Source: Candidatus Latescibacterota bacterium
GTDB lineage: Bacteria; Latescibacterota; UBA2968; UBA8231
Length of the DNA stretch: 64,000 bases
NCBI GenBank assembly: GCA_965215195.1
Contig: CBDCDC010000002.1
Location: 800,001 to 864,000, forward strand
Direction: 5' to 3'
Shown here: positions 1-64,000 of the stretch, piece by piece
How positions within the stretch are numbered: the first letter of the stretch is position 1
Layout: each line of letters begins with the position of its first letter
The notes under the pieces: generated by a model
Told to the model about the DNA's origin: nothing
The model's input: the letters and a program-made list of their open reading frames with translations, nothing else
Database searches by the model: none
Position numbers and translations under genes: made by a program

Positions 1-416
1 ACGACCATGTACCCGCTCAGGGCGTAGCACAGCCCGGCGCACAGCGCGGCCGGCCGCACCGCACCAAAGGCGCGCACCAGCGCGTACATGCCCACGCCGG
101 CTAACCACAAATGCAAGACAATGTTCCAATTCAGCGCGGCCCATGTGGGCAAAAGCAGCGCCAAAATCACATTGGGCGGATACAGGGGCCCGGCCTGGCC
201 TTCGGCAAACAGGGGGAAGCCGCAGTTGATGGCCGCATTCCACAGCGGCAATTGGCCCTCGCGCAGGGCGCGGGCGAAAAACTCGCGGAACGGGTGGTTT
301 TGCACCATCACGTCCTGCACGAAAAACGCCCCCTCTAGCGCGGCGGCCGGCCAAAAGAAAATGGCCACCGCCGCCCCGAGCAGCCCCACCGCCCCCAGAT
401 CCTTGCGCCACTCCAC
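1..416 (-). CDS. YfhO-family membrane protein (N-terminal part; runs off the window)
   Basis: Manual minus-strand translation from GTG at 416 gives hydrophobic segments plus the YfhO-like string 'LPLWNAAINCGFPLFAEGQAGPLYP' and 'LHLWLAGVGMYAL'. Absent from the ORF track, probably because it is truncated. Confidence 0.75.
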   Translation of the reverse strand, partial: MEWRKDLGAVGLLGAAVAIFFWPAAALEGAFFVQDVMVQNHPFREFFARALREGQLPLWNAAINCGFPLFAEGQAGPLYPPNVILALLLPTWAALNWNIVLHLWLAGVGMYALVRAFGAVRPAALCAGLCYALSGYMV

Positions 417-419
417 GGG

Positions 420-1589
420 CTAGGGCCTCCGCAAATGTGCGCAGAGCCGCTCGGCCGCCAAGGCGTGGCCGGCCGCGTTCCAGTGGCTATCGCGCCAATA
501 CAGGGTTTGGGTTTGGGCCTGTTCCCTGAACTCGTCGAGCAAGTCGATCAGGGCGAATCCGTACTCTTCGGCAAAGCTGGCGAGTTTGGCATTGGGCTTG
601 CGCAGGTCGAACTCGCCAATCAGGCCGTACAGCGCGCGCTTGGCGCGCCAGTTGTCCTCTTCTACTTGGACGATCGACGGCACGTACACAACGGTCAGGC
701 GAGCGCCGTGCTGCTCAACGCTGCGCTTAAAGGCCGCGAGGATGCGGCCCGTCAGTTCCCAAGCCGGGGCAAAGCGCGCGTCCGCGCCGTACAGGCCGGC
801 GTAAAAATCCTGCTGCTGCCCGCGCGGCACCTCCGGCTGCCACGCCTTTTGCGCCAGCCGGTACAAGTGCCAGTGCTGGGAGAAATAGCCCTGCAACCGC
901 GCCGCGAGGGGCAACGAATTTGCGGGCTGTCGCCAAAAGCTTGACTCCTTTACCGGGCTGCCCGCGAGCGCGAGCTGCCCGTTGCTCCGCACCCGGAAGT
1001 AGGGCTTGAAGCCCCGCTCAGCGCCAATGCCCCGGCGCGAAGCATTGTTCCACAGGTCGTTGCCGTAAAAAAAGAGCACCACTTCATCGGCCTCAAAGCG
1101 CGGCCCCTGTTGCTCGAAAAACAGCAGTGCTTGGTCGGTGCCGTAGCCAGCCACCCCGAAGTTAGCTACCTCCACGGCGGCCCCCTCCCGCCGGAGACAG
1201 GCTTCGAGCTGGCGGCTGACCGCGGCCTCTATGGGAACGCCCCACCCCTCGACAAACGAGTCGCCGAACAGGGCCACGCGGCCGACGCCCGCGGCCTTTT
1301 CTGCCGCGAACTCGCGGTCGCGCAAGCCCATGCTGTTGATCTGCATTTCCACGTCGAATTCCGGGGTGACCAAGCGGCCGACGCGGCCTGGGATGTGGCT
1401 CCAACCCAGCTCGGGATCGTAGCACCAGACCGGGGGCCGGCGGAAGAGCTGCGGGTGCAGGAAGCTCAACGCCAGCTCGCACAGGGCGATCCCGATAATT
1501 AAGCTGACCAGTGCGAGGGCTATCTTGGGCGCGTAGCGCATGCTCTGTTTCGTCCGTTCAATTTCACTGCGACCTCTGAAAATCCGCAC
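420..1589 (-). CDS. SGNH/GDSL hydrolase, AlgJ/AlgX-like (start probably the Met at ~1541)
   Basis: GDSF block I, NFGVAGYG block II, GND block III, DSHWN catalytic DxH, and an N-terminal TM helix. Confidence 0.85.
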   Translation of the reverse strand: MRIFRGRSEIERTKQSMRYAPKIALALVSLIIGIALCELALSFLHPQLFRRPPVWCYDPELGWSHIPGRVGRLVTPEFDVEMQINSMGLRDREFAAEKAAGVGRVALFGDSFVEGWGVPIEAAVSRQLEACLRREGAAVEVANFGVAGYGTDQALLFFEQQGPRFEADEVVLFFYGNDLWNNASRRGIGAERGFKPYFRVRSNGQLALAGSPVKESSFWRQPANSLPLAARLQGYFSQHWHLYRLAQKAWQPEVPRGQQQDFYAGLYGADARFAPAWELTGRILAAFKRSVEQHGARLTVVYVPSIVQVEEDNWRAKRALYGLIGEFDLRKPNAKLASFAEEYGFALIDLLDEFREQAQTQTLYWRDSHWNAAGHALAAERLCAHLRRP

Positions 1590-1681
1590 AACAGCGATTT
1601 TCTGTCAACCGCGACGCCCTTGGCCGGGATACCGCGCTTTATCTAACCAGGTGGGCCGCCGACCTATCTTGCCCCGATCTG

Positions 1682-2009
1682 GCCGATAAGGTACTTTTTT
1701 GCCACCTACCTAGAACGCGCCGCAAGGCCAACAAGGAGATCGACATGACCGAGCCTGTAACGCAAGCCCAAGACCACGACCGCCGCATTGGGCGTTTAGA
1801 AGGAATTGCCGAGCAGTTGGACCGCCGCTTGGACTCCATTGAAAAGCGGATTGATGGCGTTGAACGCGCTGTCGCCGACCTATCCCGCCGAATCGACGCG
1901 CTAACGCGCTGGTTGGTCGGGATGCAGGTAGCAACCCTTATCGCACTGGGCACACTGATACTAACCCGCTAACCTTAATCCACCGCCCTAGCTAGCCGAT
2001 AAGGTACTT
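1682..2009 (+). repeat. 15-bp direct repeat GCCGATAAGGTACTT at 1682-1696 and 1995-2009, flanking a small gene
   Basis: Exact duplicate read directly from the sequence. Confidence 0.9.
1745..1972 (+). CDS. Small coiled-coil protein with C-terminal TM helix (DUF1640/XhlA-like)
   Basis: AAGGAG RBS upstream; heptad-like 'LDRRLDSIEKRIDGVE' followed by hydrophobic 'WLVGMQVATLIALGTLIL'. Confidence 0.75.
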   Translation: MTEPVTQAQDHDRRIGRLEGIAEQLDRRLDSIEKRIDGVERAVADLSRRIDALTRWLVGMQVATLIALGTLILTR

Positions 2010-2100
2010 CAGCCCCCAACGACGGCGACGATATAGACAATCTGTCCTTTTTGCAGCGCCTTCTTCAATTTGTTCACTCTAAAAACCCCTGCCCCAACCC

Positions 2101-3216
2101 ATGCGCCACATCCTAGTCACAGGCGGCGCCGGCTTTATCGGCTCGCACACCGTAGATCGCCTCGTCGCCGCGGGCTACCAAGTCCGCATCCTCGACTCCC
2201 TCCAGGAGCGGGTTCACCCCCAAGGCTGGCCCGCCTATCTGCCCGCGGGCGTGGAAAAGATGCGCGGCGACGTGCGCCAACGCGCCGACTGGCTGGCCGC
2301 GCTCGACGGCATCGACGGCGTCATTCACCTAGCGGCCTACCAAGACTACATGCCGGACTTTTCCACCTTCCACCACGTCAACGCGGTCGGCGCGACCCTG
2401 CTCTACGAACTGATCGTCGCGCACAAATTGCCCGTGCGGAAAGTGGTCTTGGCCTCGTCGCAAGCCGTCTATGGCGAGGGCAAGTACCGCTGCGGCGAGC
2501 ACGGCATCATCTATCCCGACGCCCGGCCCGACGCCCAGCTAGCCAGAGCCGAGTGGGAAGTCGGCTGCCCCCATTGCGCCGCCGCCCTCGCACACCAGCC
2601 GATCACCGAAGACACCGTCAACCCCCATACCCCCTATGGCATCTCCAAATACGCAGCCGAGCTAACCTCCTTCAGCCTCGGCCGCAAATACGACATCCCC
2701 ACGGTCAATATGCGCTACTCCATCGTCCAAGGGCCGCGCAACTCCTTTTTCAATGCCTATTCGGGCATTGGCCGCATTTTTGCCCTCCGCGTCCTGCACG
2801 GCCAGCCCCCGGTCTGCTACGAGGACGGCCAATCCCTGCGCGACTACGTCCATGTCGGCGACGTGGCCCGCGCCAATGTCCTCTGTCTCGAAGACGAGCG
2901 CGCTGATTTCCGCTCCTTCAACGTCGCCGGACAGCGCGGCACCACCGTCCTCGAATACGCCCAACTCGTAACGCGCATGGCCGGGCGCACCATCGAACCG
3001 CTCATAAGCGGCGAATACCGCTTTGGCGACACCCGCCACACCGTGTCCTCTGGCGCGGCCCTGCAAGCCCTTGGCTGGCAGCCCGAGATCTCACTCGAAC
3101 AGACCATTGGCGAATACATCGAGTGGATCAAAAGGCAGCCCGAGCTCGCGGACTTCTACGCGGCGGCTCAAGCGAAGATGCGGGCGGCCAACGTCCTCCG
3201 CCGGGCTAGCGCGTGA
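2101..3216 (+). CDS. NAD-dependent nucleotide-sugar epimerase/dehydratase
   Basis: VTGGAGFIGSH Rossmann motif, YGISK (YxxxK), RDYVHV. Confidence 0.92.
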   Translation: MRHILVTGGAGFIGSHTVDRLVAAGYQVRILDSLQERVHPQGWPAYLPAGVEKMRGDVRQRADWLAALDGIDGVIHLAAYQDYMPDFSTFHHVNAVGATLLYELIVAHKLPVRKVVLASSQAVYGEGKYRCGEHGIIYPDARPDAQLARAEWEVGCPHCAAALAHQPITEDTVNPHTPYGISKYAAELTSFSLGRKYDIPTVNMRYSIVQGPRNSFFNAYSGIGRIFALRVLHGQPPVCYEDGQSLRDYVHVGDVARANVLCLEDERADFRSFNVAGQRGTTVLEYAQLVTRMAGRTIEPLISGEYRFGDTRHTVSSGAALQALGWQPEISLEQTIGEYIEWIKRQPELADFYAAAQAKMRAANVLRRASA

Positions 3217-3932
3217 AGGCAATGGTCCTAGCGGCCGGGCGCGGTACGCGCCTGCGTCCACTCACCGACGCGATCCCCAAGGCCATGGTCCCCTTTGCCG
3301 GCAAACCCCTGCTCGAATACGTCGTGCGCCTGTTGGCCCGGCACGGATTCGACGACCTCGTCATCAACCTCCACCACTTGCCCCAAGTCATCGCCGACTA
3401 TTTCGGCGATGGCCGGGCTTGGGGGGTGTCGATTGCCTATTCGCTGGAGGACGACCTGCTCGGCACGGCTGGCGCTGCGCGGCAAGTGGCCGACTTCTTT
3501 GACGGGCCTTTTTTGCTGTACTACGGAGACAACCTGACCAACTTCGACCTAGGCGACTTGTGGCAAAACCACCAGCGCGAAGGCGAGATCGCCAGCATCG
3601 GGCTCGTGCGGCTGGACGACCCGACCACGCGGGGCATCGTCGGGCTCAACGCGCGCGGCCGCATCGACCGCTTCGTGGAAAAACCGCGGCCCGACCAAGT
3701 ATTCGACAACTACTGGGTCAACGCCGGGATCTACGCCCTACAACCCGAAATCCTCGACCGCATCCCGCCCGACGCCCCCTGCGATTTCAGCGAGGTGTTC
3801 GCCGGCTTGCGCGCGGCCGGCCGCTCCCTGCTGGGGCATCCCCTGCGCGGTCAGCTCCTTTCGACCGATACGCCGGAACGCTATGGCCGCGCCTGTCAGC
3901 GCGTGGACTCGGGCGCGTTTGCCCTTCCTTGA
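3213..3932 (+). CDS. Sugar-phosphate nucleotidyltransferase (HddC/GMPP-like)
   Basis: LAAGRGTRLRPLT-PK signature, GTAG, GD, FVEKP, NAGIY. Confidence 0.9.
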   Translation: MKAMVLAAGRGTRLRPLTDAIPKAMVPFAGKPLLEYVVRLLARHGFDDLVINLHHLPQVIADYFGDGRAWGVSIAYSLEDDLLGTAGAARQVADFFDGPFLLYYGDNLTNFDLGDLWQNHQREGEIASIGLVRLDDPTTRGIVGLNARGRIDRFVEKPRPDQVFDNYWVNAGIYALQPEILDRIPPDAPCDFSEVFAGLRAAGRSLLGHPLRGQLLSTDTPERYGRACQRVDSGAFALP

Positions 3933-3944
3933 AACGAGGCTAGT

Positions 3945-4934
3945 TTGATCCTCACCAGAGCGCCCCTGCGCATTCCGCTCGGCGGCGGCGGCACCGACTT
4001 AGCGTCCTATTACACCCACTACGGAGGATTCGTGCTCAGCGTTGGCATCGACAAATACGTCTATATCCAGCTCAACGACCTCGAGGTGGAAGACTTCATT
4101 CGCGTCAAGTACTCGCAGACCGAAAAGGTGGATGCGCCCGGCCAGATCCAACATCCCCTGCTGCGCGAAGCCCTGATCTACGCCGGGATCGACGGTGGAA
4201 TCGAAATCAGCGCGATGTCCGACGTACCCGGTCGCACCGGCCTAGGCTCTTCGGGCGCGTTTACCGTGGCGCTTATGGCCGCGCTCCACGCCTATAAGCG
4301 CGAACACCCCGCTCCCCAAGTGCTAGCGGAGGAAGCCCACTATATCGAAGCGGTGCGGGCCGCCCAGCCAGCCGGCAAACACGACCACTACTTGGGGACC
4401 TTCGGCGGCCTGACTTGCCTCGACATCGATCCCAGCGGTCGGGTCGCAGTCGCGCCACTGGCGATCTCCGCGCCCACGGCCGAGGCCCTCGCCGCCAACA
4501 TGCTGGTCTTTTTTACCGGCATCCGGCGCGAGAGTTCGGACATCCTCGCACGGCAAAACCAAGACACCCAACAAGGCGACGACCGCGTCCTAGACAGCCT
4601 GCATCAGACCAAGCAGATCGGCTACCAGATCAAGGAGGCACTCGAACAAGACGCACTCAACCGCTTCGGCGAATTGCTCCACGAGCACTGGCTGGCCAAA
4701 AAGCAGCGGGCGCAGCAGATATCCAATGCGGACATCAACCGCTGGTACGCGGCCGGCCGCGCGGCCGGGGCCCTCGGCGGCAAGCTGCTGGGGGCCGGCG
4801 GCGGCGGTTTCCTCATGTTCTATTGCCCGGCTGAACGCCACGCCACGCTGCGCGCAACCATGGCCCAAGCGGGCCTGCGCGAGATGCGCTGCCAATTTGC
4901 CACTGAGGGCGTCAAGGTCCTCGTCCGCACCTGA
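3945..4934 (+). CDS. GHMP-family sugar kinase (HddA-like heptose-7-phosphate kinase)
   Basis: RAPLRIPLGGGGTD, PGRTGLGSSG, GKLLGAGGGGF. Confidence 0.88.
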   Translation: MILTRAPLRIPLGGGGTDLASYYTHYGGFVLSVGIDKYVYIQLNDLEVEDFIRVKYSQTEKVDAPGQIQHPLLREALIYAGIDGGIEISAMSDVPGRTGLGSSGAFTVALMAALHAYKREHPAPQVLAEEAHYIEAVRAAQPAGKHDHYLGTFGGLTCLDIDPSGRVAVAPLAISAPTAEALAANMLVFFTGIRRESSDILARQNQDTQQGDDRVLDSLHQTKQIGYQIKEALEQDALNRFGELLHEHWLAKKQRAQQISNADINRWYAAGRAAGALGGKLLGAGGGGFLMFYCPAERHATLRATMAQAGLREMRCQFATEGVKVLVRT

Positions 4935-5779
4935 TGCACACCCTCAACCTAGGCCATGCCGAGGCCGTACACCTGCCCGGCGGCGATTTTCGCCTCGACG
5001 GCGGGACCATGTTCGGCTTGGTGCCCAAGGTCCTGTGGCAGCGCGAGTGCCCCCCGGACGAGCACAACCGCATCCGCCTGTCGTGCAACTGCCTGCTCCT
5101 GAAAACGGGCCGCGCGCTCGTGCTGCTCGACGCCGGCTTTGGCGAGCGCTTCTCCCGGCGCGAGCGCGCCCTGTACGGCATGGACGGCGCACCTGCGCTG
5201 CGCGGCTCGCTGGCCGCGGCCGGCGTGGCCCCGGAGGCGATCACCACCGTCGCGCTCACCCACCTGCACTTCGACCACTTCTGCGGCTGTCTCGTCGAAG
5301 GGCCTCCGGGTCTAGCCCCGCTGTTTCCCAATGCCGTCCACGCGGTGCAGCGCGGCGAGTGGGACGACGCCTTGGCCGGCCGCAGCACCATGCGGACCAG
5401 CTACCGGCCCGAGGAGCTGCACGCCCTCGCCCGCCAAGTCGAGATGCGCTTTCTCGACGGCGACAGCGAATTGGCCCCCGGGCTGACGGCTTTTGTCACC
5501 GGCGGCCACACCCGCGCCCATCAGGGCTTTCGCCTCGCGGCCGGCCGCCACACCCTCGTCTATCCCGGCGAGCTGATCCCCACGCGCCTCCATCTGCGGC
5601 CCTATTGGAACATGGCCTACGACATGTTCCCCTACCAAACCTTGACCCGCAAACAGCGCTTTGCCGCCGAGGCCGCCGCCCGGGGGTGGATCGTGGCTTG
5701 GGACCACGATCCCGACGCCCTGTGGAGCCGCATCGTCCAAGACGGCGAACACTTTGTCGCCCGCGAGGTGGAACTTTGA
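4934..5779 (+). CDS. MBL-fold metallo-hydrolase (YtnP-like)
   Basis: FRLDGGTMFG, THLHFDH metal motif, GGHT-HQ. Confidence 0.9.
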   Translation: MHTLNLGHAEAVHLPGGDFRLDGGTMFGLVPKVLWQRECPPDEHNRIRLSCNCLLLKTGRALVLLDAGFGERFSRRERALYGMDGAPALRGSLAAAGVAPEAITTVALTHLHFDHFCGCLVEGPPGLAPLFPNAVHAVQRGEWDDALAGRSTMRTSYRPEELHALARQVEMRFLDGDSELAPGLTAFVTGGHTRAHQGFRLAAGRHTLVYPGELIPTRLHLRPYWNMAYDMFPYQTLTRKQRFAAEAAARGWIVAWDHDPDALWSRIVQDGEHFVAREVEL

Positions 5780-5814
5780 CCGCGACTAGGCCATGCGTTA
5801 CCTTTAACGCCACT

Positions 5815-6060
5815 ATGTCCTTGGAAGTCATTGAAATTCCCGCCGCGCACCGCGACTTGCTCAACCGCCTGTCCGAGCTAATTCCCGACCTCGAACCAGA
5901 CTCGCCGCAGAGCTTGCAGCGGATCTTCGGTTTGGGGCTGATCGCTTTAACCATGCAGATCGCCAACAAGGCCCGCGCCCAAGATCAAGCGGCCCTAGTC
6001 GCTGAGTTGGGCGATCTCGCCAAGTCCATGGTCGAAGCCGAAGGCTGGTCCTCCCTGTGA
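5815..6060 (+). CDS. Hypothetical 81-aa protein
   Basis: The only protein-like part of track ORF 4726..6060; fills the gap between genes and its stop overlaps the next start (GTGA). Confidence 0.6.
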   Translation: MSLEVIEIPAAHRDLLNRLSELIPDLEPDSPQSLQRIFGLGLIALTMQIANKARAQDQAALVAELGDLAKSMVEAEGWSSL

Positions 6061-6839
6061 TGATCCCACCCTCCGCGCTCGACCTCTTCAGCCTCAAGGG
6101 CCGCACGGCCTTGGTGACGGGCGGCAGCAAGGGCCTCGGGGAAGCCATGGCCTGCGCCCTGTCCGCGGCCGGTGCGGCCGTGGCTCTCACCAGCCGCAAT
6201 GCCGAAGAAGCCCGCGCCGCAGCCGCGCAAATCAGGGCCCACACCAACGGCCGCGTACTCGCCTTCCAAGCCGACGCGGCCGACCGCGCCCAAGTGGAAG
6301 CCTCGGTCCGCCAAACCAGCGACGCTTTGGGGCCCATCGACATCCTAGTCAACAACGCCGGCATCAACATCCGCAGCCCCCTCGTCAAGCTGCGCGACGA
6401 GGATTGGGACGCGGTCCTCGCCATCAACCTCACCGGCCCGATGTACTACTGCCGCGCCGTGGGCCCGCAGATGATCGAGCGCGGCTACGGCCGCGTCATC
6501 AACCTCGGATCTACAGTGTCTCAGGTCTCAATCGCCGACCGCACCCCGTATGCCTCGAGCAAGGGCGGCATCGTCCAGCTCACCAAGACCCTCGCCCTCG
6601 AATGGGCACGGCACGGGATCACCGTCAACGCCATCTGCCCCGGCCCTTTTATCACCCCAATCAACGCCCCCCTGCTGCAAGACCCGGCCAAGGCGCGCCA
6701 AATGATCGCCAAGGTCCCCATGGACCGCTGGGGCGAACCGGCCGAGCTGGCCACGGCCGTTCTCTATTTTGCCTCAGAAGCATCGGGCTTTACCACCGGG
6801 GCGACCCTGGTCGTCGATGGCGGGTACACCGCTCAGTAG
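6057..6839 (+). CDS. SDR oxidoreductase (gluconate 5-dehydrogenase-like)
   Basis: TGGSKGLG, NNAG, YASSK, VNAICPG. Confidence 0.92.
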   Translation: MMIPPSALDLFSLKGRTALVTGGSKGLGEAMACALSAAGAAVALTSRNAEEARAAAAQIRAHTNGRVLAFQADAADRAQVEASVRQTSDALGPIDILVNNAGINIRSPLVKLRDEDWDAVLAINLTGPMYYCRAVGPQMIERGYGRVINLGSTVSQVSIADRTPYASSKGGIVQLTKTLALEWARHGITVNAICPGPFITPINAPLLQDPAKARQMIAKVPMDRWGEPAELATAVLYFASEASGFTTGATLVVDGGYTAQ

Positions 6840-6845
6840 CGCGGT

Positions 6846-7646
6846 CTAAAGCCGACGGCAAACCCTCCTAAAAGCGAACCGCGTCAGGCGGGGCAAGTGC
6901 TGGCGCAGCTTGATCAGCAAATGCGCGGCCGCGTCTGGGACGCTCTTGCGCTTACCCGCAGCTACGGCGTCTGCGATGGCCTGGGCCACTTCCTCGGCCG
7001 ACTTGGCGAACTTTTCCTGCACCGGCAGGTGCTGCGTACCGGCCCGCGCGGCAAACTCGGTATGCACCAAGCCCGGCTCCACGAGGTGGACGCCAATGCC
7101 TTGGGGTGCCAGCTCGTAGTCGAGGCTTTCGGCCAAGCCGCTCATCGCGAATTTGGTCGCGCTGTACACGGCGTGCTTGGGCACGGGGAACTCCCCGACA
7201 ATACTCGAGATGAAGACCAACCGGCCCCGCCCTTGCGCCAGCATACCCGGCAGAAACGCTCGGGTGCAGTAGATGACCCCGAGCAGGTTCGTTTGCACCA
7301 CAGCCGCGCATTCGCGCACATCCGCGTCGGCAAAGGGGCCGTAATGCCCCCGACCCGCGTTGTTGATCAGCACGTCGGCCCCGCCCCATTGCGCCTCCAC
7401 TTCGGCGTGCAAAGCACCGACTTGGGCCAGATCGCCGACGTCGCACACCACCACGAGCGGCCGCCGGCCGCCGCTTTCTTCAATCGCCGACCCCAGTTCT
7501 GCTAAAGCCTCGGCGCGGCGCGCCACCAACGCCAAGCGAGCCCCGCGCTCGGCTAGCACGAGGGCCAAGGCGCGGCCGATGCCGCTGCTGGCCCCGGTCA
7601 GCACGACCCGCAGGTTATCCCAGTTCACAATCCCGTTTTTTTTCAT
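6846..7646 (-). CDS. SDR oxidoreductase
   Basis: TGASSGIG, NNAG, YSATK. Confidence 0.9.
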   Translation of the reverse strand: MKKNGIVNWDNLRVVLTGASSGIGRALALVLAERGARLALVARRAEALAELGSAIEESGGRRPLVVVCDVGDLAQVGALHAEVEAQWGGADVLINNAGRGHYGPFADADVRECAAVVQTNLLGVIYCTRAFLPGMLAQGRGRLVFISSIVGEFPVPKHAVYSATKFAMSGLAESLDYELAPQGIGVHLVEPGLVHTEFAARAGTQHLPVQEKFAKSAEEVAQAIADAVAAGKRKSVPDAAAHLLIKLRQHLPRLTRFAFRRVCRRL

Positions 7647-7838
7647 AATAAGAATTACACCTATTTTTTGTCTTTTAGAGAAAATTTCACAAACCCATTA
7701 TTTTATTAAACTTATATATATTATTTGACTCGTTTTTGCCGTCGTATTTTCACTATGGGAAAACACCTGTTTATTGCTGCGCGGCAAGGGAAAGCGTAAG
7801 TTCTTTATAAACAAAACCCTAGCAAAATCTCCGCCCCT

Positions 7839-7854
7839 TGGCACAAACTTTGCA
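7839..7854 (+). promoter_or_regulatory. Sigma-54 (-24/-12) promoter upstream of groES
   Basis: TGGCAC-AAACT-TTGCA matches TGGCAC-N5-TTGCW exactly, about 45 nt before the groES ATG. Confidence 0.75.
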
Positions 7855-7899
7855 TATAACATCCCAGAGCCATTTTACCCCAAAAAGGAGGAGCCACTC

Positions 7900-9838
<1,939 letters not shown>

Positions 9839-9864
9839 GGGGAGCTTGGCGCACGTGCGAAAGC

Positions 9865-9905
9865 GAAAGCGGGCGGGGTGTTTCATCCCGCCCGCTTTCT
9901 TTGTT
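9865..9905 (+). terminator. Rho-independent terminator after groEL
   Basis: GAAAGCGGGCGGG...CCCGCCCGCTTTC stem followed by TTTGTT. Confidence 0.85.
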
Positions 9906-10015
9906 GAATTATATACATGAGTGTCGATAATCAAGCCACGACCATTCGATTCCAACGAGAAGTTCTATGACCCTACGCTGAGCAAATTCGCCGTGGGCAA
10001 TCTGCGAGGAAACAG

Positions 10016-10444
10016 ATGGAAAAAGTGAAAAACTATTTTGATCGAGAACGAGTAGATACCGTAGGAGCATTTCTATCTTTTTCGTGTGCGATCCACTGCG
10101 TGGCAATGCCGCTTTTAGTAACAATTCTGCCGTTATTGGGGCTTGGGTTCCTCGCAAGCGAACGCGCGGAATTAATCATTATTGGAGCCGTTGCACTCGC
10201 ATTAGGTAGCGTCGTTTGGGGGATTAGGCATCACAGAAGTTGGCGAGCATTTCTCATCCTCGTAGTGGCAGTAGCGTTCATCGCCACCGCCCACATTGCT
10301 ACTGAAGGAATCTTTGAAGTAGTCCTCCATGCAACAGGAGGCCTCCTCCTCGCAGCAGCACATCTCCTAAATCGGCACCTATGTAAAATATGTCCTGCAT
10401 GTGAACGCGAACATCCGGGTGATTTCCACTCGCTGCGGCATTGA
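10016..10444 (+). CDS. MerC-domain membrane protein (AT-richer than its neighbours)
   Basis: 'D-VGAFLSFSCAIHC' MerC-type motif, four TM segments, C-terminal AAHLLN and CxxCxxC. Confidence 0.8.
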   Translation: MEKVKNYFDRERVDTVGAFLSFSCAIHCVAMPLLVTILPLLGLGFLASERAELIIIGAVALALGSVVWGIRHHRSWRAFLILVVAVAFIATAHIATEGIFEVVLHATGGLLLAAAHLLNRHLCKICPACEREHPGDFHSLRH

Positions 10445-10579
10445 CAGCCATCGTCGTTTGCTTGAAAGTTTAGCGGCTGAAGATTCAGCCGCTGTCCCAG
10501 CTATTTGGGACACGCAGGTATATAATTCCCTTTCGTTGGATACGCGATTTCAGTCCACTACTTCCCCAAGGACCTACCC

Positions 10580-11698
10580 ATGCCCACCCTGTACCAACGC
10601 CTCGGCCTGCGCCCCTTCATCAACGCCCGCGGCACCATCACCACGCTCGGCGGCTCCATCATGCCCGCGCCCGTGGTCGAGGCCATGGTCGAAGCGTCGC
10701 GCCAATTCGTCCACCTCAACGAGTTGCACGAAAAGGCCGGGGCCCGCATTGCCGAGTTGACCGGGGCCGAAGCGGCCTTTGTGTCTGCGGGCGCGGCCAG
10801 CGGCATGCTCTTGGCCGGTGCGGCCTGCCTGACCGGCATGGACGCCCGCGCCATTGCCCAGCTTCCCGAGGTCGAAGATCGGCCCAACCAGTTCGTCATC
10901 AGCTTGGTCGATTCGCATTCCTACGTCCATCAGGGCTTTCGCGTCAGCGGCGGCGAGCTGGTCAAAGTCGGGAGCAAAAAAGCGGTGACGCTCGACGATT
11001 ACGTCGCCGGTATTGGCCCCAAGACTGCGGCTGTCGTGTACTTCCTCGGCAGCCAGCCCCTGTCCGAGCTGCCCGCGCTCGTCGCCGCCGCCCACGAGCG
11101 CAACGTGCCGGTCATCGTGGATGCGGCCGCGCAACTGCCGCCGCGCTCCAACCTGACCGACCTGCCGGCCATGGGCTGCGACCTGTCGGTGTTCAGCGGC
11201 GGCAAGGGCCTGTTTGGGCCGCAGTCATCGGGTCTGATCTTGGGACGCCAAGACCTGATTGCCGCCTGCCACCTCAACTCCAACCCGCACTCGGCCATTG
11301 GCCGCGGCATGAAGGTCGGCAAAGAGGAAATATGCGGCTTGGTGCGTGCGGTCGAACTGTTCTTTGAAATGGATGAGGCAGCGCAAGTGGCCGAGTGGGA
11401 GCGCCGCTGCCGAGTCGTGGCCGAGGCCGTCGAAGGCCTCGCCGGCATTGAGGCCCGTTTTACCAGAGCCTACGAGAACAAATTTCCGCCGGCCTCGCCG
11501 CTGGTGCATCTGCACTTTGGCGACGCGCAAGTCGCCGACGCGGTCGCCCGCGCCTTAGAGGAAGGCGAGCCGTCGATCCTCGTCAGCGGCAGCGACACCG
11601 CGCTCAGCATTGGGCCGCAGACCCTCTTAGACGGCCAAGCCGAAATCATCGCCGACCGCCTCCAGCACATCTTAACCACAGGAGCCAATCCGCCATGA
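10580..11698 (+). CDS. SelA-like PLP-dependent enzyme (DgaE-type)
   Basis: INARGTIT-LGGS, VDAAAQ, FSGGKG with PLP lysine, GRGMKVGKEE. Confidence 0.85.
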   Translation: MPTLYQRLGLRPFINARGTITTLGGSIMPAPVVEAMVEASRQFVHLNELHEKAGARIAELTGAEAAFVSAGAASGMLLAGAACLTGMDARAIAQLPEVEDRPNQFVISLVDSHSYVHQGFRVSGGELVKVGSKKAVTLDDYVAGIGPKTAAVVYFLGSQPLSELPALVAAAHERNVPVIVDAAAQLPPRSNLTDLPAMGCDLSVFSGGKGLFGPQSSGLILGRQDLIAACHLNSNPHSAIGRGMKVGKEEICGLVRAVELFFEMDEAAQVAEWERRCRVVAEAVEGLAGIEARFTRAYENKFPPASPLVHLHFGDAQVADAVARALEEGEPSILVSGSDTALSIGPQTLLDGQAEIIADRLQHILTTGANPP

Positions 11699-12000
11699 CC
11701 GAAGACAAAACCACCCTCAGCGCCGCCGAAGTAGATGCCGAATTGCAAACGCTCGCAGGCTGGAGCCGCGACGGCATCATCATCTCGCGCGACTTCGTCT
11801 TTGCCAACTTCAAGGACATCACCTCGTTCCTCAACCACCTGACCCGCACCATCACCGAGCAGAATCACCACCCGGACTTCTCCTTGGACACCGGCAAGCG
11901 CACCATCGCCGTCTCGGTAACAACCCACAGCGAAGGAGCCGTCACCCGCTCGGATATCCTCTTCGCCCGCACGCTCAACGAGTGGCAGCCGGGGAGCTGA
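11695..12000 (+). CDS. Pterin-4-alpha-carbinolamine dehydratase
   Basis: QNHHPD and TTHSEGAVT--D motifs; ATGA overlap with the upstream gene. Confidence 0.9.
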   Translation: MTEDKTTLSAAEVDAELQTLAGWSRDGIIISRDFVFANFKDITSFLNHLTRTITEQNHHPDFSLDTGKRTIAVSVTTHSEGAVTRSDILFARTLNEWQPGS

Positions 12001-12065
12001 ATGACCCAAACGGAAGAACCTTCGCACTGATGCAGGACGTGAACCCGTGCGGCAATGGGCTGGAT

Positions 12066-12863
12066 TCAAAGTACATAGGCGAGACTGATTCCCACGAGGA
12101 GGGATGCGATGAGCTTGCCGCGATCGTGGCTGTGGAAATGGATCTCCGGTAACAGGTCGCTCAAGGCAATGCACAAGAACGCGCCCGCCGCAAAGGACAG
12201 CACATAGCCGATCACGGTCCCTTCTTCCGGGCCAAGCAATTCCACCCCCCCAAAGCTCGCCAGCGCCACGACCGGGCACAGCATGGCAAAGCCGACATTG
12301 GTCAATGTCCGGGCGCGCTGGCTGTGCCCGGCGTACTTCATCATGCTGACAATGGAGTACGCATCAAGCGGCTTGTGCAGCAGAATGACGAGGAATACCC
12401 CTAGGCCCGCCAAGGCGACTCCGTCTTCATACGGCGATTCCAACCTCATGCTGGTACCCAACGCGATCCCTTCGGTCGCGGTATGTACCCCTAGGCCGAG
12501 GGCCACGCCGAACAAACTCGGCGAATGGACGACACCGTGGTCGTCATACAGATCGCTCGCCTCGCGGCTGAAGTCGTGCTGGTGAAAGTGAAAGATATGC
12601 TGTAAGAGAATCATCAACACCATGCCTAACACCATCCATCCCACGGCTTTTTCTATGGCGCTAGGTCCAGGAATGTGATCGAGGCTATCGGGTAGCAGGT
12701 GAAACATGGCGATGCCGAGGATGAAGCCGGCTACGAGACTCATCACGACCTGAGTGCGCGTATGCGTCATGGTGCCCAAGGCCGCCAATTTGCCGCCGAG
12801 CAGGGAAGCGGCAAAGATGGCGGCTGAGTAGGCCGACAAAACCAGTAGAGCGTTTGCATCCAT
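12066..12863 (-). CDS. ZIP-family metal transporter, copy 1 (C-terminal tail shortened)
   Basis: HTATEGIALG, ILLHKPLD, SDLLPE, His-rich loop HFHQH. Confidence 0.9.
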   Translation of the reverse strand: MDANALLVLSAYSAAIFAASLLGGKLAALGTMTHTRTQVVMSLVAGFILGIAMFHLLPDSLDHIPGPSAIEKAVGWMVLGMVLMILLQHIFHFHQHDFSREASDLYDDHGVVHSPSLFGVALGLGVHTATEGIALGTSMRLESPYEDGVALAGLGVFLVILLHKPLDAYSIVSMMKYAGHSQRARTLTNVGFAMLCPVVALASFGGVELLGPEEGTVIGYVLSFAAGAFLCIALSDLLPEIHFHSHDRGKLIASLLVGISLAYVL

Positions 12864-12879
12864 GACGACTATACTTTGT

Positions 12880-13920
12880 TCATCCTATCCGCCAAACCGT
12901 CGCGCCACCCCGCGCGTCGAGCGCGGCAAGCGCGCGCCCGTCAGGCCGCCAGTACAATTCGGCCACTGCGTCCGCCACAACCGCGGCCCCTATCGGATCG
13001 CCTTCTCCATCTCGCTGAAGCGACCACACAACCACAGCACCATCGCGGCCTCCCGATGCCAAGCGCATCGCGCCGGGAGCGAAGGAAAGCGTCGTGACGG
13101 GTTGAACATGAAACTCTAGAACGCCGGGCCGCGTACCTTCGGGACCCCCTCTCTGGAAGCTCCAGACCGTCACCGCCTCCCCTCCGCCAGTGGCCAAAAG
13201 GGTGCCGGTGTCATCGAAAGCCAAGGCCGACGGCTTGGCAGGATATCCGGACATCATGGAGTCCTCCTGCGTGGAACGACGCCAGAAGTGTACCGAGTTG
13301 TCTTGGCTGCCGCAGGCCACGATATCCCTGTTCGGGCTCAGTGCCATCGACACCAAGGATCCCTGCCACTCCAGCTTCTGGCGAAGCTCGCCGGTGGGCG
13401 CGTCGAAGAACGTCACTCGACCGTAACAGGCCGTCGCCAGCTCCCCTACGCTCGACCAAGCGATCGCGCTGACGGTGCTGGGATGATCATCAGATCGCCA
13501 AACCTCCGCGCCGTCCGCGCCATACGCGCGAACCTGCCGGGAGCAGGAGGCCGCCAACCATTGGCCGTCCGGCGACCACGCCACGTTTTCTACCCAACCG
13601 CTTCCGACGTCGATAGCCCGGCTTACCTGACCTTCGGCGGCACTCCAGATTAAGACTCGGCTGTCCTGGCCGGCCGTAGCGAACGCGGTTCCGCTTGGGT
13701 GGATCGCCACCGCGAGCACACCACCTTCATGAACCCCGCGCCGCTCCCAGGCGGTCGCGCCAGACTTGCCGTCGAATGCGTAGACGCCACCCGCAGCATC
13801 ACCGACCATCAGCACCTCACCGCGTAGGCTCCAACCCCCGGCGATGGCGTAGTCGCCAACCGCCGCAGACCAGCCCCGGCGAAGATCGCCCCTCGGGCTA
13901 CCGACATTCAAATCAGACAT
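12880..13920 (-). CDS. WD40-repeat protein
   Basis: Repeated 'ATAGQD--V-IW', 'AWSPDG' and 'ASGGRDG-V-VW' units. Confidence 0.9.
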   Translation of the reverse strand: MSDLNVGSPRGDLRRGWSAAVGDYAIAGGWSLRGEVLMVGDAAGGVYAFDGKSGATAWERRGVHEGGVLAVAIHPSGTAFATAGQDSRVLIWSAAEGQVSRAIDVGSGWVENVAWSPDGQWLAASCSRQVRAYGADGAEVWRSDDHPSTVSAIAWSSVGELATACYGRVTFFDAPTGELRQKLEWQGSLVSMALSPNRDIVACGSQDNSVHFWRRSTQEDSMMSGYPAKPSALAFDDTGTLLATGGGEAVTVWSFQRGGPEGTRPGVLEFHVQPVTTLSFAPGAMRLASGGRDGAVVVWSLQRDGEGDPIGAAVVADAVAELYWRPDGRALAALDARGGATVWRIG

Positions 13921-15311
13921 GCTTCGAACTCCTGCCGCATGCTCTGCTCATCGAGGTTGCGGCCGATGAAGACGAGCTGATTGTGGCGGGGCGCGTCCCC
14001 CCATTCGCGATCCGGCTGGCCGTCAAAGAGCATGTGAACCCCCTGGAAGACGAAGCGATGCGACTCACCTGCGAGGCTGATGAAGCCCTTCATTCGGAAG
14101 ATGTCCACCCCGCGCTCACCAAGCAGTTTGCCAAGCCAAGCGTTGAGCCTGACGAGATCGACGTCGCCGTCCCTCTCGATCGCGATTGAGCCCACCTCGT
14201 CGTCGTGCTCGTGCTGTGCGACCCAGGTTCGCTCGACCTCGACGGGAACCACCGCTCCCTTGATGCGCAGGGCGCCGGTCTCTGTGGAGGCAAGATTGGA
14301 GCGCGGACTGTCTCCATCCGCGTTCGTCAGTTGGAGATCGAACTCCTCCGCGAGGTGCTGGGCGTAGAGGCCAACCCGCACCTGCGTATCGACCTCCAAG
14401 AAGAACGACTTGCGCCCTCGGGAATCGAGCCGGAGGTTCACATGCTTTCCGACCGGAATATCTTCCCCCGGGCGAATGAGCTCCGCAGGTTCGGCGTACC
14501 GCCGCACACACCACTCCGCACCCTCGCGGAGGGCAGCGTCATCTATGCCTTGGTCGGACACGACGACGAGCGACATCGCCGGGTCCGGTCCATCAGCGAG
14601 GCTGAGTTCGTAGCGGCCCATAGCGAGCGAATAGACTCCAGTCCATTCGAACGGATACTCCGGCTCGAGGAAGGTGGGGCGACGCTCGAGCGCCTGGTCC
14701 AAGTTGAAGGCACCGAGGTTGAGTACTGTGTCGACGGAGACATGCGCCCGCTCGCTGCGCACGACTCGCGCCATTCGGTTCATGTCTCGGAGCCGAGCTT
14801 CGAGCCTGTCGAGCACCTCGCCATTGACGAGGTCCGTCTTGTTGAGCACGAGAACATCTGCGAACGCGATTTGCTCCGTGCTTTCGTCGCTTCGGCCGAG
14901 CTGCTGCTCAATGTGGGCTGCATCGACGAGCGTGACGATTCCGTCAAGCGAGAACTCCGCGCGAATCTCGTCGTCCATGAAGAAGGTCTGAGCGACCGGA
15001 CCGGGATCGGCGAGCCCTGTGGTCTCCACCAACACATAGTCGAACTTGTCGCGGCGCTTCATGAGATTGCCGAGCACGCGAATCAGGTCTCCGCGCACCG
15101 TGCAGCAGATGCAGCCGTTCGACATCTCAAAGATCTCCTCGTCAGCGTTGATGACGAGCGCCTGATCGATGCCGACTTCCCCATACTCGTTTTCAATCAC
15201 GGCAATGCGCTTGCCGTGCTCCTCACTCAAAATCCGGTTGAGTAGGGTCGTCTTGCCAGAGCCGAGGAAGCCGGTGAGGATGGTAACAGGTACTTTTCGC
15301 GGCGTATTCAT
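13908..15311 (-). CDS. COG0523 (CobW/YciC/ZigA) G3E GTPase metallochaperone
   Basis: TGFLGSGKTT, NGCICC (CxCC), ETTGLADP, NKTD, C-terminal CobW_C 'FRMKG...FQGVH...LVFIG'. Confidence 0.95.
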   Translation of the reverse strand: MNTPRKVPVTILTGFLGSGKTTLLNRILSEEHGKRIAVIENEYGEVGIDQALVINADEEIFEMSNGCICCTVRGDLIRVLGNLMKRRDKFDYVLVETTGLADPGPVAQTFFMDDEIRAEFSLDGIVTLVDAAHIEQQLGRSDESTEQIAFADVLVLNKTDLVNGEVLDRLEARLRDMNRMARVVRSERAHVSVDTVLNLGAFNLDQALERRPTFLEPEYPFEWTGVYSLAMGRYELSLADGPDPAMSLVVVSDQGIDDAALREGAEWCVRRYAEPAELIRPGEDIPVGKHVNLRLDSRGRKSFFLEVDTQVRVGLYAQHLAEEFDLQLTNADGDSPRSNLASTETGALRIKGAVVPVEVERTWVAQHEHDDEVGSIAIERDGDVDLVRLNAWLGKLLGERGVDIFRMKGFISLAGESHRFVFQGVHMLFDGQPDREWGDAPRHNQLVFIGRNLDEQSMRQEFEACLI

Positions 15312-15338
15312 CTAATTCTCCTTTAACGTGAGTTCGAG

Positions 15339-16574
15339 TTAAGACTTGCCACTGCTGAGGTCCCGATCGCCCATGCTGGACCGGAAGCGAAGATTGAGTA
15401 GCATATCCTCGTAGCCACGGCGCAGGGCACCGGCGCGGAAGCGCCAGACGATCAGGGCGATGAGGAGCAAAGCACTGCCCCATTGCAGGAGTTGAACGGC
15501 TGGCGTATGGGAGGCGTCGAGGTTCACGGAAATTGCCAGACCAACGGCTAGCAGCAGCGCATCGATGGCGATGCCGAGAACGACTGTAACCGCGATGACT
15601 GCGGCGACGTAGATGGATGCAAAGCGGGAGCCGAAGCGGCTGACGATGATCGCGATGGTGCCCGTGTTGGTAGCCGGTCCAGTCATCAGAAAAATCAGTG
15701 CCGCGCCGGGGCTGACTCCATTGGCAACTAGCGCGGCGGCGATTGGAGTACTGGCGGATGCGCAGATGTAGAGAGGGATGCCGATCAGCACCATGACCGG
15801 ATAGGACAGATAGCGGGCGTACTCGTGCGCCATCAGATCGCTCGGAAGCGCCAGAAAGAGCACGCCGCCCAGCACGACCCCCACCAGCAGCGCAAAGAGA
15901 ATGTCGTCGGCTATCTCAATGAAGCCATGGCGAAAGACGTGCCTGACCAGCTTTTTGAAGTCAAGCTCTTGATTGTCGGTGGGGACTTCTGCGGTGGATT
16001 GTCGGCCAGCGATTCCCTTCAACCAGTTGACCAGTTGCGAAGGGCTGACATAGCAATCATCCCTGTCGGCTATGAGGGATTGGTGATGATCGTGGCTACA
16101 TTCATGGTAGTGATCGTGGTCGCTTGCCTCGGCTTCATCTCGGTCGTCTCTTATCAGTCTGATGCAAAAAAGCCCGGCGACGACCGCGGTGATGAAGCTG
16201 ATGACGGGCCGCACAATGGCAACGATGGGTCCGAAAAAGGCGTTGGTGACTAAGATCGAATCCGCACCCGTCTCCGGCGCGGTGATCAAGAAAGACATGC
16301 AGGACGAACGGGACGCGCCCTTATTGCGCATCTCAGCGACTACCGGCACGACCGAGCAACTGCACAGGGGCACGGGTACGCCAATAGCCGAACTCATGGT
16401 CACGGATTTTAGGCTGTCGTCGCGGAGCCAGCGGAGAATGGCCTGACGGGAGATAAACACATGAATCAGGCCGGAGAGGAACAGCCCCAGCAGCAGCATG
16501 GGGGCTAGCAGTAAAAAGGAAGCCCAGAGGAAGGCAAAAAAACTGGTTAATATCCCAAGAAAATCAAAGGTCAT
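15339..16574 (-). CDS. Metal permease (ArsP_1/SO_0444-like), copy 1
   Basis: PLCSCSVVP, YICASASTP, GPATN, His-rich central loop. Confidence 0.9.
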   Translation of the reverse strand: MTFDFLGILTSFFAFLWASFLLLAPMLLLGLFLSGLIHVFISRQAILRWLRDDSLKSVTMSSAIGVPVPLCSCSVVPVVAEMRNKGASRSSCMSFLITAPETGADSILVTNAFFGPIVAIVRPVISFITAVVAGLFCIRLIRDDRDEAEASDHDHYHECSHDHHQSLIADRDDCYVSPSQLVNWLKGIAGRQSTAEVPTDNQELDFKKLVRHVFRHGFIEIADDILFALLVGVVLGGVLFLALPSDLMAHEYARYLSYPVMVLIGIPLYICASASTPIAAALVANGVSPGAALIFLMTGPATNTGTIAIIVSRFGSRFASIYVAAVIAVTVVLGIAIDALLLAVGLAISVNLDASHTPAVQLLQWGSALLLIALIVWRFRAGALRRGYEDMLLNLRFRSSMGDRDLSSGKS

Positions 16575-16617
16575 TCTGTGCAATCCCATCGTCCGGTGAG
16601 TAAATTCAGACGAATTC

Positions 16618-18855
16618 TTAGAAGAATATCTTGTGCAGCAGGCGCAGATTGCGGCCTGGCTCGGGCAGGATCTCTTTGACGCGGTTGAGGTGATTGCGGT
16701 ACACCGCGTCGGTAGCGTTTTCCAAGGTCAAGGAGAAGGTGTGCAGACGTCCCCCCCACTGCGCGTAGTACTGGCTCGAAAGATCCAGCACTGCGTAGCC
16801 TTCCGTAGGCTCTTCAAACTCACCGACCTGGTCCTGTTCCGCAGCCAAGCGCACGTCAATGGTCGCACTCAGCGCCTCGGTGGGTTCGCAGGTCAGGCTC
16901 AGGTGCCCTTGCAGGGGCGGCAGACGCGGCAGGGGTTCGCGGTTGCGGTCAGCGAGGTGGCCGCGCACATAGCTGAGGGAGCCAGCCGTTTTCCAGTGCT
17001 TTGCCACGTGCCAATCGAAGGTGGCTTCGGCACCGTGCATGAGGACGCGCTCCCCCACAGTCTGGTAGAGAAAGAGATCGGCGCGGCGCAAGCTGCGCTC
17101 GCCGCTGTTCTTGGGGAAAATGTACCCGTCAATGGCGTTGCGGAAGATGGCCAAGTGCAGATGGCCTTCTTCGCGGTGATAGTCGGCAAACAGCTCCAAC
17201 CCCAAGCCGCGCTCGCTGTCGAGAGCACCATTGCCCACCTCGTACGCATAGGCGGCCAAATGCGGTCCTTCGGAGAACAGCTCTTCAATGCCGGGAGCGC
17301 GAAAAGTGCGCATCAAGGTCGTGCCCAACGTCAAAGTCGAACTGGCGCGATAGTGATTGGACAAACCGGCAGACATCCCGGCAAAATCGCGCGTCTGGAT
17401 GCTGCCGACCCGGCGCGAATAGCGCTCCTCGCGTGGCTCGACGCGGCGGGCGTCAACGCGCAGGGCCGCATTGGCTGCCCAAGGCCCATGCTGCCACTCT
17501 TGGTACGCGAACAAAGCACCGGCATATTCCTCGGCCGGCGGCGTATAGTTGAGCCCGGCCGCGGCATAGTTGCGGTACTCGTACCACAGACCAACCGCGC
17601 CGTTTTCAAAAGGCCCCATGCGATCCAAGTGAGCTAGCGCACCGCTGTTGTGCGTGAGCACACCGAACTCCAGCCCCAAGGCACCGCTAGCTTCGAATTC
17701 GCCGTGCTGATAGCGCGAAAACGAGTGGTGCAATTCTAGGCGCTGGAGCCAGTCCGGCCCGGTGACAATTTCGCCACGCCCTTCGAGGTGCTGGCGCTGG
17801 AGATCAATGGATATGCCGTGCGGGTGGCCGCCCTGCGGATCGGGGGGAATGCCGTAGTCGGAGTTGTACAAGCTACCGGACGCGCCCACGTGCCCCCAAG
17901 GACGCACCAGACTCAGGCCGACCGAAGCATTGCCGGTGCGGATATCCGTATTGGCGAGTACCCCACGCGGCGTGGCAATATCGTCGGCATTGCGCAGACT
18001 GCTGTCGAAGCGCAGGGCCAGTGGGCCGAGCGGCTGTTCAAGAGTCAGGCCGCCGGACAAACCGCGATTGACGCTCTCCCCCTGATACGTCACAGATCCC
18101 CCCAAGTCGTCGGGCCGCTCGGAGGGCACGTACCCGCGCACCACGTTGACGACCCCGGCTAAAGCATTAGAGCCGTAGAGCAAGGTGTGGGGGCCGCGCA
18201 CGACCTCGATGCGCTCGGTGGTCATCGGCTCGATAGCCACGGCATGGTCTGAGGAAGTGCCGGACAAATCGCCGGTGCGCTCGCCGTCTTCGACCATCAG
18301 CAAGCGGTCGCCACCCAGCCCGCGCAGCACCGGACGCGCCGGCGCGGGCCCCATCGAACGCTGAGCAATGCCCGGCTCGTAGGCGATGGTCTCGGCGATG
18401 GTGCGGCTCAAGTTCTGCCGCAGCTTGCTACCGCTGAAGACAATTTCGGGTGCTTGGAGTGGGGAAACAGGGCTCCTGTGTTCGCCTTCGATGAGAATCG
18501 CCTCTACGTGCAGGGACTCGTGGCCGATAACCAGATCGACGTGGGTGGTATCCCCGGCCACGACCTCGACCTCAAAGCGGGCCTCGCGGTAGCCGACGTG
18601 TAGGCTTTGCAAGACGTGCGCACCAGAGGGTACGTTGGCGAAAAAGAAGTACCCCTCGGCATCGCTCATCCGCGCCCGTTCGAGCCCCTCGATGACGACG
18701 GTAGTCCAAGCGACGGATTGGCCGCTTTCGGCGTCGATCACATGACCGGCTAGCGAACCGGTCTGGTCGCCCCAAGCGGAACTTACTGCTAGGCCGAGTA
18801 CAGGGGCGAACCTCAAAAGCAGCCGGGACCAGATTCTACGGCTTGCGTTTTTCAT
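16618..18855 (-). CDS. TonB-dependent receptor (ZnuD-like) with an N-terminal CarboxypepD-like domain
   Basis: Signal peptide from MKNAS; plug 'RPVLRG', DHAV, 'RIEVVRGP-TLLYG'; ELFSEGPH; PGRN...F terminus. Confidence 0.92.
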   Translation of the reverse strand: MKNASRRIWSRLLLRFAPVLGLAVSSAWGDQTGSLAGHVIDAESGQSVAWTTVVIEGLERARMSDAEGYFFFANVPSGAHVLQSLHVGYREARFEVEVVAGDTTHVDLVIGHESLHVEAILIEGEHRSPVSPLQAPEIVFSGSKLRQNLSRTIAETIAYEPGIAQRSMGPAPARPVLRGLGGDRLLMVEDGERTGDLSGTSSDHAVAIEPMTTERIEVVRGPHTLLYGSNALAGVVNVVRGYVPSERPDDLGGSVTYQGESVNRGLSGGLTLEQPLGPLALRFDSSLRNADDIATPRGVLANTDIRTGNASVGLSLVRPWGHVGASGSLYNSDYGIPPDPQGGHPHGISIDLQRQHLEGRGEIVTGPDWLQRLELHHSFSRYQHGEFEASGALGLEFGVLTHNSGALAHLDRMGPFENGAVGLWYEYRNYAAAGLNYTPPAEEYAGALFAYQEWQHGPWAANAALRVDARRVEPREERYSRRVGSIQTRDFAGMSAGLSNHYRASSTLTLGTTLMRTFRAPGIEELFSEGPHLAAYAYEVGNGALDSERGLGLELFADYHREEGHLHLAIFRNAIDGYIFPKNSGERSLRRADLFLYQTVGERVLMHGAEATFDWHVAKHWKTAGSLSYVRGHLADRNREPLPRLPPLQGHLSLTCEPTEALSATIDVRLAAEQDQVGEFEEPTEGYAVLDLSSQYYAQWGGRLHTFSLTLENATDAVYRNHLNRVKEILPEPGRNLRLLHKIFF

Positions 18856-18958
18856 TTGTCGGCTATCCAATTGACCTTGACATAAGTACACGGGACCGGA
18901 GTTTGCGTCCGCTCTCGCGTCGCTTTTACCTATGAAGGCCGCAGCAGCTCTAACCATT

Positions 18959-19465
18959 TTACCCCTCCTCGTCGTGCTCGTCGTGTTCCTCACCGGGTCC
19001 GTCCTCGCTGACGTGAATCTCAATCTCCGGCGAGACGAAATCGGCGTGGCCTTCGTGGTTGACCTTGAGGCGGATGGTAGTCGCGCCTTCCTCTAAGCCG
19101 AGGATGTGAAAAGCCCAAGCCCCGTCCTCGGCGTGATGCTCAACTTCGGCGATGCTCTCGTCGGCAATTTCCCAACCGAGGGAGAAATCATCGGCTTCGT
19201 CTGGGGTGAAGAGATCGCCGTCTTCGGCGATAAAGCGCACGGAAAGCAGCGCGGTTTCCTTGCCGTGACCGACTTCAATTTCGCCGGTCACTTGGCCGCT
19301 TTCAACCCGGACGATTTCAGCGCCGCTATCGCGCACGATCAGACCGACAGCCTCGGCGTGTTCATCATGGTGGTCAGGATCGACGGGATTATCGTCGTCG
19401 CCGCAGCTAGCCATAAAGAGGGCTAAGGCGAAAATGCTCAACGCAGACATACTTCTTTTCAGCAT
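18959..19465 (-). CDS. His/acidic-rich lipoprotein, copy A (putative metal binding)
   Basis: Lipobox FMASC; DHHDEHAEA, HEGHADF, EEHDEH. Confidence 0.85.
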   Translation of the reverse strand: MLKRSMSALSIFALALFMASCGDDDNPVDPDHHDEHAEAVGLIVRDSGAEIVRVESGQVTGEIEVGHGKETALLSVRFIAEDGDLFTPDEADDFSLGWEIADESIAEVEHHAEDGAWAFHILGLEEGATTIRLKVNHEGHADFVSPEIEIHVSEDGPGEEHDEHDEEG

Positions 19466-19579
19466 GGTGCTAGTCTCCAATGGTTTGACCGTCCACGCGC
19501 ATTTCACCTAAGGCGTTGTGCGCAGAACGGGAATTTAATGGTACGCGAATTGGATCTGGAGAGAGGCACCCACGCACTA

Positions 19580-19733
19580 AGAGGCGGTCTGAAAACGCAC
19601 GTCAGGCCGTTAGGGCCTAGGAGGGAGGGCGTCTCGCCCTCCACCCTGCGAGGGCAAGAGGCCCTCGCACCCAAGCTATGGGCCACACGAGGGGTTTGTC
19701 ACGCCTAAAGGCGCGGTGAAGCAGACCGCTTCT
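19580..19733 (-). promoter_or_regulatory. Multi-hairpin structured leader between the RGPP ORF and lipoprotein, copy A
   Basis: Four hairpins (AGGCC/GGCCT, GGAGGGCG/CGCCCTCC, TGCGAGGGC/GCCCTCGCA, CCCA/TGGG) enclosed by AGAGGCGGTCTG/CAGACCGCTTCT; + strand text. Confidence 0.6.
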
Positions 19734-19758
19734 AAGGCAGTTTACCAGCGTGGATGCA

Positions 19759-20073
19759 CTAGCACCGGGGCGGGCCGCGGTTGAGATGGGTAAAGCGAGG
19801 GGTAAAAAGGAGTAACGGTACTGTGCGCAGAGTGGACGGATTTGGCTCTGAGGCATTCAGCACCACGAGCGCGAGCGCCAAGCCCCAAAAAAGGAGCGAT
19901 AGGCTGCTCTGCAACAGGCAAGCTGGGCAGTTCTCAGGCTCGACGTGGCTCTCGTGGCAAAGCTGGTGGCCGAAGGGTAAGCCGCAGCTTACAGCCGCAA
20001 AGAGCACGGTCAGCACCAGCAGAGCCAGCGAGGACGCCGAGCCTATCGAGATGTCCGTTTTGCGCGTTAGCAT
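19759..20073 (-). CDS. DUF2946/CruR-like small membrane protein with His/Cys cluster and C-terminal RGPP, copy A
   Basis: Hydrophobic N-terminus, GHQLCHESH---ENCPAC, second hydrophobic stretch, HLNRGPPRC-stop. Confidence 0.75.
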   Translation of the reverse strand: MLTRKTDISIGSASSLALLVLTVLFAAVSCGLPFGHQLCHESHVEPENCPACLLQSSLSLLFWGLALALVVLNASEPNPSTLRTVPLLLFTPRFTHLNRGPPRC

Positions 20074-20159
20074 GGTCTTTGATTTTAGTGGTTTGGCAAA
20101 AAAACGCAACTTCAACCCCAGCAGGCTTGCCCTTTTTAAGCACTGTCCACTCAACGGGT

Positions 20160-20280
20160 TGGCCGCTTTCGGCGAGCACCAGTCTGGTCGCCCCAAGCGG
20201 GACCTGCTGCTAGGCCAAGTACGGACGCAAGCCTCCAAAGCAGCCGGGCCAGATTCTGCGGCTTGCGGCTTTTGTCTGTC
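20160..20280 (-). pseudogene. Degenerate remnant of the 5' end of the TonB-dependent receptor gene
   Basis: Aligns to 18720-18860 with indels; the start codon is lost. Confidence 0.75.
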
Positions 20281-20308
20281 GGCTATCCAATTGACCTTGA
20301 CATAAATG

Positions 20309-20339
20309 CGCGGGACCGGAGCTTGCGTCCGGTCCCGCG
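20309..20339. terminator. 12-bp perfect hairpin downstream of lipoprotein copy B
   Basis: CGCGGGACCGGA-N7-TCCGGTCCCGCG; U-tract is weak. Confidence 0.55.
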
Positions 20340-20368
20340 TCGCTTTTACCTAAGTGGGTCTAACCGCT

Positions 20369-20875
20369 TTACCCTTCTTCTTCGTGCTCGTCGTGTTCCT
20401 CACCGGGTCCGTCCTCGCTGACGTGAATCTCAATCTCCGGCGAGACGAAATCGGCGTGGCCTTCGTGGTCGATCTTGAGGCGGATGGTAGTCGCGCCTTC
20501 CTCTAAGCCGAGGATGTGAAAAGCCCAAGCCCCGTCCTCGGCGTGATGCTCAACTTCGGCGATGCTCTCGTCGGCAATTTCCCAACCGAGGGAGAAATCA
20601 TCGGCTTCGTCTGGGGTAAAGAGATCGCCGTCTTCGGCGATAAAGCGCACGGAAAGCAGCGCGGTTTCCTTGCCGTGACCGACTTCAATCTCGCCGGTCA
20701 CTTGGCCGCTTTCAACGCGGACGATTTCAGCGCCGCTATCGCGCACGATCAGGCCGACGGCCTCGGCGTGTTCATCATGGTGGTCAGGATCGACGGGATT
20801 ATCGTCGTCGCCGCAGCTAGCAACAAAGAGGGCCAAGGCGAAAATGCTCAACGCAGACATACTTCTTTTAAGCAT
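20369..20875 (-). CDS. His/acidic-rich lipoprotein, copy B
   Basis: Lipobox FVASC; differs from copy A at about 4 of 168 residues. Confidence 0.85.
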   Translation of the reverse strand: MLKRSMSALSIFALALFVASCGDDDNPVDPDHHDEHAEAVGLIVRDSGAEIVRVESGQVTGEIEVGHGKETALLSVRFIAEDGDLFTPDEADDFSLGWEIADESIAEVEHHAEDGAWAFHILGLEEGATTIRLKIDHEGHADFVSPEIEIHVSEDGPGEEHDEHEEEG

Positions 20876-20988
20876 GGTGCTAGTCTCCAATGGTTTGACC
20901 GTCCACGCGCACTGCGTTCACTAGGCGCACAGAACGGAGATTTAGTGGTACGAGAAATACGGATCTGGAGAGAGGCACCCACGCACTA

Positions 20989-21118
20989 AGAGGCGGTCTG
21001 AAAACTCGCGTCGGGCCGGGCCGTTAGGGCCTAGGAGGGAGGGCGTCTCGCCCTCCACCATGCGAGGGCAAGATGCTCTCGCACCCAAGCTATGGGCCGC
21101 AGTTTTCAGAACGCTTCT
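20989..21118 (-). promoter_or_regulatory. Multi-hairpin structured leader, copy B
   Basis: Same hairpins as copy A; the closing stem is re-formed with different sequence (TCTGAAAACT/AGTTTTCAGA). Confidence 0.6.
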
Positions 21119-21141
21119 AAGGCAGTTTCAGCGTGGATGCA

Positions 21142-21456
21142 CTAACACCGGGGCGGGCCGCGGTTGAGATGGGTAAAGCGAGGGGTGAAAAGAGGCAGGG
21201 GTACTGTGCGCGGGGCGGACGGGCCTAGCTCGGGGGCGTTTAGTGCCACGAGCACGAGCGGCAGGCCCCAAAAAAGGAGCGATAGGCCGCTCTGCAACAA
21301 GTAAGCCGGGCAATTCTCCGGCTCAACGAGGCTCTCGTGGAAAAGCTGGTGGCCGAAGGGCAAGCCGCATAAGACAGCCGCCAAGAGCGCGGTCAGCACC
21401 AGCAGGCTTAGCGAGTGCGCCGAATGCGTCGAGAGGTCCGTTTTGCGCGTTAGCAT
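21142..21456 (-). CDS. DUF2946/CruR-like RGPP protein, copy B (three putative metal ligands lost)
   Basis: GHQLFHESL---ENCPAY; identical FTPRFTHLNRGPPRC tail. Confidence 0.72.
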   Translation of the reverse strand: MLTRKTDLSTHSAHSLSLLVLTALLAAVLCGLPFGHQLFHESLVEPENCPAYLLQSGLSLLFWGLPLVLVALNAPELGPSAPRTVPLPLFTPRFTHLNRGPPRC

Positions 21457-21559
21457 GACCTTTGATTTTAGTGGTCCGGCAGCAAAAACGCAACTTCAAC
21501 TCCAGCGGCCACCCTGATCGAGGCTTGCCCTTTCTAGGAGATGTTTCCTTCTTATCACA

Positions 21560-22795
21560 ATGACCTTTGAATTTCTTGGGATATTGACCCGTTTTTTCGC
21601 CTTCCTCTGGTCATCCTTCCTGTTGTTAGCACCCATGCTTCTGCTGGGGCTGTTCCTTTCCGGCCTGATCCACGTATTCATCTCCCGCCAAGCCATACTC
21701 CGCTGGCTCCGCGACGACAGTCTGAAGTCCGTAACCACGAGCTCGGCCATTGGCGTACCCGTGCCCCTGTGCAGTTGCTCGGTCGTGCCGGTAGTCGCTG
21801 AGATGCGCAATAAGGGCGCGTCCCGTGCGTCCTGCATGTCTTTCTTGATCACCGCGCCGGAGACGGGTGCGGACTCGATCTTAGTCACTAATGCCTTTTT
21901 CGGACCCATCGTTGCCATTGTGCGGCCCGTCATCAGCTTTATCACCGCGGTCGTCGCCGGGGTCTTTTGCATTGGCCTCATAAGAGACGACCGCGACGAA
22001 GCCAAGGCGAGCGACCCCAACCAGTGCCACAACTGTGCCCACGACCACGGCTGGCACCAATCTCTCGTAGCCGACAGGGATGATTGCTACGTCAGCCCCG
22101 CTCAACTCAAGGTATTACTGGTCAACTGGATTGCTCGCAGACGATCCACCGGCGATGTACCCACAGACGCTCAGGGTTTGGATTTCGAGAAGCTGGTCAA
22201 GCACGTCTTGCGCTATGGCTTCGTCGAGATAGCCGACGACATTCTCTTTGCGCTGCTGGTGGGCGTCGCGCTGGGCGGGGTGCTCTTTCTGGCCATTCCG
22301 AGCGATTTGATGGCGCACGAGTATGCCCGCTATCTGTCCTATCCGGTCATGGTGCTGATCGGCATTCCCCTCTACATCTGCGCATCCGCCAGCACCCCGA
22401 TCGCCGCCGCACTCGTTGCCAAGGGAGTCAGCCCGGGTGCGGCCCTGATCTTTCTGATGACCGGACCGGCCACCAACACGGGCACCATCGCGATCATCGT
22501 CAGCCAGTTCGGCTCCCGCTTCGCATCCATCTACGTCGCCGCAGTCATCGCGGTTACGCTCGTCCTCGGCATCGCGATCGACGCGCTGCTGCTGGCCGCT
22601 GGGCTGACGATTTCCGCGGACCTCAACGCCTCCCATGCGCCGGCCATTCAGTTCCTGCAATGGGGCAGCGCTTTTGCCCTCATCGCCCTGATCGTCTGGC
22701 GGTTCCGGGCCGGTGCCCTGCGCAGCGGGTACGAGGATATGCTGCTCAATATCCGTCCCGGGTCCAGCACCAGCGACCGGTGTGGGGACACCTGA
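21560..22795 (+). CDS. Metal permease (ArsP_1/SO_0444-like), copy 2
   Basis: Highly similar to 15339-16574 with the same motifs. Confidence 0.9.
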   Translation: MTFEFLGILTRFFAFLWSSFLLLAPMLLLGLFLSGLIHVFISRQAILRWLRDDSLKSVTTSSAIGVPVPLCSCSVVPVVAEMRNKGASRASCMSFLITAPETGADSILVTNAFFGPIVAIVRPVISFITAVVAGVFCIGLIRDDRDEAKASDPNQCHNCAHDHGWHQSLVADRDDCYVSPAQLKVLLVNWIARRRSTGDVPTDAQGLDFEKLVKHVLRYGFVEIADDILFALLVGVALGGVLFLAIPSDLMAHEYARYLSYPVMVLIGIPLYICASASTPIAAALVAKGVSPGAALIFLMTGPATNTGTIAIIVSQFGSRFASIYVAAVIAVTLVLGIAIDALLLAAGLTISADLNASHAPAIQFLQWGSAFALIALIVWRFRAGALRSGYEDMLLNIRPGSSTSDRCGDT

Positions 22796-22998
22796 GCGGC
22801 AGTCGTTTCTTGCGGGCATCCTCTTCCCACCGCGCTAATGGACCTGCCGCAGGTATTCGCCTTTAGGCGTCAGCAGGGTGGTGCCGGCGAGCACCTTGGG
22901 CACTTGATTCATTATCTCCTCACGACTCTGTTTGACGACAGCGTACCCTTTTCGTTGAAGGGAACTGCGCTCGCAGATAGTTTCCGGTCCTAGCCATC

Positions 22999-23832
22999 AT
23001 GGACTCAAATTCTCTACTGATCTTGTTGGCCTACTCAGCCGCCATCTTTGCCGCTTCCTTGCTCGGCGGGAAACTGTCGGCCTTGGGCACCATGACGCAT
23101 ACGCGCACCCAAGTCGTGATGAGTCTGGTGGCCGGCTTCATCCTCGGCATCGCCATGTTTCACATGCTACCCCACAGCCTCGAGCGCATTCCCGGGCCTG
23201 ACGTGGTAGAAAAAGCCGTGGGCTGGATGGTGTGCGGCATGGTCCTGATGATTTTTTTGCTACGCATCTTTCACTTTCATCAGCACGACTTCAGCCGCGA
23301 GGCGAGCGATCTGTACGATCGGCACGGCCACGGTGGCGTCCATGCGCGGAGTTTGTTCGGCGTTGCCCTCGGCCTAGGGGTGCATACCGCGACCGAAGGG
23401 ATCGCGCTGGGAACCAGCATGAGGTTGGGGCCGCCGCACGAAAGCGATGCCGCGTTGGCGGGCCTAGGGGTATTCCTCGCCATTGTGCTGCACAAGCCGC
23501 TAGACGCGTACTCCATTATCGGCATGATGCAGTCGGCCGGTCACAGCCGGCGCGCCCGCACGGCGGTCAATGTCGGATTTGCCATGCTGGGCCCTGTGGT
23601 GGCACTGGCGAGTTTCTGGGGCGTGGGATTGCTCGGCCCGCAAGAAGGGGCGGTGGTCGGCTACGCGCTGGCCTTTGCAGCGGGTGCGTTCCTGTGCATT
23701 GCCTTGAGCGACCTGCTGCCGGAGATCCATTTCCACAGCCACGATCGCGGCAAGCTCATCGCATCCCTCCTCGTGGGAATCGGTCTGGCCTATGCCCTGT
23801 GCGTTGAATCCAGCACCATCCATGGGCATTAG
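22999..23832 (+). CDS. ZIP-family metal transporter, copy 2
   Basis: Highly similar to 12066-12863 with the same ZIP motifs. Confidence 0.9.
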   Translation: MDSNSLLILLAYSAAIFAASLLGGKLSALGTMTHTRTQVVMSLVAGFILGIAMFHMLPHSLERIPGPDVVEKAVGWMVCGMVLMIFLLRIFHFHQHDFSREASDLYDRHGHGGVHARSLFGVALGLGVHTATEGIALGTSMRLGPPHESDAALAGLGVFLAIVLHKPLDAYSIIGMMQSAGHSRRARTAVNVGFAMLGPVVALASFWGVGLLGPQEGAVVGYALAFAAGAFLCIALSDLLPEIHFHSHDRGKLIASLLVGIGLAYALCVESSTIHGH

Positions 23833-23972
23833 TCCGGCCGCGAGCGTAGCCGCACTTGGACCGCAGTACATCTTTTATAGCTAGGGCCAGCGACGGCGGG
23901 AGCCGCACCGGCGATCAGTATCTTAGTTGTCGCCGATAAGTGAATGGCGGTTAGCCCGGCAGCGATCAAAAG

Positions 23973-24983
23973 CTATATCGCTATCTTCTGCCCCTTCTTC
24001 ACCGACTCAATTTCCTTCAAACACAATAGCAGGGAGTTCCGCGCGCTCTGACCGCCCAGCTCCTGCGATGCCCGGCCGTGCGCGATCGCATCCACCGCTT
24101 CCTGCAGCTCGCCGACGAAGCCGTCCTCGCCCGGCAGGGGCGGAGTGCAGACCTCGCCATCCTTGGTCAATAGTTGCGGCGGCTGGCCCCAAGACGAGTT
24201 GTACTTGAGCGTGGCCTCCTCAAAGTACACGTCGTAGCCGTGCTCAAAGGGACAGCCCTGTTGCGCCAACCAGCCGCCTTCGGCACTGATGGCCATTGGG
24301 CCGTCGTACTGGTAGTGGGTGTTGATGTACTCGACCGTCTCGCCCCGGCCCATGTACCCTTGCGCGCTGACTGCGGTGGGCATCCCAAACAAAAACTGCA
24401 CGAAGTCCGCGTCGTGGATGTGCAGGTCGATCGCTGGGCCGCCAGTCCGCTGCAAGTCTTCTGGGGCCCACCACGCCGGGCGCGAGATAATCCGCTTGAA
24501 GTGGGCGGCGAGCACCGGGCCGTGTTCTCCGCTGGCGACGCGCTCTTTGATCAGCCGGAATTCTGGAAAGTAGCGCAGGACGTGGGCAACCATAAACTGC
24601 CGCTGGTGTTCCTCGGCCGCCGCCACGATCCGGTCGGCATCGTCCAAGGCTAGTGCAATGGGCTTTTCCACGAGCACGTGCTTGCCGGCAGTTAGCGCAC
24701 GGATGCTGGCCTCAACGTGCATGGTCGTCGGCAGGCAGATATCCACCAAGTCGATCTCCGGGTCGGCGCACAGCTCGTCCAGCGTTTCGCAGCAGCGTAT
24801 GCCCGACAAGTCCTGCACCCCGCCGCTGTCGCCGAAATTGCCCTGAATAGTGCGCCAATCCCCGGCGCGCTTTTTGGGGTCGCGGGAGACGATGGCCGCG
24901 ACTTGGCCCCCTTTGACTTGGGCCATCGCCTTGTAGTGGGTCATGCCCATAAAGCCGATTCCAACAATGCCGATGTTGACCAT
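23973..24983 (-). CDS. Gfo/Idh/MocA oxidoreductase
   Basis: GIVGIGFMG, HVLVEKP, DLHIHD. Confidence 0.92.
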   Translation of the reverse strand: MVNIGIVGIGFMGMTHYKAMAQVKGGQVAAIVSRDPKKRAGDWRTIQGNFGDSGGVQDLSGIRCCETLDELCADPEIDLVDICLPTTMHVEASIRALTAGKHVLVEKPIALALDDADRIVAAAEEHQRQFMVAHVLRYFPEFRLIKERVASGEHGPVLAAHFKRIISRPAWWAPEDLQRTGGPAIDLHIHDADFVQFLFGMPTAVSAQGYMGRGETVEYINTHYQYDGPMAISAEGGWLAQQGCPFEHGYDVYFEEATLKYNSSWGQPPQLLTKDGEVCTPPLPGEDGFVGELQEAVDAIAHGRASQELGGQSARNSLLLCLKEIESVKKGQKIAI

Positions 24984-25014
24984 TATTTTCTCCTCCTCCT
25001 TGTGTGGAACCGCT

Positions 25015-25044
25015 AGAATAGGCCCCGCGCCCGACTGCTGTCAA
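25015..25044 (-). promoter_or_regulatory. Sigma-70-type promoter for the Gfo gene
   Basis: TTGACA-N18-TATTCT on the minus strand, just upstream of the GGAGGAG RBS. Confidence 0.55.
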
Positions 25045-25095
25045 GCCAATTGCACAGCGCGGCAAGCACGTGGCTAGCGCAAGGGCCGACGAGGT

Positions 25096-25257
25096 CTAGA
25101 CCAGACGGTCGCGAACTTCGACAGCATTGGCCGGTGGACCGGAGTTGCGCTCTGCGTCTGTTTCAAATGCGCCCTCTTTCGGAGGCGAGTCAACCAACTT
25201 GAAACATCGCGATTATAGAACGTGGTTGTATAGGTGAAACAGGCACTCCTGCCCTAG
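25096..25257 (-). ncRNA. Rod-shaped ncRNA candidate, possibly 6S RNA
   Basis: ~160-nt nested stems around a central bubble; several G-U pairs form only on the minus strand. Confidence 0.4.
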
Positions 25258-25293
25258 AAAAAGTAGCTGTCAAGCCTTCATAATTACGAGGAT

Positions 25294-25320
25294 AAAAGTG
25301 CGAATTCCGAGCACTTTTTT
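25294..25320. terminator. Terminator-like hairpin
   Basis: AAAAGTGC-N9-GCACTTTTTT. Confidence 0.55.
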
Positions 25321-25446
25321 AGCTCACCCGCCAGATTCCACTAACCGCTAAGTCGTCCTTTTGGCGATCATCCGCAGGACTGTTATACTATCTCACATGC
25401 CGGATGCTTGCCGGTGCGTCTCCATACGCCAACGAGGAACCATCCC

Positions 25447-26583
25447 ATGCCCGCTGAAACCTACGGCATGCTGCTGGTCAGCTTCAGCAAGCACAGCCAC
25501 CAACAGCACTTCGTCCCCCTGTACCAAGCCCATCCCCGCCTGCGCATCATCGGCGTGGCCGACTACCCCGACCTTGACCCGGACTTGCGCCGCTACAACC
25601 AGCAATGGGCCAGCCAACTCAACGTGCCCTACTCAGAGGACCTCAACGCGTCCATTGACGACCCGGCCGTCGATATTGTCAGCGTCGGCTGCGAGATCGA
25701 GCGGCGGTCCGCGCTCATCGTCCGTGCGGCCAAGGCCGGCAAGCACCTGTGGATCGACAAGTTTCCCGGGGCCACCCTCGCCGAGGCCGAGGCGTCGGCA
25801 GTCGCGGTTGAGCGCACCGGCGTCCAGGCGATCATCCCCGGCTACGCCTACGGCACCCTCGCCCAGCACACCCGCCGCGTCCTCGCCAGCGGCGACTTGG
25901 GCACCCTGCTCGGCGTCCACGTCGATGTGATGTTCGGCAAGGGCTGGCCGCGTCTCATAACCCAACGCCGTGCCTTTGTTGCACCCAACGGCCAGTGGAA
26001 ATACCCGGATATCAAAAGGGAGTTGCTGACGGTGGGCGCGTACGCGGTCGGCCTAATCCAAGAATGCCTCGGTCCCATCGGCTGCGTCGTCGGCCACGCC
26101 GGGGCCTTCTTCTTTCCCGAACACGCGGCCCACGGCTGCGACGATTTTGGCACCCTAACTCTGACCGACGCCGACGGCCGGGTGGCCACCTTGTGCGGCG
26201 GGCGCATTGGCGCGGCCTCCCATCCCCAAGGCGGGCCAGCGCGGGCGTACCTAATCGGCACCCGCCAGAGCGCCACCATCGACGGCAAAAGGCCAGCGCT
26301 GGACGCCTATCTGCGCGACTACAGCACCAGTTACGACTATCGGCCCAACCCCCAAGATCCCATGCAGTGGCACGGAGGGCCGCCCGTCCCAACCGCTTCC
26401 CTATCCGAGGATACAGCGGGCCTAGCAGCCGGGCTCGACGATTTGGTCGCCGCCATCGACGACGACCGACCGCCCCGCTATGGTGTGCGCCAAGCGCGGG
26501 ATTTGATGGAAATCATCCTCGCCGGTTACCGCGCTGTCGAGTGCAACGCGGCCATTGGCCTGCCGCTGGAGCAAGAACTATGA
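25447..26583 (+). CDS. Gfo/Idh/MocA oxidoreductase (divergent)
   Basis: 'DPAVDIVSV', 'AAKAGKHLWIDKFP' and an N-terminal Rossmann-like region. Confidence 0.8.
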   Translation: MPAETYGMLLVSFSKHSHQQHFVPLYQAHPRLRIIGVADYPDLDPDLRRYNQQWASQLNVPYSEDLNASIDDPAVDIVSVGCEIERRSALIVRAAKAGKHLWIDKFPGATLAEAEASAVAVERTGVQAIIPGYAYGTLAQHTRRVLASGDLGTLLGVHVDVMFGKGWPRLITQRRAFVAPNGQWKYPDIKRELLTVGAYAVGLIQECLGPIGCVVGHAGAFFFPEHAAHGCDDFGTLTLTDADGRVATLCGGRIGAASHPQGGPARAYLIGTRQSATIDGKRPALDAYLRDYSTSYDYRPNPQDPMQWHGGPPVPTASLSEDTAGLAAGLDDLVAAIDDDRPPRYGVRQARDLMEIILAGYRAVECNAAIGLPLEQEL

Positions 26584-27416
26584 CCATCGCCCTCAGTGCC
26601 CATCCCACTCTCTCCCCACTCGTCGGCCAACTCGCCGCCGCCCTGCCAATCAAGGGCCTGTACTATCCAGCGCGTCGGCACTCCGGCATCGACCTGCCCT
26701 TTTTCAGCGACTTGCCGGCCATGCTCCAAGCAACCAGCCCCGGCGTCTGCGCCTTCCTCTCGCCTTATGCAGCCCTCTGCGACGACGTCCGCACCTGTCT
26801 CCAAGCCGGCGTGGCCGTCCTCTGCGCCGGGCCCGTACCCAAGGCCGACCTGCCCATCGCCAGCGGCGGTATCCATCGCGGGTCGCCCCTGTTTGCCAAG
26901 GCGCTCCAGCAGCGGCGCGATCCTTCGTTTGCCGAGCCGGTCTATTTGCGCCTCGTGGCCGGCGTCCAAGAGCCGGGATTGTTGCCGGCGTGGTGGGCCG
27001 CCTGTGGCCAGCTGGCCTTTGCCAGCGACCTGCTGGGCGAAACCCCTGCCGAGGTGCATGTTTGCGCCAACCGCCACGGTCGCGCCTACCAAGTCGTGCT
27101 GACCGCCGCGGCTCCCAGCGGCGCGGCACTCCAGTTAGTCGTCGCGCCCCAGCCGGCGCTCGCCGAACTGACCTTGCTGGGCCGGGGCGGCGCGATCTCG
27201 GCCAGCGCCGCGCACAGCGGGATCGCCTTGGCCAGCGCCAAGGGAACCCACGTCGTGCCGGACGCGACAGCCCCCCCGGCCGAACTGGCGTGGTTGCGCG
27301 ATTTTTGCGAAAAAAAGAACCCGCCCAGCGAGCACTCAGGCGATTGCGGCCAAGCCCTGCTCGGCGGCCTGCGGCGGGCGCTGAGGACGCGACAGCCGGT
27401 TTTGGTTTATCTCTAA
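26580..27416 (+). CDS. Hypothetical protein, degenerate Gfo/Idh/MocA-like
   Basis: ATGA-coupled to the upstream gene; 'CLQAGVAVLCAGP' echoes the 'AGKHVLCEKP' motif. Confidence 0.55.
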   Translation: MTIALSAHPTLSPLVGQLAAALPIKGLYYPARRHSGIDLPFFSDLPAMLQATSPGVCAFLSPYAALCDDVRTCLQAGVAVLCAGPVPKADLPIASGGIHRGSPLFAKALQQRRDPSFAEPVYLRLVAGVQEPGLLPAWWAACGQLAFASDLLGETPAEVHVCANRHGRAYQVVLTAAAPSGAALQLVVAPQPALAELTLLGRGGAISASAAHSGIALASAKGTHVVPDATAPPAELAWLRDFCEKKNPPSEHSGDCGQALLGGLRRALRTRQPVLVYL

Positions 27417-27607
27417 GCAGAGGGACTCCGTCAACAAGCGCCCAGCCCGCTTCTTTTATCTGCTCGTACCGGCACATCCAGTTTGGCCTCGGCTCGCGTC
27501 GCGCCCAAGGGCGTCTCTTGACAAAATCTTTCCGTCTTGCCAGTCTCAAACATATGGGAACCACAGATGGTCCCCTTAACTGGTTTAAAAAAAAAGGCGC
27601 GAGAGAT

Positions 27608-28303
27608 ATGAAAACCTTTAGTGATGAAGACCTAATTGACCTATTCAATCGGCAATTACCCGACCTGCTGGACCGCCGCCCAGAACTGGAGCCGCTGATT
27701 TACCAAGGCTTCTTGGGCGCGTTTGCCCGCCGCGAAGAGGTAGCCATGGTGCTGAAGGAGTTGCGGGCATTGCGGACTGAGATGGACCAACGCTTTGAGC
27801 AAGTCGATCAACGCTTTGAGCAAGTCGATCAACGCTTTGAGCAAATCGATCAACGCTTTGAGCAAGTCGATCAACGCTTTGAGCAAGTGGAGGCGCGTAT
27901 AGATGCGTTTCGCGAGGAAGTGAACCAGCGCTTTGATGAAGTCTTTCAGGCCATCGATCGGCTGGGGGGGCGCTGGGGCATCCGCAACGAGAGCGTGTTC
28001 CGGCGCACCATGGCCGCCCTGTTGGAGGAATCCTTTGGGGCCGCGGTCGAAGAGCGCGTCATCGAGGGCGAACAATTCGACGTGGTCATTGTCGCGCCCG
28101 ATCAGCACATCCTCGTCGAAATCGCCGCCAGCGTGGGGGCCTCAATCCAAGAGCGGCTGGAGCGCAAGCGTCGGCTGTACACCGAGGCCACCGGGGTGGC
28201 CCCGGCGCGGGTCCTGCTCGCCACGGCGGATATCTATAGCTATCGGGCGCAAGCCCTGCGCGAGGCGGGCATTGAGGTCATTGAACCCGCAGAAGGAACC
28301 TAA
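27608..28303 (+). CDS. Heptad-repeat coiled-coil protein with PD-(D/E)XK-like C-terminus (DUF3782-like)
   Basis: QVDQRFE repeats, 'LGGRWGIRNE--FR', 'FDVVI...LVEIAASV'. Confidence 0.8.
   Translation: MKTFSDEDLIDLFNRQLPDLLDRRPELEPLIYQGFLGAFARREEVAMVLKELRALRTEMDQRFEQVDQRFEQVDQRFEQIDQRFEQVDQRFEQVEARIDAFREEVNQRFDEVFQAIDRLGGRWGIRNESVFRRTMAALLEESFGAAVEERVIEGEQFDVVIVAPDQHILVEIAASVGASIQERLERKRRLYTEATGVAPARVLLATADIYSYRAQALREAGIEVIEPAEGT
27788..27888 (+). repeat. 21-bp coding tandem repeat CAACGCTTTGAGCAAGTCGAT, about 5 copies
   Basis: Read directly from the sequence. Confidence 0.95.
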
Positions 28304-28314
28304 GCCGAGTTGGC

Positions 28315-28348
28315 AAAACCCGTCGGGCTCTGTTGCTCGGCGGGTTTT
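28315..28348. terminator. Terminator hairpin between convergent genes
   Basis: AAAACCCGTCGGGC-N6-GCTCGGCGGGTTTT. Confidence 0.75.
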
Positions 28349-28544
28349 ATGCCCGTCGCCTTCGATAATATCTATGGACAGTTCCGCAATTTTCGCCGCC
28401 AAATAGTCTATGCGCTCGACGACAACCTTGTCCTCGTGGCGACGGCAAGCCGCTTTTCGTTAAAGGCCATTGCGCCTAGTTGTAAAGGGAGGTCGCTTTG
28501 TCCGCATCGGCAGTATCGCTACGGACGCTCCTCTCCTCCTAATT

Positions 28545-31500
28545 TTAAGAAGCGCGTTGCGCACACCACTCCGTCAACAAGTGTGCAGCCCGCTGCTTGG
28601 CTTGGACAGCCGACGCCTCTTTGACCTGCTCGTACCCGCGAATGCCGTCCGGCAACTCGGCGATTTCCACGGCCAGCCCATAGCTTTCTTCGGCCAGTGC
28701 CGGCAAGACCTTTTCGATCAACCCGCAGTACCAGCCAATCAGTTCGCGCTCCAAGCGGCGCGCTGGCGTATAGCCAAACACGTCAAACGCCGTACCGCGC
28801 AACCCTTTTAGCCGGCTCAGGAGCACCAGCGCCGGACGCAGGCCCTTGCCAAAGCCGATCTTGCCCTTGAGCAAGCGCCGCAGGGTGGGCGGATGCAACT
28901 GCCGGACGATTTCCACCTCTCCGTCGAACAGGGCGCGCAGCCGCTCTTCACTGCCGTTGCGCGTCGCCAACCGCGCGACCTCGTATTCGTCCTTGTACGC
29001 CATCAGCTTGTACAGGCCGCGCACCACCGCCCGCGTGAGCTGCAAGCCGTGCGACAAGCCCCGATCGACGGCCCACACTTGGCGCACAAACCCCAAGTAG
29101 CGCCGGGCATAGGCGACGTCCTGATAGGCGCACAATTCGGCCAGCCGCACCCCCACCTCCTTCTGCCCCTCCACCGCCAAACCCGCCAACGCCGCCAAAC
29201 CCTCGTCGAGCAGGGCCTGCGCCGCCGCGTCGTGCGCCAGCCGCGCCCGCACTTCCGCCAACGTTTGCACCGCGGACACTTGCTGAATGCCCAAAGCCCG
29301 CTCCACCCGCGCCGGATCGGCCACGGCCAAGCGCCCCCAGCGGAAAGCCTGCACATTTTTTTCCACGGCCTGCGCGTTCAGGGCGATGGCCCGCTCAATG
29401 GAGGCCGCTTGTAGGGGCACTGCACCGGCCTGGTACGCGGCCCCCAACAGGAGCATGTTGGCGAAAATCGCATCCGAGAACAGCCGCTCGGCCAGCCAGT
29501 ACGTATCGAGGTAGATGTTGTCCTTGCCCGTGCAACGGTCGATTAGGGCGCGCAGCCGGGCCGCGTCGGGAAAGGGCTGGGTGCGCGGGTTGCGATTCAT
29601 GGCCGCATTGGCGATTTCAGCGGTGCTGACGAGGGCGCGGGTGCGCTGGGGCGCGGCGTATTTGAGGTTGTCCGGCTCGGCCGCCCGCAGCAGGTCAAAC
29701 CCCAAGTACAGATCGACTTCCCCAGGGAAGAGGCGGTTGAACACCGGCTGCTCGGCCGCGCTTATCACAATCGGCGCTTCGACCGGCCCACCCTTTTGCG
29801 CCAAGCCGGTGTTGTTGGACAAATACACGTATTTGCCCTCCATCATGGCCGCGTACGCAATGAGATGAGAAATCGTCACCACGCCTGTCCCCCCCCGCCC
29901 CATGGCGAAGATCGCGTATGGCCTCTCCAGCGGGCACGCTGGCGGCTCGGGCAGCTCGTCCAAAGGCTCCGGCCGCCGGCGGCGCAAGCGCGTGCCCTTG
30001 GCCGGCTTGACCACGGCAAAGGACGGGCACTCGCCGTCGATGCACAGCCCGTCTTGTGCACACTGGGCCTGCCGCACCTGCGTCTTGTCGCCGAACTCGG
30101 TCGCCACGCTGTAGAGCGCGGCGCAGCCTTCGGACTGGGCGTAACAGTCGCCGCAGCCCTCGCATATCGCCTCGTCGATGAGCACGTATTCGTCGGGCGT
30201 CAAACCCTCGCGGCGGCGGCGGCGGCCTTTCTCGGTGGCGCATTCCTTGTCGAGGATGAGCGCGGTCGTCCCGGCAATTTCCTTAAATTGCGCCAAGGCT
30301 TCGGCGTGGCGCTCCAAGCCGAACACCTCGATTCGCTCCCCGTCCAAGTGGCGGTAGCGCACCGGGTCCTCGCTGACGATCCCAACCTTCACTACCCCCA
30401 GCCCCAAAAGCTCCTGCACGACATCCGACACCGGCCGCTGCCCCCCGGGCGTCTGCCCGCCGGTGAGCGCGACCGCCCCGTTAAAAAGCAGCAGAAAGGT
30501 GATGTTCACCTCGCCTTGGACGCAGCTTTGGATCGCGCCGCGACCGCTGTGGAAATAGCTCCCGTCGCCCAAGTATTGGTAGATGTGCTGATTGCCGTTG
30601 AAGGGGGCCCAACCGCTGTAAATGGATCCACCAGCCCCCATCGTGGGGATGTAGAGGACGCCGGAGTCGTAGGCTTCAATCGCCCGGATGGAGGAGCAGC
30701 CAATGGCCCCCCCGGGCTTTTCGCGCAAGTCGCGGAAGCTGTTGTACGGACAGCCGCCGCAGGACATGGGCGTGACCCCGGGCACGGCTGGATAGGTGCG
30801 GTCGAGCACGCGCTGTAGCGCGGCGCGGCGCTCGGGGGCTGCCCCCAGACGCGGCCCGAGCTTGAGCACCAATTCCTCGGGATCCACTTCGCCGTGCGCC
30901 GGAATCAGCGGCTGCCCGTCCTCGTCCCACTGGCCGTACACGGCCTCCACATCCGCATCCCACAGCGCGGCTTTGACGCCCTCTTCGACAAAAGGCCCAG
31001 GCTCCTCAACCACGTAGATGCGCCGCAAACCTCGGGCGAATGTACGCACAATTTCGTAGTCGAGCGGATAGCTCACCGCGAGGTGCAACACCGGGATTCG
31101 CAGCCCCAAGTAGGCGAGGGCCTGCCGCACGTCCGCGTAGCTCTTGCCCACGGCCACGATGCCGACCCCGCCCCCTGCGTCCGCATCCACGATGCGGTTG
31201 AGGTCGTTGGCCCGCACATACTCTTCCACCAGCGGCCACTTTTCCTCCACGAGTTGCTGCTGCATGGGCAATGCGCCCGTAGCCATGACGATCTGGTTGA
31301 ATCGCTTGGCAAACGCGCGCTCGGGCAAGGCGATGGCTGGGCGCACACAGCCCAAGTCAACCGTGCTCGCGCCATCGCACACCGGCGTCGCTAGCTTGAG
31401 CGCGGTCACTACGCCGGCGTGGCGCGACAGGGCGACCGCGTGCAGCCCCAAGCGAATGACGTCCTCAATGCTGGCCGGATAGAAAATCGGCACCATGCTG

Positions 31501-31970
31501 CTGCGCAACACCCAATCGCTGGCCCCGGGCGAGACCGAGCTTTTGGAGCGGTGATCTTCTCCCGACAGCAGGACCATGGCACCGCGAGCGCCAGTGCCGC
31601 TGAGATTGGCCAACCACACCTCGTCGGGAATCCACATTGTGCCGTGTGCCTTGCCGTACCAAAAGGCATCCACGTCCCCACTGGCCGCAAACTGGCTGCC
31701 CAACACGGCCGAGGCCGCGGTTTTCTCGTTGATGCCGAACTGATGCACCGTGCGCCCCAACTCGTTGAGCACGTCGAGCTGGGCGACTATCTTCAGGTCC
31801 AGCCCGCCCAGCGGCGACCCTTCATAGCCGGTGAAATAGGTCTGGTTGACGTGGCCAGCGGCTTGGTCGCGCTCCTGCTTTTCGCGCACGAGGCGCACAA
31901 TCGCCTCCATGCCCGTGAGAAAGACCCGGCCATCGCGCTGTAAAAATTTGTCTTGAATGTCCAGCTTCAT
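28545..31970 (-). CDS. Fused indolepyruvate ferredoxin oxidoreductase family protein
   Basis: GYEGSPLGG, CGGCP, GDGSYFHSG TPP motif, CEGCGDC Fe-S, GLAQKGG, YKLMAYKDEYEVAR. Confidence 0.93.
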   Translation of the reverse strand: MKLDIQDKFLQRDGRVFLTGMEAIVRLVREKQERDQAAGHVNQTYFTGYEGSPLGGLDLKIVAQLDVLNELGRTVHQFGINEKTAASAVLGSQFAASGDVDAFWYGKAHGTMWIPDEVWLANLSGTGARGAMVLLSGEDHRSKSSVSPGASDWVLRSSMVPIFYPASIEDVIRLGLHAVALSRHAGVVTALKLATPVCDGASTVDLGCVRPAIALPERAFAKRFNQIVMATGALPMQQQLVEEKWPLVEEYVRANDLNRIVDADAGGGVGIVAVGKSYADVRQALAYLGLRIPVLHLAVSYPLDYEIVRTFARGLRRIYVVEEPGPFVEEGVKAALWDADVEAVYGQWDEDGQPLIPAHGEVDPEELVLKLGPRLGAAPERRAALQRVLDRTYPAVPGVTPMSCGGCPYNSFRDLREKPGGAIGCSSIRAIEAYDSGVLYIPTMGAGGSIYSGWAPFNGNQHIYQYLGDGSYFHSGRGAIQSCVQGEVNITFLLLFNGAVALTGGQTPGGQRPVSDVVQELLGLGVVKVGIVSEDPVRYRHLDGERIEVFGLERHAEALAQFKEIAGTTALILDKECATEKGRRRRREGLTPDEYVLIDEAICEGCGDCYAQSEGCAALYSVATEFGDKTQVRQAQCAQDGLCIDGECPSFAVVKPAKGTRLRRRRPEPLDELPEPPACPLERPYAIFAMGRGGTGVVTISHLIAYAAMMEGKYVYLSNNTGLAQKGGPVEAPIVISAAEQPVFNRLFPGEVDLYLGFDLLRAAEPDNLKYAAPQRTRALVSTAEIANAAMNRNPRTQPFPDAARLRALIDRCTGKDNIYLDTYWLAERLFSDAIFANMLLLGAAYQAGAVPLQAASIERAIALNAQAVEKNVQAFRWGRLAVADPARVERALGIQQVSAVQTLAEVRARLAHDAAAQALLDEGLAALAGLAVEGQKEVGVRLAELCAYQDVAYARRYLGFVRQVWAVDRGLSHGLQLTRAVVRGLYKLMAYKDEYEVARLATRNGSEERLRALFDGEVEIVRQLHPPTLRRLLKGKIGFGKGLRPALVLLSRLKGLRGTAFDVFGYTPARRLERELIGWYCGLIEKVLPALAEESYGLAVEIAELPDGIRGYEQVKEASAVQAKQRAAHLLTEWCAQRAS

Positions 31971-32194
31971 AAGAGGCTCTTGGCGTTGTTTTTTGGCTTT
32001 ATTCAGCGTATGTTTTTTAGACTACCGAGGCGAAGAAGCTAATGAATACAGTGCCTTTTGACCAATTGGGGCCGGGGCGGTTTGGGTTTAACTTAAACGC
32101 GGCGCAACACATCTAAGGCAATACTTTTATTGCCGACCGAAGGGTCGGTAAATATCGACCAATTTGGATCGATTGGCGTGACAATAAGAAAGAA

Positions 32195-33316
32195 ATGATG
32201 GGGATGTTTAAGGAATGTGCGGTATGTGGCGGCGAGGTTGTCGAACGGGAAGTTGAGAAAGTTTTGCGCGGCGGCAATCACGCTGAGCAAGTGAAAGTCT
32301 CAGCAAAAGCTTGTATTCGTTGTGGCGAATACTTTTACGGGCCAAAGGCGATAAAACGCTTTGCAGAAGTCAGAGCGAAATTGAAAATGTCGGATGCTCC
32401 AAATACGCCGTGGCTAGGCCTCCTAGACAAATTGGATTACGAGGTTTGGTTGCTCGATTTTCTGGAGAAACGTCGCGCTAAAGACCCCAAGGAGTCGCTC
32501 GAGCTCGAGAGCGATAGCGAGCAGAATATCCATGTAAAAACAGTAGCGAAGGATGCGGAATCTTCGCTTGCCTCTTACTACACCGCGCCTCTCCTAAACG
32601 CCACGATGCCTCTCACTTTTGTTGCTGTCTTCAAGACGCTGGACATGATTTTTGAATGGATATTTGCAGAAAATGGCCTAACGGTTCCTCGGCAATTTGC
32701 GGCCAAGGTCAAGCTGCTAAAGAAAAAACACCAGCTTCCCCCTCTCTTTGAGAGCCGACCGTATCTCTACAAATACGCAAAAGCACTCTTTTGCCAACTG
32801 CTGCGATATCGCAATGAAGTAGTGCATGAAAATAGATTCTGCGTCTCCGAAGGCACACTGACCCTATCGAGTTCAATGAAGGGAACCTCCCTAACGTTGA
32901 GCAGCAAACAGGTCGATTACCTAGGGCGTTTCGCGCTTGTAATCGTCCGCGCACTCACAGGCAAAACGGTCATCGACGATTACAAAGACAAAATGTTGCG
33001 CCACTATCTCGATATTCTCGCGCCGGCCCACGGGCTAGCGACTTTTGGTCAACAAATGCCGCGTTTTGTGCATGTCGAACTCACCGAGCCCAAGCAAGGC
33101 CCAGCCTTCCCGGTAGACTTAAAAAACGTGCGCGAGCAAGTATCGCGCAGTTTCCCCAATCAAGAAACGATCTTTGACCTTACAGTGGAAGGCGTGGAAG
33201 GCGAGCATCTCATTGCAAAGTGGCACTTCGCACCCGAAGAGATTCCAACTTTTGACGTGATGACTCTGTACGAGGAATCTCACGAGGCGAACCGAGTGGA
33301 ACTCATCCTCCCGTAG
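32195..33316 (+). CDS. YgiT-type zinc finger fused to a HEPN-like domain
   Basis: CAVCGG...CIRCGE N-terminus; RNEVVH (R-X4-H) downstream; AT-richer codon usage. Confidence 0.65.
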   Translation: MMGMFKECAVCGGEVVEREVEKVLRGGNHAEQVKVSAKACIRCGEYFYGPKAIKRFAEVRAKLKMSDAPNTPWLGLLDKLDYEVWLLDFLEKRRAKDPKESLELESDSEQNIHVKTVAKDAESSLASYYTAPLLNATMPLTFVAVFKTLDMIFEWIFAENGLTVPRQFAAKVKLLKKKHQLPPLFESRPYLYKYAKALFCQLLRYRNEVVHENRFCVSEGTLTLSSSMKGTSLTLSSKQVDYLGRFALVIVRALTGKTVIDDYKDKMLRHYLDILAPAHGLATFGQQMPRFVHVELTEPKQGPAFPVDLKNVREQVSRSFPNQETIFDLTVEGVEGEHLIAKWHFAPEEIPTFDVMTLYEESHEANRVELILP

Positions 33317-33368
33317 CTGTTGCCATGCTAGACAACATCACCCCTAACCCAAAACTCAGAGTTTAACC

Positions 33369-33683
33369 ATGGCCGAAACGATTGACGAACTCACCATCCA
33401 CTACGAAGAAGACGGCAAAGTCTTGCGCCAAGAAGTGGCCAAGGAAGTGCTCAGCAAAGGGGCTTGGACGACGATCATGTTCCTCTACCAAGACCTCAAC
33501 CGCAAAACCGACGAGTACGGCCCGCGCAAAATATCCATTCGCCGCTACCAAAAGCGCGACGGCACCTTTTTGCAGCGCAGCAAGTTCGAGGTGTCAAGCC
33601 CAGCGCAAGCGCGCGCGATCTGCAGCAAGATACAGGACTGGTTCCCCCCAGAATTAGACGCGCTGCTTACCCGGCCCTGCTAG
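33369..33683 (+). CDS. Conserved hypothetical protein
   Basis: Natural-looking composition and host-like codon usage ('KEVLSKGAWTTIMF', 'IRRYQK'). Confidence 0.75.
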   Translation: MAETIDELTIHYEEDGKVLRQEVAKEVLSKGAWTTIMFLYQDLNRKTDEYGPRKISIRRYQKRDGTFLQRSKFEVSSPAQARAICSKIQDWFPPELDALLTRPC

Positions 33684-34833
33684 CGACCTTCACCCGCACG
33701 CGATGCCAGCCCGTGCGGCCATCGTACAGATCGGCACCGGCGTCTTCTTCTGGCTGCACGTCCCCGGCACTATCCGTTGCCCGTGCGACGATGTGGTACT
33801 CGCCCGTGGCGGGCAACTTCCATTCGTAGGCCCACGTGACCCAAATGTTGGGCAGGCGCTGCGTGGTAATGTGCGCCTCGTTCCAAGACCGCCCGCCATT
33901 GGTGCTGACCTCAACCGATTCGACCGTGCGCTCGCCGGCCATGGCGATTCCGTGGATGACAAAAGGGCTGCCTTGGACCCCGCGCAGGGTTTGCAGCACC
34001 ACGGAAACGCCGCCGTTGGCCGGGTCTTTCACATCGTCCCACACCGAGAGGGGCGCGTCAATCCGCGAGTTCACGGTCGCCACGGCCTCGTCCGACCACT
34101 TGAAGGGCTTGTTCTCGGGCTTGCTTTCCCAGTAGCCTAAATAGACCTCGTCGATCAGCTCAATGCGGGTGATCCACTTGGGCATCTTCTGGCCGTAGTG
34201 CCCGGGGTTTATCAAGCGCAGGGGGAATCCGTGCTTGGAGGGCAGCGGCTCGCCGTTCATTTCCCAAGCGAGGATCACCTCGTCGCGCAGGGCGCGCTCC
34301 AGTGGAATCGACGTGGTATAGCCATCGGAACTGTCGCTATAAAACTTGACTCGGGTCGCTTCGCTCTTAATTCCGGCCAGGTTGAGCACCTCGGACAGCG
34401 GCGTGCCACCCCACTCGGCATTGCCCACCAACGGCCCGCCAATCCAGTTGCCAATGCACTGCATGGTCAAGACCTGCCGCTGCATGGGCAGCGCGGTAAT
34501 ATCCGCATAGGTCCAGTCCGTGCGGGGTTGGTCCACCAGCCCATCCACTACCAAGCGCCAGCTATTGGCCGCCAGCTTCGGGTCGTAATTTTTCCCGTTA
34601 ATCGACTGGAGATAGTGCCGCGCATTGGAAGTAATCGGCGGCAGCGGTAGCGCCGATAGCACCTCTTCCTCGGGCATCTCCTCTAGGTCCAGGTCCATAA
34701 TGTCCATGTCCGGCCCGGTGGGCATGCTCTTGAAGCGCACCTCGTTGCCGTCGCAACCCCAAGTGGGGAGAATCGCGGTGGCGATAGCAGCCCCGCTCGA
34801 CTTGAGAAACTGACGTCTAGTTGATTTGTGCAT
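33667..34833 (-). CDS. Sulfite-oxidase-family molybdoenzyme with Tat/lipoprotein signal
   Basis: TRRQFLK Tat motif then WGC; Mo-ligand QCIGN, HGFPLRL-PG-YG-K--KW, C-terminal dimerisation domain. Confidence 0.88.
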   Translation of the reverse strand: MHKSTRRQFLKSSGAAIATAILPTWGCDGNEVRFKSMPTGPDMDIMDLDLEEMPEEEVLSALPLPPITSNARHYLQSINGKNYDPKLAANSWRLVVDGLVDQPRTDWTYADITALPMQRQVLTMQCIGNWIGGPLVGNAEWGGTPLSEVLNLAGIKSEATRVKFYSDSSDGYTTSIPLERALRDEVILAWEMNGEPLPSKHGFPLRLINPGHYGQKMPKWITRIELIDEVYLGYWESKPENKPFKWSDEAVATVNSRIDAPLSVWDDVKDPANGGVSVVLQTLRGVQGSPFVIHGIAMAGERTVESVEVSTNGGRSWNEAHITTQRLPNIWVTWAYEWKLPATGEYHIVARATDSAGDVQPEEDAGADLYDGRTGWHRVRVKVASRAG

Positions 34834-34843
34834 GACAACTCCT

Positions 34844-35656
34844 TTAGCGAATGAGGGCCAACCCCACACCCAACGACGACCCGGCTCCAATGTTCTCGCC
34901 CCTGAAAACCACCTTCCACAACACGTCGATCCACAGCGGGCCAACCACCTGCACGGCCGCGTTGCCACCTACTTCGGTGAAATCCCCCTCCGACACCTGC
35001 ACTACCCCGACCAGCCCGCCCTCCGAGTCCGCCGCGAGGGTGTACACACTGGCGACAAAGCCCTTGGCAAACAGCCGCGGATGCGGCGTGGCCCCTAGCT
35101 CGACAAAATAGGATGCTTGGTTGGAAAATGGGCCGCCGCGCAGCTTGTACCCCGCCTCGGCACCCGCGTAGAGCGGCAGCGGATAGAGCGACAGCCCGGC
35201 CAAGAGCCGCGTCCCCAGCTCGGAATGGCCGGTGCCAAGGGCCGGGTCGTACTCCGGGTCGTACCCGCTAGGGAACGCGACCTCAACCTGCGGCGACAGC
35301 ACCAACCTACCCCCGGTGAGCTGGTACTTCGCGCCGAGATGCACGTCGCCTAGCCCCCAAGTGATGCGCTCGACAAAGCGATCCTCAGACACCAGCCTGC
35401 CCGCGCCAACCTGCCCGGTCAGGGTCAACCGCTCGCGCAACCCGTACTCGCCGTATGCGAGGACTTGGCGAGCGCGGAATTGGTTGTCGTCCATGCCCAT
35501 GGGCGCACGGCGACCCATGTCGTTGAAGACCTCGGCGGTTGAATAGTGGATCCCCGAGAGCTTGGCGTAGTAGCCTCCGCGGGGCTGGCTCCAAGCCCCG
35601 GCCCCAACCTCGCCGACCCAACACAGGGCCAACAGGCCCGTTGCTAACCAACGCAT
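34844..35656 (-). CDS. Putative outer-membrane beta-barrel protein
   Basis: Signal peptide, AGAWSQP-G motif, YGEYGL, alternating beta-strand pattern. Confidence 0.65.
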   Translation of the reverse strand: MRWLATGLLALCWVGEVGAGAWSQPRGGYYAKLSGIHYSTAEVFNDMGRRAPMGMDDNQFRARQVLAYGEYGLRERLTLTGQVGAGRLVSEDRFVERITWGLGDVHLGAKYQLTGGRLVLSPQVEVAFPSGYDPEYDPALGTGHSELGTRLLAGLSLYPLPLYAGAEAGYKLRGGPFSNQASYFVELGATPHPRLFAKGFVASVYTLAADSEGGLVGVVQVSEGDFTEVGGNAAVQVVGPLWIDVLWKVVFRGENIGAGSSLGVGLALIR

Positions 35657-36804
35657 TTCTCGCTCCCTTTCCGCGGTGCAATCCGCTCGTAGAGTGCTAG
35701 CAATTTCTCGGCCTCGGCCTCCCAATTAAAATGCTCTTCAGCCGCTCGCCGCGCCTGCGCCCCCTTGGCCTGCGCTGCCACCGGGTCGTCGAGCAAGCAC
35801 CCGATGGCGCGCGCGTGAGCGGCCGGGTCGCGCGGGTCCGCGAGCAGGCCCCAATCCGCGACCGCGCGAAACCTGCGTATGGAAGGTAAATCACTGGCGA
35901 CTACGGGCAAGCCGCAAGCGAAGTACTCAAAGAGCTTGGTCGGCACGAAGGAGGCCAAATTTTTGGGCGAGATCTGCCCTGGCACCAAGCCAATCTGACA
36001 CGCGGCGATTGTCGCCCCCAACTCGTCGTACGGCACACGCTTTTCACTGTAGTGTATCTGCTCTTCGAGTCCCCACGCGCGCCGGCGAGCCTCGAATCGC
36101 TCGCGCAGATCCTGCGAGTGAAACTCTCCGACGCTCAAGAGGCGGGCCTGCGGATGGGTCTTGGCCAGTTCGCGCATGATTTCGAGCAAGAACAGCCCGC
36201 CCCGGTCTTCGGATAGCGAGCCAATGTGAACCAGTGCGAAAGGCCCTAGCTGGCCGCAGCCGGGGGAAAACCTCTCCAAGCGCGGGTAGTTCTTCACTAC
36301 CGCAAAGGGGTGCTTGGCAAAGCGGTTGCCTTGTTCCTCGACCACCCCGACCACGGCCGTGACAAAGCAGCGGGCGAGCGAACGCTCCCCCCAGTCGACC
36401 AACCGCGAGAGGGGCCGCCGCAGCCACGAGGGGACCCACGGCCGCACCATGACCACCAGCGGGAAGTGCTCGTGTACGTCGTAGATGACCCGGCGGCCGC
36501 AGAGCCTGAGCACTGCGCCCACCGGCAACAGCTCAGGGTCGTGGAAGTGGAAGTAATCGGCGTCCGCACTCAGCCCGATGCGCAGCAAGCGCCACAGGTT
36601 CAAAAACCGCTGGCCGAACCCTTGCGCTACCGGCACGGTCTGTACGCGCACTCCGGCCCGCTCCCCACACCACGCCTTTGGCCCTGGCCCCACCACTGTC
36701 ACCGCGTACCCCGCACGCGCCAAGGTCTGCGCTTGTTTGTAGAAAATCCGCACGTCAAACGGGTTGTGGACATTCGTCAGGTGGTACACCTCAGGCGCAG
36801 CCAA
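35644..36804 (-). CDS. GT4 glycosyltransferase
   Basis: DVRIFYK, HFHDPEL, YDVHE, PTKLFEYFACGLPVV; TTG start overlapping the wbqC-like stop. Confidence 0.9.
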   Translation of the reverse strand: MAAPEVYHLTNVHNPFDVRIFYKQAQTLARAGYAVTVVGPGPKAWCGERAGVRVQTVPVAQGFGQRFLNLWRLLRIGLSADADYFHFHDPELLPVGAVLRLCGRRVIYDVHEHFPLVVMVRPWVPSWLRRPLSRLVDWGERSLARCFVTAVVGVVEEQGNRFAKHPFAVVKNYPRLERFSPGCGQLGPFALVHIGSLSEDRGGLFLLEIMRELAKTHPQARLLSVGEFHSQDLRERFEARRRAWGLEEQIHYSEKRVPYDELGATIAACQIGLVPGQISPKNLASFVPTKLFEYFACGLPVVASDLPSIRRFRAVADWGLLADPRDPAAHARAIGCLLDDPVAAQAKGAQARRAAEEHFNWEAEAEKLLALYERIAPRKGSEKCVG

Positions 36805-37486
36805 AAAGCATCTCCCTGCTTTGCGGACCGCAATTAAAAAGCAAGTCCAACACCGACATCTCGGCGACAAAACCCGCGTGGCACTGGGGATACACCGGAT
36901 GCTCAAAGCGGGTAAAGCGACACTCAATGCCGGCCGCGGCAAACGCCTCCACGTCCAAATACGCCCTCGAGGCCCCGGCCCCGGACAGGTAAACCGGACA
37001 GTCGCACGCCTTGGCCATATCCACCAAGCGCAAGGTCCGCTCGCTCCGCAGATCCATCTGCGAGCTGAAGCGGACCTCGACCTCTAAGCCCAAGAGCGGC
37101 AACAAGTGGCGCAGCAGGGCCACGTTCAAGTCGAGCAACTGGGTCCACGCCCCCGCGTATAGGTCCTCTATGGCTGGGGCGTACGCGTCAAAAAAGGGCG
37201 CGTGGCCGTAGTGCCAGCGCAGCGCTTGGCAGTGCTTGCGCCGCCAAGTGCCGTCGGGTTGGAGCTGGACCTCGCATATCTGCTGCTGGCCCCGGCCCCG
37301 CGTCAGCACCGGCACGGTCAGCCATTGCCAGCCAGAAGCCGTGCGAATGCGGTTGCGGTTGGTCAGGCTGCCGCGGCTGTATTGCACGTCGTCGGCCAAG
37401 ACCCACACGTCGGCTTGCCCCACCTTGTGGAACAAGCCCAGCCAAGGCAGAAAATTGGGCTGGTGCGCCGCCAACACCCGGCTCAT
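36791..37486 (-). CDS. WbqC-family protein
   Basis: HQPNFLPW, DDVQY, NRNRI, YLSG, SVLDLLFNCG. Confidence 0.92.
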   Translation of the reverse strand: MSRVLAAHQPNFLPWLGLFHKVGQADVWVLADDVQYSRGSLTNRNRIRTASGWQWLTVPVLTRGRGQQQICEVQLQPDGTWRRKHCQALRWHYGHAPFFDAYAPAIEDLYAGAWTQLLDLNVALLRHLLPLLGLEVEVRFSSQMDLRSERTLRLVDMAKACDCPVYLSGAGASRAYLDVEAFAAAGIECRFTRFEHPVYPQCHAGFVAEMSVLDLLFNCGPQSREMLFGCA

Positions 37487-38118
37487 CAGCGCACCCACCT
37501 GAGCACGTCAAACGCCTCGGCGTACTCCACCATAATCTGCCCGCCCCTGCTCCGCGCCCAGCTCCAGATAAAATCCTCTTGGGTGTACGGACGATGCTGT
37601 TGCGACTGGTAGCAGCGCAGGGCGGCGATCTTGGTATGCACGTGGGCGCGGGTGAGCACGCAAAAATGTCGGTAGTCAAAGCTCAGGTTGTTCCACGGCA
37701 GCTCGTAGCCGAGCACGGTGACCGTCTTGAAGGCGCGCAGGCCCTCGAGGTGAATGGTCTGGTGATCTTGGTGCAGGTCTTGCGCGCTGGGCAAGAATAC
37801 GGTTCCCGGGTCAATTTCCCTTTTGATCTTCACCAACTCTTCGAGGATTTCTTGGCGCATGTGGGGCAGGTGACGCACCGCATACTGATAGATCAGCAGG
37901 TTCGCCGCGGGAATGCCCAGCACCTTGGTGCCCTCCCGCACCTCCTTCTCCAGAATGTCGGGTGGAAAGGGCGGCGGCACCGACTCGGCGGCCGTGGAAA
38001 AGGCCGCGTAGTACACCTCGCCACCCTCTTCCACCATGCGGCTGATGGTTCCCCCGCAGCCGAGCTCGCCATCGTCCGTGTGCGGCGCGAGCACCAAGAT
38101 CCGGTCATGTGCCGGCAC
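37486..38118 (-). CDS. PIG-L/LmbE family deacetylase
   Basis: APHTDDGELGCGG, DLHQDH, YAEAF. Confidence 0.92.
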   Translation of the reverse strand: MPAHDRILVLAPHTDDGELGCGGTISRMVEEGGEVYYAAFSTAAESVPPPFPPDILEKEVREGTKVLGIPAANLLIYQYAVRHLPHMRQEILEELVKIKREIDPGTVFLPSAQDLHQDHQTIHLEGLRAFKTVTVLGYELPWNNLSFDYRHFCVLTRAHVHTKIAALRCYQSQQHRPYTQEDFIWSWARSRGGQIMVEYAEAFDVLRWVR

Positions 38119-39262
38119 GGCAATCTCCTTCTGCCGCGGCCAATAGTTCCGCCAAGCCGCAGCACACCCTTTCCACGGCCTCGTCGCGCAAGCCCGGGAA
38201 CATCGGCAGGGTCACCACCTGCGCCAGCACGGCCTCGGCAACGGGAAAATCCCCGGGGCCATAGCCGAGTTCCCGCTGGTAAAACGGCGTCAGGTGGCAC
38301 GGCGGCCAGTACGCGCTGCCCGCTTCAATGCCCCAGCCATCGCGCAAGGCCGCCACCACTAGGTTGCGGTCCCGGCCTGCGGGCAAGCGCACCGGGAACT
38401 TGTAGTACGCGTGGACCCGGTCGGCAAATTCGGGCAACAGCACGTGGGCCAGCCCTAGACGCGACAGCACGCGCCGGTAGCGCACGGCCAGTCGATTGCG
38501 CTCGGCGATAAATCCGCTGAGGCGGGCCAACTGCCGCAGACCGAGCGCGGCGCTCAGCTCGGGCAGGCGATAGTTGCTGCCCAAGCGCACCAAGGCGCGT
38601 CCCTTGGCGGCCGTGCCGTGGGTGCGGAAACTGCGGGCAAACGCAGCGAGGGGCTCGTCGTCTGTACTTAACACGCCGCCCTCGCCCGTGGTCAGCGGCT
38701 TGGTCGGAAAAAAGGAAAAGCCCGCTGCATCCCCCAAACTTCCGGCCGGCCGGCTGTCGGCTCTAGCGCCGTGGGCGTGGGCTGCGTCTTCGAGCAGAAA
38801 CAGCCCGCGGGCGCGGCAATACGAGCGAATGTCCTCTATGTCGGGTGCGATGAGGCCGGCGATGTGGACTACCACCACCGCCACAGTTTTTGCGGTTATA
38901 CGCGCCTCGATCTGCGGCAGGCCGCTCGACAGGGTCTGTGGGTCAATGTCGCAGAGGACGGGCCGGCCACCGGCCAACAGCGCGGCATTGGCCGAGGCAA
39001 TAAATGTATTCGTCGGCACCACGACCTCCCCTCCTTCGACCCCCCAATGGCGCAAGGCCACCTCCAACGGCGCGGTCCCCGAGCTCATGCCCACGGCGTG
39101 TTCCGTGCCCACACACGCGGCGAACTCCTGCTCAAACCGCTCCAAGTAAGGCCCCATCGTCAGGCGTCCGCTGCGGAGGATCTGGGCAAAATCCTCGAGC
39201 AGCGCGGCCACGTCCTCTTCGGGGATACAGGGCCTTGCCTGGGGCACCAATGTTTTCACCAC
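38105..39262 (-). CDS. DegT/DnrJ/EryC1/StrS aminotransferase
   Basis: SSGT, EDAAHAHG, FSFFPTK--TTGEGG, GSNYR. Confidence 0.93.
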   Translation of the reverse strand: MVKTLVPQARPCIPEEDVAALLEDFAQILRSGRLTMGPYLERFEQEFAACVGTEHAVGMSSGTAPLEVALRHWGVEGGEVVVPTNTFIASANAALLAGGRPVLCDIDPQTLSSGLPQIEARITAKTVAVVVVHIAGLIAPDIEDIRSYCRARGLFLLEDAAHAHGARADSRPAGSLGDAAGFSFFPTKPLTTGEGGVLSTDDEPLAAFARSFRTHGTAAKGRALVRLGSNYRLPELSAALGLRQLARLSGFIAERNRLAVRYRRVLSRLGLAHVLLPEFADRVHAYYKFPVRLPAGRDRNLVVAALRDGWGIEAGSAYWPPCHLTPFYQRELGYGPGDFPVAEAVLAQVVTLPMFPGLRDEAVERVCCGLAELLAAAEGDCRAGT

Positions 39263-39383
39263 AAAAGCTCCTCAATGAATTGAACACTACGAATGATACA
39301 CAAAGGTCCGTTTTCAGCAAGAGAGAGGCCCGGCTACGCCTTCTTCCTTTGACAAACAGGGCCTCGCATTTAACTTTTGGACC

Positions 39384-40520
39384 ATGAACCCAACGACGAG
39401 AAATCCCACCCGCGCGGTCCAAATCGGCCGCACGACCATCGGCGGTGGCCACCCCATTGCCGTGCAAAGCATGGCCGCCACCCGCACCCAAGACATAGCG
39501 GCCACCATCCGCCAGCTCCGGCTCTTAGCCGCGGCCGGGGCGGATGTCATCCGCGTTGCCGTCGATAGCAAAAAAGACGTGGAGGCCCTCGCCCAAATCG
39601 CGCCGACCGTTGACGTGCCGCTGTCCGTGGATCTGCAAGAAAACTACCGCTTGGTGCACAGCGTGGCCCCGCACGTAGAGAAAATACGCTACAACCCCGG
39701 GCACCTTTACCACCACGAAAAGGGCAAGCCGGTCGCCGCCAAGGTCGCCTTTATTGCCGACGAGGCCGCTAAACGCGATTGCGCCCTGCGCGTGGGCGTC
39801 AACTGTGGCTCAGTCGATCCAGCCCAAGCCGAGCGCTTTCCGGCCCACGACTCCATCTCGCCCATGATCGCCTCGGCCCTAGAGCACTGTGCCCTGCTAG
39901 ACGACTTGGGCTTTACTCGCTACTGCGTCTCGCTCAAGGACTCCGATCCGGCCAAGGTCATTGCTGCCAACACCCGCTTTGCCCAAGAGCGGCCCGAGGT
40001 GCCGCTGCACCTCGGCGTCACCGAGGCTGGGATGCCTCCCGAAGGCGTACTCAAGACTCGCATTGCCTTTGAACAGCTCATCAGCGCCGGCCTTGGCGAC
40101 ACCATTCGCGTCTCCCTGACCTTGCCGTTTGACGACAAGGGCGAGGAGGTCACAGTCGGGCGGCAGATTCTCGACGACATTTACTCGGGCCGCTTCCGCT
40201 CGGTCCCCAAGTCGCTCCCGGCCGGGCTGAACATCATCTCCTGCCCCTCCTGCTCGCGGGTGGAAAACGAAGCCTTCATCGACCTAGCCCACCAAGTGCG
40301 CGCACTAACCGCGTACGCCCGCGATCACCAGCTCACCATCGCCGTCATGGGTTGCCGGGTCAATGGCCCGGGCGAGACCGACGACGCCGACTTAGGGCTG
40401 TGGTGCGCCCCCAACTTCGTCAACCTCAAGCGCGGCCCCCAGCTCGTCGGCCAATTTCCCTACGACGAGGTCCTCGGCGTGCTCAAAGAGCAAGTTGACG
40501 CGCTGATTGCCGCGGGCTAG
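39384..40520 (+). CDS. ispG: (E)-4-hydroxy-3-methylbut-2-enyl-diphosphate synthase
   Basis: [49 protein letters not shown]. Confidence 0.95.
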
Positions 40521-40591
40521 GCCCTCTTGCCGCGCCAGCAGCCTGCGGAAAAACCAACCTTTTGGCGGTAAGAGAAGGCCATGGGACCCCC

Positions 40592-41332
40592 ATGCAAAAT
40601 CCCATCAAAGAACAACTCGCCGCCGGTCGCCCCTCCATCGGCTCCTGGCTCAACCTAACCTCGCCGCTGGCGGCCGAAGTTATGGCCGCGGCCGGCTTCA
40701 AATGGCTAGTGGTCGATGCCGAGCACTCGGCCTTTGACCTCGGCCACATTGCCCACACTTTCCGCGCCATTGAGGCACGCGGTGCCCTGCCCTTGGCCCG
40801 CGCCTGGGACCACGCCCCCACCACGGCCGCCCGCCTGCTCGACGCCGGGGCCTGGGGCTTGGTCTTCCCGCACGTCAGCACCCCGGAGCAAGCCGAAAAA
40901 CTGGCCCAAGCCGTGCGCTATCCACCGCGCGGCACCCGGTCGGTGGGCACGGGCCGCTGCGTCACGTTGGCTCCGGACTACCGCCAGCGCTTTGACGACG
41001 CCGTCCTCTGCATCCCGCAAATCGAGGATCTGGAAGGCATTGAAAACGCCGAAGCCATTGCCAGCGTCGCAGGCGTCGACATCGGCTTCCTCGGGCCGGG
41101 CGACTTGGCCATGGCCATGGGCGTGGCTGCCGGCCACCCCGACCACGAGGCCGCCTTGCAGGCTTTTCGCGCTGGCTGCACCCAAGCCGGCAAACCCAGC
41201 GGCATCCCAGTCAAGGACTCCGCCGAAGTCAAACGGCGCGTCGCCGAGGGCTTCCAGTTCATTGACTTCAGCAACGACATGCGGTTTTTGGAAGCCACGG
41301 CGCAAGCTGCCTACCGAGAGGCGACAACCTAG
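40592..41332 (+). CDS. HpcH/HpaI aldolase
   Basis: VDAEHS, LDAGA, RYPPRG-RS, QIE, GPGDL. Confidence 0.92.
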   Translation: MQNPIKEQLAAGRPSIGSWLNLTSPLAAEVMAAAGFKWLVVDAEHSAFDLGHIAHTFRAIEARGALPLARAWDHAPTTAARLLDAGAWGLVFPHVSTPEQAEKLAQAVRYPPRGTRSVGTGRCVTLAPDYRQRFDDAVLCIPQIEDLEGIENAEAIASVAGVDIGFLGPGDLAMAMGVAAGHPDHEAALQAFRAGCTQAGKPSGIPVKDSAEVKRRVAEGFQFIDFSNDMRFLEATAQAAYREATT

Positions 41333-41360
41333 TTTAACATCCTGTTCCGCTGTAGAAACC

Positions 41361-42362
41361 ATGACAGAAAATGATGCACTCGTCCCCAACAAGATATACC
41401 ACGGCGACTCGCGGCAGCTTCTAAAGAGAATTGAGCGAGAATCCATTGCCCTGAGTGTATGGTCGCCTCCCTATTACGTCGGCAAAGAATACGAACGAGA
41501 TTTGTCTTTTGCCGATTGGCAAAAACTCTTGCGCGATGTGATCGAACTGCACTTCCCCATCATTAAGCGAGGTGGCTTTTTGGTGATAAACATCGCCGAT
41601 ATACTGTGCTTCAAGGACGAGAGTATGCCGAAAATCATGGCAGAAAACATTTCGCGCAGAAAGATCGCCTTGACAAAAGAGGACATTCTCGAGGTTAAAC
41701 AGCAGCATCCCGATTGGAACCGCTACCAACTCGCAGCACACTTTGGATGCAGCGAACAAACGATTGACCGTCGCCTCAACGGCAACAACATTCGCGGCGG
41801 AAAGTACCAACTCCAAACAAGGGTTTATCTAGTTGGCGGCTTGATAGAATCATCCGCAACAGACGCTGGCTTTTATTTGTACGATCGGCGCTTATGGATA
41901 AAAGACGCCGCTTGGGAAAACTCGCGTTGGCACACCATATCGTACCGCTCGGTAGATGAGTCCGAATACCTGTACATCTTTTGGAAACCGGGTATAACGA
42001 AAGTGGATAGATCGCGGCTTGCAAAAAAAGAATGGGTCGATTGGGGTTCGAGAGGAGTATGGGAAATCCCCTCCGTCCGCAGCAATTCAGATCACGATTC
42101 TAAGTTCCCCATCGAGCTGCCGCGGCGAGCCATCAAGCTATTTACCGATCTAGGCGACATCGTTCTCGATTGCTTTGTGGGCAGCGGCACGACGGCCTTG
42201 GCCGCTCTGAGCGAAGGAAGGCGATACATCGGCATCGACAAGGAAAAGCAGTCGGTAGCTATTGCAAACGCCGCGCTACAATCGTTTAGCACCTATCAAA
42301 AAGATCCTGAGCAGATGGAGTTCATGCTGCGGGATTTAGAGGCGTTCTATCAAACACAATGA
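41361..42362 (+). CDS. Orphan beta-class amino-DNA methyltransferase (probably m4C) with an HTH-like insertion
   Basis: SPPY (motif IV) precedes DCFVGSGTT (motif I); H-SKFP; AT-richer than neighbours. Confidence 0.9.
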   Translation: MTENDALVPNKIYHGDSRQLLKRIERESIALSVWSPPYYVGKEYERDLSFADWQKLLRDVIELHFPIIKRGGFLVINIADILCFKDESMPKIMAENISRRKIALTKEDILEVKQQHPDWNRYQLAAHFGCSEQTIDRRLNGNNIRGGKYQLQTRVYLVGGLIESSATDAGFYLYDRRLWIKDAAWENSRWHTISYRSVDESEYLYIFWKPGITKVDRSRLAKKEWVDWGSRGVWEIPSVRSNSDHDSKFPIELPRRAIKLFTDLGDIVLDCFVGSGTTALAALSEGRRYIGIDKEKQSVAIANAALQSFSTYQKDPEQMEFMLRDLEAFYQTQ

Positions 42363-43231
42363 ACATCCTCAACTTCGGCTCGCTCAACATCGACCTCGTG
42401 TACCAAGTCGAGCATATCGCCTGCCCGGGCGAGACCATCGCCAGCTCGGCGCACCAAGTCTTTGCCGGTGGCAAGGGCGCGAACCAATCAGCAGCCCTAG
42501 CCCGCGCTGGCGCGAGCGTCTTTCACGCCGGCCAAGTCGGGCCAGACGGGCCATGGCTGGTCGATAAATTGGCCGGACTAGGCGTGGACGTGCAGCACAT
42601 CCGCTTCAGCGACACCCCCACCGGCCACGCCATTATCCAAGTTGACCGCCACGGCCAAAACAGCATCGTCCTCTTTGCCGGGGCCAATGCCCAAATAGAT
42701 AGAGGGGCCATAGATGCGACCCTATCCCACTTTGGCGCGGGCGACATCGTACTGCTACAAAACGAAATAAACGACGTCCCGTATATCATGGCCGCAGCCG
42801 CCAAACGGGAGCTACGCATCTGCTTAAACCCCGCGCCCTGCGGCCCAAAGGTGCGCGATTACCCGCTCGATCTCGTCCATTGGCTCGTGGTCAACCAAAC
42901 CGAGGCCCAAAGCCTCGTCGACGAGGAGACCCCCGAGCAGGCACTTGCCGCAATCGCTGCTGCCTATCCACGCGCCGCAATCGTCCGCACCCTCGGCGCA
43001 GCCGGTGTCCACTACCACACCCACCGCGAGGCATTCCACCTCCCAGCACCGCAGGTCGAAGCGGTAGATACGACCGGGGCGGGAGACACTTTCATCGGCT
43101 ATTTTCTCGCGGGCTTAGCCGCCGACATGACGGCGCACGAGGCCATGGCCCGCGCAGTACAGGCCGCGGCCTTGTGCGTCACCCGCCCGGGGGCCATGGA
43201 TTCGATTCCAGCCGCAGCCGAGCTAGCTTGA
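42359..43231 (+). CDS. rbsK: Ribokinase (PfkB family)
   Basis: GSLNID, GGKGANQ, LLQNE, DTTGAGDTF. Confidence 0.88.
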   Translation: MNILNFGSLNIDLVYQVEHIACPGETIASSAHQVFAGGKGANQSAALARAGASVFHAGQVGPDGPWLVDKLAGLGVDVQHIRFSDTPTGHAIIQVDRHGQNSIVLFAGANAQIDRGAIDATLSHFGAGDIVLLQNEINDVPYIMAAAAKRELRICLNPAPCGPKVRDYPLDLVHWLVVNQTEAQSLVDEETPEQALAAIAAAYPRAAIVRTLGAAGVHYHTHREAFHLPAPQVEAVDTTGAGDTFIGYFLAGLAADMTAHEAMARAVQAAALCVTRPGAMDSIPAAAELA

Positions 43232-43280
43232 GCCGAATTTCTGGGAATTTCGCCAGTCACCTTAAATCAAGGAAATACCC

Positions 43281-44264
43281 ATGCCGAACATCATGCTCAC
43301 CGCCCAATTCGCCAACGCCGAATTCGCTTCCAGCCAGCGCGAACAGGGCCTCGAAAAGCTCCGCTCCCTCGGCACCCTCATCCCGGAGCCAGCCGTGCTC
43401 ACGGCCGAACACGCCCCCGGGCTAATCGCCTCTATTGCCAGTTCATCGGTCTATACGGACGAATTTTACGCAGCGGCCGAGGATTTGCGCATCGTCGCCC
43501 GCTGGGGCGTTGGCTTTGACAAGGTCAATGTCCCGGGGGCCACGCGCTATGGCGTGATCGTCACCGTGACGCCGGTCCACATGGACGCGGTCGCCGAATA
43601 CGCCATTGCCCAGTGGATGGCCACCCTCAAGCGGGTCTATACCCTCAATCACCTCTCCCACCGCGGCGACTTCTCCATCATCCGCACCTATGAGGCCCAA
43701 TACACCACCCTCGGCCTGTACGGCTGCGGTCGCATCGGCCAAGAGGTGGCCCAGCGCGCCGTGCCGCTTCTCGGGGCCGGCGGTCGCCTGCTCGTGTACG
43801 ACACCCGACCCGACATCGCCGCCATCGCCGCCCAATACGGGGCCGAAGTCGCCGACTCGCCCCAAGCGCTCTTTCGCGAGTGCGACACCATCTCGCTCCA
43901 CGTCTCGGGCGACGACACCATCGTCGGCTACGACCTGCTCAGCTTGATGCAGCCCCATGCCTCGCTGATCAATCCCTCGCGGGGCAATCTCGTCAATGAC
44001 GCGGACGTCCACCGCGCCATCGAGGAGGAAAAGCTCTACTACTACGTGGTTGACGATCCAGTCGACGACACCCGCGCCATTCACAAGGATCACCCGCGCA
44101 TCATCTGCACCAACCACAACGCCGGCATCACGGTCGAATCCACCATGCGCCTCGACGCCAAAAGCATTGAGCAAGTCGAAGCGGCCATTGCCGGCCGCCA
44201 GCCCGAATACATCCTCAACCGAGAGGTCCTCGACCATCCACGAGTCAAGGCATGGCTGCGATGA
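43281..44264 (+). CDS. D-isomer-specific 2-hydroxyacid dehydrogenase family protein
   Basis: RWGVGFD, VAEY, GCGRIG, INPSRG, HNAG. Confidence 0.88.
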   Translation: MPNIMLTAQFANAEFASSQREQGLEKLRSLGTLIPEPAVLTAEHAPGLIASIASSSVYTDEFYAAAEDLRIVARWGVGFDKVNVPGATRYGVIVTVTPVHMDAVAEYAIAQWMATLKRVYTLNHLSHRGDFSIIRTYEAQYTTLGLYGCGRIGQEVAQRAVPLLGAGGRLLVYDTRPDIAAIAAQYGAEVADSPQALFRECDTISLHVSGDDTIVGYDLLSLMQPHASLINPSRGNLVNDADVHRAIEEEKLYYYVVDDPVDDTRAIHKDHPRIICTNHNAGITVESTMRLDAKSIEQVEAAIAGRQPEYILNREVLDHPRVKAWLR

Positions 44265-45391
44265 AAATAACTCGCTTCGACGTTACGCCGCTCAACAACC
44301 GCGGCCTCTTGCTGCAAGTCGCAACCGACGCCGGCCTCACAGGTCTGGGCGCACCCATGAACTACGAACACGGCCGCACAGTGGCGCGGGCCATCCTCGA
44401 CATGGGCGATTACCTGATCGGCCGCGATCCCCTGCAGATCGAAGACCACTGGCAGACCCTCTACCGCTCCAGCTATTCCCGCCAGATGCCGATCCTGTTG
44501 GCGGCCCTCAGCGGCATAGAAATGGCCTGCCTAGACCTATTGGGCAAAACCGCCGGCCTACCCGTGTGGCAGCTATTGGGCGGAGCGGTGCGCGAGAGAA
44601 TTCGCGTCTATGGAGCGGCCGGGGGCACCACCCCGGAGCAAGCCGCCCAAGCCGCTCGCCAGCGCGTCGCAGAAGGCTTTACAGCGCTCAAAACCACCCC
44701 CTTCCCCGACCCGGTGCGCCCCATCGAAACCCCAGCGGGGATCGACCGGGTCTTGTCCCTGATTGCGGCCATGCGCGAAGCCGTCGGCCCCGCCATCGAC
44801 CTCGCCATTGACTTCCACCGCGCCACCAGCCCGGCGTTGGCCAAAGTGCTCCTGCGCGAACTCGAGCCCCTAAGGCCGCTCTTCGTGGAGGAGCCGACCC
44901 GTTCCACCGACAATGTCGGCCCGCTGCTGGAGCTGACGCGCTCGACCTCCATCCCCATCGCCACGGGCGAGCGCTGCGCCACTCGCTGGGGCTTCCGCCA
45001 ATTGTGCGAACGCAAGGCCGCGGCCATCATCCAACCCGATATCCGCCACTGCGGCGGCCTACTCGAAATGAAGAAAATTGCCGCCCTAGCCGAAGTTCAC
45101 GAGATCGCGATCGCGCCCCACAACGCGGCCGATCCCCTCGGCATCGTTGCCTCAATACACGCGATGGCCGGCACCCCCAACTTCCTCATCATGGAGTACA
45201 GTGGCGGTGGCGGCGCAGGGTTTTTCACCAACCCTTTGCAAATGCAGGATGGATTTGTGGAATTGCCGCGCGGGCCGGGGCTGGGCGTGGAGATCGACCC
45301 AGAGGGGTTAGAGGCGGCTACCCACCGCGGCCCTTGGCGGCAGCGAACGATGCGCCGCCACCCGGAGGACGGCGCATTCGCGGATTTTTAG
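44261..45391 (+). CDS. Enolase-superfamily acid-sugar dehydratase (galactonate dehydratase-like)
   Basis: GKTAGLPVWQLLGG, DFH, EEP, ATGER, QPD, APHN. Confidence 0.9.
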   Translation: MKITRFDVTPLNNRGLLLQVATDAGLTGLGAPMNYEHGRTVARAILDMGDYLIGRDPLQIEDHWQTLYRSSYSRQMPILLAALSGIEMACLDLLGKTAGLPVWQLLGGAVRERIRVYGAAGGTTPEQAAQAARQRVAEGFTALKTTPFPDPVRPIETPAGIDRVLSLIAAMREAVGPAIDLAIDFHRATSPALAKVLLRELEPLRPLFVEEPTRSTDNVGPLLELTRSTSIPIATGERCATRWGFRQLCERKAAAIIQPDIRHCGGLLEMKKIAALAEVHEIAIAPHNAADPLGIVASIHAMAGTPNFLIMEYSGGGGAGFFTNPLQMQDGFVELPRGPGLGVEIDPEGLEAATHRGPWRQRTMRRHPEDGAFADF

Positions 45392-45503
45392 ACTCACTGA
45401 CGTTACGCAGTCTTTGCCTTCGCCGGGCAGACTCTTACGCCCGCTTGACTACCGTTGTACAGCGTCACAATGTCGGATGTACTCTCACAGAATGGAGGAT
45501 GTC

Positions 45504-45707
45504 ATGACTATGCCAAGCGAGATAATTTTTGTAGTAGAAGGCGGCTACGACGCCAAGGCGTTGGGCTACGGCATCTTCACGCAGGGGCAGGATTGGGCCG
45601 CCCTGAAGTCCATGGTGAAAGACGCCGTACTCTGTCACTTCGACGCTGACGACGCGCCCAAAGTAATCCGGCTGCATCTGGTCAAGGACGAGGTTATCGC
45701 GGTATGA
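45504..45707 (+). CDS. HicB-like antitoxin, possibly with a short internal deletion
   Basis: EIIFVVE-GGYDAKALGYGIFTQG...KDAVLCHF...IRLH; ATGA-coupled to the hicA remnant. Confidence 0.7.
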   Translation: MTMPSEIIFVVEGGYDAKALGYGIFTQGQDWAALKSMVKDAVLCHFDADDAPKVIRLHLVKDEVIAV

Positions 45708-45896
45708 GACTGCCCCGCGACCTATCCGGCGATGACTTGGCCGGATTGCTCTATGGCTATCGGCTCATTCGGTAAAGGGGCAGTCATATGTCCAAGGTAC
45801 GGAGCATAGCGTGCCTATCCCGCGTCACCGCCAAGTGAATGTGGTGTCCGATGTCGCTGAATATCTCGGACTGACCCAATGTTGTTTGGCAATTAG
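45704..45896 (+). pseudogene. hicA: HicA toxin pseudogene
   Basis: MRLPRDLSGDDLA-LL-YGY--R-stop-RGSHM then 'VPIPRH'; in-frame TAA and deletions. Confidence 0.75.
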
Positions 45897-46104
45897 AGCA
45901 GGACTGCCGACGTGGTCACTAGGCTTTATGAGCTTACCACCTGCTGAATCCGTCGCCGGCTTCTTCTAGCTGTGCATCCTGCTGGCCTTGACCATGCAGG
46001 ACTACTACACGTGCGGCTGGGGCGAGGAAGCACCGGTAGAATTTTTGCAGGAGGCTTGGATCATGGATAATCCACTGGAGCTATGCGGTCGAGAAATGGA
46101 GAGG

Positions 46105-46312
46105 CTACAAACGCTCCCAAATTGTCCGACTGACACCGGCCTGCTCCAAAAAGCCCACGTCCAATGTCGCCACGATGTGGGTTGGGCAGGACAAGACGTG
46201 TCTTCTCTCGGACCATATACTGATGCTTTCCCCCAGAATAGGGGCCTTCAAATCCCAGTTTCCTCAAATAGCGAATAAGATCGCGGCGACCAATCGGCCC
46301 AAATTCGGGCAT
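46105..46312 (-). pseudogene. hicA: HicA toxin, frameshifted near the C-terminus
   Basis: LGFEGPYSGGKHQYM...PNPH-GDI; the expected tail 'LEQAGVSRTIWERL*' lies in another frame (TAG at 46105-46107). Confidence 0.7.
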
Positions 46313-46677
46313 TACACTAGCTCGGGCGCTCCATCCAAGCGCAACCCACCCACTTCTGGAAGCGGATGGTTCATTCTCAATCCGAGGATGACCCAGCCTT
46401 CAAGCACGGATTGCAATTCTTCGCGGCACTGTTCCAAGGTATCCGCATTTGCATACACGCCTTGAAATCCGACAATTTCTCCATAGAACGTTTGATTGTC
46501 GAGGCTCTCGTATGTCGCGTGTCTCATCGCCGCTTGGATATATGGGGCCATTCTGAGAAAATCTGCCACCTCTTGATGGCCACCCGCTTCGGCCAACATC
46601 AAGGCGGTCTCGTCGGAGTCATTTTTGGCATCGACATCGGCCCCTTTGCAAACTTTTGGGCATCTACCTCTTGCCAT
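46312..46677 (-). CDS. hicB: HicB antitoxin preceded in frame by one ankyrin-repeat fragment
   Basis: 'GADVDAKN---ETALMLA---GH-EVADFL' then 'YIQAAMRHATYE...YGEI--FQGVYANADTLEQC'. Confidence 0.7.
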   Translation of the reverse strand: MARGRCPKVCKGADVDAKNDSDETALMLAEAGGHQEVADFLRMAPYIQAAMRHATYESLDNQTFYGEIVGFQGVYANADTLEQCREELQSVLEGWVILGLRMNHPLPEVGGLRLDGAPELV

Positions 46678-46841
46678 ATTTCTTTACCTAATCCACGTAA
46701 TTCCAGAATACTCCGTTTTTTGGGATCCTGTTGGGCGATGAGGACCAAATTATGAACCGTCATTTCTAACAGGCGCAGACGCTCTGCCGTAGGCAACGGT
46801 TTGACATATTTCTCATAGACGTCTTCCAAGTGATCCGCCAT
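46599..46841 (-). pseudogene. Truncated antitoxin-like small protein
   Basis: GGAG RBS; 'SILELRGLGKEIWQ-VDAQ' as in small genes found upstream of PIN toxins (recalled); sequence switches abruptly to ankyrin DNA. Confidence 0.5.
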
Positions 46842-46927
46842 ACCATCTCCTTGCTCTACTATAAATGATCCTCGTAAAGTCCTTTGCGGCTAACCGCGTA
46901 ATCGGATAATAGGGGGCAACCGGGCCT

Positions 46928-47293
46928 TTACGCAATGTCGCGGATGAGCACCAAGATCGCCGCTTGCGGCACGACGATGAACTTCTCGTCGTCGAACTTG
47001 ATTTCCACTGCATCTTTGCGCAGGAAAATGGCGTGGTCGCCCTTTTTGGCCTGAAGACCGATGTAGCGCATCTGCTCGCCTCCCTCTTGGTCCCAAGGCA
47101 CGCCGTCGTCATCGGCGGTCGGCGGCAGGGGAACGCCCGGTCCCACCTCTTCGACGCGCCCGCTTTGTACATTCTCCTTTTCCAAGGCGGTCGGCGGTAA
47201 ATAAAGCCCCACAGCCGTGCGCTCTTCCATGTCGTCAACCCGGATGAGCACGCGGTCGCCGACTACGTACAGTTCCTTGTCGCCCCTAATCAT
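46928..47293 (-). CDS. Divergent GroES-family co-chaperonin
   Basis: VGDRVLI, GLYLP, VGPG, IVVPQAAIL; GGAGG RBS. Confidence 0.85.
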   Translation of the reverse strand: MIRGDKELYVVGDRVLIRVDDMEERTAVGLYLPPTALEKENVQSGRVEEVGPGVPLPPTADDDGVPWDQEGGEQMRYIGLQAKKGDHAIFLRKDAVEIKFDDEKFIVVPQAAILVLIRDIA

Positions 47294-47315
47294 CTGCTTC
47301 TGTCCTCCTCCTGCG

Positions 47316-48530
47316 TTAAGACGCCAGCCGCAAACACTCGCTGTAGCGAGCGAAGCACTCCCCCTCCGCCTCTTGTGGATCGACGTACTTGAGCCAAAGG
47401 GCACTGTCCTTCTTGTCGCCGCTGAGCTCGCGGCGGCTGCCCAGATGGCTCGGATCGACGCCGTTCCACACCACTTGGCCGTCCTGTAGGTAGATGAACT
47501 GCCCGCCATAGCGGCCGATCAATTGATCCTGTTGATCTTGGTAGATCAGCCCCTGTTCGCAGGTGGTGCGCCGCCAATTGGCCACTGTGGCGTCTGAGTC
47601 CGTAGATACCGAGTCAAATTCGGCCAGCGGAGCCGCGACCTCGCTGGCAAAGTCGATCTCGTGCAAATCCACCGTGCCAAAGCCGCGCTCGGCGGCGATC
47701 AGTAGGTGGTTGCGGTCGCGGCGGAAAGGCGGGGTCGGCCAATCGGCTTGGGGATCGTGGCCCATCAAGGTCATGCCGCAGGCATCGGTCGCCACTACGT
47801 GATCGCCGGCCATCAAGGCATTGCAAATCCGGCCCTCGCCGCCCCATTCGCGGCCCCATTGGCCGGTGAGGGCCTCGACGATGTTGAGGCAGGGCTTGGT
47901 AATCAGGCCCAAGTCCGGCAGGACGTAGGAAAGCCGGATTATGTGGTGGTAATACGACCGCGTCCGCCCTTCCGGCGGGATCATCGGCGGCAGGCCAAAG
48001 AGGTTTTTCAGGGTCAAGGTAATGCCCATAAAGGCGTGATTCTTCATCTTGGCGATGGAGACCACCTCATCGGCCTCGGCAACAACCGCGTTGAGCACGT
48101 AGTGATCGAACATGCAGCCGCCACCGGGCACGGCCAAGGTAGTAAAGGGCGGCAAATTGCCATCGACAAAGCGGACGCCAAACTCGTCTAGCAAGTAGCG
48201 GTAGTTAAAATCGTCCGGGGTCACATAGCCATTGCCGTAGGGATAGGTATCTACGGCCACGAGCTCAGCCGTCGTCCGCTCCCGCAGCAGGCGCAACACC
48301 GCACGGGCCACCGCGTCATCGACCAACTCCCGGCGACGACCCGCAAAATACTCAATGCGCTGCGGCGGCTTAATCATGTTGAACTTCAGCGCAATCCGCC
48401 GCGCCTTGGCCAACTTCTCCCACGAGCGTTTTAGCGGTTCGGTAGTGCGCTTGAGCACTTGATATATTTCCTCGTCGCTCGCCCGATGGTCGCAATGCGA
48501 AGCTCTGACTTTGTACTGTTTGTCGCTCAT
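47316..48530 (-). CDS. DUF362-domain protein with C-terminal extension
   Basis: LKFN, AKMKNH---ITLTLKNLFG, DHVVATDA. Confidence 0.85.
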   Translation of the reverse strand: MSDKQYKVRASHCDHRASDEEIYQVLKRTTEPLKRSWEKLAKARRIALKFNMIKPPQRIEYFAGRRRELVDDAVARAVLRLLRERTTAELVAVDTYPYGNGYVTPDDFNYRYLLDEFGVRFVDGNLPPFTTLAVPGGGCMFDHYVLNAVVAEADEVVSIAKMKNHAFMGITLTLKNLFGLPPMIPPEGRTRSYYHHIIRLSYVLPDLGLITKPCLNIVEALTGQWGREWGGEGRICNALMAGDHVVATDACGMTLMGHDPQADWPTPPFRRDRNHLLIAAERGFGTVDLHEIDFASEVAAPLAEFDSVSTDSDATVANWRRTTCEQGLIYQDQQDQLIGRYGGQFIYLQDGQVVWNGVDPSHLGSRRELSGDKKDSALWLKYVDPQEAEGECFARYSECLRLAS

Positions 48531-48652
48531 GGAACGCTCCTTTGGGGCCTTTGCACTGTGCGTACTAGGTGGTATATTGAAAAAACATATTGTGCGACTC
48601 TTCCCTGTCAAGCGAACCGTCCCTCCCCCTCATCCACAGCAAAGGGCATCCC

Positions 48653-49480
48653 ATGAGACCGCTGGTCCTGTTCCACGCAGGCTGCAACGACGGCTTCTGT
48701 GCCGCGTGGATCTACCGCCGCTATGTCAACCCGCATGCCGAGTTTAAGGCGGTTCAGTACAACACCGACCCGCCGGCTACGGCCGGCCGCGACGTCGTCA
48801 TCCTCGACTTCAGCTACGAGCGGACGCAGCTCATGGAGATGCACGACCACGCCCGCTCGCTCTTGGTTTTGGACCACCACGAGACGGCCGCACATGCCTT
48901 AGCCGGCCTCCCCTACTGCGTATTCGCCGAAGACAAGTCTGGGGCGCGCATGACTTGGGAATACTTTTTCGACCCCCGCTCTCAGGTCCGTGCCGACGAC
49001 GTTCCCTGGCTGGTGGCCTATACCGAAGACCGCGACCTGTGGCGGTGGGCCTTGCCCGATTCCAAGGCCGTCAACGCCGCCCTCGCCTCGTACTCACGCG
49101 ACTTTGCCGTGTGGGACAAAATCGCCGAAAAAGGGCCGCAAGCTCTCGCCGTGGAAGGCCAAGCTATCCTCCGCTTCCAACACCGGCTCATCCGGCCGCG
49201 CGTCCGCTATCACGGTTGGACCACCATTAGCGGGTTTCGCGTACCCATTACCAATGCCACGTTTTTCGCTTCTGAAATCGGCAATGCCCTCGCCGAAGGG
49301 CATCCTTTTTCCGCGGTGTTCTTCGTCCGCCCGGACAGCAAGGTCGTGTACAATCTGCGTTCCAAAGGGGATGCGGCCGCAGATGTGGGTCGCATAGCGC
49401 GCACTTACGGCGGCGGCGGGCACAAACACGCGGCCGCTTTTACCCTAGAGACCATGTTGCCGATGGAAGCTGGTGCATAA
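48653..49480 (+). CDS. DHH/DHHA1 phosphoesterase
   Basis: H-GCNDG, ILDFS, LDHH, EDRDLW, GGGGHKHAA. Confidence 0.9.
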   Translation: MRPLVLFHAGCNDGFCAAWIYRRYVNPHAEFKAVQYNTDPPATAGRDVVILDFSYERTQLMEMHDHARSLLVLDHHETAAHALAGLPYCVFAEDKSGARMTWEYFFDPRSQVRADDVPWLVAYTEDRDLWRWALPDSKAVNAALASYSRDFAVWDKIAEKGPQALAVEGQAILRFQHRLIRPRVRYHGWTTISGFRVPITNATFFASEIGNALAEGHPFSAVFFVRPDSKVVYNLRSKGDAAADVGRIARTYGGGGHKHAAAFTLETMLPMEAGA

Positions 49481-50281
49481 ATGACCCCGGAACAGCGCTA
49501 TCTATTCGACATCAACGGCTATTTGCATCTCCCCGACGTGCTCAGCGATGGCGAACTAGCGGCCGCCCGAGCAGCCATAGCTCGCTATATGGCCACGCCC
49601 GACCACGAGCTGCCCGAGGGCTTTTCCCGCTCGGACGACGGCAAGTCCTACGCCAACGGCTTTGCTTTCGACAAGGTGCTCGAATCCCTGATCTTCCACC
49701 CGACCCTGTGGCCCATCATCAAAGAATTCACCCACGACCGGCCCGCTTTTAGCCGGGGAACCCTGTTGGTAGATAGCCATCGGCACGAGCCGCTGCGTCT
49801 GCACTGTGCCCGCGAGGACTTTGGCTGGCAAAGCACGCGCTACGACACCCGCGAGGACCGCATCTTCTGCGACGACTTCGTCATCTTCCCCTATTTTGAC
49901 GACGTCTTCCCGGGCGACGGCGGCTTGTTGGTGGTCCCAGGCTCGCACAAAGCGGCGTTTGCGCGACCGCCCAGCCTATTCAACGGCGGCGTCACCGCCC
50001 AGCTAAAGGATTTGCCCGTTGGGGTTGTCAATGTGACGCCGCGAGCCGGAGACGCCGTGGTAATGACGGAAATGCTGGCCCACGGAACGTTGCAATGGAA
50101 GCCCAAGGACCGCCTGCGCCGCACCCTAGTGTTGCGCTACCGACCCCAATTCAAGGGGCAAGCCGCGGTCCCAGAAGTCCTCTGCGATCGCTTGTCGCCG
50201 CAAACTATAGAGCTGATGGCCCCAGCTCACTACACCCATGTCAAGGAAGTCGTCAAGGAGGACGTGGTGCGGCTCACTTAA
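49481..50281 (+). CDS. Phytanoyl-CoA dioxygenase (PhyH) family protein
   Basis: FDINGYL, GGLLVVPGSHK, AGD-----LAHG, RR--L-Y. Confidence 0.88.
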   Translation: MTPEQRYLFDINGYLHLPDVLSDGELAAARAAIARYMATPDHELPEGFSRSDDGKSYANGFAFDKVLESLIFHPTLWPIIKEFTHDRPAFSRGTLLVDSHRHEPLRLHCAREDFGWQSTRYDTREDRIFCDDFVIFPYFDDVFPGDGGLLVVPGSHKAAFARPPSLFNGGVTAQLKDLPVGVVNVTPRAGDAVVMTEMLAHGTLQWKPKDRLRRTLVLRYRPQFKGQAAVPEVLCDRLSPQTIELMAPAHYTHVKEVVKEDVVRLT

Positions 50282-50304
50282 ATCGAAATGCTGCAAAGCC
50301 AACC

Positions 50305-50342
50305 AAAACAGGCACCTGCGATGAGCGCAAGTGCCTGTTTTT
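50305..50342. terminator. Bidirectional terminator between the PhyH gene and tRNA-Lys
   Basis: AAAACAGGCAC...GTGCCTGTTTT. Confidence 0.8.
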
Positions 50343-50418
50343 TGGTGAGCCCACTGGGAATCGAACCCAGGACCTACGGATTAAAAGTCCGGTGCTCTAC
50401 CAGCTGAGCTATAGGCTC
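50343..50418 (-). tRNA. tRNA-Lys (anticodon UUU)
   Basis: 76 nt: GAGCCTA acceptor, AGCTCAG-TGGTAGAGC D-arm, CTTTTAA loop, GGTTCGATTCC T-arm, encoded CCA. Confidence 0.97.
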
Positions 50419-50509
50419 TATCAGGGTTGTATTAAAAAAAAATACGCGGTTTGCGCATCCATTGCAAGGCTTCTACTGGAGACCGCGGCCTAGCGATCTG
50501 CCAATAAAC

Positions 50510-52780
50510 TCAGTAGGCCAAAGCGATGATTTTGGTCGTCCCCTGCGTCTGCGCATCGCCTTGCACTTCAACGCGTAAAATGTAGTTCCCCGGCGCGGCT
50601 AGCTGCCCGGATTCGGCCCGGCCATCCCAACTCAACGCTATCGGCCCGGCTATTTGCTGCTGGTCGTGCAGCACTCGGACTTTTCGTCCGCTCAGGTCGT
50701 AGAGTGCCACATGCAGCAAGCGGGGCTGGAGGACGTTCAACAGGGCGAACTCTATCCGCAGCCAATCGCCGATACCATCCCCGTTGGGGGTCACGAGTGC
50801 GGCCGACAACGCAAGCCCGTCGATCAAGGCCGGGCCGACTGGCAGCGACACGGCGATCGCGTCGCTGGCAACCGCGTCGCTGGCATCGCCCACATCCACC
50901 CGTTGCCTTATCTGTTGCTCTCCCCGGCCACTGGCCAAGAACGCCTCGAAAGGCATCTGTTGGCGGTATATCGTGCTGGCGAAGTCGAGCTCGATTAACC
51001 CGGCGCGGACGAATGGGTCGGCAAAGGCGATATCCAACCCACCATCCACTCGGATGACCTCCGCGTCCAATACCCGCCCCGCAGCGCGTATCTCGCCCAG
51101 CTCAATGTCTGCTCCTGAACGCATGAGCAACTGATCGAAACCCGTGCTGCCGGCCCCTGCATCCCAACCAAGATAATAGGTGAACTCGGTGCGCTGCCCT
51201 GGTTGGGCCTCGAGCGGGTCGATCTCGGCGCGCGTTGCCGCGGCCAAAGGCTCGTCGTAGCTGAGGACCAGCTCGTCGAGGATCGCTCCCTGCATGGGGT
51301 CGTCGCTGAGGAAATGGGCCTGCAATTGGACGAAACGCCGCGGCGTCGGCGAGAGAAACCCCCGCTCCGACCGCTCGTACGCTTGGCTCCAGATGCTCCA
51401 GTCCTCGCCGGGGGAACGCACGGTATCGATGCGGCCTTTGAAACTGGGTATGAGCTTGTTGTACTTCCTTTGGGTTACTTCCCTGCCGTTTTTGTCGTGG
51501 AAGACGTATAATTCCTGCAATAGATTGCCCGTCCGCGAGCGAATTTCTACGCGAGTCCCTTCCCAACTCAACGCCGTGGCATTGCGCACCGCCCCCAGAT
51601 CGTAGATCGGGGATTGCATGATGGTGCCGGCCGGATACCCCTCGCCAAAGACCTGAAATTCGGCTGTCGTGCCGGTGATGCAACACTGCCTGTTCGGATA
51701 GCGCATCCGCAGATAGCGCAGCGGCCGGAGCGAGAACTGCTCTTCAAAGTGGACGATATCGCGCAAGTTGCGGGGGTGTTCGGGCAATTCCCCCAAGACC
51801 TGCCAGCGCAGCGACCCGTCCGGTGCCAGCGATCCGTCCGACCCCCAGAGGATATACCAAGGGAAGTGGATGGCGTTGCGCCGGGTCCAGCGCCAGTCAA
51901 CGCTGCTCGGGGCGATGCCGGCCAGATCGCCCAAAATCCGCACCCGATCCACCCAGTACAGGGCCCCCAAATCAAAGGTGAATTCGGTGTCGCCCGGTTG
52001 GGAAAACCCCCAGTAGCGCCAACTCGACGCGATATCGCCGTCGATCAGGGCATTGCTATTGCCGGTTGACTCGTAGCCTTCGGCCCGCGTACCGATTTCG
52101 TTGAGGATATCGACCCGGCCGCCGCGTTCCCGCATCCCCAGCGAGATATTGTCCCCCACGGCCTCCACTGCAAGTGCGCTGATCCCGGCCCCGGCCGTGG
52201 GCAAATCTACTTGGATGCGGATGAATTGCAGCGGTTTAAGGCCGTATTCGATGACCAATTCCCGCTGCTGGTTAAAGCTGTAGCGGACGCGATCGCTATA
52301 GCGCACAGTACTCGGCAGGGGCAGGCCGGTCGAATCAAAAAAGCGCTCGCCATTGGACAGCAAGACCTGCAAAAACTCCAGCTGCGGCTCCCTGAGTTGC
52401 AAGACCACGCGCTGCGCGGAAACGACGCGGCCCAGATCGACCTCAACGTACATGTTCTCGGGATCGTCGTCCCAATCGGGTGCCCAGAAGCTGCCCAAGT
52501 TCCCATCGATCAGGTTGCCGGCAGCACCGCGGTTGGAGCCTGCGGCGCGGATGCCGCCGCCGAAATCCCCCGCATTGGCGACCGCGTCGATATCTCGCCG
52601 CACGAATCTGGGACCGGCTTTCCCACGGCTGATTTCGATTGCGTCGCCGGGCCGCTGCCACGCATTCCAATCCGCGCTGGTCCCGATCCGCAGTTTTTCG
52701 CCTGCCGCGGCTGAATATGCCATGCCGCAGAGCAGCACGGCCCAAAGGGCAGATCCCAACTGGCGTTGACTTTTCATCAC
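50510..52780 (-). CDS. Secreted beta-rich protein with discoidin-like regions and C-terminal FlgD-Ig domain
   Basis: Signal peptide; 'LIDG----W', 'DLG'; TPNGDG and 'YDLSGRKVR...WDGR--SG----PG-Y'. Confidence 0.85.
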   Translation of the reverse strand: MMKSQRQLGSALWAVLLCGMAYSAAAGEKLRIGTSADWNAWQRPGDAIEISRGKAGPRFVRRDIDAVANAGDFGGGIRAAGSNRGAAGNLIDGNLGSFWAPDWDDDPENMYVEVDLGRVVSAQRVVLQLREPQLEFLQVLLSNGERFFDSTGLPLPSTVRYSDRVRYSFNQQRELVIEYGLKPLQFIRIQVDLPTAGAGISALAVEAVGDNISLGMRERGGRVDILNEIGTRAEGYESTGNSNALIDGDIASSWRYWGFSQPGDTEFTFDLGALYWVDRVRILGDLAGIAPSSVDWRWTRRNAIHFPWYILWGSDGSLAPDGSLRWQVLGELPEHPRNLRDIVHFEEQFSLRPLRYLRMRYPNRQCCITGTTAEFQVFGEGYPAGTIMQSPIYDLGAVRNATALSWEGTRVEIRSRTGNLLQELYVFHDKNGREVTQRKYNKLIPSFKGRIDTVRSPGEDWSIWSQAYERSERGFLSPTPRRFVQLQAHFLSDDPMQGAILDELVLSYDEPLAAATRAEIDPLEAQPGQRTEFTYYLGWDAGAGSTGFDQLLMRSGADIELGEIRAAGRVLDAEVIRVDGGLDIAFADPFVRAGLIELDFASTIYRQQMPFEAFLASGRGEQQIRQRVDVGDASDAVASDAIAVSLPVGPALIDGLALSAALVTPNGDGIGDWLRIEFALLNVLQPRLLHVALYDLSGRKVRVLHDQQQIAGPIALSWDGRAESGQLAAPGNYILRVEVQGDAQTQGTTKIIALAY

Positions 52781-55700
52781 GACGAGAGCTTAACGGAACG
52801 CGGCCTAGTCTTGCCCTCGCAAAAGTACAGGGCCTTGAATCGGTCCATTTGTTTGATTTTGTCGATCAATACTCGTTCCTGCTGCGAGCTCGACACATTC
52901 CGTACAAGCGACTTGGCATCCGCTTGGGTCAATCGCAAAACGAGATAGTTGGCGATGGCCGAAAATACCGAGACGTCGAAGTCCTTCGCCTCCTGCGAGG
53001 CAAGCACTAGCGAAATACCGTACTTCCGGCACTCTTTTGCCATGGTGGGAATGAGCTTTAACCCTGCGGCCCGGTGCGCCTCATCGAAAATCAAGGTGTG
53101 CGTAATTCGATCTTGGATGCCTCTGCGGAACATGTCCTTGTAGAGACCGTAAAACACCAACGACGCAAAAGCCCGCTGAAGGTTGTCATTCTGAGTCGTG
53201 TGAATCCGCATGACGGTCGGCTGCTCGCTCTCCCACAAGCTGCTGTGGGACTCGCGGAGATTGAAGAACCCGTAGTCTTCAAGTTCTTCCAACCGCGCAA
53301 GCAGCGTCCGCAACCCGCGGTCTGGTTTTGGATCGCCGCGCAGAATCTCGACGAAGCGATTGAACGGCGGTTCCTGCAAATCCGCGGCCGCCGCGTTGGC
53401 GTTTCCCCAGCCCAGCTCAACGAAGCTGTCCTTAATGGCTCCCCGAATGCGCTCGGCCTGAATGTCGCCGAGTTCCGGGTAGATCGCCGCGAAAATATCC
53501 CGCATCGCACCCGCCACGTCGAGATGCGCCATCCGAGATCCTCGATCAACCACCTCCAGCGGGTTGAAGCCCAAACCATCAAAATCGATGAACCGAACCG
53601 CCGACTGCCCAAGTCGCTCGTCAATGTCCTGATGATAGGAAAAGACGATCGGGCGAATACCGGCTGCCATCATCTGATTGCACAGGTTCAGCAGGCAGGT
53701 AGTCTTGCCCATACCGGGCAGCCCCGCTATCAGAAGGTGGGGGTTGCCCTGTACGGTCAGCGGCCATCGAACTTCTTCGTTGGTCGAGGGATCGGTGCCG
53801 AAACAGATCGAGGGTACAGCTTCCGTTTCTCCCCCGATGGCTTCTAGCTGGTCAACGGATATTGCTGGTGCCCCCCTTGCGGCGTCCTGCTTCGACGACA
53901 GCCGATCCTCCGCTTCAGGGGGGCTGGTGGTCATTTCACCGCGAAAATCCAAGTCCGGCAGCAGGTTAGGACCGCATAGGAATACCTGCGTACTCCGATT
54001 GTCCGGAGAAATTTTCAACGGACTCGCCCCGGCATACTCGGGGCAAAACACCCAGCCGCGGTCTCCGCTTTCGTCTGCGTCCAGCCTGTAGTCGCCGCCC
54101 TTTGCGATCATGCGGTCAAGATCGGCCACAAGCTCGGCATACCGCGCCGCCGGTAAATAGTGCCTACGCGCCTTGTCTGCATAGAAGCGCAGTACCCGGG
54201 CCAGCTTGGCCCGACGCACCGCTCTGAACGCTGAGCACACTTCATGTGCATACCAGTCGTTCCAACGCTTGCGCAGCACAGCGGTCTGTTCCCGAATGCG
54301 GCGCAAAAGGTCCGGGGACCTTGCAGCGCGTAGATCCCGACGGTACTTGACCTCGACGAAACGGAACATCAGTCCCTTTCTCGGTGCCGTGGTCACATAC
54401 ATCAAGTCCGGGCGCACCTCCTTCTCATCGCCGTCCTCGTCCATCAACGGCGGCAAGAGATCTCGAACATCATCGACGGGCACGATGAAACCGCGCTCCA
54501 GCGATACCCAGCATGGATCCGTCTCCTGCGCCTGCTGGCAATTGGCCTGCGAAACGGCGAGCGCGATCAACTCCGAAGTCGGCGGTTTGTCTCCAGTGAG
54601 GCGAATGGCGAGCCGGCCGCTGAGGGCCTTCAGATGCTCCAAGAGGAATTCCGCGTTGCGACGGCTGCGGCTGAGCCCCATCTGCTCCAAGGCACCATCA
54701 AGCAGGACGCGTACCTCCTCCAAATTGCTAGTAGAGGTAATTAGCTGTAAGCAGCCTAAGTCCTCCCGTTCTGGAACGCAGTCAATCACGTACGCATCGT
54801 AGATTGCCCGATTGTCCCGCGGGGAATCGAAGTACTCAATGCCGGCGTTCCGGTCCAGCGTGATAACCCAATCGCAAAGCCGGTGGAGCTTCTTGAGACC
54901 ATCCTCCTTTTCCCGCGAGACCGCTGTGTACAGCACTGGCAGCTTTCCATTCTCAGCACCAGCATGTCGCGCCACAGTGCCCTGTATGGCGCGTTGCAAG
55001 TCCTCCAAGCGTTTAGTATGGGCGCGGTCCGCCGGATGCCTTTCGCCATCTTTCGCCAGCGCGACCGTACTGCGCCATAGCGGCGAGGGCTTGGCGGCGA
55101 AGTCGCGCTGGTAGAACGAAAGCAGGCCAAACGCATGGAACGTCCCGTCGTTTGGCCTTTCTCGCTCGTCCGGCCTTACCTGCGACTCGAATGTGTCAAA
55201 CGCGACGGCAACGTGGGCTGCGGTCTTCGGGTCAAGCCCATTCTTGCGTGCCCAGCGCAACCTCGGCATGTTCACGCCGCCGGGCAGACTCACGGATTCG
55301 AGCATCCACTGATCGTCGGTTGACACCACCCCAGCACCACTGCGCCGCCGTTCCCGCGCCTCGGCAATGAACCGCCCGGCAATTCCGCGCTGTTCCTCAG
55401 AAGGATACATTTCCAGCGAGAAGACGGGTGCCTCGGAAGCACCCTCGTCATCGGCCCAGCGCAGGCGGTCGTGGACGAGGCCCAAAGACCGGGCAATAGT
55501 CAGACCATCTCCCGCCCGAAGGGCGTGAACGCGGAGTAGGGGGGACGTGTTGTGGCAGTCCAAGTACTTGACGATCTCGTCGCCGACCACCTCTGCGCTC
55601 TGTCCCCCTACCGTTGGGGCGGCGTCCATGGACTCACCCTCCCCCAGCGCACGGGCGAGAATCGCCACCGCCGCCTTGGGCTCCTTGTCCGTGTCCGGGA

Positions 55701-57699
55701 CCATGCCGACCGCATGAAAGCCGAGGGTATCCGCAAAGACAAACGATCCGCCGGTTCGATTCGGGAGAAAGGCCGGGAACATGGCACCGTCCAAGCACTG
55801 GAACTCGTCTCTTACGTCTTTTGCCTTTTGAGCCTGCTCGAAGGCCGCGTGGAAAACGAGATTGTCATACGCTGCATGCCATGCGACGCGCAACGGGTGC
55901 ATCGGCAGGACGATGAGGCCAATCATCCGCCCGGCAAGGGACCGCACCTCCACGGTGTTGCACAGGGCCAAAGATGGATCGCCGCTCTCCAACAATGCAG
56001 TCCAAGCGCGGAGGAACTCTTTAACCGAATCAAACGCTTTCGCCTTATCGTCATATACATGGCCCACCACCCCGCCATCCTTGTGGATGCGAGCCGCCAA
56101 TCTTCGGCTCGCCACGGTGGCTTTCTTCCATGTCTTCCCTCTACCCTCATGGCGAATGAACTCCACGTCTCCCGCTCGGGCACCGGACGCACGGACCTTG
56201 ACGCGCCAATACCCAATCGCTCCACCGCGCTCCATCCACTGCTTTTCCACGTCGCGGATCAGCGGCGGACAAGGCACGCGAAAACTCAACCGTTTTGTCT
56301 CTACGGATGTGCGCAACAGCACCAAGTTTCTCTTCTCATCAAAGCTGAAATTCGCCGAACTGTCGGCGATGGTGGACACGCTCTCCCGCTCATCGAGTTC
56401 GACCAAGCCCTCGCTAAACGCACGGACCTTGCGGCCCGCCCCGCCGGCGCTCTTTTCGGGTGGCTCGCCAAAGCGGATAATGAATTCCTCGCTCTCTTGC
56501 GGTTCGACCGCTTCGTTGCCCACCGCGGAAACCACCACTTTGGCGGAGACCAGAGAGTCCTCGTTTAGCGATGAGAAGTCGTCATTACTGAACCGGCACT
56601 TCTCCCCTCCTCTACGCGCCGAGTGACTCACGTCGCGCACGGCCAGCTCTTCGTCCGCACCGGCTACTACGGCAATGCGGTACTCCACCGCGTTCTTTTC
56701 TAAGTTGCCGGGCCGCACCTTCCAGCGGATCTCCAGATTCTTATAGTCAGCCGACGACGCAGCTTCGGGCTTCAGGATCAGAACCGGGGGTTGCTCATTC
56801 GCTTCTCCAGGGAATAGTCCAGCGGATTCCTCAACCAATCCCGACCACTTGGCGATTGCGCCGTTCCGGGTGCGCCAAGGCGTCAGTTCAATGGATTCGA
56901 TGTCATCGGCATTCTCTATCCGCAATTTACCGACCCACAGGTGCTTCTTGTCGGCCAGCGTCGCCAACGCCGACAGCAGCGGTTGGGTTTCTGCGGTATG
57001 CAGGAAAACTGCGAGATCGCGGCGTTGCTCGTCCGTCGGCTGCGAAAGCCGCAGCGACTCAATGCGCGCCGGGATGGTCTGCCCAGAAGCCGCCGTTCCC
57101 AGCAGGTGATCTACAAACCGGCGCGAGTCGTCTAAGGTACTCTCGTCTGTAATGGGCCACAGGCCGAGCAGGTGAAGATACGCGCCGGGATGCCGGTTGT
57201 GCGCCGCAATGCGGCAGAGGAAGTCGAACGCGGTCCATGGCGAAACGCTGTACTGACTGCCGAATCCCTGCGCCTTTTTGATGGCTTGCTCGGCATATTG
57301 GCGATGGGCACTCGACAATCGGCGCGTCACCTCAGCAGCAGCTCGTCGCTGAGCTTCCCTGAATAGGCTTGTCTCATCCACTTCCCGCGAGGCACTGTAG
57401 ATGCCGTCCATGCCGGCGCCGGCAAGCTGGGTATCCACCAGCAGCAAGAGGGCCTCGCCTTTGGCCTCGCGCATCTCGACAGCGCGGTCCGCGGTAATGG
57501 TCCGCAGGTTGGCATCGTCCGAATCCGCTACCTGCCGAACCTGCCAATTTTGTACGCAGAAGTTGTCGTCCGCAGCGAGCTTTGTCACCACATCTGGCGT
57601 CAGGCAGCGGGCGAAGGCCATGGCCCCGGGTTCGGCGCGGCCCAGCACCTTCTCAAACGCCCGCCCGAGTACTTGCCCATGTAGTTTGCTCCACTCCAT
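52777..57699 (-). CDS. Large nuclease-ATPase, DndH(DptH)/MAD8-like
   Basis: 'RPDL...FVEVKYR' PD-(D/E)XK motif; C-terminal HerA/FtsK ATPase GLPGMGKT, LIFDEAH, ECRKYG, ASQ. Confidence 0.8.
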   Translation of the reverse strand: MEWSKLHGQVLGRAFEKVLGRAEPGAMAFARCLTPDVVTKLAADDNFCVQNWQVRQVADSDDANLRTITADRAVEMREAKGEALLLLVDTQLAGAGMDGIYSASREVDETSLFREAQRRAAAEVTRRLSSAHRQYAEQAIKKAQGFGSQYSVSPWTAFDFLCRIAAHNRHPGAYLHLLGLWPITDESTLDDSRRFVDHLLGTAASGQTIPARIESLRLSQPTDEQRRDLAVFLHTAETQPLLSALATLADKKHLWVGKLRIENADDIESIELTPWRTRNGAIAKWSGLVEESAGLFPGEANEQPPVLILKPEAASSADYKNLEIRWKVRPGNLEKNAVEYRIAVVAGADEELAVRDVSHSARRGGEKCRFSNDDFSSLNEDSLVSAKVVVSAVGNEAVEPQESEEFIIRFGEPPEKSAGGAGRKVRAFSEGLVELDERESVSTIADSSANFSFDEKRNLVLLRTSVETKRLSFRVPCPPLIRDVEKQWMERGGAIGYWRVKVRASGARAGDVEFIRHEGRGKTWKKATVASRRLAARIHKDGGVVGHVYDDKAKAFDSVKEFLRAWTALLESGDPSLALCNTVEVRSLAGRMIGLIVLPMHPLRVAWHAAYDNLVFHAAFEQAQKAKDVRDEFQCLDGAMFPAFLPNRTGGSFVFADTLGFHAVGMVPDTDKEPKAAVAILARALGEGESMDAAPTVGGQSAEVVGDEIVKYLDCHNTSPLLRVHALRAGDGLTIARSLGLVHDRLRWADDEGASEAPVFSLEMYPSEEQRGIAGRFIAEARERRRSGAGVVSTDDQWMLESVSLPGGVNMPRLRWARKNGLDPKTAAHVAVAFDTFESQVRPDERERPNDGTFHAFGLLSFYQRDFAAKPSPLWRSTVALAKDGERHPADRAHTKRLEDLQRAIQGTVARHAGAENGKLPVLYTAVSREKEDGLKKLHRLCDWVITLDRNAGIEYFDSPRDNRAIYDAYVIDCVPEREDLGCLQLITSTSNLEEVRVLLDGALEQMGLSRSRRNAEFLLEHLKALSGRLAIRLTGDKPPTSELIALAVSQANCQQAQETDPCWVSLERGFIVPVDDVRDLLPPLMDEDGDEKEVRPDLMYVTTAPRKGLMFRFVEVKYRRDLRAARSPDLLRRIREQTAVLRKRWNDWYAHEVCSAFRAVRRAKLARVLRFYADKARRHYLPAARYAELVADLDRMIAKGGDYRLDADESGDRGWVFCPEYAGASPLKISPDNRSTQVFLCGPNLLPDLDFRGEMTTSPPEAEDRLSSKQDAARGAPAISVDQLEAIGGETEAVPSICFGTDPSTNEEVRWPLTVQGNPHLLIAGLPGMGKTTCLLNLCNQMMAAGIRPIVFSYHQDIDERLGQSAVRFIDFDGLGFNPLEVVDRGSRMAHLDVAGAMRDIFAAIYPELGDIQAERIRGAIKDSFVELGWGNANAAAADLQEPPFNRFVEILRGDPKPDRGLRTLLARLEELEDYGFFNLRESHSSLWESEQPTVMRIHTTQNDNLQRAFASLVFYGLYKDMFRRGIQDRITHTLIFDEAHRAAGLKLIPTMAKECRKYGISLVLASQEAKDFDVSVFSAIANYLVLRLTQADAKSLVRNVSSSQQERVLIDKIKQMDRFKALYFCEGKTRPRSVKLSS

Positions 57700-57700
57700 A

Positions 57701-59506
57701 TCAGTTCTCCATCGCCAGCTTGAAGCGAGGTTCCAACCGCTTCATGGCTTCTGCATCGTTGACGCCCACCAAAAGCCCTAAGTCGCGCAGCCGCCGCTCC
57801 AGAATCGTGCGATTCCTTTGCAGCAATTCGTTGGAGATCGTCATTCCCTCCGGGGCAGTATCCACGTGGAATCCATAGCGTTCGCGTAACACTTCGAGAA
57901 ATTCCCTGAACGAGAGGGGGCGGACGCCCGGTTTGTTGCCGCTTTTCAACAAGTGAAGATGCACCAGATAGTCCAGCACCGAATCAGTGAACACGAGGGA
58001 ACGAACGTCGCGTTTCCGGCGCGTTGTGCTGGCGCCTAGACCGCGCGTCGTCGTCCGCCTAGCCGCCAGCCCGTTCGGTCGCCCGGTGAGCAAGCTCGAG
58101 TCAATCATCGACATGAAATTGCTACGAGGCTTCCACCCCATTAGCACCATCAAGCCATCGGCAAGCCGCCAGACCGGGTTTTCTTGGCTGGTATCGTTAT
58201 CCAGAATTTCCGCGGCCTCGGGGTAGCCATCCGCTAGTCCCTCGGCCAGTTTGTCGGCATCGTCTTCTATCCTGTCCAAAATTCTTCGTGCTTGCGGATG
58301 GCGGTCGTGCAGCAAGCCCCCCAATAGATTCAGCCAATCCGTGGCATAAGGTCGGGTAGCAATATCCTCCTTTTTGATTCTTTTATTGTCCCGCGCCCGA
58401 TAGTCCAATAGCCGCAATACCATTAAAAGGACGGGAAAACGCTCCATACGCCGCATGTAGTCGTCCATTGACTGCTCGGCCGCATCCCGAATGCTTCGCT
58501 CAACCCCATTAGAGCAATCCATGAACAAAGGGGCGGGCCGCTGTTCTTCGCGAGCTGGGACAGTGCCGGTCTCCGACCACCGCAACAACAGCTCGACTGC
58601 GCTGGTAAGAATAGTCGTCAGACCTATGGCAATACACGATTCCAGCATCTCTACTAAAGCGTGTCGTGGCATCGGGACTGCATACGAACGCACGAAGCGG
58701 CGAATATCATCGGAGAAATTCCGCGCCGCTTCCTCTGCTATGGGGCGTTGATTGGAGATGGGACCTGCTTCCTTGCCCCGCATCTTGTCGGGTGCCCTAC
58801 CAATCTGCTGAGCGAGTCGGATCATCAACAGTTGGTCCAAGCCAACGGTTTCGTCTTCCTCCTTGAACCGATCCGATGCCAAGTCACTCGAGACCGCTCC
58901 CTCGCGGGTAACGCCTTGGCTGAAGCCATTCAACAAAACGTTCTCCTCGTACTTATTCCCCACAGGAAACCACGTTAGCTTTTTATTTTCGCTCTGTCCG
59001 ACATATTCGCCCTTCTGATCGGCCAGCATGGCAACGATCATTTCGGGAACGTAGCGAAGATCCGACACAGATTGTGGAAGATCTATCCAAGTCGCCATGT
59101 AATGGGCTGGCGCGACCCGCTGGATTTGCTGGTCGCGACCGAGATTGTGCTTGGTATTTTCGAGACAGAAACAGAGTAGTAGATCGCCGAGGATGGACTT
59201 CTCGGTTTCCTCGTCGAAACCATCAAACTCTGCCTTGCCGGACAGTGTCTCCGTGACGCGCTCAATGGTCGCCGATCTCCTTATTTGACTAGGCGAGCTA
59301 TTTTTATCGCCGAAGGTCTTTAGAAAATTTCCACCACCTCTGCGTTGACCAAAGCGGAACATATAAAAAACTGCCGGAAGGACTGCGGAAAGTTCAAACC
59401 CATCAATCGAGACTGGCAGTACTTTGTGATAATTACCCGACCATATTTCTCGGGTCATACCGGGGGACAACACTTCTTCGACGAGTTTGCGGGCATTATC
59501 GGCCAT
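57701..59506 (-). CDS. DndG(DptG)/MAD7-like protein
   Basis: Middle gene of the coupled trio; C-terminal 'FL--LRERYG...LERRLRDLGLL--VNDA' winged-helix-like end. Confidence 0.65.
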   Translation of the reverse strand: MADNARKLVEEVLSPGMTREIWSGNYHKVLPVSIDGFELSAVLPAVFYMFRFGQRRGGGNFLKTFGDKNSSPSQIRRSATIERVTETLSGKAEFDGFDEETEKSILGDLLLCFCLENTKHNLGRDQQIQRVAPAHYMATWIDLPQSVSDLRYVPEMIVAMLADQKGEYVGQSENKKLTWFPVGNKYEENVLLNGFSQGVTREGAVSSDLASDRFKEEDETVGLDQLLMIRLAQQIGRAPDKMRGKEAGPISNQRPIAEEAARNFSDDIRRFVRSYAVPMPRHALVEMLESCIAIGLTTILTSAVELLLRWSETGTVPAREEQRPAPLFMDCSNGVERSIRDAAEQSMDDYMRRMERFPVLLMVLRLLDYRARDNKRIKKEDIATRPYATDWLNLLGGLLHDRHPQARRILDRIEDDADKLAEGLADGYPEAAEILDNDTSQENPVWRLADGLMVLMGWKPRSNFMSMIDSSLLTGRPNGLAARRTTTRGLGASTTRRKRDVRSLVFTDSVLDYLVHLHLLKSGNKPGVRPLSFREFLEVLRERYGFHVDTAPEGMTISNELLQRNRTILERRLRDLGLLVGVNDAEAMKRLEPRFKLAMEN

Positions 59507-62500
59507 TTGTTATCTCCTCCAGTCGCCGAATGATCATCTGTTGCTGAACGCCAGCATCGGCCCCTTCGACGATCTCCGCAGCAACCTCGTAGGTCGCCTC
59601 GTCCTGCATTGGATTCCAAGCCAGCACCGTGCGATCATCCTCGCGCACCAACCGCTGCACAAAGATCGACAAGTGAGCAAAGGTGTCGTCGGTCGAAACA
59701 TCGCCCAACTGATAGCCTTCACTCAGTTCCAAAAGCAGGTGAAACAGATCGGCACCGAGGCGGAGCCGCTCTTCGCCCCCATCCCGATAGCGGTAGATTA
59801 GAAGGGCTTGGCGATGCAGCCGGTCGAGTCCTTCGGCTTCGGCTGGCAGATCAGGTTCAAGCCGAAAGTTGCTCAGTGGCTTCTCCACCCAGAACGCGGT
59901 TTCCGTCGGCGTCCGCGGCGTGATGCGTAGCGGGACCACATCAGGGCGGTCAAGTGCTTGCGGCGGCAGACTTTCCAAGCGCGCAATCCCCTCGCACAGC
60001 CTGCGGCAAAGATCGTCGCGATCACCTTCGGCGATTGGGAGATTGCTGAACTCCCGATAATGCCGCGCTTGGGCCAAGCCGAGGGCGTGAGCATCGCCGA
60101 CAAGCTCATTGAGGTCGTCTGCGGTCCATTCAAAGTAGGCCCGCCGCCGCGCTTCTTTTAGCGTCAACCCCGGATAGTGGGGTGCCCCTTTAGAGGTATC
60201 AACAGAGGGGGTTCGCAGCAGGTGCCGATCAATCTGCGGATGGGCTTCGAGGGCCGGATCAAAGCGAATTAGCTCTTGCAAGACTTCGCCCTGTCGTCCC
60301 GACGACTCCGGCGCAAAGGCGCGTTCCCAATAGGGCAACGGAGCGTCCGCACCGTTGTGATAGTCGCTACAGAAGTGGACGCCGAACAGGATATAGACCA
60401 GTGCGGCCCGCAGCTCGCGGACCGTGATGTGAGTTTCGCCGCGCAGGTGAACGGCTTGCAACATCTCAAACAGCCGCTGCCGAGCGCGTGTACGCTCATC
60501 TTGCGGGGCCATGCCGGGAAGCCCTTGGGGGCCAAATCGCCGCATGGCGCGGCGGACCTCGCAGCGATCTTGGGCCGAACACGTCTCGCAAGGTGCCCAA
60601 TGCTGGGCGGCCTTCTTCCGGCCGTAGAGGCTGTCTAGCAAATCCTCGAGAAAGCCGGTTTCAATGTGCGATTCGCTCGGCACCACGCTTCCAACAAGCG
60701 ACCGTTGATTGAGGCTGATGAAGCGGATGTGTGATTCGGGGGCGGCTTCCTCTCTGTCGAGCAAGCCGTAGAGAGCCTGTGTCAACGGCGTTTCACTTTC
60801 GACTCTCTCAATCCACTCCAAAAGACGCCCATCGTTGATCGCCAGCAGATGGACGATGGCCTCGTCGGGCACGCCCTGTTGAAACGGCTCCAAGAATTCA
60901 TCCAAAAGCTCATCGGCAGAACGTCCCTGCCACGCCGCCGACCCATCGAGATTCATGCGGACGATCAGGCCATCCTCCATCCGATTCTCCAGAATGCGCT
61001 CTGAGGAATTGTGTATGCCAAACCCAAGACGACCGGCAAGGTGCTGGAGCAACGCGGTTTTCCCGTCGCCGGCGTTGCCACACAGGATGACGAGCCGAAC
61101 TTTTCGACGCAGAATGTCGCCATACAGTGCATCTTCGAGCTTGGTTTCAACGTAGGTTTGCGCGGCGAAGTCCGTGTCGAGGCCTCGGGTTTCGCTGTTT
61201 CCCCAGCGAGAGCCGGGGTAGGATTGCAGCAAGAATTGCAGCCAAGGCACTTCGTTCTCACGACGAACAGGAGGTTCCGCTGGTGGCTCGGATTCATCGG
61301 CACTTTCGGCCTCAGTGGCCGCGGGTGGACTCAAAGCAGCCTTTGCTTCGGCCGCAGACGCAAATCGCTGCACCGGGTCGGGATTCGTCGCCTGATCCAG
61401 AAATGCGGCAACGGTCGGGTACGCCGTGCGCTCGACGCCATCCCAATTCAAGCCGCGTTCCTTGGCCCGGCTGCCGTCGTACATAAACGGCTCTTTCTCG
61501 AAAAGCACCTGAAAGAAGCTGGCGGCCAACGCGAAGAAGTCGTCCGCAGGAGCGGCCGGGCGGTCTTTGAGATGAGTATGCGAGCTATACATGACGGTGC
61601 CGGGAGCGGCGACCGGCTCATCGAGCTTGGCTACACAGTCGTAGTCCGTCAAAACAATATCGCCGTTGGCAACGATCATGTTGCGCGGGCTGACGTCGCC
61701 ATGCACCAAGCCGTTGCCATGCAGAACGTCCAACGCAGCGCAAACCGCGTACAGCCAACGCAAAGCTAGTGCTTCCCCGGACTCTTCGTGGAAGTCTTCA
61801 GCAAGGATCGGGAGGACGCCGGCAAGTTCGCTCAAGGGTTCGCCTTCGATCCACCGCATCAATGCAACAAAGCAGTTGTCGCGCCACTCGTCCGCCGTTT
61901 CAAATATGGTCGAAAGCGCGGCCGAATCAGCGAGGTGCGAATGCGCCAAGTTGTACGCCCGCAGAACTCGCTCGCCGGTTCTTTTGTCCCCCACAACCTT
62001 GGCGACGTAGGCACCGAGATCCCCGCCGGTCGCGCCATCGATCCGCACCACCTTGAACGTGGTTCCGACCCCTCCCGAACCGAGACGCGAAACGATCCGG
62101 TAATCCCGGCCGCGAAATTTCACAACCTGATCTTCGGTCCAGAATCGGGCCGGTGGCGCAACGACAGCCGGCGGTTCGCCCAGCAGGGCCGACAATGAGT
62201 CGCGGAGTTTTTCCAATGTAGCTCGCTCCGCCCGATCGTCCGCCTTACCCTCGGCCAGCACCATGCTAGCCTCGTCTCGTTCCGCGAACAGCACGGACAG
62301 ACTGGCGCACAACGAATACACATCGGACTGACGATCCGCCGCCCCAAGGCCCTGTTTGCGAATCTCGGGGGCCACCGCAACGTCCCACTCGTCTTCTTCT
62401 ACCTCGGAGACCGCCACCGTGACGTCTGCGGGAATCCGGGCGTACTGGAGACCCGTCAAGATCGGCGTGTTGTCATGTCTGACGAGAATCGTGCCCGGCG

Positions 62501-63470
62501 TGAGGTTCCGGTGCAGCATGGGTTCGTCGCCCTCGCCCGCTTCGTGCAACTCTGTCAATGCTTCTACTGCTTGCCGAGCAAAGGCTAGTCGCGCCTTCGC
62601 ATCCCACGTATCGTCAGCGGCGCGTTGCGCGAGGCTAGGGGCCGCCGGGTCTGCGACCGTGAAGAACCACATCTCGCCAGCGTATCCCGGTGCCTCTTGA
62701 AATGAATCGACAATGCGCGGTGCCCAAGCTCGAAGTTGCAGCCGGTGCAGTGCGCCAAATTCCCGCCGCGCCCGGTCCTCTGGATTCGGCCGATCGATCG
62801 CCGACACGTCGCAAAGGTGCAGGAGCACGCGATCCCGCCGCTTAGAATGCGTACCCTTGTAGATTCGATGAAGCCGCTCGGCCGCCGGCGTCTGAAGTTC
62901 CAGATTGACATAGCCGGCCAATCGTCTCAGCGCACCGTCCATAACCACGCTGGCCTTTGGGTACAGAGCCTTGCCCAGCATCTTGACCTGCGACGGCGAT
63001 AGAGACGCCGGCGCATTTAGTGCCAAGGCACTTTGCCAAGTTTTCAACGTGTGGAAGCGAACGCCGCGGACTTCCCGCTCCTCAAGAGGCTTGACTTTCG
63101 CCGCATCCTGCGTGACCAAAAATACCCCATCCACCCGGCCGAGATCCGAGATCTTCTGGCGCAAGGTGGTGCCGACCTTGCGCGCCTTGTTCGTTACGCG
63201 CTCGGCTTCGCGTTCCACAAGTTCGGTATTCTGCTTCACCCAAGTCGCGTTCCAGTGTTTGACCTCAATGACCCGAACTCCAGGCGGGCCGATGGCGACA
63301 ATGTCGATTTCATCTGATTGGCGTCGATGAGTGGTGGAAAACGCGAGGTTGGTCAGCAGCAACCACTCGCCATCGCCCAACTCGGAAATCAAGCCCGTCT
63401 TGAGCCGCTCAAAGGCCCGCCGCTCGCTCTCGTTGACGGCCGGACCACAGCTAATAAGGGTAACTTTCAT
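59496..63470 (-). CDS. NERD + pseudokinase + Ser/Thr kinase + DndF-like P-loop protein (MAD6-like)
   Basis: EIDIV...IEVKHW (NERD); HRNL-P; LGSGGVG, VAK, HGDVSPRN, LTDYD; LCGNAGDGKT, AINDGRL, CETC----RC. Confidence 0.82.
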   Translation of the reverse strand: MKVTLISCGPAVNESERRAFERLKTGLISELGDGEWLLLTNLAFSTTHRRQSDEIDIVAIGPPGVRVIEVKHWNATWVKQNTELVEREAERVTNKARKVGTTLRQKISDLGRVDGVFLVTQDAAKVKPLEEREVRGVRFHTLKTWQSALALNAPASLSPSQVKMLGKALYPKASVVMDGALRRLAGYVNLELQTPAAERLHRIYKGTHSKRRDRVLLHLCDVSAIDRPNPEDRARREFGALHRLQLRAWAPRIVDSFQEAPGYAGEMWFFTVADPAAPSLAQRAADDTWDAKARLAFARQAVEALTELHEAGEGDEPMLHRNLTPGTILVRHDNTPILTGLQYARIPADVTVAVSEVEEDEWDVAVAPEIRKQGLGAADRQSDVYSLCASLSVLFAERDEASMVLAEGKADDRAERATLEKLRDSLSALLGEPPAVVAPPARFWTEDQVVKFRGRDYRIVSRLGSGGVGTTFKVVRIDGATGGDLGAYVAKVVGDKRTGERVLRAYNLAHSHLADSAALSTIFETADEWRDNCFVALMRWIEGEPLSELAGVLPILAEDFHEESGEALALRWLYAVCAALDVLHGNGLVHGDVSPRNMIVANGDIVLTDYDCVAKLDEPVAAPGTVMYSSHTHLKDRPAAPADDFFALAASFFQVLFEKEPFMYDGSRAKERGLNWDGVERTAYPTVAAFLDQATNPDPVQRFASAAEAKAALSPPAATEAESADESEPPAEPPVRRENEVPWLQFLLQSYPGSRWGNSETRGLDTDFAAQTYVETKLEDALYGDILRRKVRLVILCGNAGDGKTALLQHLAGRLGFGIHNSSERILENRMEDGLIVRMNLDGSAAWQGRSADELLDEFLEPFQQGVPDEAIVHLLAINDGRLLEWIERVESETPLTQALYGLLDREEAAPESHIRFISLNQRSLVGSVVPSESHIETGFLEDLLDSLYGRKKAAQHWAPCETCSAQDRCEVRRAMRRFGPQGLPGMAPQDERTRARQRLFEMLQAVHLRGETHITVRELRAALVYILFGVHFCSDYHNGADAPLPYWERAFAPESSGRQGEVLQELIRFDPALEAHPQIDRHLLRTPSVDTSKGAPHYPGLTLKEARRRAYFEWTADDLNELVGDAHALGLAQARHYREFSNLPIAEGDRDDLCRRLCEGIARLESLPPQALDRPDVVPLRITPRTPTETAFWVEKPLSNFRLEPDLPAEAEGLDRLHRQALLIYRYRDGGEERLRLGADLFHLLLELSEGYQLGDVSTDDTFAHLSIFVQRLVREDDRTVLAWNPMQDEATYEVAAEIVEGADAGVQQQMIIRRLEEITNGR

Positions 63471-63515
63471 CGGTCGTCGCCTTCCATGAGCACTTAAAAA
63501 AACGCTATCTGTTCC

Positions 63516-64000
63516 CTACCCCACGCGATACTTCTCCACGGCCTCCACATCCAGCTCAACGCCCAGCCCGGGCGCGTCCGGCACGGCCACGAAGCCATCA
63601 ACCGGCGTCAGCGCACCGCCGATTAGGTCGTTCTCGCGGGTAAAGTGCAGGCTGTCCGAGGGAATGGTCGCATTGGGAACGGTCGCGTGGACGTGCGTGC
63701 CATAGGCCCCGGACACGCCCAGCCCCAACCCCACGACCTGCAACCAGACCGGCATCCCGGCCGCCGCAGCCATGCCAGCGCAGATCTGTACGCGCTCGAC
63801 ATGGCCGCCCAGATTGAAGCAATCGGCCGCCTCGGCGCGGATCGCGCTCAGCACCATCTGGGGATCGCCTAAATGGGGCGCGAGCCGGATGCGGGTGTGG
63901 CGGCGAAAGTCGCGGTACTGGTGCCAGCCCGGCAAGTACTGGAAAGGATCCTCAAATGCCTCAATGTGATACGGCTCTAATGACTCGGCCAGCCGCAGGC
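63516..64000 (-). CDS. Mandelate racemase/muconate lactonizing enzyme family protein (C-terminal part)
   Basis: 'FEDP' near the window end and 'VPDAPGLGVELD' C-terminal motif; 5' part lies outside the window. Confidence 0.8.
   Translation of the reverse strand, partial: LRLAESLEPYHIEAFEDPFQYLPGWHQYRDFRRHTRIRLAPHLGDPQMVLSAIRAEAADCFNLGGHVERVQICAGMAAAAGMPVWLQVVGLGLGVSGAYGTHVHATVPNATIPSDSLHFTRENDLIGGALTPVDGFVAVPDAPGLGVELDVEAVEKYRVG

Follow-up and report, generated by a model that had tools for sequence, protein, structure and literature searches.

Tandem leader ORFs ahead of a lipoprotein and TonB-receptor operon: candidate metal-sensing arrest peptides, probably linked to zinc

The window (the whole stretch of DNA that was analysed, 64,000 nucleotides) carries two related leader ORFs, and we think it reasonably likely that both encode regulatory arrest peptides of the CruR/CutF type, with Zn(II) as the most likely metal, that control the uptake genes behind them. 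The proposal builds on the conservation of the peptides, the geometry of their motifs, pairing in the leader RNA and gene context, all of them established by computation.

The leader ORFs and the genes behind them

Leader ORF 1 heads the operon of lipoprotein 1 and the TonB-dependent receptor; leader ORF 2 is its tandem paralogue, with 80% identity. The features are as follows.

19759..20073, minus strand: leader ORF 1, 104 aa, ligand-rich type with C39, H43 and C52 (ATG 20073-20071, TAG 19761-19759)
19918..19968, minus strand: putative metal-binding loop of leader 1, H36 to C52, with H36, H40 and C49 invariant in the family
19768..19779, minus strand: RGPP codons R99 to P102 of leader 1, the predicted arrest site, 2 codons before the stop
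21142-21456, minus strand: leader ORF 2, 104 aa, ligand-poor type with F39, L43 and Y52
21151-21162, minus strand: RGPP of leader 2, with the same RGPPRC end as leader 1
18959..19465, minus strand: lipoprotein 1, 168 aa, with His-rich N- and C-termini
16618..18855, minus strand: TonB-dependent receptor with a CarboxypepD_reg N-domain
12066..16589, minus strand: rest of the co-oriented cluster, made up of the next four genes
15339-16589, minus strand: ArsP_1/SO_0444-type permease
13908-15311, minus strand: COG0523 GTPase
12880-13920, minus strand: WD40 protein
12066-12863, minus strand: ZIP transporter
20369..20888, minus strand: lipoprotein 2 with its SD (SD 20884-20888, AUG 20873-20875, stop 20369)
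20309..20339, minus strand: terminator-like hairpin of 12 bp after lipoprotein 2
20082..20109, minus strand: conserved promoter-like element, TTGCGT, 16 nt, TAAAAT

An earlier note on this DNA had described leader 1 as a protein of 104 aa with two hydrophobic segments, a Cys/His cluster and RGPP two codons before the stop, and re-deriving these features from the ORF gave the same picture. Hydropathy, taken in windows of 15 residues, exceeds 1.6 in those that start at residues 7-21 and 56-61. In the loop of residues 29-52 there are no Lys or Arg, three Asp or Glu, three His and four Cys, and it includes the cluster H36-Q-L-C39-H40-E-S-H43...C49-P-A-C52 (19918-19968). After RGPP (99-102) there follow only R103, C104 and the stop. 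The C-termini of the two copies are identical as was claimed, over 16 residues and not the 15 counted before. The idea that all six residues of the cluster form a conserved sensor does not stand: leader 2 has F, L and Y at positions 39, 43 and 52, so that H36, H40 and C49 are the sole cluster ligands common to both copies, and no other ligand-type residue is invariant across the family. An AlphaFold model of the leader, of low to moderate confidence (pLDDT 66, pTM 0.33), has an N-terminal helix of residues 10-41 and puts H36, H40 and C49 at the turn between two helices; on this model the N-terminal segment may be a signal anchor and not a cleaved signal. A transmembrane segment lies about 28-48 residues ahead of the predicted arrest point. 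The leader has no NCBIfam matches, and its profile found none among PDB sequences.

The lipoprotein, receptor, COG0523 and ZIP genes were found downstream as previously listed. Lipoprotein 1 gave no matches in Pfam, NCBIfam or PDB sequence searches. The best NCBIfam match of the receptor is ZnuD, at 175 bits and so far under the cut-off of 950. The hairpin that follows lipoprotein 1, matching the one after lipoprotein 2, carries two mismatches.

The promoter-like element, which a consensus promoter scan did not call, ends 8 nt ahead of the leader ATG, and a leaderless or near-leaderless mRNA is therefore implied. RNA-library contigs from one study of a relative, and not of this strain, cover leader, intergenic region, lipoprotein and receptor in three of four runs, the contig of the fourth stopping within the lipoprotein gene; at the other side the contigs, which are the only form of these data, end 12-43 nt inside the 5' end of the leader.

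Distribution and conservation of the leader family

A profile search of the phylum's 168 genomes found relatives of the leader in 47 of them, all members of one family. The named homologues are in Gemmatimonadota, with relatives in Calditrichota, in keeping with the claim that a device of this kind occurs in a phylum distant from that of CruR. Every leader copy heads a module of His-rich lipoprotein and TonB receptor. The lipoprotein and then the receptor lie 3' of 44 of the 51 leader copies; in three more the first ATG-started ORF is the receptor, with a GTG-started lipoprotein in between, and the remainder comprise one copy with a frameshifted lipoprotein and three that run off the contig end.

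Judged on sequence, the leader ORF pattern exceeds chance. In 24 diverse members (27-92% identity) M1, P33, H36, H40, C49, R99, P101 and P102 are invariant, and in a wider set of 34 sequences with 14-37% identity the first His, the Cys and the PP still are. The spacing from the Cys to the arrest motif is nearly gap-free in both alignments. Lengths run from 99 to 114 aa among 20 diverse members, 17 of them having 102-104 aa, and the distance from PP to stop is two codons in nearly all copies. RAPP replaces RGPP in other genera. For R99, G100, P101 and P102 alike, two synonymous codons are in use among 26 congeneric coding sequences, with no change of amino acid. Codon differences within the genus average 18.7 non-synonymous against 10.8 synonymous, which indicates fast evolution outside the motifs. 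RGPP is given in PMC12992588 as the tetrapeptide most excluded from bacterial proteomes.

The leader RNA

The intergenic regions between leader and lipoprotein gene are 293 and 266 nt long in the window and about 106-296 nt across loci. They carry a hairpin (P1) and a tract complementary to the Shine-Dalgarno sequence (anti-SD).

19748..19757, minus strand: P1 5' arm of leader 1, GCAUCCACGC, starting 1 nt past the stop codon
19577..19741, minus strand: MITE-like insert of about 165 nt inside the P1 loop
19566..19575, minus strand: P1 3' arm of leader 1, GCGUGGGUGC
19556..19565, minus strand: anti-SD tract, CUCUCUCCAG, directly 3' of P1
19463..19478, minus strand: initiation region of lipoprotein 1 (SD GGAGA 19474-19478, AUG 19463-19465)
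19466-19473, minus strand: SD-AUG spacer of lipoprotein 1, CUAGCACC
20965..21140, minus strand: RNA elements of leader 2
21131-21140 and 20975-20984, minus strand: P1 5' and 3' arms of leader 2
20985-21125 (approximate) and 20965-20974, minus strand: MITE-like insert and anti-SD of leader 2

The hairpin begins 0-1 nt past the stop codon with the anti-SD tract immediately behind; in leader 1 the 7 nt UCUCCAG of this tract form the complement of UUGGAGA at the ribosome-binding site of the lipoprotein gene. A P1 of 8 bp or more, 0-2 nt away from the stop, and an anti-SD of 5 nt or more in the 10 nt that follow were found together in 42 of 47 loci, as against 5.5% of dinucleotide shuffles on average. 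P1 shows fully compensatory changes at position 7 (A-U to G-C) and position 9 (G-C to A-U), and the anti-SD covaries with the SD flank, UCUCCA(G) going with (U)UGGAGA and GUUCUCC with GGAGAAC. The P1 loop ranges from 3 to 172 nt, the MITE-like insert being missing from most relatives and from the RNA-library contigs.

There is a further pairing in which ACUAGCACC (19466-19474) is complementary to the last codons and stop of leader 1, GGUGCUAGU (19758-19766). Of the 29 own-genus loci scored, 28 have 7-9 bp of this pairing, as has one further locus (L027), against only 3-5 bp in the other loci with P1; it is limited to this genus and the relatives closest to it.

Both window leaders have MFE folds in which the SD and spacer are paired (z-scores -4.97 and -3.85). 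A masking model gave a mean unpaired probability from SD to AUG of 0.17 in the free state (over 47 loci), 0.40 with an arrested ribosome and 0.30 with a terminating one. The thermodynamic switch is not a clean one, as in none of the three states does the model free the SD core from the anti-SD.

An intrinsic terminator was considered as the read-out and set aside: P1 has no U-run, and terminator-like sites occur only after lipoprotein 2 and within the coding region of leader 2, with four found and 3.3 expected from shuffles. An Rfam scan gave no known riboswitch or leader, its only hit being tpke11, below threshold (26.4 against 43 bits), at 20281-20358. This sub-threshold match overlies the terminator-like hairpin.

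Relation to CruR, CutF and the RAPP arrest peptides

CruR (Bp2923) of Bordetella pertussis is a metal-sensing leader with a Rho-based read-out and an intergenic region of 162 nt (PMC9426467), and its arrest, at which the P and A sites hold its two Pro codons, has been shown in vitro (PMC12992588). Like CruR, our leader is the small first ORF of a TonB-receptor operon, with the transporter behind it and a long intergenic region, and both have an N-terminal hydrophobic segment of export type, a Cys-containing metal motif and R-A/G-P-P 2-3 residues from the C-terminus. The C-terminal RAPP-type motif of DUF2946 is represented by RGPP at 99-102 of 104 residues. In leader 1 there are 46 residues between C52 and R99, and the spacing from Cys motif to RAPP in DUF2946/CruR is about 45 residues, plus or minus 1-2 (PMC9426467). 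The expected logic is also that of CruR, in that metal would relieve the arrest and so shut off the uptake system.

A likeness to CruR and DUF2946 had been proposed in the earlier note, and it is upheld by architecture and motif spacing, and by sequence only at a sub-threshold level. The DUF2946 model PF11162 scores leader 1 at 19.7 bits (E 0.0015), below its gathering threshold of 23.7 bits, its residues 40-102 aligning with positions 55-117 of the profile's 117, and does not match leader 2. There are matches at E<=1 in 10 of the 24 diverse members, the best at 8.9e-5, and at E<=0.1 in one of 38 distant representatives. A Calditrichota member reaches 22.7 bits, and none of the 168 genomes of the phylum has a match above the cut-off.

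There are several differences from CruR besides the failure to reach that threshold. The ligands of the leader family are H-x3-H-x8-C and not CXXC: leader 1 does have C49-P-A-C52, but of its two Cys the family keeps only C49 throughout, Y52 standing in place of the second in leader 2. The leader has a second transmembrane segment, and in its genus the motif is RGPP. The first gene downstream is the His-rich lipoprotein, in a context of zinc type rather than copper type, and the family is in Gemmatimonadota. Finally the hairpin next to the stop, with its anti-SD, suggests translational control instead of, or besides, Rho.

CutF of Rhodobacter capsulatus is a metal-sensing leader of similar layout (PMC9973294; bioRxiv 10.1101/2025.02.05.636593). 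CutF-like proteins are defined as having fewer than 150 aa, PP among the 15 residues at the C-terminus and a same-strand neighbour less than 1000 nt away (PMC9973294), and the leader, with 104 aa, PP at 101-102 and intergenic regions of 293 and 266 nt, falls within this definition. It shares with them an N-terminal signal-like segment and, as a prediction only, an intergenic stem-loop shielding the SD, which is paired in both MFE folds. CutF senses periplasmic metal while it is being exported co-translationally. When it stalls, a stem-loop that otherwise covers the SD of the following gene is melted; such SD-unmasking is the read-out that we propose for the leaders here. However, in CutF copper induces the stall and switches on a detoxifying oxidase, whereas here lack of metal would be expected to switch on uptake. 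The CutF motif is PPP and dependent on EF-P, whereas the RGPP type is reported to be EF-P-refractory, and the intergenic region of CutF is short compared with those of the leader family.

With the other peptides of the RAPP class, ApdA, ApdP, ApcA and SecM, the leader has in common the core R-[AG]-P-P near the C-terminus, encoding of a small secreted or membrane protein and the upstream position. RGPP and RAPP arrest ribosomes strongly in several N-terminal contexts, in an EF-P-refractory way, and ORFs with these motifs, some with conserved Cys/His, occur upstream of TonB- and Cu-related genes across phyla (PMC12992588). The experimentally shown peptides of this type monitor Sec/YidC, or respond to a signal that is uncharacterised, unlike the leader in its zinc-type context, which is not upstream of Sec/YidC genes and has lipoprotein, TonB receptor, permease, COG0523 and ZIP genes downstream. 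RAPP/RGPP peptides of Streptomyces lividans reportedly have their ORFs upstream of genes related to metals.

In the literature searched we found no RAPP/RGPP peptide tied to zinc uptake, although the family may sit in supplementary lists of DUF2946 or CutF-like proteins; the word zinc has no mention in the main texts searched, those of PMC9426467, PMC9973294 and PMC12992588. Our leaders are a variant, probably zinc-linked, of the published CruR/CutF/RAPP-RGPP class, in which the switch is known for copper.

The metal, and the relation to Zur

Gene context makes zinc probably the sensed metal. ZnuD is the best match of the receptor, and the cluster includes COG0523 and ZIP genes, the COG0523 protein of the window itself being under every equivalog cut-off. 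In a relative (locus L049) a homologous lipoprotein-receptor pair has as neighbours a Fur-family gene and a ZigA equivalog, the latter at 629.6 bits against a cut-off of 600, and in a Calditrichota locus (L063) a family member is upstream of ZnuA and ABC-3 genes, with an unannotated ORF of 443 aa between. The suggestion that the metal differs from that of CruR thus agrees with the context, which is of zinc type and not of copper type. His2Cys sites bind several metals.

Zur regulons (ZnuD/COG0523/ZnuABC) comprise the same kinds of gene and have the same expected logic, being on in zinc limitation. Zur is however a transcriptional repressor that acts in trans, unlike a cis leader, and here no Fur-family gene was detected in the genome and no operator-like palindrome in the window. 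A search with PF01475 for Fur-family genes gave no match in this genome, which is 95% complete and in 2 contigs, and gave matches in 13 of 14 control genomes. At L049 a Fur-family gene and an operator-like palindrome stand ahead of the homologous module, in the position that an intact leader would take, together with a leader ORF that has decayed, while lipoprotein, receptor and leader RNA elements are intact. A Zur box at the leader promoters was looked for and rejected: the L049-type palindrome is absent from the window even when 3 mismatches are allowed, where chance alone would give 1.2 matches, and 58 of 59 loci scanned have no exact match and none within 2 mismatches, L049 alone having it. 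As nine congeners carry both leader and Fur-family gene, replacement of Zur is not general. The earlier proposal that the leader possibly acts in place of Zur fits this genome and the pattern at L049, and does not fit these nine congeners.

Proposed mechanism and alternatives

We infer the arrest itself, its metal, the direction of the response and the read-out from the data above, as follows. The leader would be translated from a short-leader or leaderless mRNA and would insert in the inner membrane as a two-helix hairpin, with the N-terminus in, the acidic His/Cys loop out and the basic tail in. It would stall its own ribosome when P101 occupies the P site and P102 the A site, two codons short of the stop, and the leading edge of the arrested ribosome would then be on the stop codon, directly against P1. 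The anti-SD in the 3' flank of P1 is predicted to pair with the lipoprotein ribosome-binding site and, in the genus itself, the last codons of the leader would pair with the SD-AUG spacer as well; the arrested ribosome would partly free this initiation region. Alternatively or additionally the arrest would keep Rho off the C-rich tract behind P1. Arrest would in either case lead to synthesis of the lipoprotein and, from copy 1, also to expression of the receptor-permease-COG0523-ZIP operon. Metal, most likely Zn(II), would bind H36, H40 and C49 at the hairpin turn, and the folding or insertion of the hairpin would pull on the chain. This would end the arrest, let the leader RNA refold and lower expression.

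We also put forward a more specific version, which is speculative and which we regard as rather unlikely to hold in full. Here the device would be a zinc-sensing nascent-chain switch acting across the membrane, with two thresholds. Periplasmic Zn(II) would clamp H36 and H40, at the end of helix 1, to C49, at the start of helix 2, during insertion, and the pull of the clamp would release the EF-P-refractory RGPP arrest about 50 residues downstream. The ligand-poor leader (H, H, C) would control its lipoprotein alone, and the ligand-rich one (with C39, H43 and C52 in addition) the whole receptor-chaperone-importer operon. In genomes of the lineage that have lost every Fur-family gene this cis device would be the only regulator of zinc uptake.

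A first alternative keeps the same arrest leader but takes Rho-dependent attenuation, as in CruR, for its read-out: once the arrest is released, Rho would end transcription ahead of the lipoprotein gene or inside it. It is one form of the general proposal, may operate together with SD masking, and seems to us less likely than not. A Rho gene is present in the genome, and CruR, with its intergenic region of 162 nt, uses Rho (PMC9426467). The intergenic region is C-rich in 47 of 47 loci (mean C 0.32, G 0.25), the stretch from anti-SD to SD has C 0.30 and G 0.19, and in the best window of 60 nt there are on average 23 C and 10 G; moreover the masking model leaves the SD core unfreed by the arrested ribosome. 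However, the C-rich tract is predicted to be largely structured (P2 hairpin), and the conserved anti-SD beside P1 and its covariation with the SD flank point to translational control. A change of metal, with the leader sensing copper, cobalt or nickel and the module serving copper-type acquisition or handling like CruR-BfrG, seems to us doubtful, even though the characterised relatives CruR and CutF all respond to copper (PMC9426467; PMC9973294; bioRxiv 10.1101/2025.02.05.636593) and Ozturk et al. propose Ni/Co for His-only clusters (PMC9973294). The receptor also matches the TonB-copper model (83.6 bits), and both ArsP_1 permeases score above the cut-off of 300 bits as SO_0444 'Cu/Zn efflux' equivalogs (329 and 327), but none of the copper partner families given by Roy et al., PepSY_TM, PCuAC, ScoC, YcnI and CopC, is among the cluster genes scanned, and COG0523 and ZIP in the cluster, the ZigA equivalog and ZnuA/ABC-3 genes of relatives, and the Fur-family gene and palindrome of L049 all speak for zinc. 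The loop is moreover expanded to HESHGSHGSHGSH in some homologues, and a His-rich tract such as this is more typical of Zn or Ni.

Two further readings would do away with metal-controlled arrest. One is that the leaders are stable small inner-membrane proteins that act in trans within the uptake system, for example as a metal-binding anchor or chaperone for the lipoprotein-receptor pair, with R[AG]PP as a structural or interaction motif. Two hydrophobic helices and the His/Cys loop are kept over the whole length, the gene always travels with the pair and finished chains would sit in the membrane, but the rapid change outside the motifs, the fixed place of R[AG]PP two codons before a stop that abuts a conserved hairpin with anti-SD, and the strong avoidance of RGPP in ordinary proteins (PMC12992588) make this quite improbable, as does L049, where the ORF has decayed and the lipoprotein, receptor and RNA elements have not. 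The other, a monitor of secretion or insertion like SecM, MifM, ApdA and ApdP that reports Sec/YidC capacity and not metal, is to our mind very improbable. It would account for the RAPP-type motif with a transmembrane segment at the distance given above from the arrest point, and membrane insertion could release such arrests (PMC9973294; bioRxiv 10.1101/2025.02.05.636593), yet the genes downstream are for metal uptake and not sec or yidC, and the invariant residues beyond the arrest motif include two His and one Cys.

Significance

Metal-sensing arrest peptides are experimentally established only for copper, in CruR and CutF, and if the family discussed here is zinc-linked then nascent-chain metal sensing is a general regulatory solution. 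The family has a different ligand set, H-x3-H-x8-C, occurs in Gemmatimonadota and Calditrichota, and is present in a genome with no detectable Fur/Zur gene. The family is clean test material, with its eight invariant residues and fixed two-codon distance from arrest point to stop, and the hairpin and anti-SD at the leading edge of the ribosome and the natural paired variants of the ligand set will also be useful in this respect. L049 offers a natural case in which a Fur-family gene and palindrome accompany a decayed leader. The analysis also points to the uncharacterised His-rich lipoprotein, the constant partner of the receptor. If the proposal is true, a device of this kind could act beside the classical Zur repressor or in place of it.

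The leader genes and their surroundings

The 104-codon open reading frame that the earlier note reported at 19759-20073 is confirmed on the reverse strand, with its ATG at 20073 and a TAG stop at 19761-19759. We refer to it as leader 1 and to its paralogue as leader 2.

Genes and features of the leader cluster, from 5' to 3' on the reverse strand
21142-21456, reverse: leader 2, then a 266-nt intergenic region
20369-20875, reverse: lipoprotein 2 (AUG at 20875), 3' of the leader 2 intergenic region
20309-20339, reverse: 12-bp terminator-like hairpin, after lipoprotein 2
19759-20073, reverse: leader 1, then a 293-nt intergenic region
18959-19465, reverse: lipoprotein 1 (AUG at 19465), 3' of the leader 1 intergenic region
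16618-18855, reverse: TonB-dependent receptor, 3' of lipoprotein 1
12066-16589, reverse: ArsP_1 permease, COG0523 GTPase, WD40 protein and ZIP transporter, in that order, 3' of the receptor

Promoter-like element, leader, intergenic region, lipoprotein and hairpin together form a unit that is present twice, the DNA of the two copies being 88% identical. The hairpin copy after lipoprotein 1 has two mismatches, which would let transcription read through into the receptor gene. The hairpin after lipoprotein 2 also gives a sub-threshold match to Rfam tpke11 (20281-20358, reverse; 26.4 bits against 43), probably a chance similarity to a GC hairpin. A second ArsP_1 and ZIP pair at 21560-23832 on the forward strand is divergent from the leader cluster, and paralogues of these genes lie on either side of the leader region (12066-16589, reverse; 21560-23832, forward).

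The best NCBIfam match of the receptor is ZnuD, at 175 bits far under the cut-off of 950, and haem and copper receptor models match too. With 329 and 327 bits, both ArsP_1 permeases exceed the NCBIfam cut-off of 300 for the “Cu/Zn efflux” equivalog SO_0444; an efflux-named transporter is odd within an apparent uptake cluster, and the name may give the wrong direction of transport. The CxCC motif is present in the COG0523 protein, which scores under the YjiA, CobW and ZigA cut-offs of NCBIfam, and the ZIP proteins are weak matches to ZupT in the same database. The COG0523 protein, long at 467 aa, has about 160 aa inserted between the GTPase and CobW_C domains, and its gene overlaps that for the WD40 beta-propeller, an unusual metallochaperone partner, by 13 nt (12880-15311, reverse). 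The lipoprotein has no match in Pfam, NCBIfam or PDB sequences. Its ends are His-rich (DPDHHDEH... and ...EEHDEHDEEG) and it is kept together with the receptor across two phyla, with 39% identity to the Calditrichota lipoprotein. It is an uncharacterised, probably metal-binding partner of the receptor.

The leader peptides

By hydropathy leader 1 has two hydrophobic segments, spanning roughly residues 15-30 and 56-75. There are two K/R residues in the N-terminal tail and four in the C-terminal tail, and none in the loop of residues 29-52, which has three D/E, three His and four Cys, so that by the positive-inside rule the N-terminus is predicted to be inside, the loop outside and the C-terminus inside. 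The loop reads H36-QL-C39-H40-ES-H43-VEPEN-C49-PA-C52, and the predicted arrest motif RGPP occupies residues 99-102, followed by R, C and stop. An AlphaFold2 model from a 24-sequence alignment, of modest confidence (pLDDT 66, pTM 0.33), has a helix at 10-41, a turn, a helix at 50-74 and an unstructured tail at 75-104, so that H36 and H40 would lie where helix 1 ends and C49/C52 where helix 2 begins.

Leader 2 is 80% identical to leader 1 and has the same last 16 residues, with F39, L43 and Y52 at the ligand positions. These are two sub-types, ligand-rich (C39, H43, C52) and ligand-poor (F, L, Y). Contigs with both turn up repeatedly, and in all 10 loci where both types could be placed the ligand-poor copy precedes the ligand-rich one. 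In some ligand-rich copies the loop is enlarged to HESHGSHGSHGSH.

A word-indexed search with the leader gave 90 proteins of 60-93% identity, the few named ones being from Gemmatimonadota MAGs. By profile search the ORF is in 47 of 168 genomes of the phylum and is confined to one family, with 46 of 75 genomes positive there, excluding the genome of the window (G000), against 0 of 92 in other families. Identity falls to 27-40% in the other genera of that family, where most copies are still of 102-104 aa and have ...NRAPPRT, ...RAPPHS or ...RAPPRS as their ends. The invariant columns among 24 diverse sequences are M1, P33, H36, H40, C49, R99, P101 and P102. In 26 congeneric coding sequences 39 of the 104 positions have a single amino acid, 32 of them with at least two codons, including N98, R99, G100, P101, P102 and C104, while the mean number of codons that differ from leader 1 is 18.7 for non-synonymous and 10.8 for synonymous changes. 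Residues fixed despite codon variation, with quick change elsewhere, therefore show selection on a few peptide residues.

More widely, a profile search of 1.84 billion representative proteins found only 50 matches at E<=0.001, all of 84-139 aa except for a single protein of 229 aa and fragments of 47, 81 and 83 aa. The 40 that were fetched have a common plan of TM1, P-x-L-H-x(1-3)-H, E-x3-C-P, TM2 and [RK]-[AGPS]-P-P, the last being 1-8 residues from the end in all except P0113, which is without the end motif. They include a clade with N-K-A-P-P (K-A-P-P for R-A-P-P) in Calditrichota MAGs (L060-L065), one record being labelled Deltaproteobacteria. In five of the six loci of this clade the leader is followed by a homologous lipoprotein (39% identity, E 2e-29) that has two tandem domains in place of two separate genes, and in the four that are long enough the same CarboxypepD_reg-type receptor comes next. 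At L063 the leader precedes an unannotated 443-aa ORF, behind which come ZnuA (193.6 bits) and an ABC-3 permease. Two leaders stand in tandem at L064, KAPP first and RAPP second.

Relationship to published arrest leaders

Comparison with the DUF2946 profile (PF11162), the family of the copper-sensing leader CruR to which the earlier note had likened the ORF, upholds the likeness in architecture, but the Pfam cut-off of 23.7 bits is not reached. Leader 1 scores 19.7 bits and leader 2 gives no match. There are matches at E<=1 in 10 of 24 diverse family members and at E<=0.1 in one of 38 distant representatives, one Calditrichota leader scores 22.7 bits, and none of the 168 phylum genomes has a match above the cut-off. 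The partial matches always span the C-terminal half, to the last position of the profile. CruR family proteins have an export signal, a CXXC, a RAPP three residues from the end and 45 residues (+/- 1-2) between the two motifs, and are first in TonB-receptor operons with long intergenic regions (Roy et al., PMC9426467); in leader 1 the gap from C52 to R99 is 46 residues. Because of the sub-threshold scores and shared architecture we treat the leader as a remote relative or close analogue of DUF2946, membership not being demonstrated.

RGPP and RAPP are described in PMC12992588 as giving robust translation arrest in several N-terminal contexts that resists EF-P, with the two Pro codons of CruR in the P and A sites in vitro, and the survey there places small proteins with RAPP/RGPP ahead of TonB-related and Cu-related genes in various phyla. 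Besides CutF, another copper-sensing leader, 5,334 “CutF-like” proteins are reported, mainly in Pseudomonadota and Bacteroidota, with Ni/Co proposed for those with His-only clusters (PMC9973294). The leader family belongs to a class already in print, and the assignment of both window ORFs as putative metal-sensing arrest leaders is well supported by comparison. The word zinc is absent from the main texts of PMC9426467, PMC9973294 and PMC12992588, although their supplementary lists may hold the family; “Gemmatimonad” does not occur in PMC9973294, and among the matches listed in the literature search none links arrest peptides with zinc, COG0523 or Zur. What is new is a family of its own, unassigned in Pfam, whose ligands are H-x3-H-x8-C and which has a second TM segment, together with a zinc-type context, a stop-adjacent hairpin and anti-SD kept over genera, a conserved tandem leader pair with differing ligand sets, and a host genome without any detectable Fur-family gene.

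The leader RNA

Both intergenic regions of the window fold far better than shuffled sequences (z -4.97 and -3.85, with 0 of 100 shuffles as good). The hairpin P1 is a long-range helix whose 5' arm, GCAUCCACGC, starts 1 nt past the stop codon, and directly 3' of its 3' arm is an anti-SD tract, CUCUCUCCAG, that pairs with UUGGAGA of the lipoprotein ribosome-binding site. The last codons of the leader with the stop, GGUGCUAGU, pair with ACUAGCACC between SD and AUG.

A P1 of 8-12 bp, starting 0-1 nt past the stop (in one locus 1 nt before its end), and 5-9 nt complementary to the SD region within 10 nt after P1, are both present in 42 of 47 loci, which are related and so not independent trials, but cover several genera with different sequences. 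Dinucleotide shuffles give the combination in 5.5% on average, and the P1 scores of the two window copies were reached by 1 and 2 of 200 shuffles. P1 shows covariation: at position 7, 31 loci have A-U and 10 have G-C, at position 9, 30 have G-C and 6 have A-U, and position 4 has U-G, U-A, C-G and G-U. The anti-SD/SD pair also covaries, UCUCCA(G) with (U)UGGAGA being replaced by GUUCUCC with GGAGAAC. As the loop of P1 ranges from 3 to 172 nt, the helix itself is the conserved feature. Pairing of the leader end with the spacer is largely limited to the genus of the window. Outside it, L027 pairs over 7 bp, with U-A replaced by C-G as a compensatory change, and the other loci with a P1 pair over 3-5 bp.

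The P1 loop of both window RNAs contains a structured insert of 130-165 nt (about 19577-19741 and 20985-21125, reverse) with inverted ends and TTAG flanks. Its 19-nt end motif occurs 87 times in G000 (43 forward, 44 reverse, up to 3 mismatches), frequently in facing pairs separated by 110-150 nt, and the reversed control gives 0. The insert is a MITE-like family. Some relatives have different inserts at the same TTAG site or within the P2 loop.

Four metatranscriptome runs of one marine study each gave one contig from a 90-95% identical relative, in which the 165-nt insert is absent with 8 other letters instead. Three of the contigs reach from the receptor to the leader by way of the lipoprotein and a short intergenic region; the fourth starts in the lipoprotein. 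They end at window positions 20030-20061, 12-43 nt inside the 5' end of the leader, one running into adapter; the ends of transcripts cannot be read from contigs, and some of the signal may be carried-over DNA. The contigs hint only weakly at transcription of the leader region, with transcripts starting near the leader ATG. Such starts would fit the position of the conserved element TTGCGT-16-TAAAAT, which stops 8 nt short of the ATG, and the absence of an SD ahead of the leader; a consensus promoter scan did not call the element.

Arrest and read-out

A ribosome covers about 15-16 nt 3' of the first nucleotide of its P-site codon. One arrested at RGPP with the Pro codons placed as in CruR would therefore cover R103, C104 and the stop codon and end exactly at the foot of P1, a geometry that is conserved because two codons follow PP in nearly all copies. 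When ribosome-covered nucleotides were masked and pairing probabilities recomputed for the 47 loci, the mean unpaired probability from SD to AUG rose from 0.17 in free mRNA to 0.30 under a terminating ribosome and 0.40 under an arrested one. Opening of the initiation region by arrest, as in SecM and CutF, is thus plausible in these folds and not cleanly shown, as the SD-to-AUG region loosens but the SD core remains paired with the anti-SD. By analogy with CruR the read-out may instead be Rho control: every locus has a C-rich, G-poor tract behind P1 (mean C 23 and G 10 in the best 60-nt window) and G000 has a rho gene. We rank SD unmasking somewhat above Rho control, and both may act.

From the uptake system and the CruR analogy, arrest would persist without metal and be released by it, perhaps by the metal clamping the hairpin turn. 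TM2 ends about 28 residues upstream of the arrest point, and force-profile studies have membrane insertion pulling on arrested chains at such distances.

The metal and locus L049

Given that the peptide senses a metal at all, we think zinc a fairly likely candidate. It is favoured by the ZnuD-like receptor, COG0523 gene and two ZIP genes of the window, the ZnuA and ABC-3 genes behind one unannotated ORF 3' of the L063 leader, the His-rich expansions of the sensing loop, and the ZigA equivalog and preceding Fur-family gene and palindrome at L049. Against this, the permeases bear a “Cu/Zn efflux” name, the receptor matches a copper model too and the known relatives of the leader sense copper.

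L049 (G107:C1:2836499-2843561) is from another genus of the same family. At 20-1210 it has a Fur-family gene, a promoter-like TTGACT-17-TATCGT containing a perfect 7-2-7 palindrome (799-814), and then a decayed leader of which only the last 21 codons remain; the stop is lost, with P1, anti-SD and SD intact. A near-identical lipoprotein and receptor follow, then the ZigA equivalog (629.6 bits, cut-off 600). From its sequence L049 appears to be a natural example of control by a repressor next to a defunct leader.

Fur-family regulators and the leader

The suggestion that the leader stands in place of Zur, a Fur-family zinc repressor, may hold for G000 itself but not for the nine congeners that carry both. 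PF01475 has no match at E<=0.001 in G000 (6.13 Mb in 2 contigs, 95% complete), the search being positive in 13 of 14 control genomes, and the window has no palindrome of the L049 type at up to 3 mismatches. G000 would thus be without Fur, Zur or PerR. A Fur-family gene is present in 86 of 168 phylum genomes, with 23 of 75 in the leader-bearing family against 63 of 92 in the rest, and in 11 of 30 genomes of the genus. As raw tallies of related, non-independent genomes, the genus has nine with both leader and Fur-family gene, 16 plus G000 with the leader only, two with the Fur-family gene only, and three, all incomplete, with neither. Where both are on one contig (five genomes) they are 7-28 kb apart, the distance in four closed genomes being some 20 kb. 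Some genomes therefore have both kinds of control, and in G000 the leader may be the only one of the two.

Follow-up and report, generated by a model that had tools for sequence, protein, structure and literature searches.

A kinase-armed DndFGH-superfamily gene trio in a Latescibacterota genome that probably needs no linked modification module

DndFGH-type modules are large and widespread, and are poorly understood where there is no phosphorothioation; the proposal that they act alone comes from comparative genomics only. The locus described here raises the question of how a predicted nuclease-translocase of this kind can be carried with no modification genes beside it. It lies in a 64,000-nucleotide stretch of a Candidatus Latescibacterota genome (GCA_965215195.1, contig CBDCDC010000002.1, positions 800,001 to 864,000; hereafter the window), where the ORF listing gives three intact, coupled reading frames on the minus strand between 52777 and 63470. 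Gene A (59496-63470, 1324 aa) encodes a DndF/MAD6-like subunit, gene B (57701-59506, 601 aa) a DndG/MAD7-like subunit and gene C (52777-57699, 1640 aa) a DndH/MAD8-like subunit. The trio is present as a single copy in its genome.

A and B overlap by 11 nt, a single nucleotide separates the TGA of B from the ATG of C, and the ATG of the next downstream gene overlaps the TGA of C by one base. On the upstream side a leader of 45 bp (63471-63515, minus strand) runs from the stop codon of an MR_MLE (i.e. enolase-superfamily) gene to the ATG of A, and marks the left side of the 10.7 kb insertion when this genome is compared with the empty sites discussed below. No sigma-70-like promoter or terminator patterns were found in 63300-64000. 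The downstream gene encodes a 756 aa protein with F5/8-type-C and FlgD-Ig/T9SS-tail-like domains (Pfam), the translated N-terminus of which resembles a signal peptide. A first-pass annotation of this DNA had given the same three reading frames and lengths, an enolase-family gene 45 bp upstream and an overlapping secreted FlgD-Ig gene downstream, and all of this stands.

The A protein is predicted to be a chain of five domains. The N-terminal NERD domain (residues 13-87 by Pfam) lies within a putative PD-(D/E)XK nuclease of residues ~1-135, marked by E54, D56, E69 and K71. This is followed by a pseudokinase (residues ~190-400) that has H320-R321-N322 and no DFG, and then by an active-looking Ser/Thr kinase (residues 457-735, with the Pfam Pkinase match at 457-668) that has G464-G469, K491, D592, N597 and D609. 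A DndF/SspF-type P-loop core occupies residues ~770-1050 (PADLOC SspF, 773-1031, E 3.7e-14), with its Walker A motif at G798...K804-T805, together with N840/D842, N879-D880 and C961/C964/C970; a C-terminal domain extends to residue 1324. Across 51 aligned full-length sequences the Walker A sequence GNAGDGKT does not vary, and conservation extends to NLDGS, AINDG and C-x2-C-x5-C. A sequence search of the PDB with A returned kinases as the sole matches. We know of no canonical DndF/SspF-type protein that has the NERD-kinase arm seen in A. The hallmarks given for the DndF core are a P-loop kinase with a canonical Walker A, an Asn in Walker B and an acidic residue after strand 2, and further a large lid, in which a Zn insert may or may not be present, and an alpha+beta C-domain (PMC10853773). 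The conserved P-loop motifs of A resemble those of that core; their assignment to strands and an alpha+beta domain in A are putative.

B was assigned through its predicted structure. The AF2 model is of high confidence (pLDDT 91.4, pTM 0.92), and Foldseek finds one significant PDB match to it, entry 7exx, titled 'The structure of DndG', with E 1.2e-5, prob 1.00 and TMt 0.54; the next match has E 0.3. The model indicates that B has the DndG fold, and thus that the middle subunit is of DndG type. At the level of sequence, the NCBIfam model MADS7 matches B over nearly its full length with E 5e-44, at 151 bits, which is under the equivalog cut-off of 410, and PADLOC gives mad7 at 3e-15 and a weak SspG match at 1e-4. 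There was no match to B in the local Pfam library, which is without PF26611, a label that B's homologues carry in precomputed Pfam annotation; nor was there any PDB sequence match at E up to 1.

The C protein was modelled over residues 1-1200 (AF2, pLDDT 82). When the whole model was searched with Foldseek, the global matches, to Brr2-type SF2 helicases, were all weak, and the domain ranges are taken from VIA-align instead. An N-terminal alpha/beta plus helical region leads into a beta-sandwich (residues ~268-414; Z 8.6 and 7.9 to beta-sandwiches) and then a methyltransferase-like Rossmann domain (residues ~590/696-992), which over 696-992 matches SAM-methyltransferases with Z 13.2. The loop after the first strand of this domain contains an invariant G730-D731, and the position after strand 4 reads AFDTFES with no DPPY-type motif. 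The models point to a DndH-type methyltransferase-like domain without DPPY, accompanied by the beta-sandwich. Beyond it lies a PD-(D/E)XK motif, D1098...E1116-V-K1118, which at least 90% of 59 aligned C sequences retain. At the C-terminus (residues 1294-1636) is a HerA/FtsK ATPase with K1332, D1539-E1540 and Q1569, whose Walker A, Walker B and Q1569 are conserved among homologues. PADLOC places its DndH, mad8 and HerA matches there, the DndH models covering only this ATPase, and PDB sequence searches return HerA chains and DptH (7es4, E 1e-3). From its sequence C appears to carry a DndH-type REase complete with catalytic residues and a HerA/FtsK ATPase. In alignments of 51, 67 and 60 homologues, at least 90-98% of the sequences retain the catalytic and nucleotide-binding motifs.

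To which known system is the trio closest? By BLASTP the three genes are collinear, at ~25% identity, with MAD6-7-8 (1391, 557 and 1858 aa) of a MADS-like operon, eight genes long, from a Piscinibacter plasmid. The MAD6-like kinase of locus L100 aligns with A in two segments (457-1283, E 6e-47; 5-395, E 1e-10). PADLOC finds mad6, mad7, mad8, SspF, SspG and DndH matches in the trio. The relationship to DndFGH and MADS that had been proposed for the locus is upheld by these matches, by NCBIfam and by the DndG fold of B. MADS6 scores 167 bits against A, under its equivalog cut-off of 460 and, like MADS7 with B, this indicates proteins that are homologous to and collinear with MAD6-7-8 yet outside the curated MADS6 and MADS7 families. 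Since the MADS6 and MADS7 scores are below the cut-offs and the DndH models match the ATPase alone, any transfer of function from MADS or canonical DndFGH spans ~25% identity.

In MADS itself (mad1-8 of Pseudomonas aeruginosa SMC4386; bioRxiv 10.1101/2023.03.30.534895, PMC13662399) the collinear homologues of A, B and C operate within a methylation-based system, and mad6, mad7 and mad8 are each required for phage defence (Maestri et al., bioRxiv 10.1101/2023.03.30.534895). By contrast, neither this locus nor any of the 76 related loci described below was found to have a MAD1 regulator, a MAD2 methylase, the MAD3-MAD4 OLD-like nuclease or a MAD5 specificity gene. Nickase and translocase activities are reported for the DndFGH complex (PMC11662687). 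The likeness to SspFGH and canonical DndFGH (DptFGH) consists of the SspF-type P-loop, the weak SspG match, the DndH/DptH-type HerA ATPase and the DndG fold. With PglW of type 2 BREX (Pgl), A shares the N-terminal triad of NERD, pseudokinase and kinase (PMC12839542); however, the C-terminal half of A is a DndF/SspF-type P-loop where PglW has a wHTH plus iSTAND. No PglX, PglZ or BrxC-like gene adjoins the trio, and neither the 20 kb upstream nor the downstream part of the window was found to hold a PglX, PglY or PglZ partner. With the triad alone in common, the sequences place the trio outside BREX type 2. MANTIS (bioRxiv 10.64898/2026.09.23.753747) was considered as a relative and rejected, being a BREX-related Gao_RL system.

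The closest description is that of Rakesh, Aravind and Krishnan (NAR 2024), who described NERD-pseudokinase-kinase fusions to DndF (PMC10853773; restated in PMC12839542) and by comparative genomics proposed DndFGH as a stand-alone counter-invader system. Their NERD-kinase DndFGH resembles the trio in its F-G-H gene order, its DndG-fold middle protein and its lack of linkage to dndABCDE. Its first protein resembles A in that a NERD domain, an inactive S/T/Y kinase and then an active one precede a P-loop core whose Walker A is canonical and which has Asn-containing motifs and a Cys insert. Its giant third protein resembles C in having a beta-sandwich, a methyltransferase-like domain without DPPY, an REase and HerA/FtsK (all PMC10853773). 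The same paper describes the DndH N-terminus as an inactive SWI2/SNF2 C-domain plus HTH, and two TRDs; for C the whole-model search yielded just the weak SF2 helicase matches noted above. A difference is that PADLOC DndF or DndG models are absent among the trio's matches listed, and the DndH models correspond to the ATPase part. The trio therefore belongs to a kind already known from comparative genomics, and the novelty implied by the first-pass annotation is not upheld, for the fusion and the stand-alone reading are both published (PMC10853773, PMC12839542). When we searched the literature for bench tests of a stand-alone DndFGH, the 2024 comparative paper was all that came up.

If the trio depended on a modification system, that system might be encoded elsewhere in the genome (95.2% complete). 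A search of the genome for mad, dnd and ssp genes gave no match to dndC (TIGR03183) and none to dndD (TIGR03185) at 1e-5. There was none to dndE (TIGR03184), a query that was also silent in all 14 control genomes, and none to SspC (one PADLOC model), for which the control likewise matched nowhere. SspD (one PADLOC model) gave a single weak match of 47 bits, which is PAPS-reductase-like. The trio thus differs from phosphorothioation-coupled SspFGH/DndFGH in that no dndC, dndD, dndE or SspC was found in its genome. PADLOC returned 2, 97 and 185 matches to mad1, mad2 and mad3; we do not regard these as a MADS module, as the models are generic and match all 14 control genomes. The best mad2- and mad5-like genes score far better as type I R-M, and the mad2-like ones were rejected as a MADS methylase, being ordinary type I R-M methylases. 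In all, the 95%-complete genome holds at least three type I R-M loci plus C5 and N6/N4 methylases, and no MADS-type modification module was found in it.

The neighbours of the trio are MR_MLE, HEPN, GFO/IDH and F5/8C-FlgD-Ig genes, and none of the genes directly beside it is a modification gene, as the first-pass annotation had noted. A C5 DNA methylase with a GIY-YIG gene lies ~4 kb upstream, just beyond the window (L001 6796-8582), and an N6/N4 methylase domain ~10 kb downstream (window ~41370-42362). Neither co-varies with the trio among same-genus genomes: G007, G018 and G022 have the trio and lack the C5 methylase, while G030 has the methylase and lacks the trio.

Within the reach of the contigs, we found the same A-B-C order in 76 loci bearing 14 phylum labels; the two loci without A, L070 and L092, are on contigs that begin inside B. 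No neighbour is conserved, the largest cluster among 599 flanking ORFs being present at five of the 76 loci. MAD3/4/5-like genes are found in the flanks of none of the 76 (tblastn). A methylase homologue is found in the flanks of 10 (tblastn) and some DNA methylase lies within ~5 kb in 11, while the two nearest ORFs on each side include a DNA methylase at four of 72 loci (254 ORFs scanned). Full-length reading frames number 50 for A, 66 for B and 59 for C. Many loci have split genes and three Bryobacterales loci are without the HerA domain; these may be pseudogenes or assembly errors.

Within the genus the trio is a precise presence/absence indel of 10.7 kb: the 10,736 bp found here correspond to ~29-32 bp in G001, G009, G010 and G011. 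The distribution is patchy, with nine of 61 relatives carrying the trio (G000 included), and a quick ML tree of B mixes the phylum labels, requiring 23 label changes where 13 would be the minimum. All three genes have dN/dS of 0.11-0.27 against 8-9 relatives, i.e. they are under purifying selection.

We consider it probable that the trio acts against invaders as a self-contained and horizontally mobile module, that within the DndFGH superfamily it belongs to the kinase-armed clade that also supplies MAD6-7-8, and that it needs no dedicated, linked modification module. The absence of MAD3/4/5 from all 76 loci, the failure to find dndC, dndD, dndE, SspC or a MADS-type modification module in the genome and the lack of a conserved neighbour support the stand-alone reading, which the first-pass annotation had also put forward. 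We infer that A, B and C would assemble into one complex. In this complex B and the methyltransferase-derived and beta-sandwich modules of C would engage DNA, the HerA/FtsK ATPase would translocate or capture it, and the PD-(D/E)XK domain of C would nick or cut it. The P-loop core of A would bind nucleotide as a sensor or regulator, with its NERD nuclease and active Ser/Thr kinase serving as switch or back-up (abortive) effectors. Canonical DndFGH harms unmodified host DNA once the Dnd modification is removed, so a trio without a self-mark would need another safeguard. A bolder form of the proposal, which we hold only tentatively, is that of an immune machine with full autonomy, able to distinguish foreign DNA from self with no epigenetic mark. 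Some feature of DNA that is invading or replicating would be recognised jointly by the methyltransferase-derived reader in C, which has the invariant G-D loop, and by the DndG-like subunit; the HerA-driven nuclease would be under the control of the P-loop sensor in A, and NERD and the Ser/Thr kinase would form an abortive second line. If this were true, the trio would be a restriction system whose three genes could pass from phylum to phylum on their own, as they would require nothing of the host.

Alternatively, the trio might be a restriction arm that relies on a remote self-mark. An unlinked host methylase (e.g. of type I or II R-M) would mark self, and the methyltransferase-derived reader of C, or B, would sense the mark, as with MAD2/MAD5 methylation in MADS. 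The homologous MAD6-8 do operate in such a setting (bioRxiv 10.1101/2023.03.30.534895), the genome has the R-M loci and methylases noted above, and C is predicted to retain a methyltransferase fold. We think it rather unlikely, since no methylase family accompanies the trio across loci, the two nearest do not co-vary with it in the genus, and a cassette that crosses phyla as three genes alone would, if it depended on one particular resident mark, be toxic as soon as it entered a new host. The mark could instead be written by C itself, were its methyltransferase-like domain active or SAM-binding, making the trio a self-contained restriction-modification machine like a type IIG/ISP enzyme with a HerA motor. 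The Rossmann fold at ~696-992 aligns with M.BseCI (Z 10.6) and with the methyltransferase region of LlaGI (Z 8.7), and the G730-D731 loop is invariant. Yet C is without [SDN]PP[FYW], having AFDTFES at that position, and matches no Pfam or PADLOC methyltransferase model, and the corresponding domain of DndH was judged catalytically dead by Rakesh et al. (PMC10853773); we hold this reading to be very improbable.

It is also improbable that the trio is not immune at all but persists by its own mobility, whether as a selfish cassette of the addiction type or as an accessory to DNA repair or segregation. Patchy occurrence and inter-phylum spread would fit this, as would the neighbours, which across the loci are mostly housekeeping genes and not defence islands, and the finding of no relative on viral contigs scanned with the B alignment. 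However, all recognisable domains of the trio are of kinds that defence systems typically have, MAD6-8 and DndFGH, its nearest relatives with experimental data, act in defence, and some loci adjoin SIR2, type I/ISP R-M, AbiE, PLD-SNF2 or HNH genes.

Read as a stand-alone module, the locus and its 76 relatives provide a clean natural case, i.e. a precise indel cassette under purifying selection that has spread across phyla, with no dnd, ssp or MADS partner found, and the MAD6-8 arm of MADS is now linked to a stand-alone clade. The rule by which self is told from non-self, if worked out, would show why a nuclease-translocase that has no methylase of its own does not endanger its host.

Copies of the trio also occur on Rhizobium plasmids, in cultured organisms (e.g. 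Rhizobium phaseoli pRphaR630c), and these are practical starting material for bench work.

The candidate system consists of three genes on the minus strand of the window, A (59496-63470, 1324 aa), B (57701-59506, 601 aa) and C (52777-57699, 1640 aa). These are the same three coupled open reading frames that the first-pass annotation had described, and their translations contain no internal stop codons, as it had claimed. The reading frames of A and B share 11 nt, a single base separates the TGA of B from the ATG of C, and the TGA of C shares one base with the ATG of the following gene. The flanks are likewise as proposed. Upstream, the stop codon of an enolase-superfamily (MR_MLE) gene lies 45 bp ahead of the ATG of A. 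Downstream, the gene overlapping C encodes a protein of 756 aa with F5/8-type-C domains and a FlgD-Ig/T9SS-tail-like end, with an N-terminus that reads in translation as a putative signal peptide. This protein (50510-52780) is one of a very large set of paralogues encoded in the same genome, with more than 50 further places at 24-50% identity among the tblastn matches listed. The genome (G000), of which the window is C2:800001-864000, is 6.13 Mb in two contigs, is rated 95.2% complete, and contains one copy of the trio.

The assignment of A as a NERD-kinase-P-loop protein was borne out. The N-terminus is a NERD domain (Pfam 7e-10), whose residues E54, D56, E69 and K71 are shared by at least 98% of the full-length homologues aligned (n=51). 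It is followed by a kinase-like region with H320-R321-N322 and lacking a DFG motif, which on its sequence is a probable pseudokinase. The NCBIfam MADS6 model spans both (residues 5-400) with a score of 167 bits, its cut-off being 460. There is then a second kinase (Pfam Pkinase 4e-16), in which the Gly loop G464-G469, K491, H-G-D592, N597 and D609-Y-D are conserved among the 51 aligned homologues; in BLASTP these motifs align with the HCD...N...DFN of a MAD6-like kinase. In the P-loop region GNAGDGKT is invariant in the same alignment, and NLDGS, AINDG and a C-x2-C-x5-C cluster are conserved. This region matches PADLOC SspF models, the best with E 3.7e-14 over residues 773-1031.

B has no family match in the local Pfam. 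It matches NCBIfam MADS7 over almost its full length (E 5e-44; 151 bits, under the cut-off of 410) and PADLOC mad7 (3e-15). An alignment of 79 sequences yielded a confident AlphaFold2 model (pLDDT 91.4, pTM 0.92). The PDB holds a single significant neighbour of this model, 'The structure of DndG' (7exx; E 1.2e-5, probability 1.00, TMt 0.54), the second-best match having E 0.3. B as modelled has the DndG fold. Homologues of B number more than 1,300 in a 90%-clustered collection, the best 120 of these being 68-89% identical, and fall into 399 clusters at 50% identity (E up to 1e-3).

The C-terminal 350 residues of C form a HerA/FtsK-type ATPase, matching PADLOC DndH (3e-21), mad8 (5e-16) and several HerA models, as well as PDB HerA chains and DptH (7es4). 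Conservation extends to K1332 of Walker A, D1539-E1540 of Walker B and S-Q1569. The nuclease paired with this ATPase was also correctly identified: its PD-(D/E)XK motif (D1098...E1116-V-K1118) precedes the ATPase and is retained by at least 90% of the 59 sequences compared. A structure model of residues 1-1200 (pLDDT 82, pTM 0.64) contains a class I SAM-methyltransferase fold at residues ~696-992, for which the top match has Z 13.2 with 160 residues aligned at rmsd 3.0; the fold compares with M.BseCI at Z 10.6 and with the methyltransferase part of LlaGI at Z 8.7. The model also has a beta-sandwich at residues ~268-414 (Z 8.6 and 7.9).

The likeness to DndFGH and MADS proposed initially is supported by the PADLOC DndH, mad7, mad8 and SspF matches, by the modelled fold of B, and by collinearity with MAD6-7-8. 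A Piscinibacter plasmid has a full eight-gene MADS-like operon in the order HTH, N6 methylase, AAA ATPase, two hypothetical genes, 1391 aa kinase, 557 aa and 1858 aa, of which the last three genes are collinear with A (E 6e-47, 1e-10), B (8e-16) and C (4e-26) at 24-26% identity. Rakesh, Aravind and Krishnan (PMC10853773) report DndFGH in 1,798 taxa but the complete set of eight dnd genes in just 316, and propose DndFGH as a stand-alone counter-invader system; they describe DndG as a triple-wHTH protein and DndH as having eight domains, the last being an inactive DAM, a REase and HerA/FtsK. Their 2026 BREX paper (PMC12839542) again assigns the combination of NERD, pseudokinase and kinase to 'a subset of DndF proteins' and to PglW. 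The MADS preprint (bioRxiv 10.1101/2023.03.30.534895) uses a detection model that requires MAD6-8 and treats MAD1-5 as accessory, with 'varying levels of completeness', and in PMC13662399 MAD7-MAD8 are a second ATPase-nuclease module. The trio fits the published description of a kinase-armed DndFGH variant, and is a stand-alone sister of the MAD6-8 arm of MADS. In membership tests it falls outside MADS proper, the phosphorothioation-coupled Dnd/Ssp systems and BREX type 2. The idea of a stand-alone DndFGH is already in print as a computational prediction. We add a clean three-gene indel, a context survey of 76 loci, a selection test, confirmation of the DndG and methyltransferase folds for this clade, and an explicit link to MAD6-8.

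Scanning species-representative genomes gave 76 loci, in every one of which the order A-B-C and the domain span are identical, save that A is missing from two (L070 and L092), where the contig starts inside B. There are 50 full-length uninterrupted reading frames of A, 66 of B and 59 of C; the remainder are truncated where a contig ends or are interrupted by frameshifts or stop codons. At least 3 kb was available on both sides in 52 of the 76. When the flanking ORFs (n=599) were clustered, no neighbour family was present in more than five of the 76 loci, and tblastn of the flanks with MAD3-, MAD4- and MAD5-like queries matched none. Pfam analysis of the two closest ORFs on each side (254 in all, from 72 loci) returned mostly unrelated housekeeping genes. 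A DNA-methylase domain occurs among these in four of the 72 loci (L056, L063, L071 as a fragment, and L089). By tblastn with seven methylase queries, ten of the 76 loci have a homologue in their flanks, which in four of the ten is the same C5 methylase in kin of the same genus. The trio is thus autonomous, and the survey of how often it stands alone agrees with what had been anticipated.

The trio is an accessory, mobile cassette under selection. B is present in 9 of 61 relatives (the genome of the window included) and in 6 of 30 other genomes of the genus. At four empty sites in the genus (G001, G009, G010, G011) the MR_MLE and F5/8-type-C genes are ~29-32 bp apart, compared with 10,736 bp in the window (~52778-63513). 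A fifth genome, G002, has a remnant at this site (L106, G002:C1:352001-371000, 12956-16035) in which residues 1-703 of A are joined to decayed residues 1258-1639 of C, pointing to an internal deletion of ~8 kb. In loci L023 (16804-16874) and L024 (16804-16867) and in G002 (L106 13028-12959), C is directly followed by 64-71 bp that duplicate the 3' end of the MR_MLE gene, so in some genomes partial direct repeats of the target lie on either side of the cassette; the window has no such copy after C, and has lost it. No integrase lies within the cassette. The G+C content of B is 54.3%, against 60.1% for the genome. A quick maximum likelihood tree of B intermixes phylum labels (23 changes against a minimum of 13), with Acidobacteriota, Pseudomonadota and Binatota each having at least four changes on starred branches; the Latescibacterota copies, including that of the window, form one clade (99). 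No relative was found in the viral contigs scanned. NG86 comparison with 8-9 relatives gave dN/dS of 0.14-0.27 for A, 0.11-0.18 for B and 0.12-0.26 for C; selection on all three genes is purifying.

We searched the genome for a modification partner. There was no candidate for dndC (TIGR03183), and for dndD none at 1e-5. For dndE and PADLOC SspC there was likewise no match; the dndE result is weak evidence because the control gave a signal in no genome, and the SspC control was equally silent. SspD has a single 47-bit match (C2:2244509), which we read as PAPS-reductase-like, and SspE a single partial, N-terminal match. Where mad2 matched best, the genes are type I methylases accompanied by specificity and restriction subunits of their own. 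They score far better with the type I models (e.g. MTase_I 1.5e-291 against mad2 5.8e-41), and lie 3 Mb away in islands with PARIS-like (AriAB), AbiLi and pAgo-like matches.

Taking its relatives as a guide to assembly, activities, defence role and trigger, we consider it reasonably probable that the trio acts as a single A-B-C complex. B, together with the methyltransferase-derived and beta-sandwich modules of C, would hold DNA, which the HerA/FtsK domain of C would capture or move and its PD-(D/E)XK domain cut or nick. The P-loop of A would bind nucleotide as a regulator or sensor, and its NERD nuclease and kinase may provide a switch or back-up effector. Of the stand-alone or re-wired defence suggested at the outset, it is the stand-alone form that the 76-locus survey, the lack of dndC and dndD and the low dN/dS favour. 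A restriction arm dependent on a remote self-mark is rather unlikely. Two DNA methylases do lie within 4-10 kb of the trio, and neither tracks it among genomes of the genus: the C5 methylase accompanies it in G026, G027 and G005 (a fragment), occurs without it in G030, and is absent from trio-bearing G007, G018 and G022, and the N6/N4 methylase domain is found with it in G018 and G026 and without it in G004, G028 and G030.

The self-mark might instead be made by residual methyltransferase activity in C, which is very improbable; the G730-D731 loop after the first strand of the fold is invariant, and the [SDN]PP[FYW] motif is absent, the sequence after the fourth strand being AFDTFES. Slightly less improbable, yet still doubtful, is a selfish role outside defence. 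Mobility accords with this, and a minority of the nearest ORFs are defence or mobile genes (type I/ISP restriction-modification pieces, SIR2, PLD-SNF2, AbiEi, HNH, PIN, RES, transposases, integrases); in MADS, according to the preprint, mad6, mad7 and mad8 are each needed for defence.

We note some further features. The C5 cytosine methylase (373 aa; MTase_II in PADLOC, 1.8e-120) and the GIY-YIG protein (221 aa) encoded immediately after it are probably a type II restriction-modification pair (L001 6796-8582, i.e. G000:C2:868796-870582, just past the window end), and a HEPN-domain protein lies between the pair and the trio (L001 3763-4497). The first ~200 codons of the plus-strand N6/N4 methylase ORF (40716-41370) overlap a minus-strand ORF (40706-41446) and have in-frame TAG stops in most genomes of the genus; the gene probably starts near 41370, and the N-terminal extension is likely to be an antisense artefact. 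In G002 the adjoining F5/8-type-C gene also has internal gaps.

The distant defence islands (G000:C2:3858001-3876000, 3898001-3916000 and 4152001-4170000; L096-L098) contain three type I restriction-modification sets, a pAgo/SIR2-like match, an AriAB match, AbiLi and SoFic/PDC-S04, together with the PADLOC candidate families PDC-M02B, PDC-M03B and PDC-M38A/B. In three Bryobacterales loci (L052, L053, L067) C stops at ~1270 aa with the HerA domain missing; there is no Walker A anywhere and the following ORF is not an ATPase. This is a HerA-less variant. B is tandemly duplicated in five loci (L031, L035, L090, L091, L093); the copies in the two Caldilineaceae loci are each other's closest relatives, and the duplication in the Acidobacteriota loci is older.

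The trio also occurs on two Rhizobium plasmids, with 41-43% identity, and is annotated there as 'NERD domain-containing protein kinase family protein', 'hypothetical protein' and 'ATP-binding protein' and adjoining SIR2, IS66 and a type ISP enzyme. One of the loci examined, L099, is a conjugative Rhizobium phaseoli plasmid (pRphaR630c; NZ_CP013540.1 14187-39974) on which the stand-alone trio, at 21217-31933, neighbours SIR2, DUF3616, an S8 peptidase, FRG, IS66/IS21 elements and a type ISP enzyme. Coming from a cultured organism, this trio is usable for bench work.
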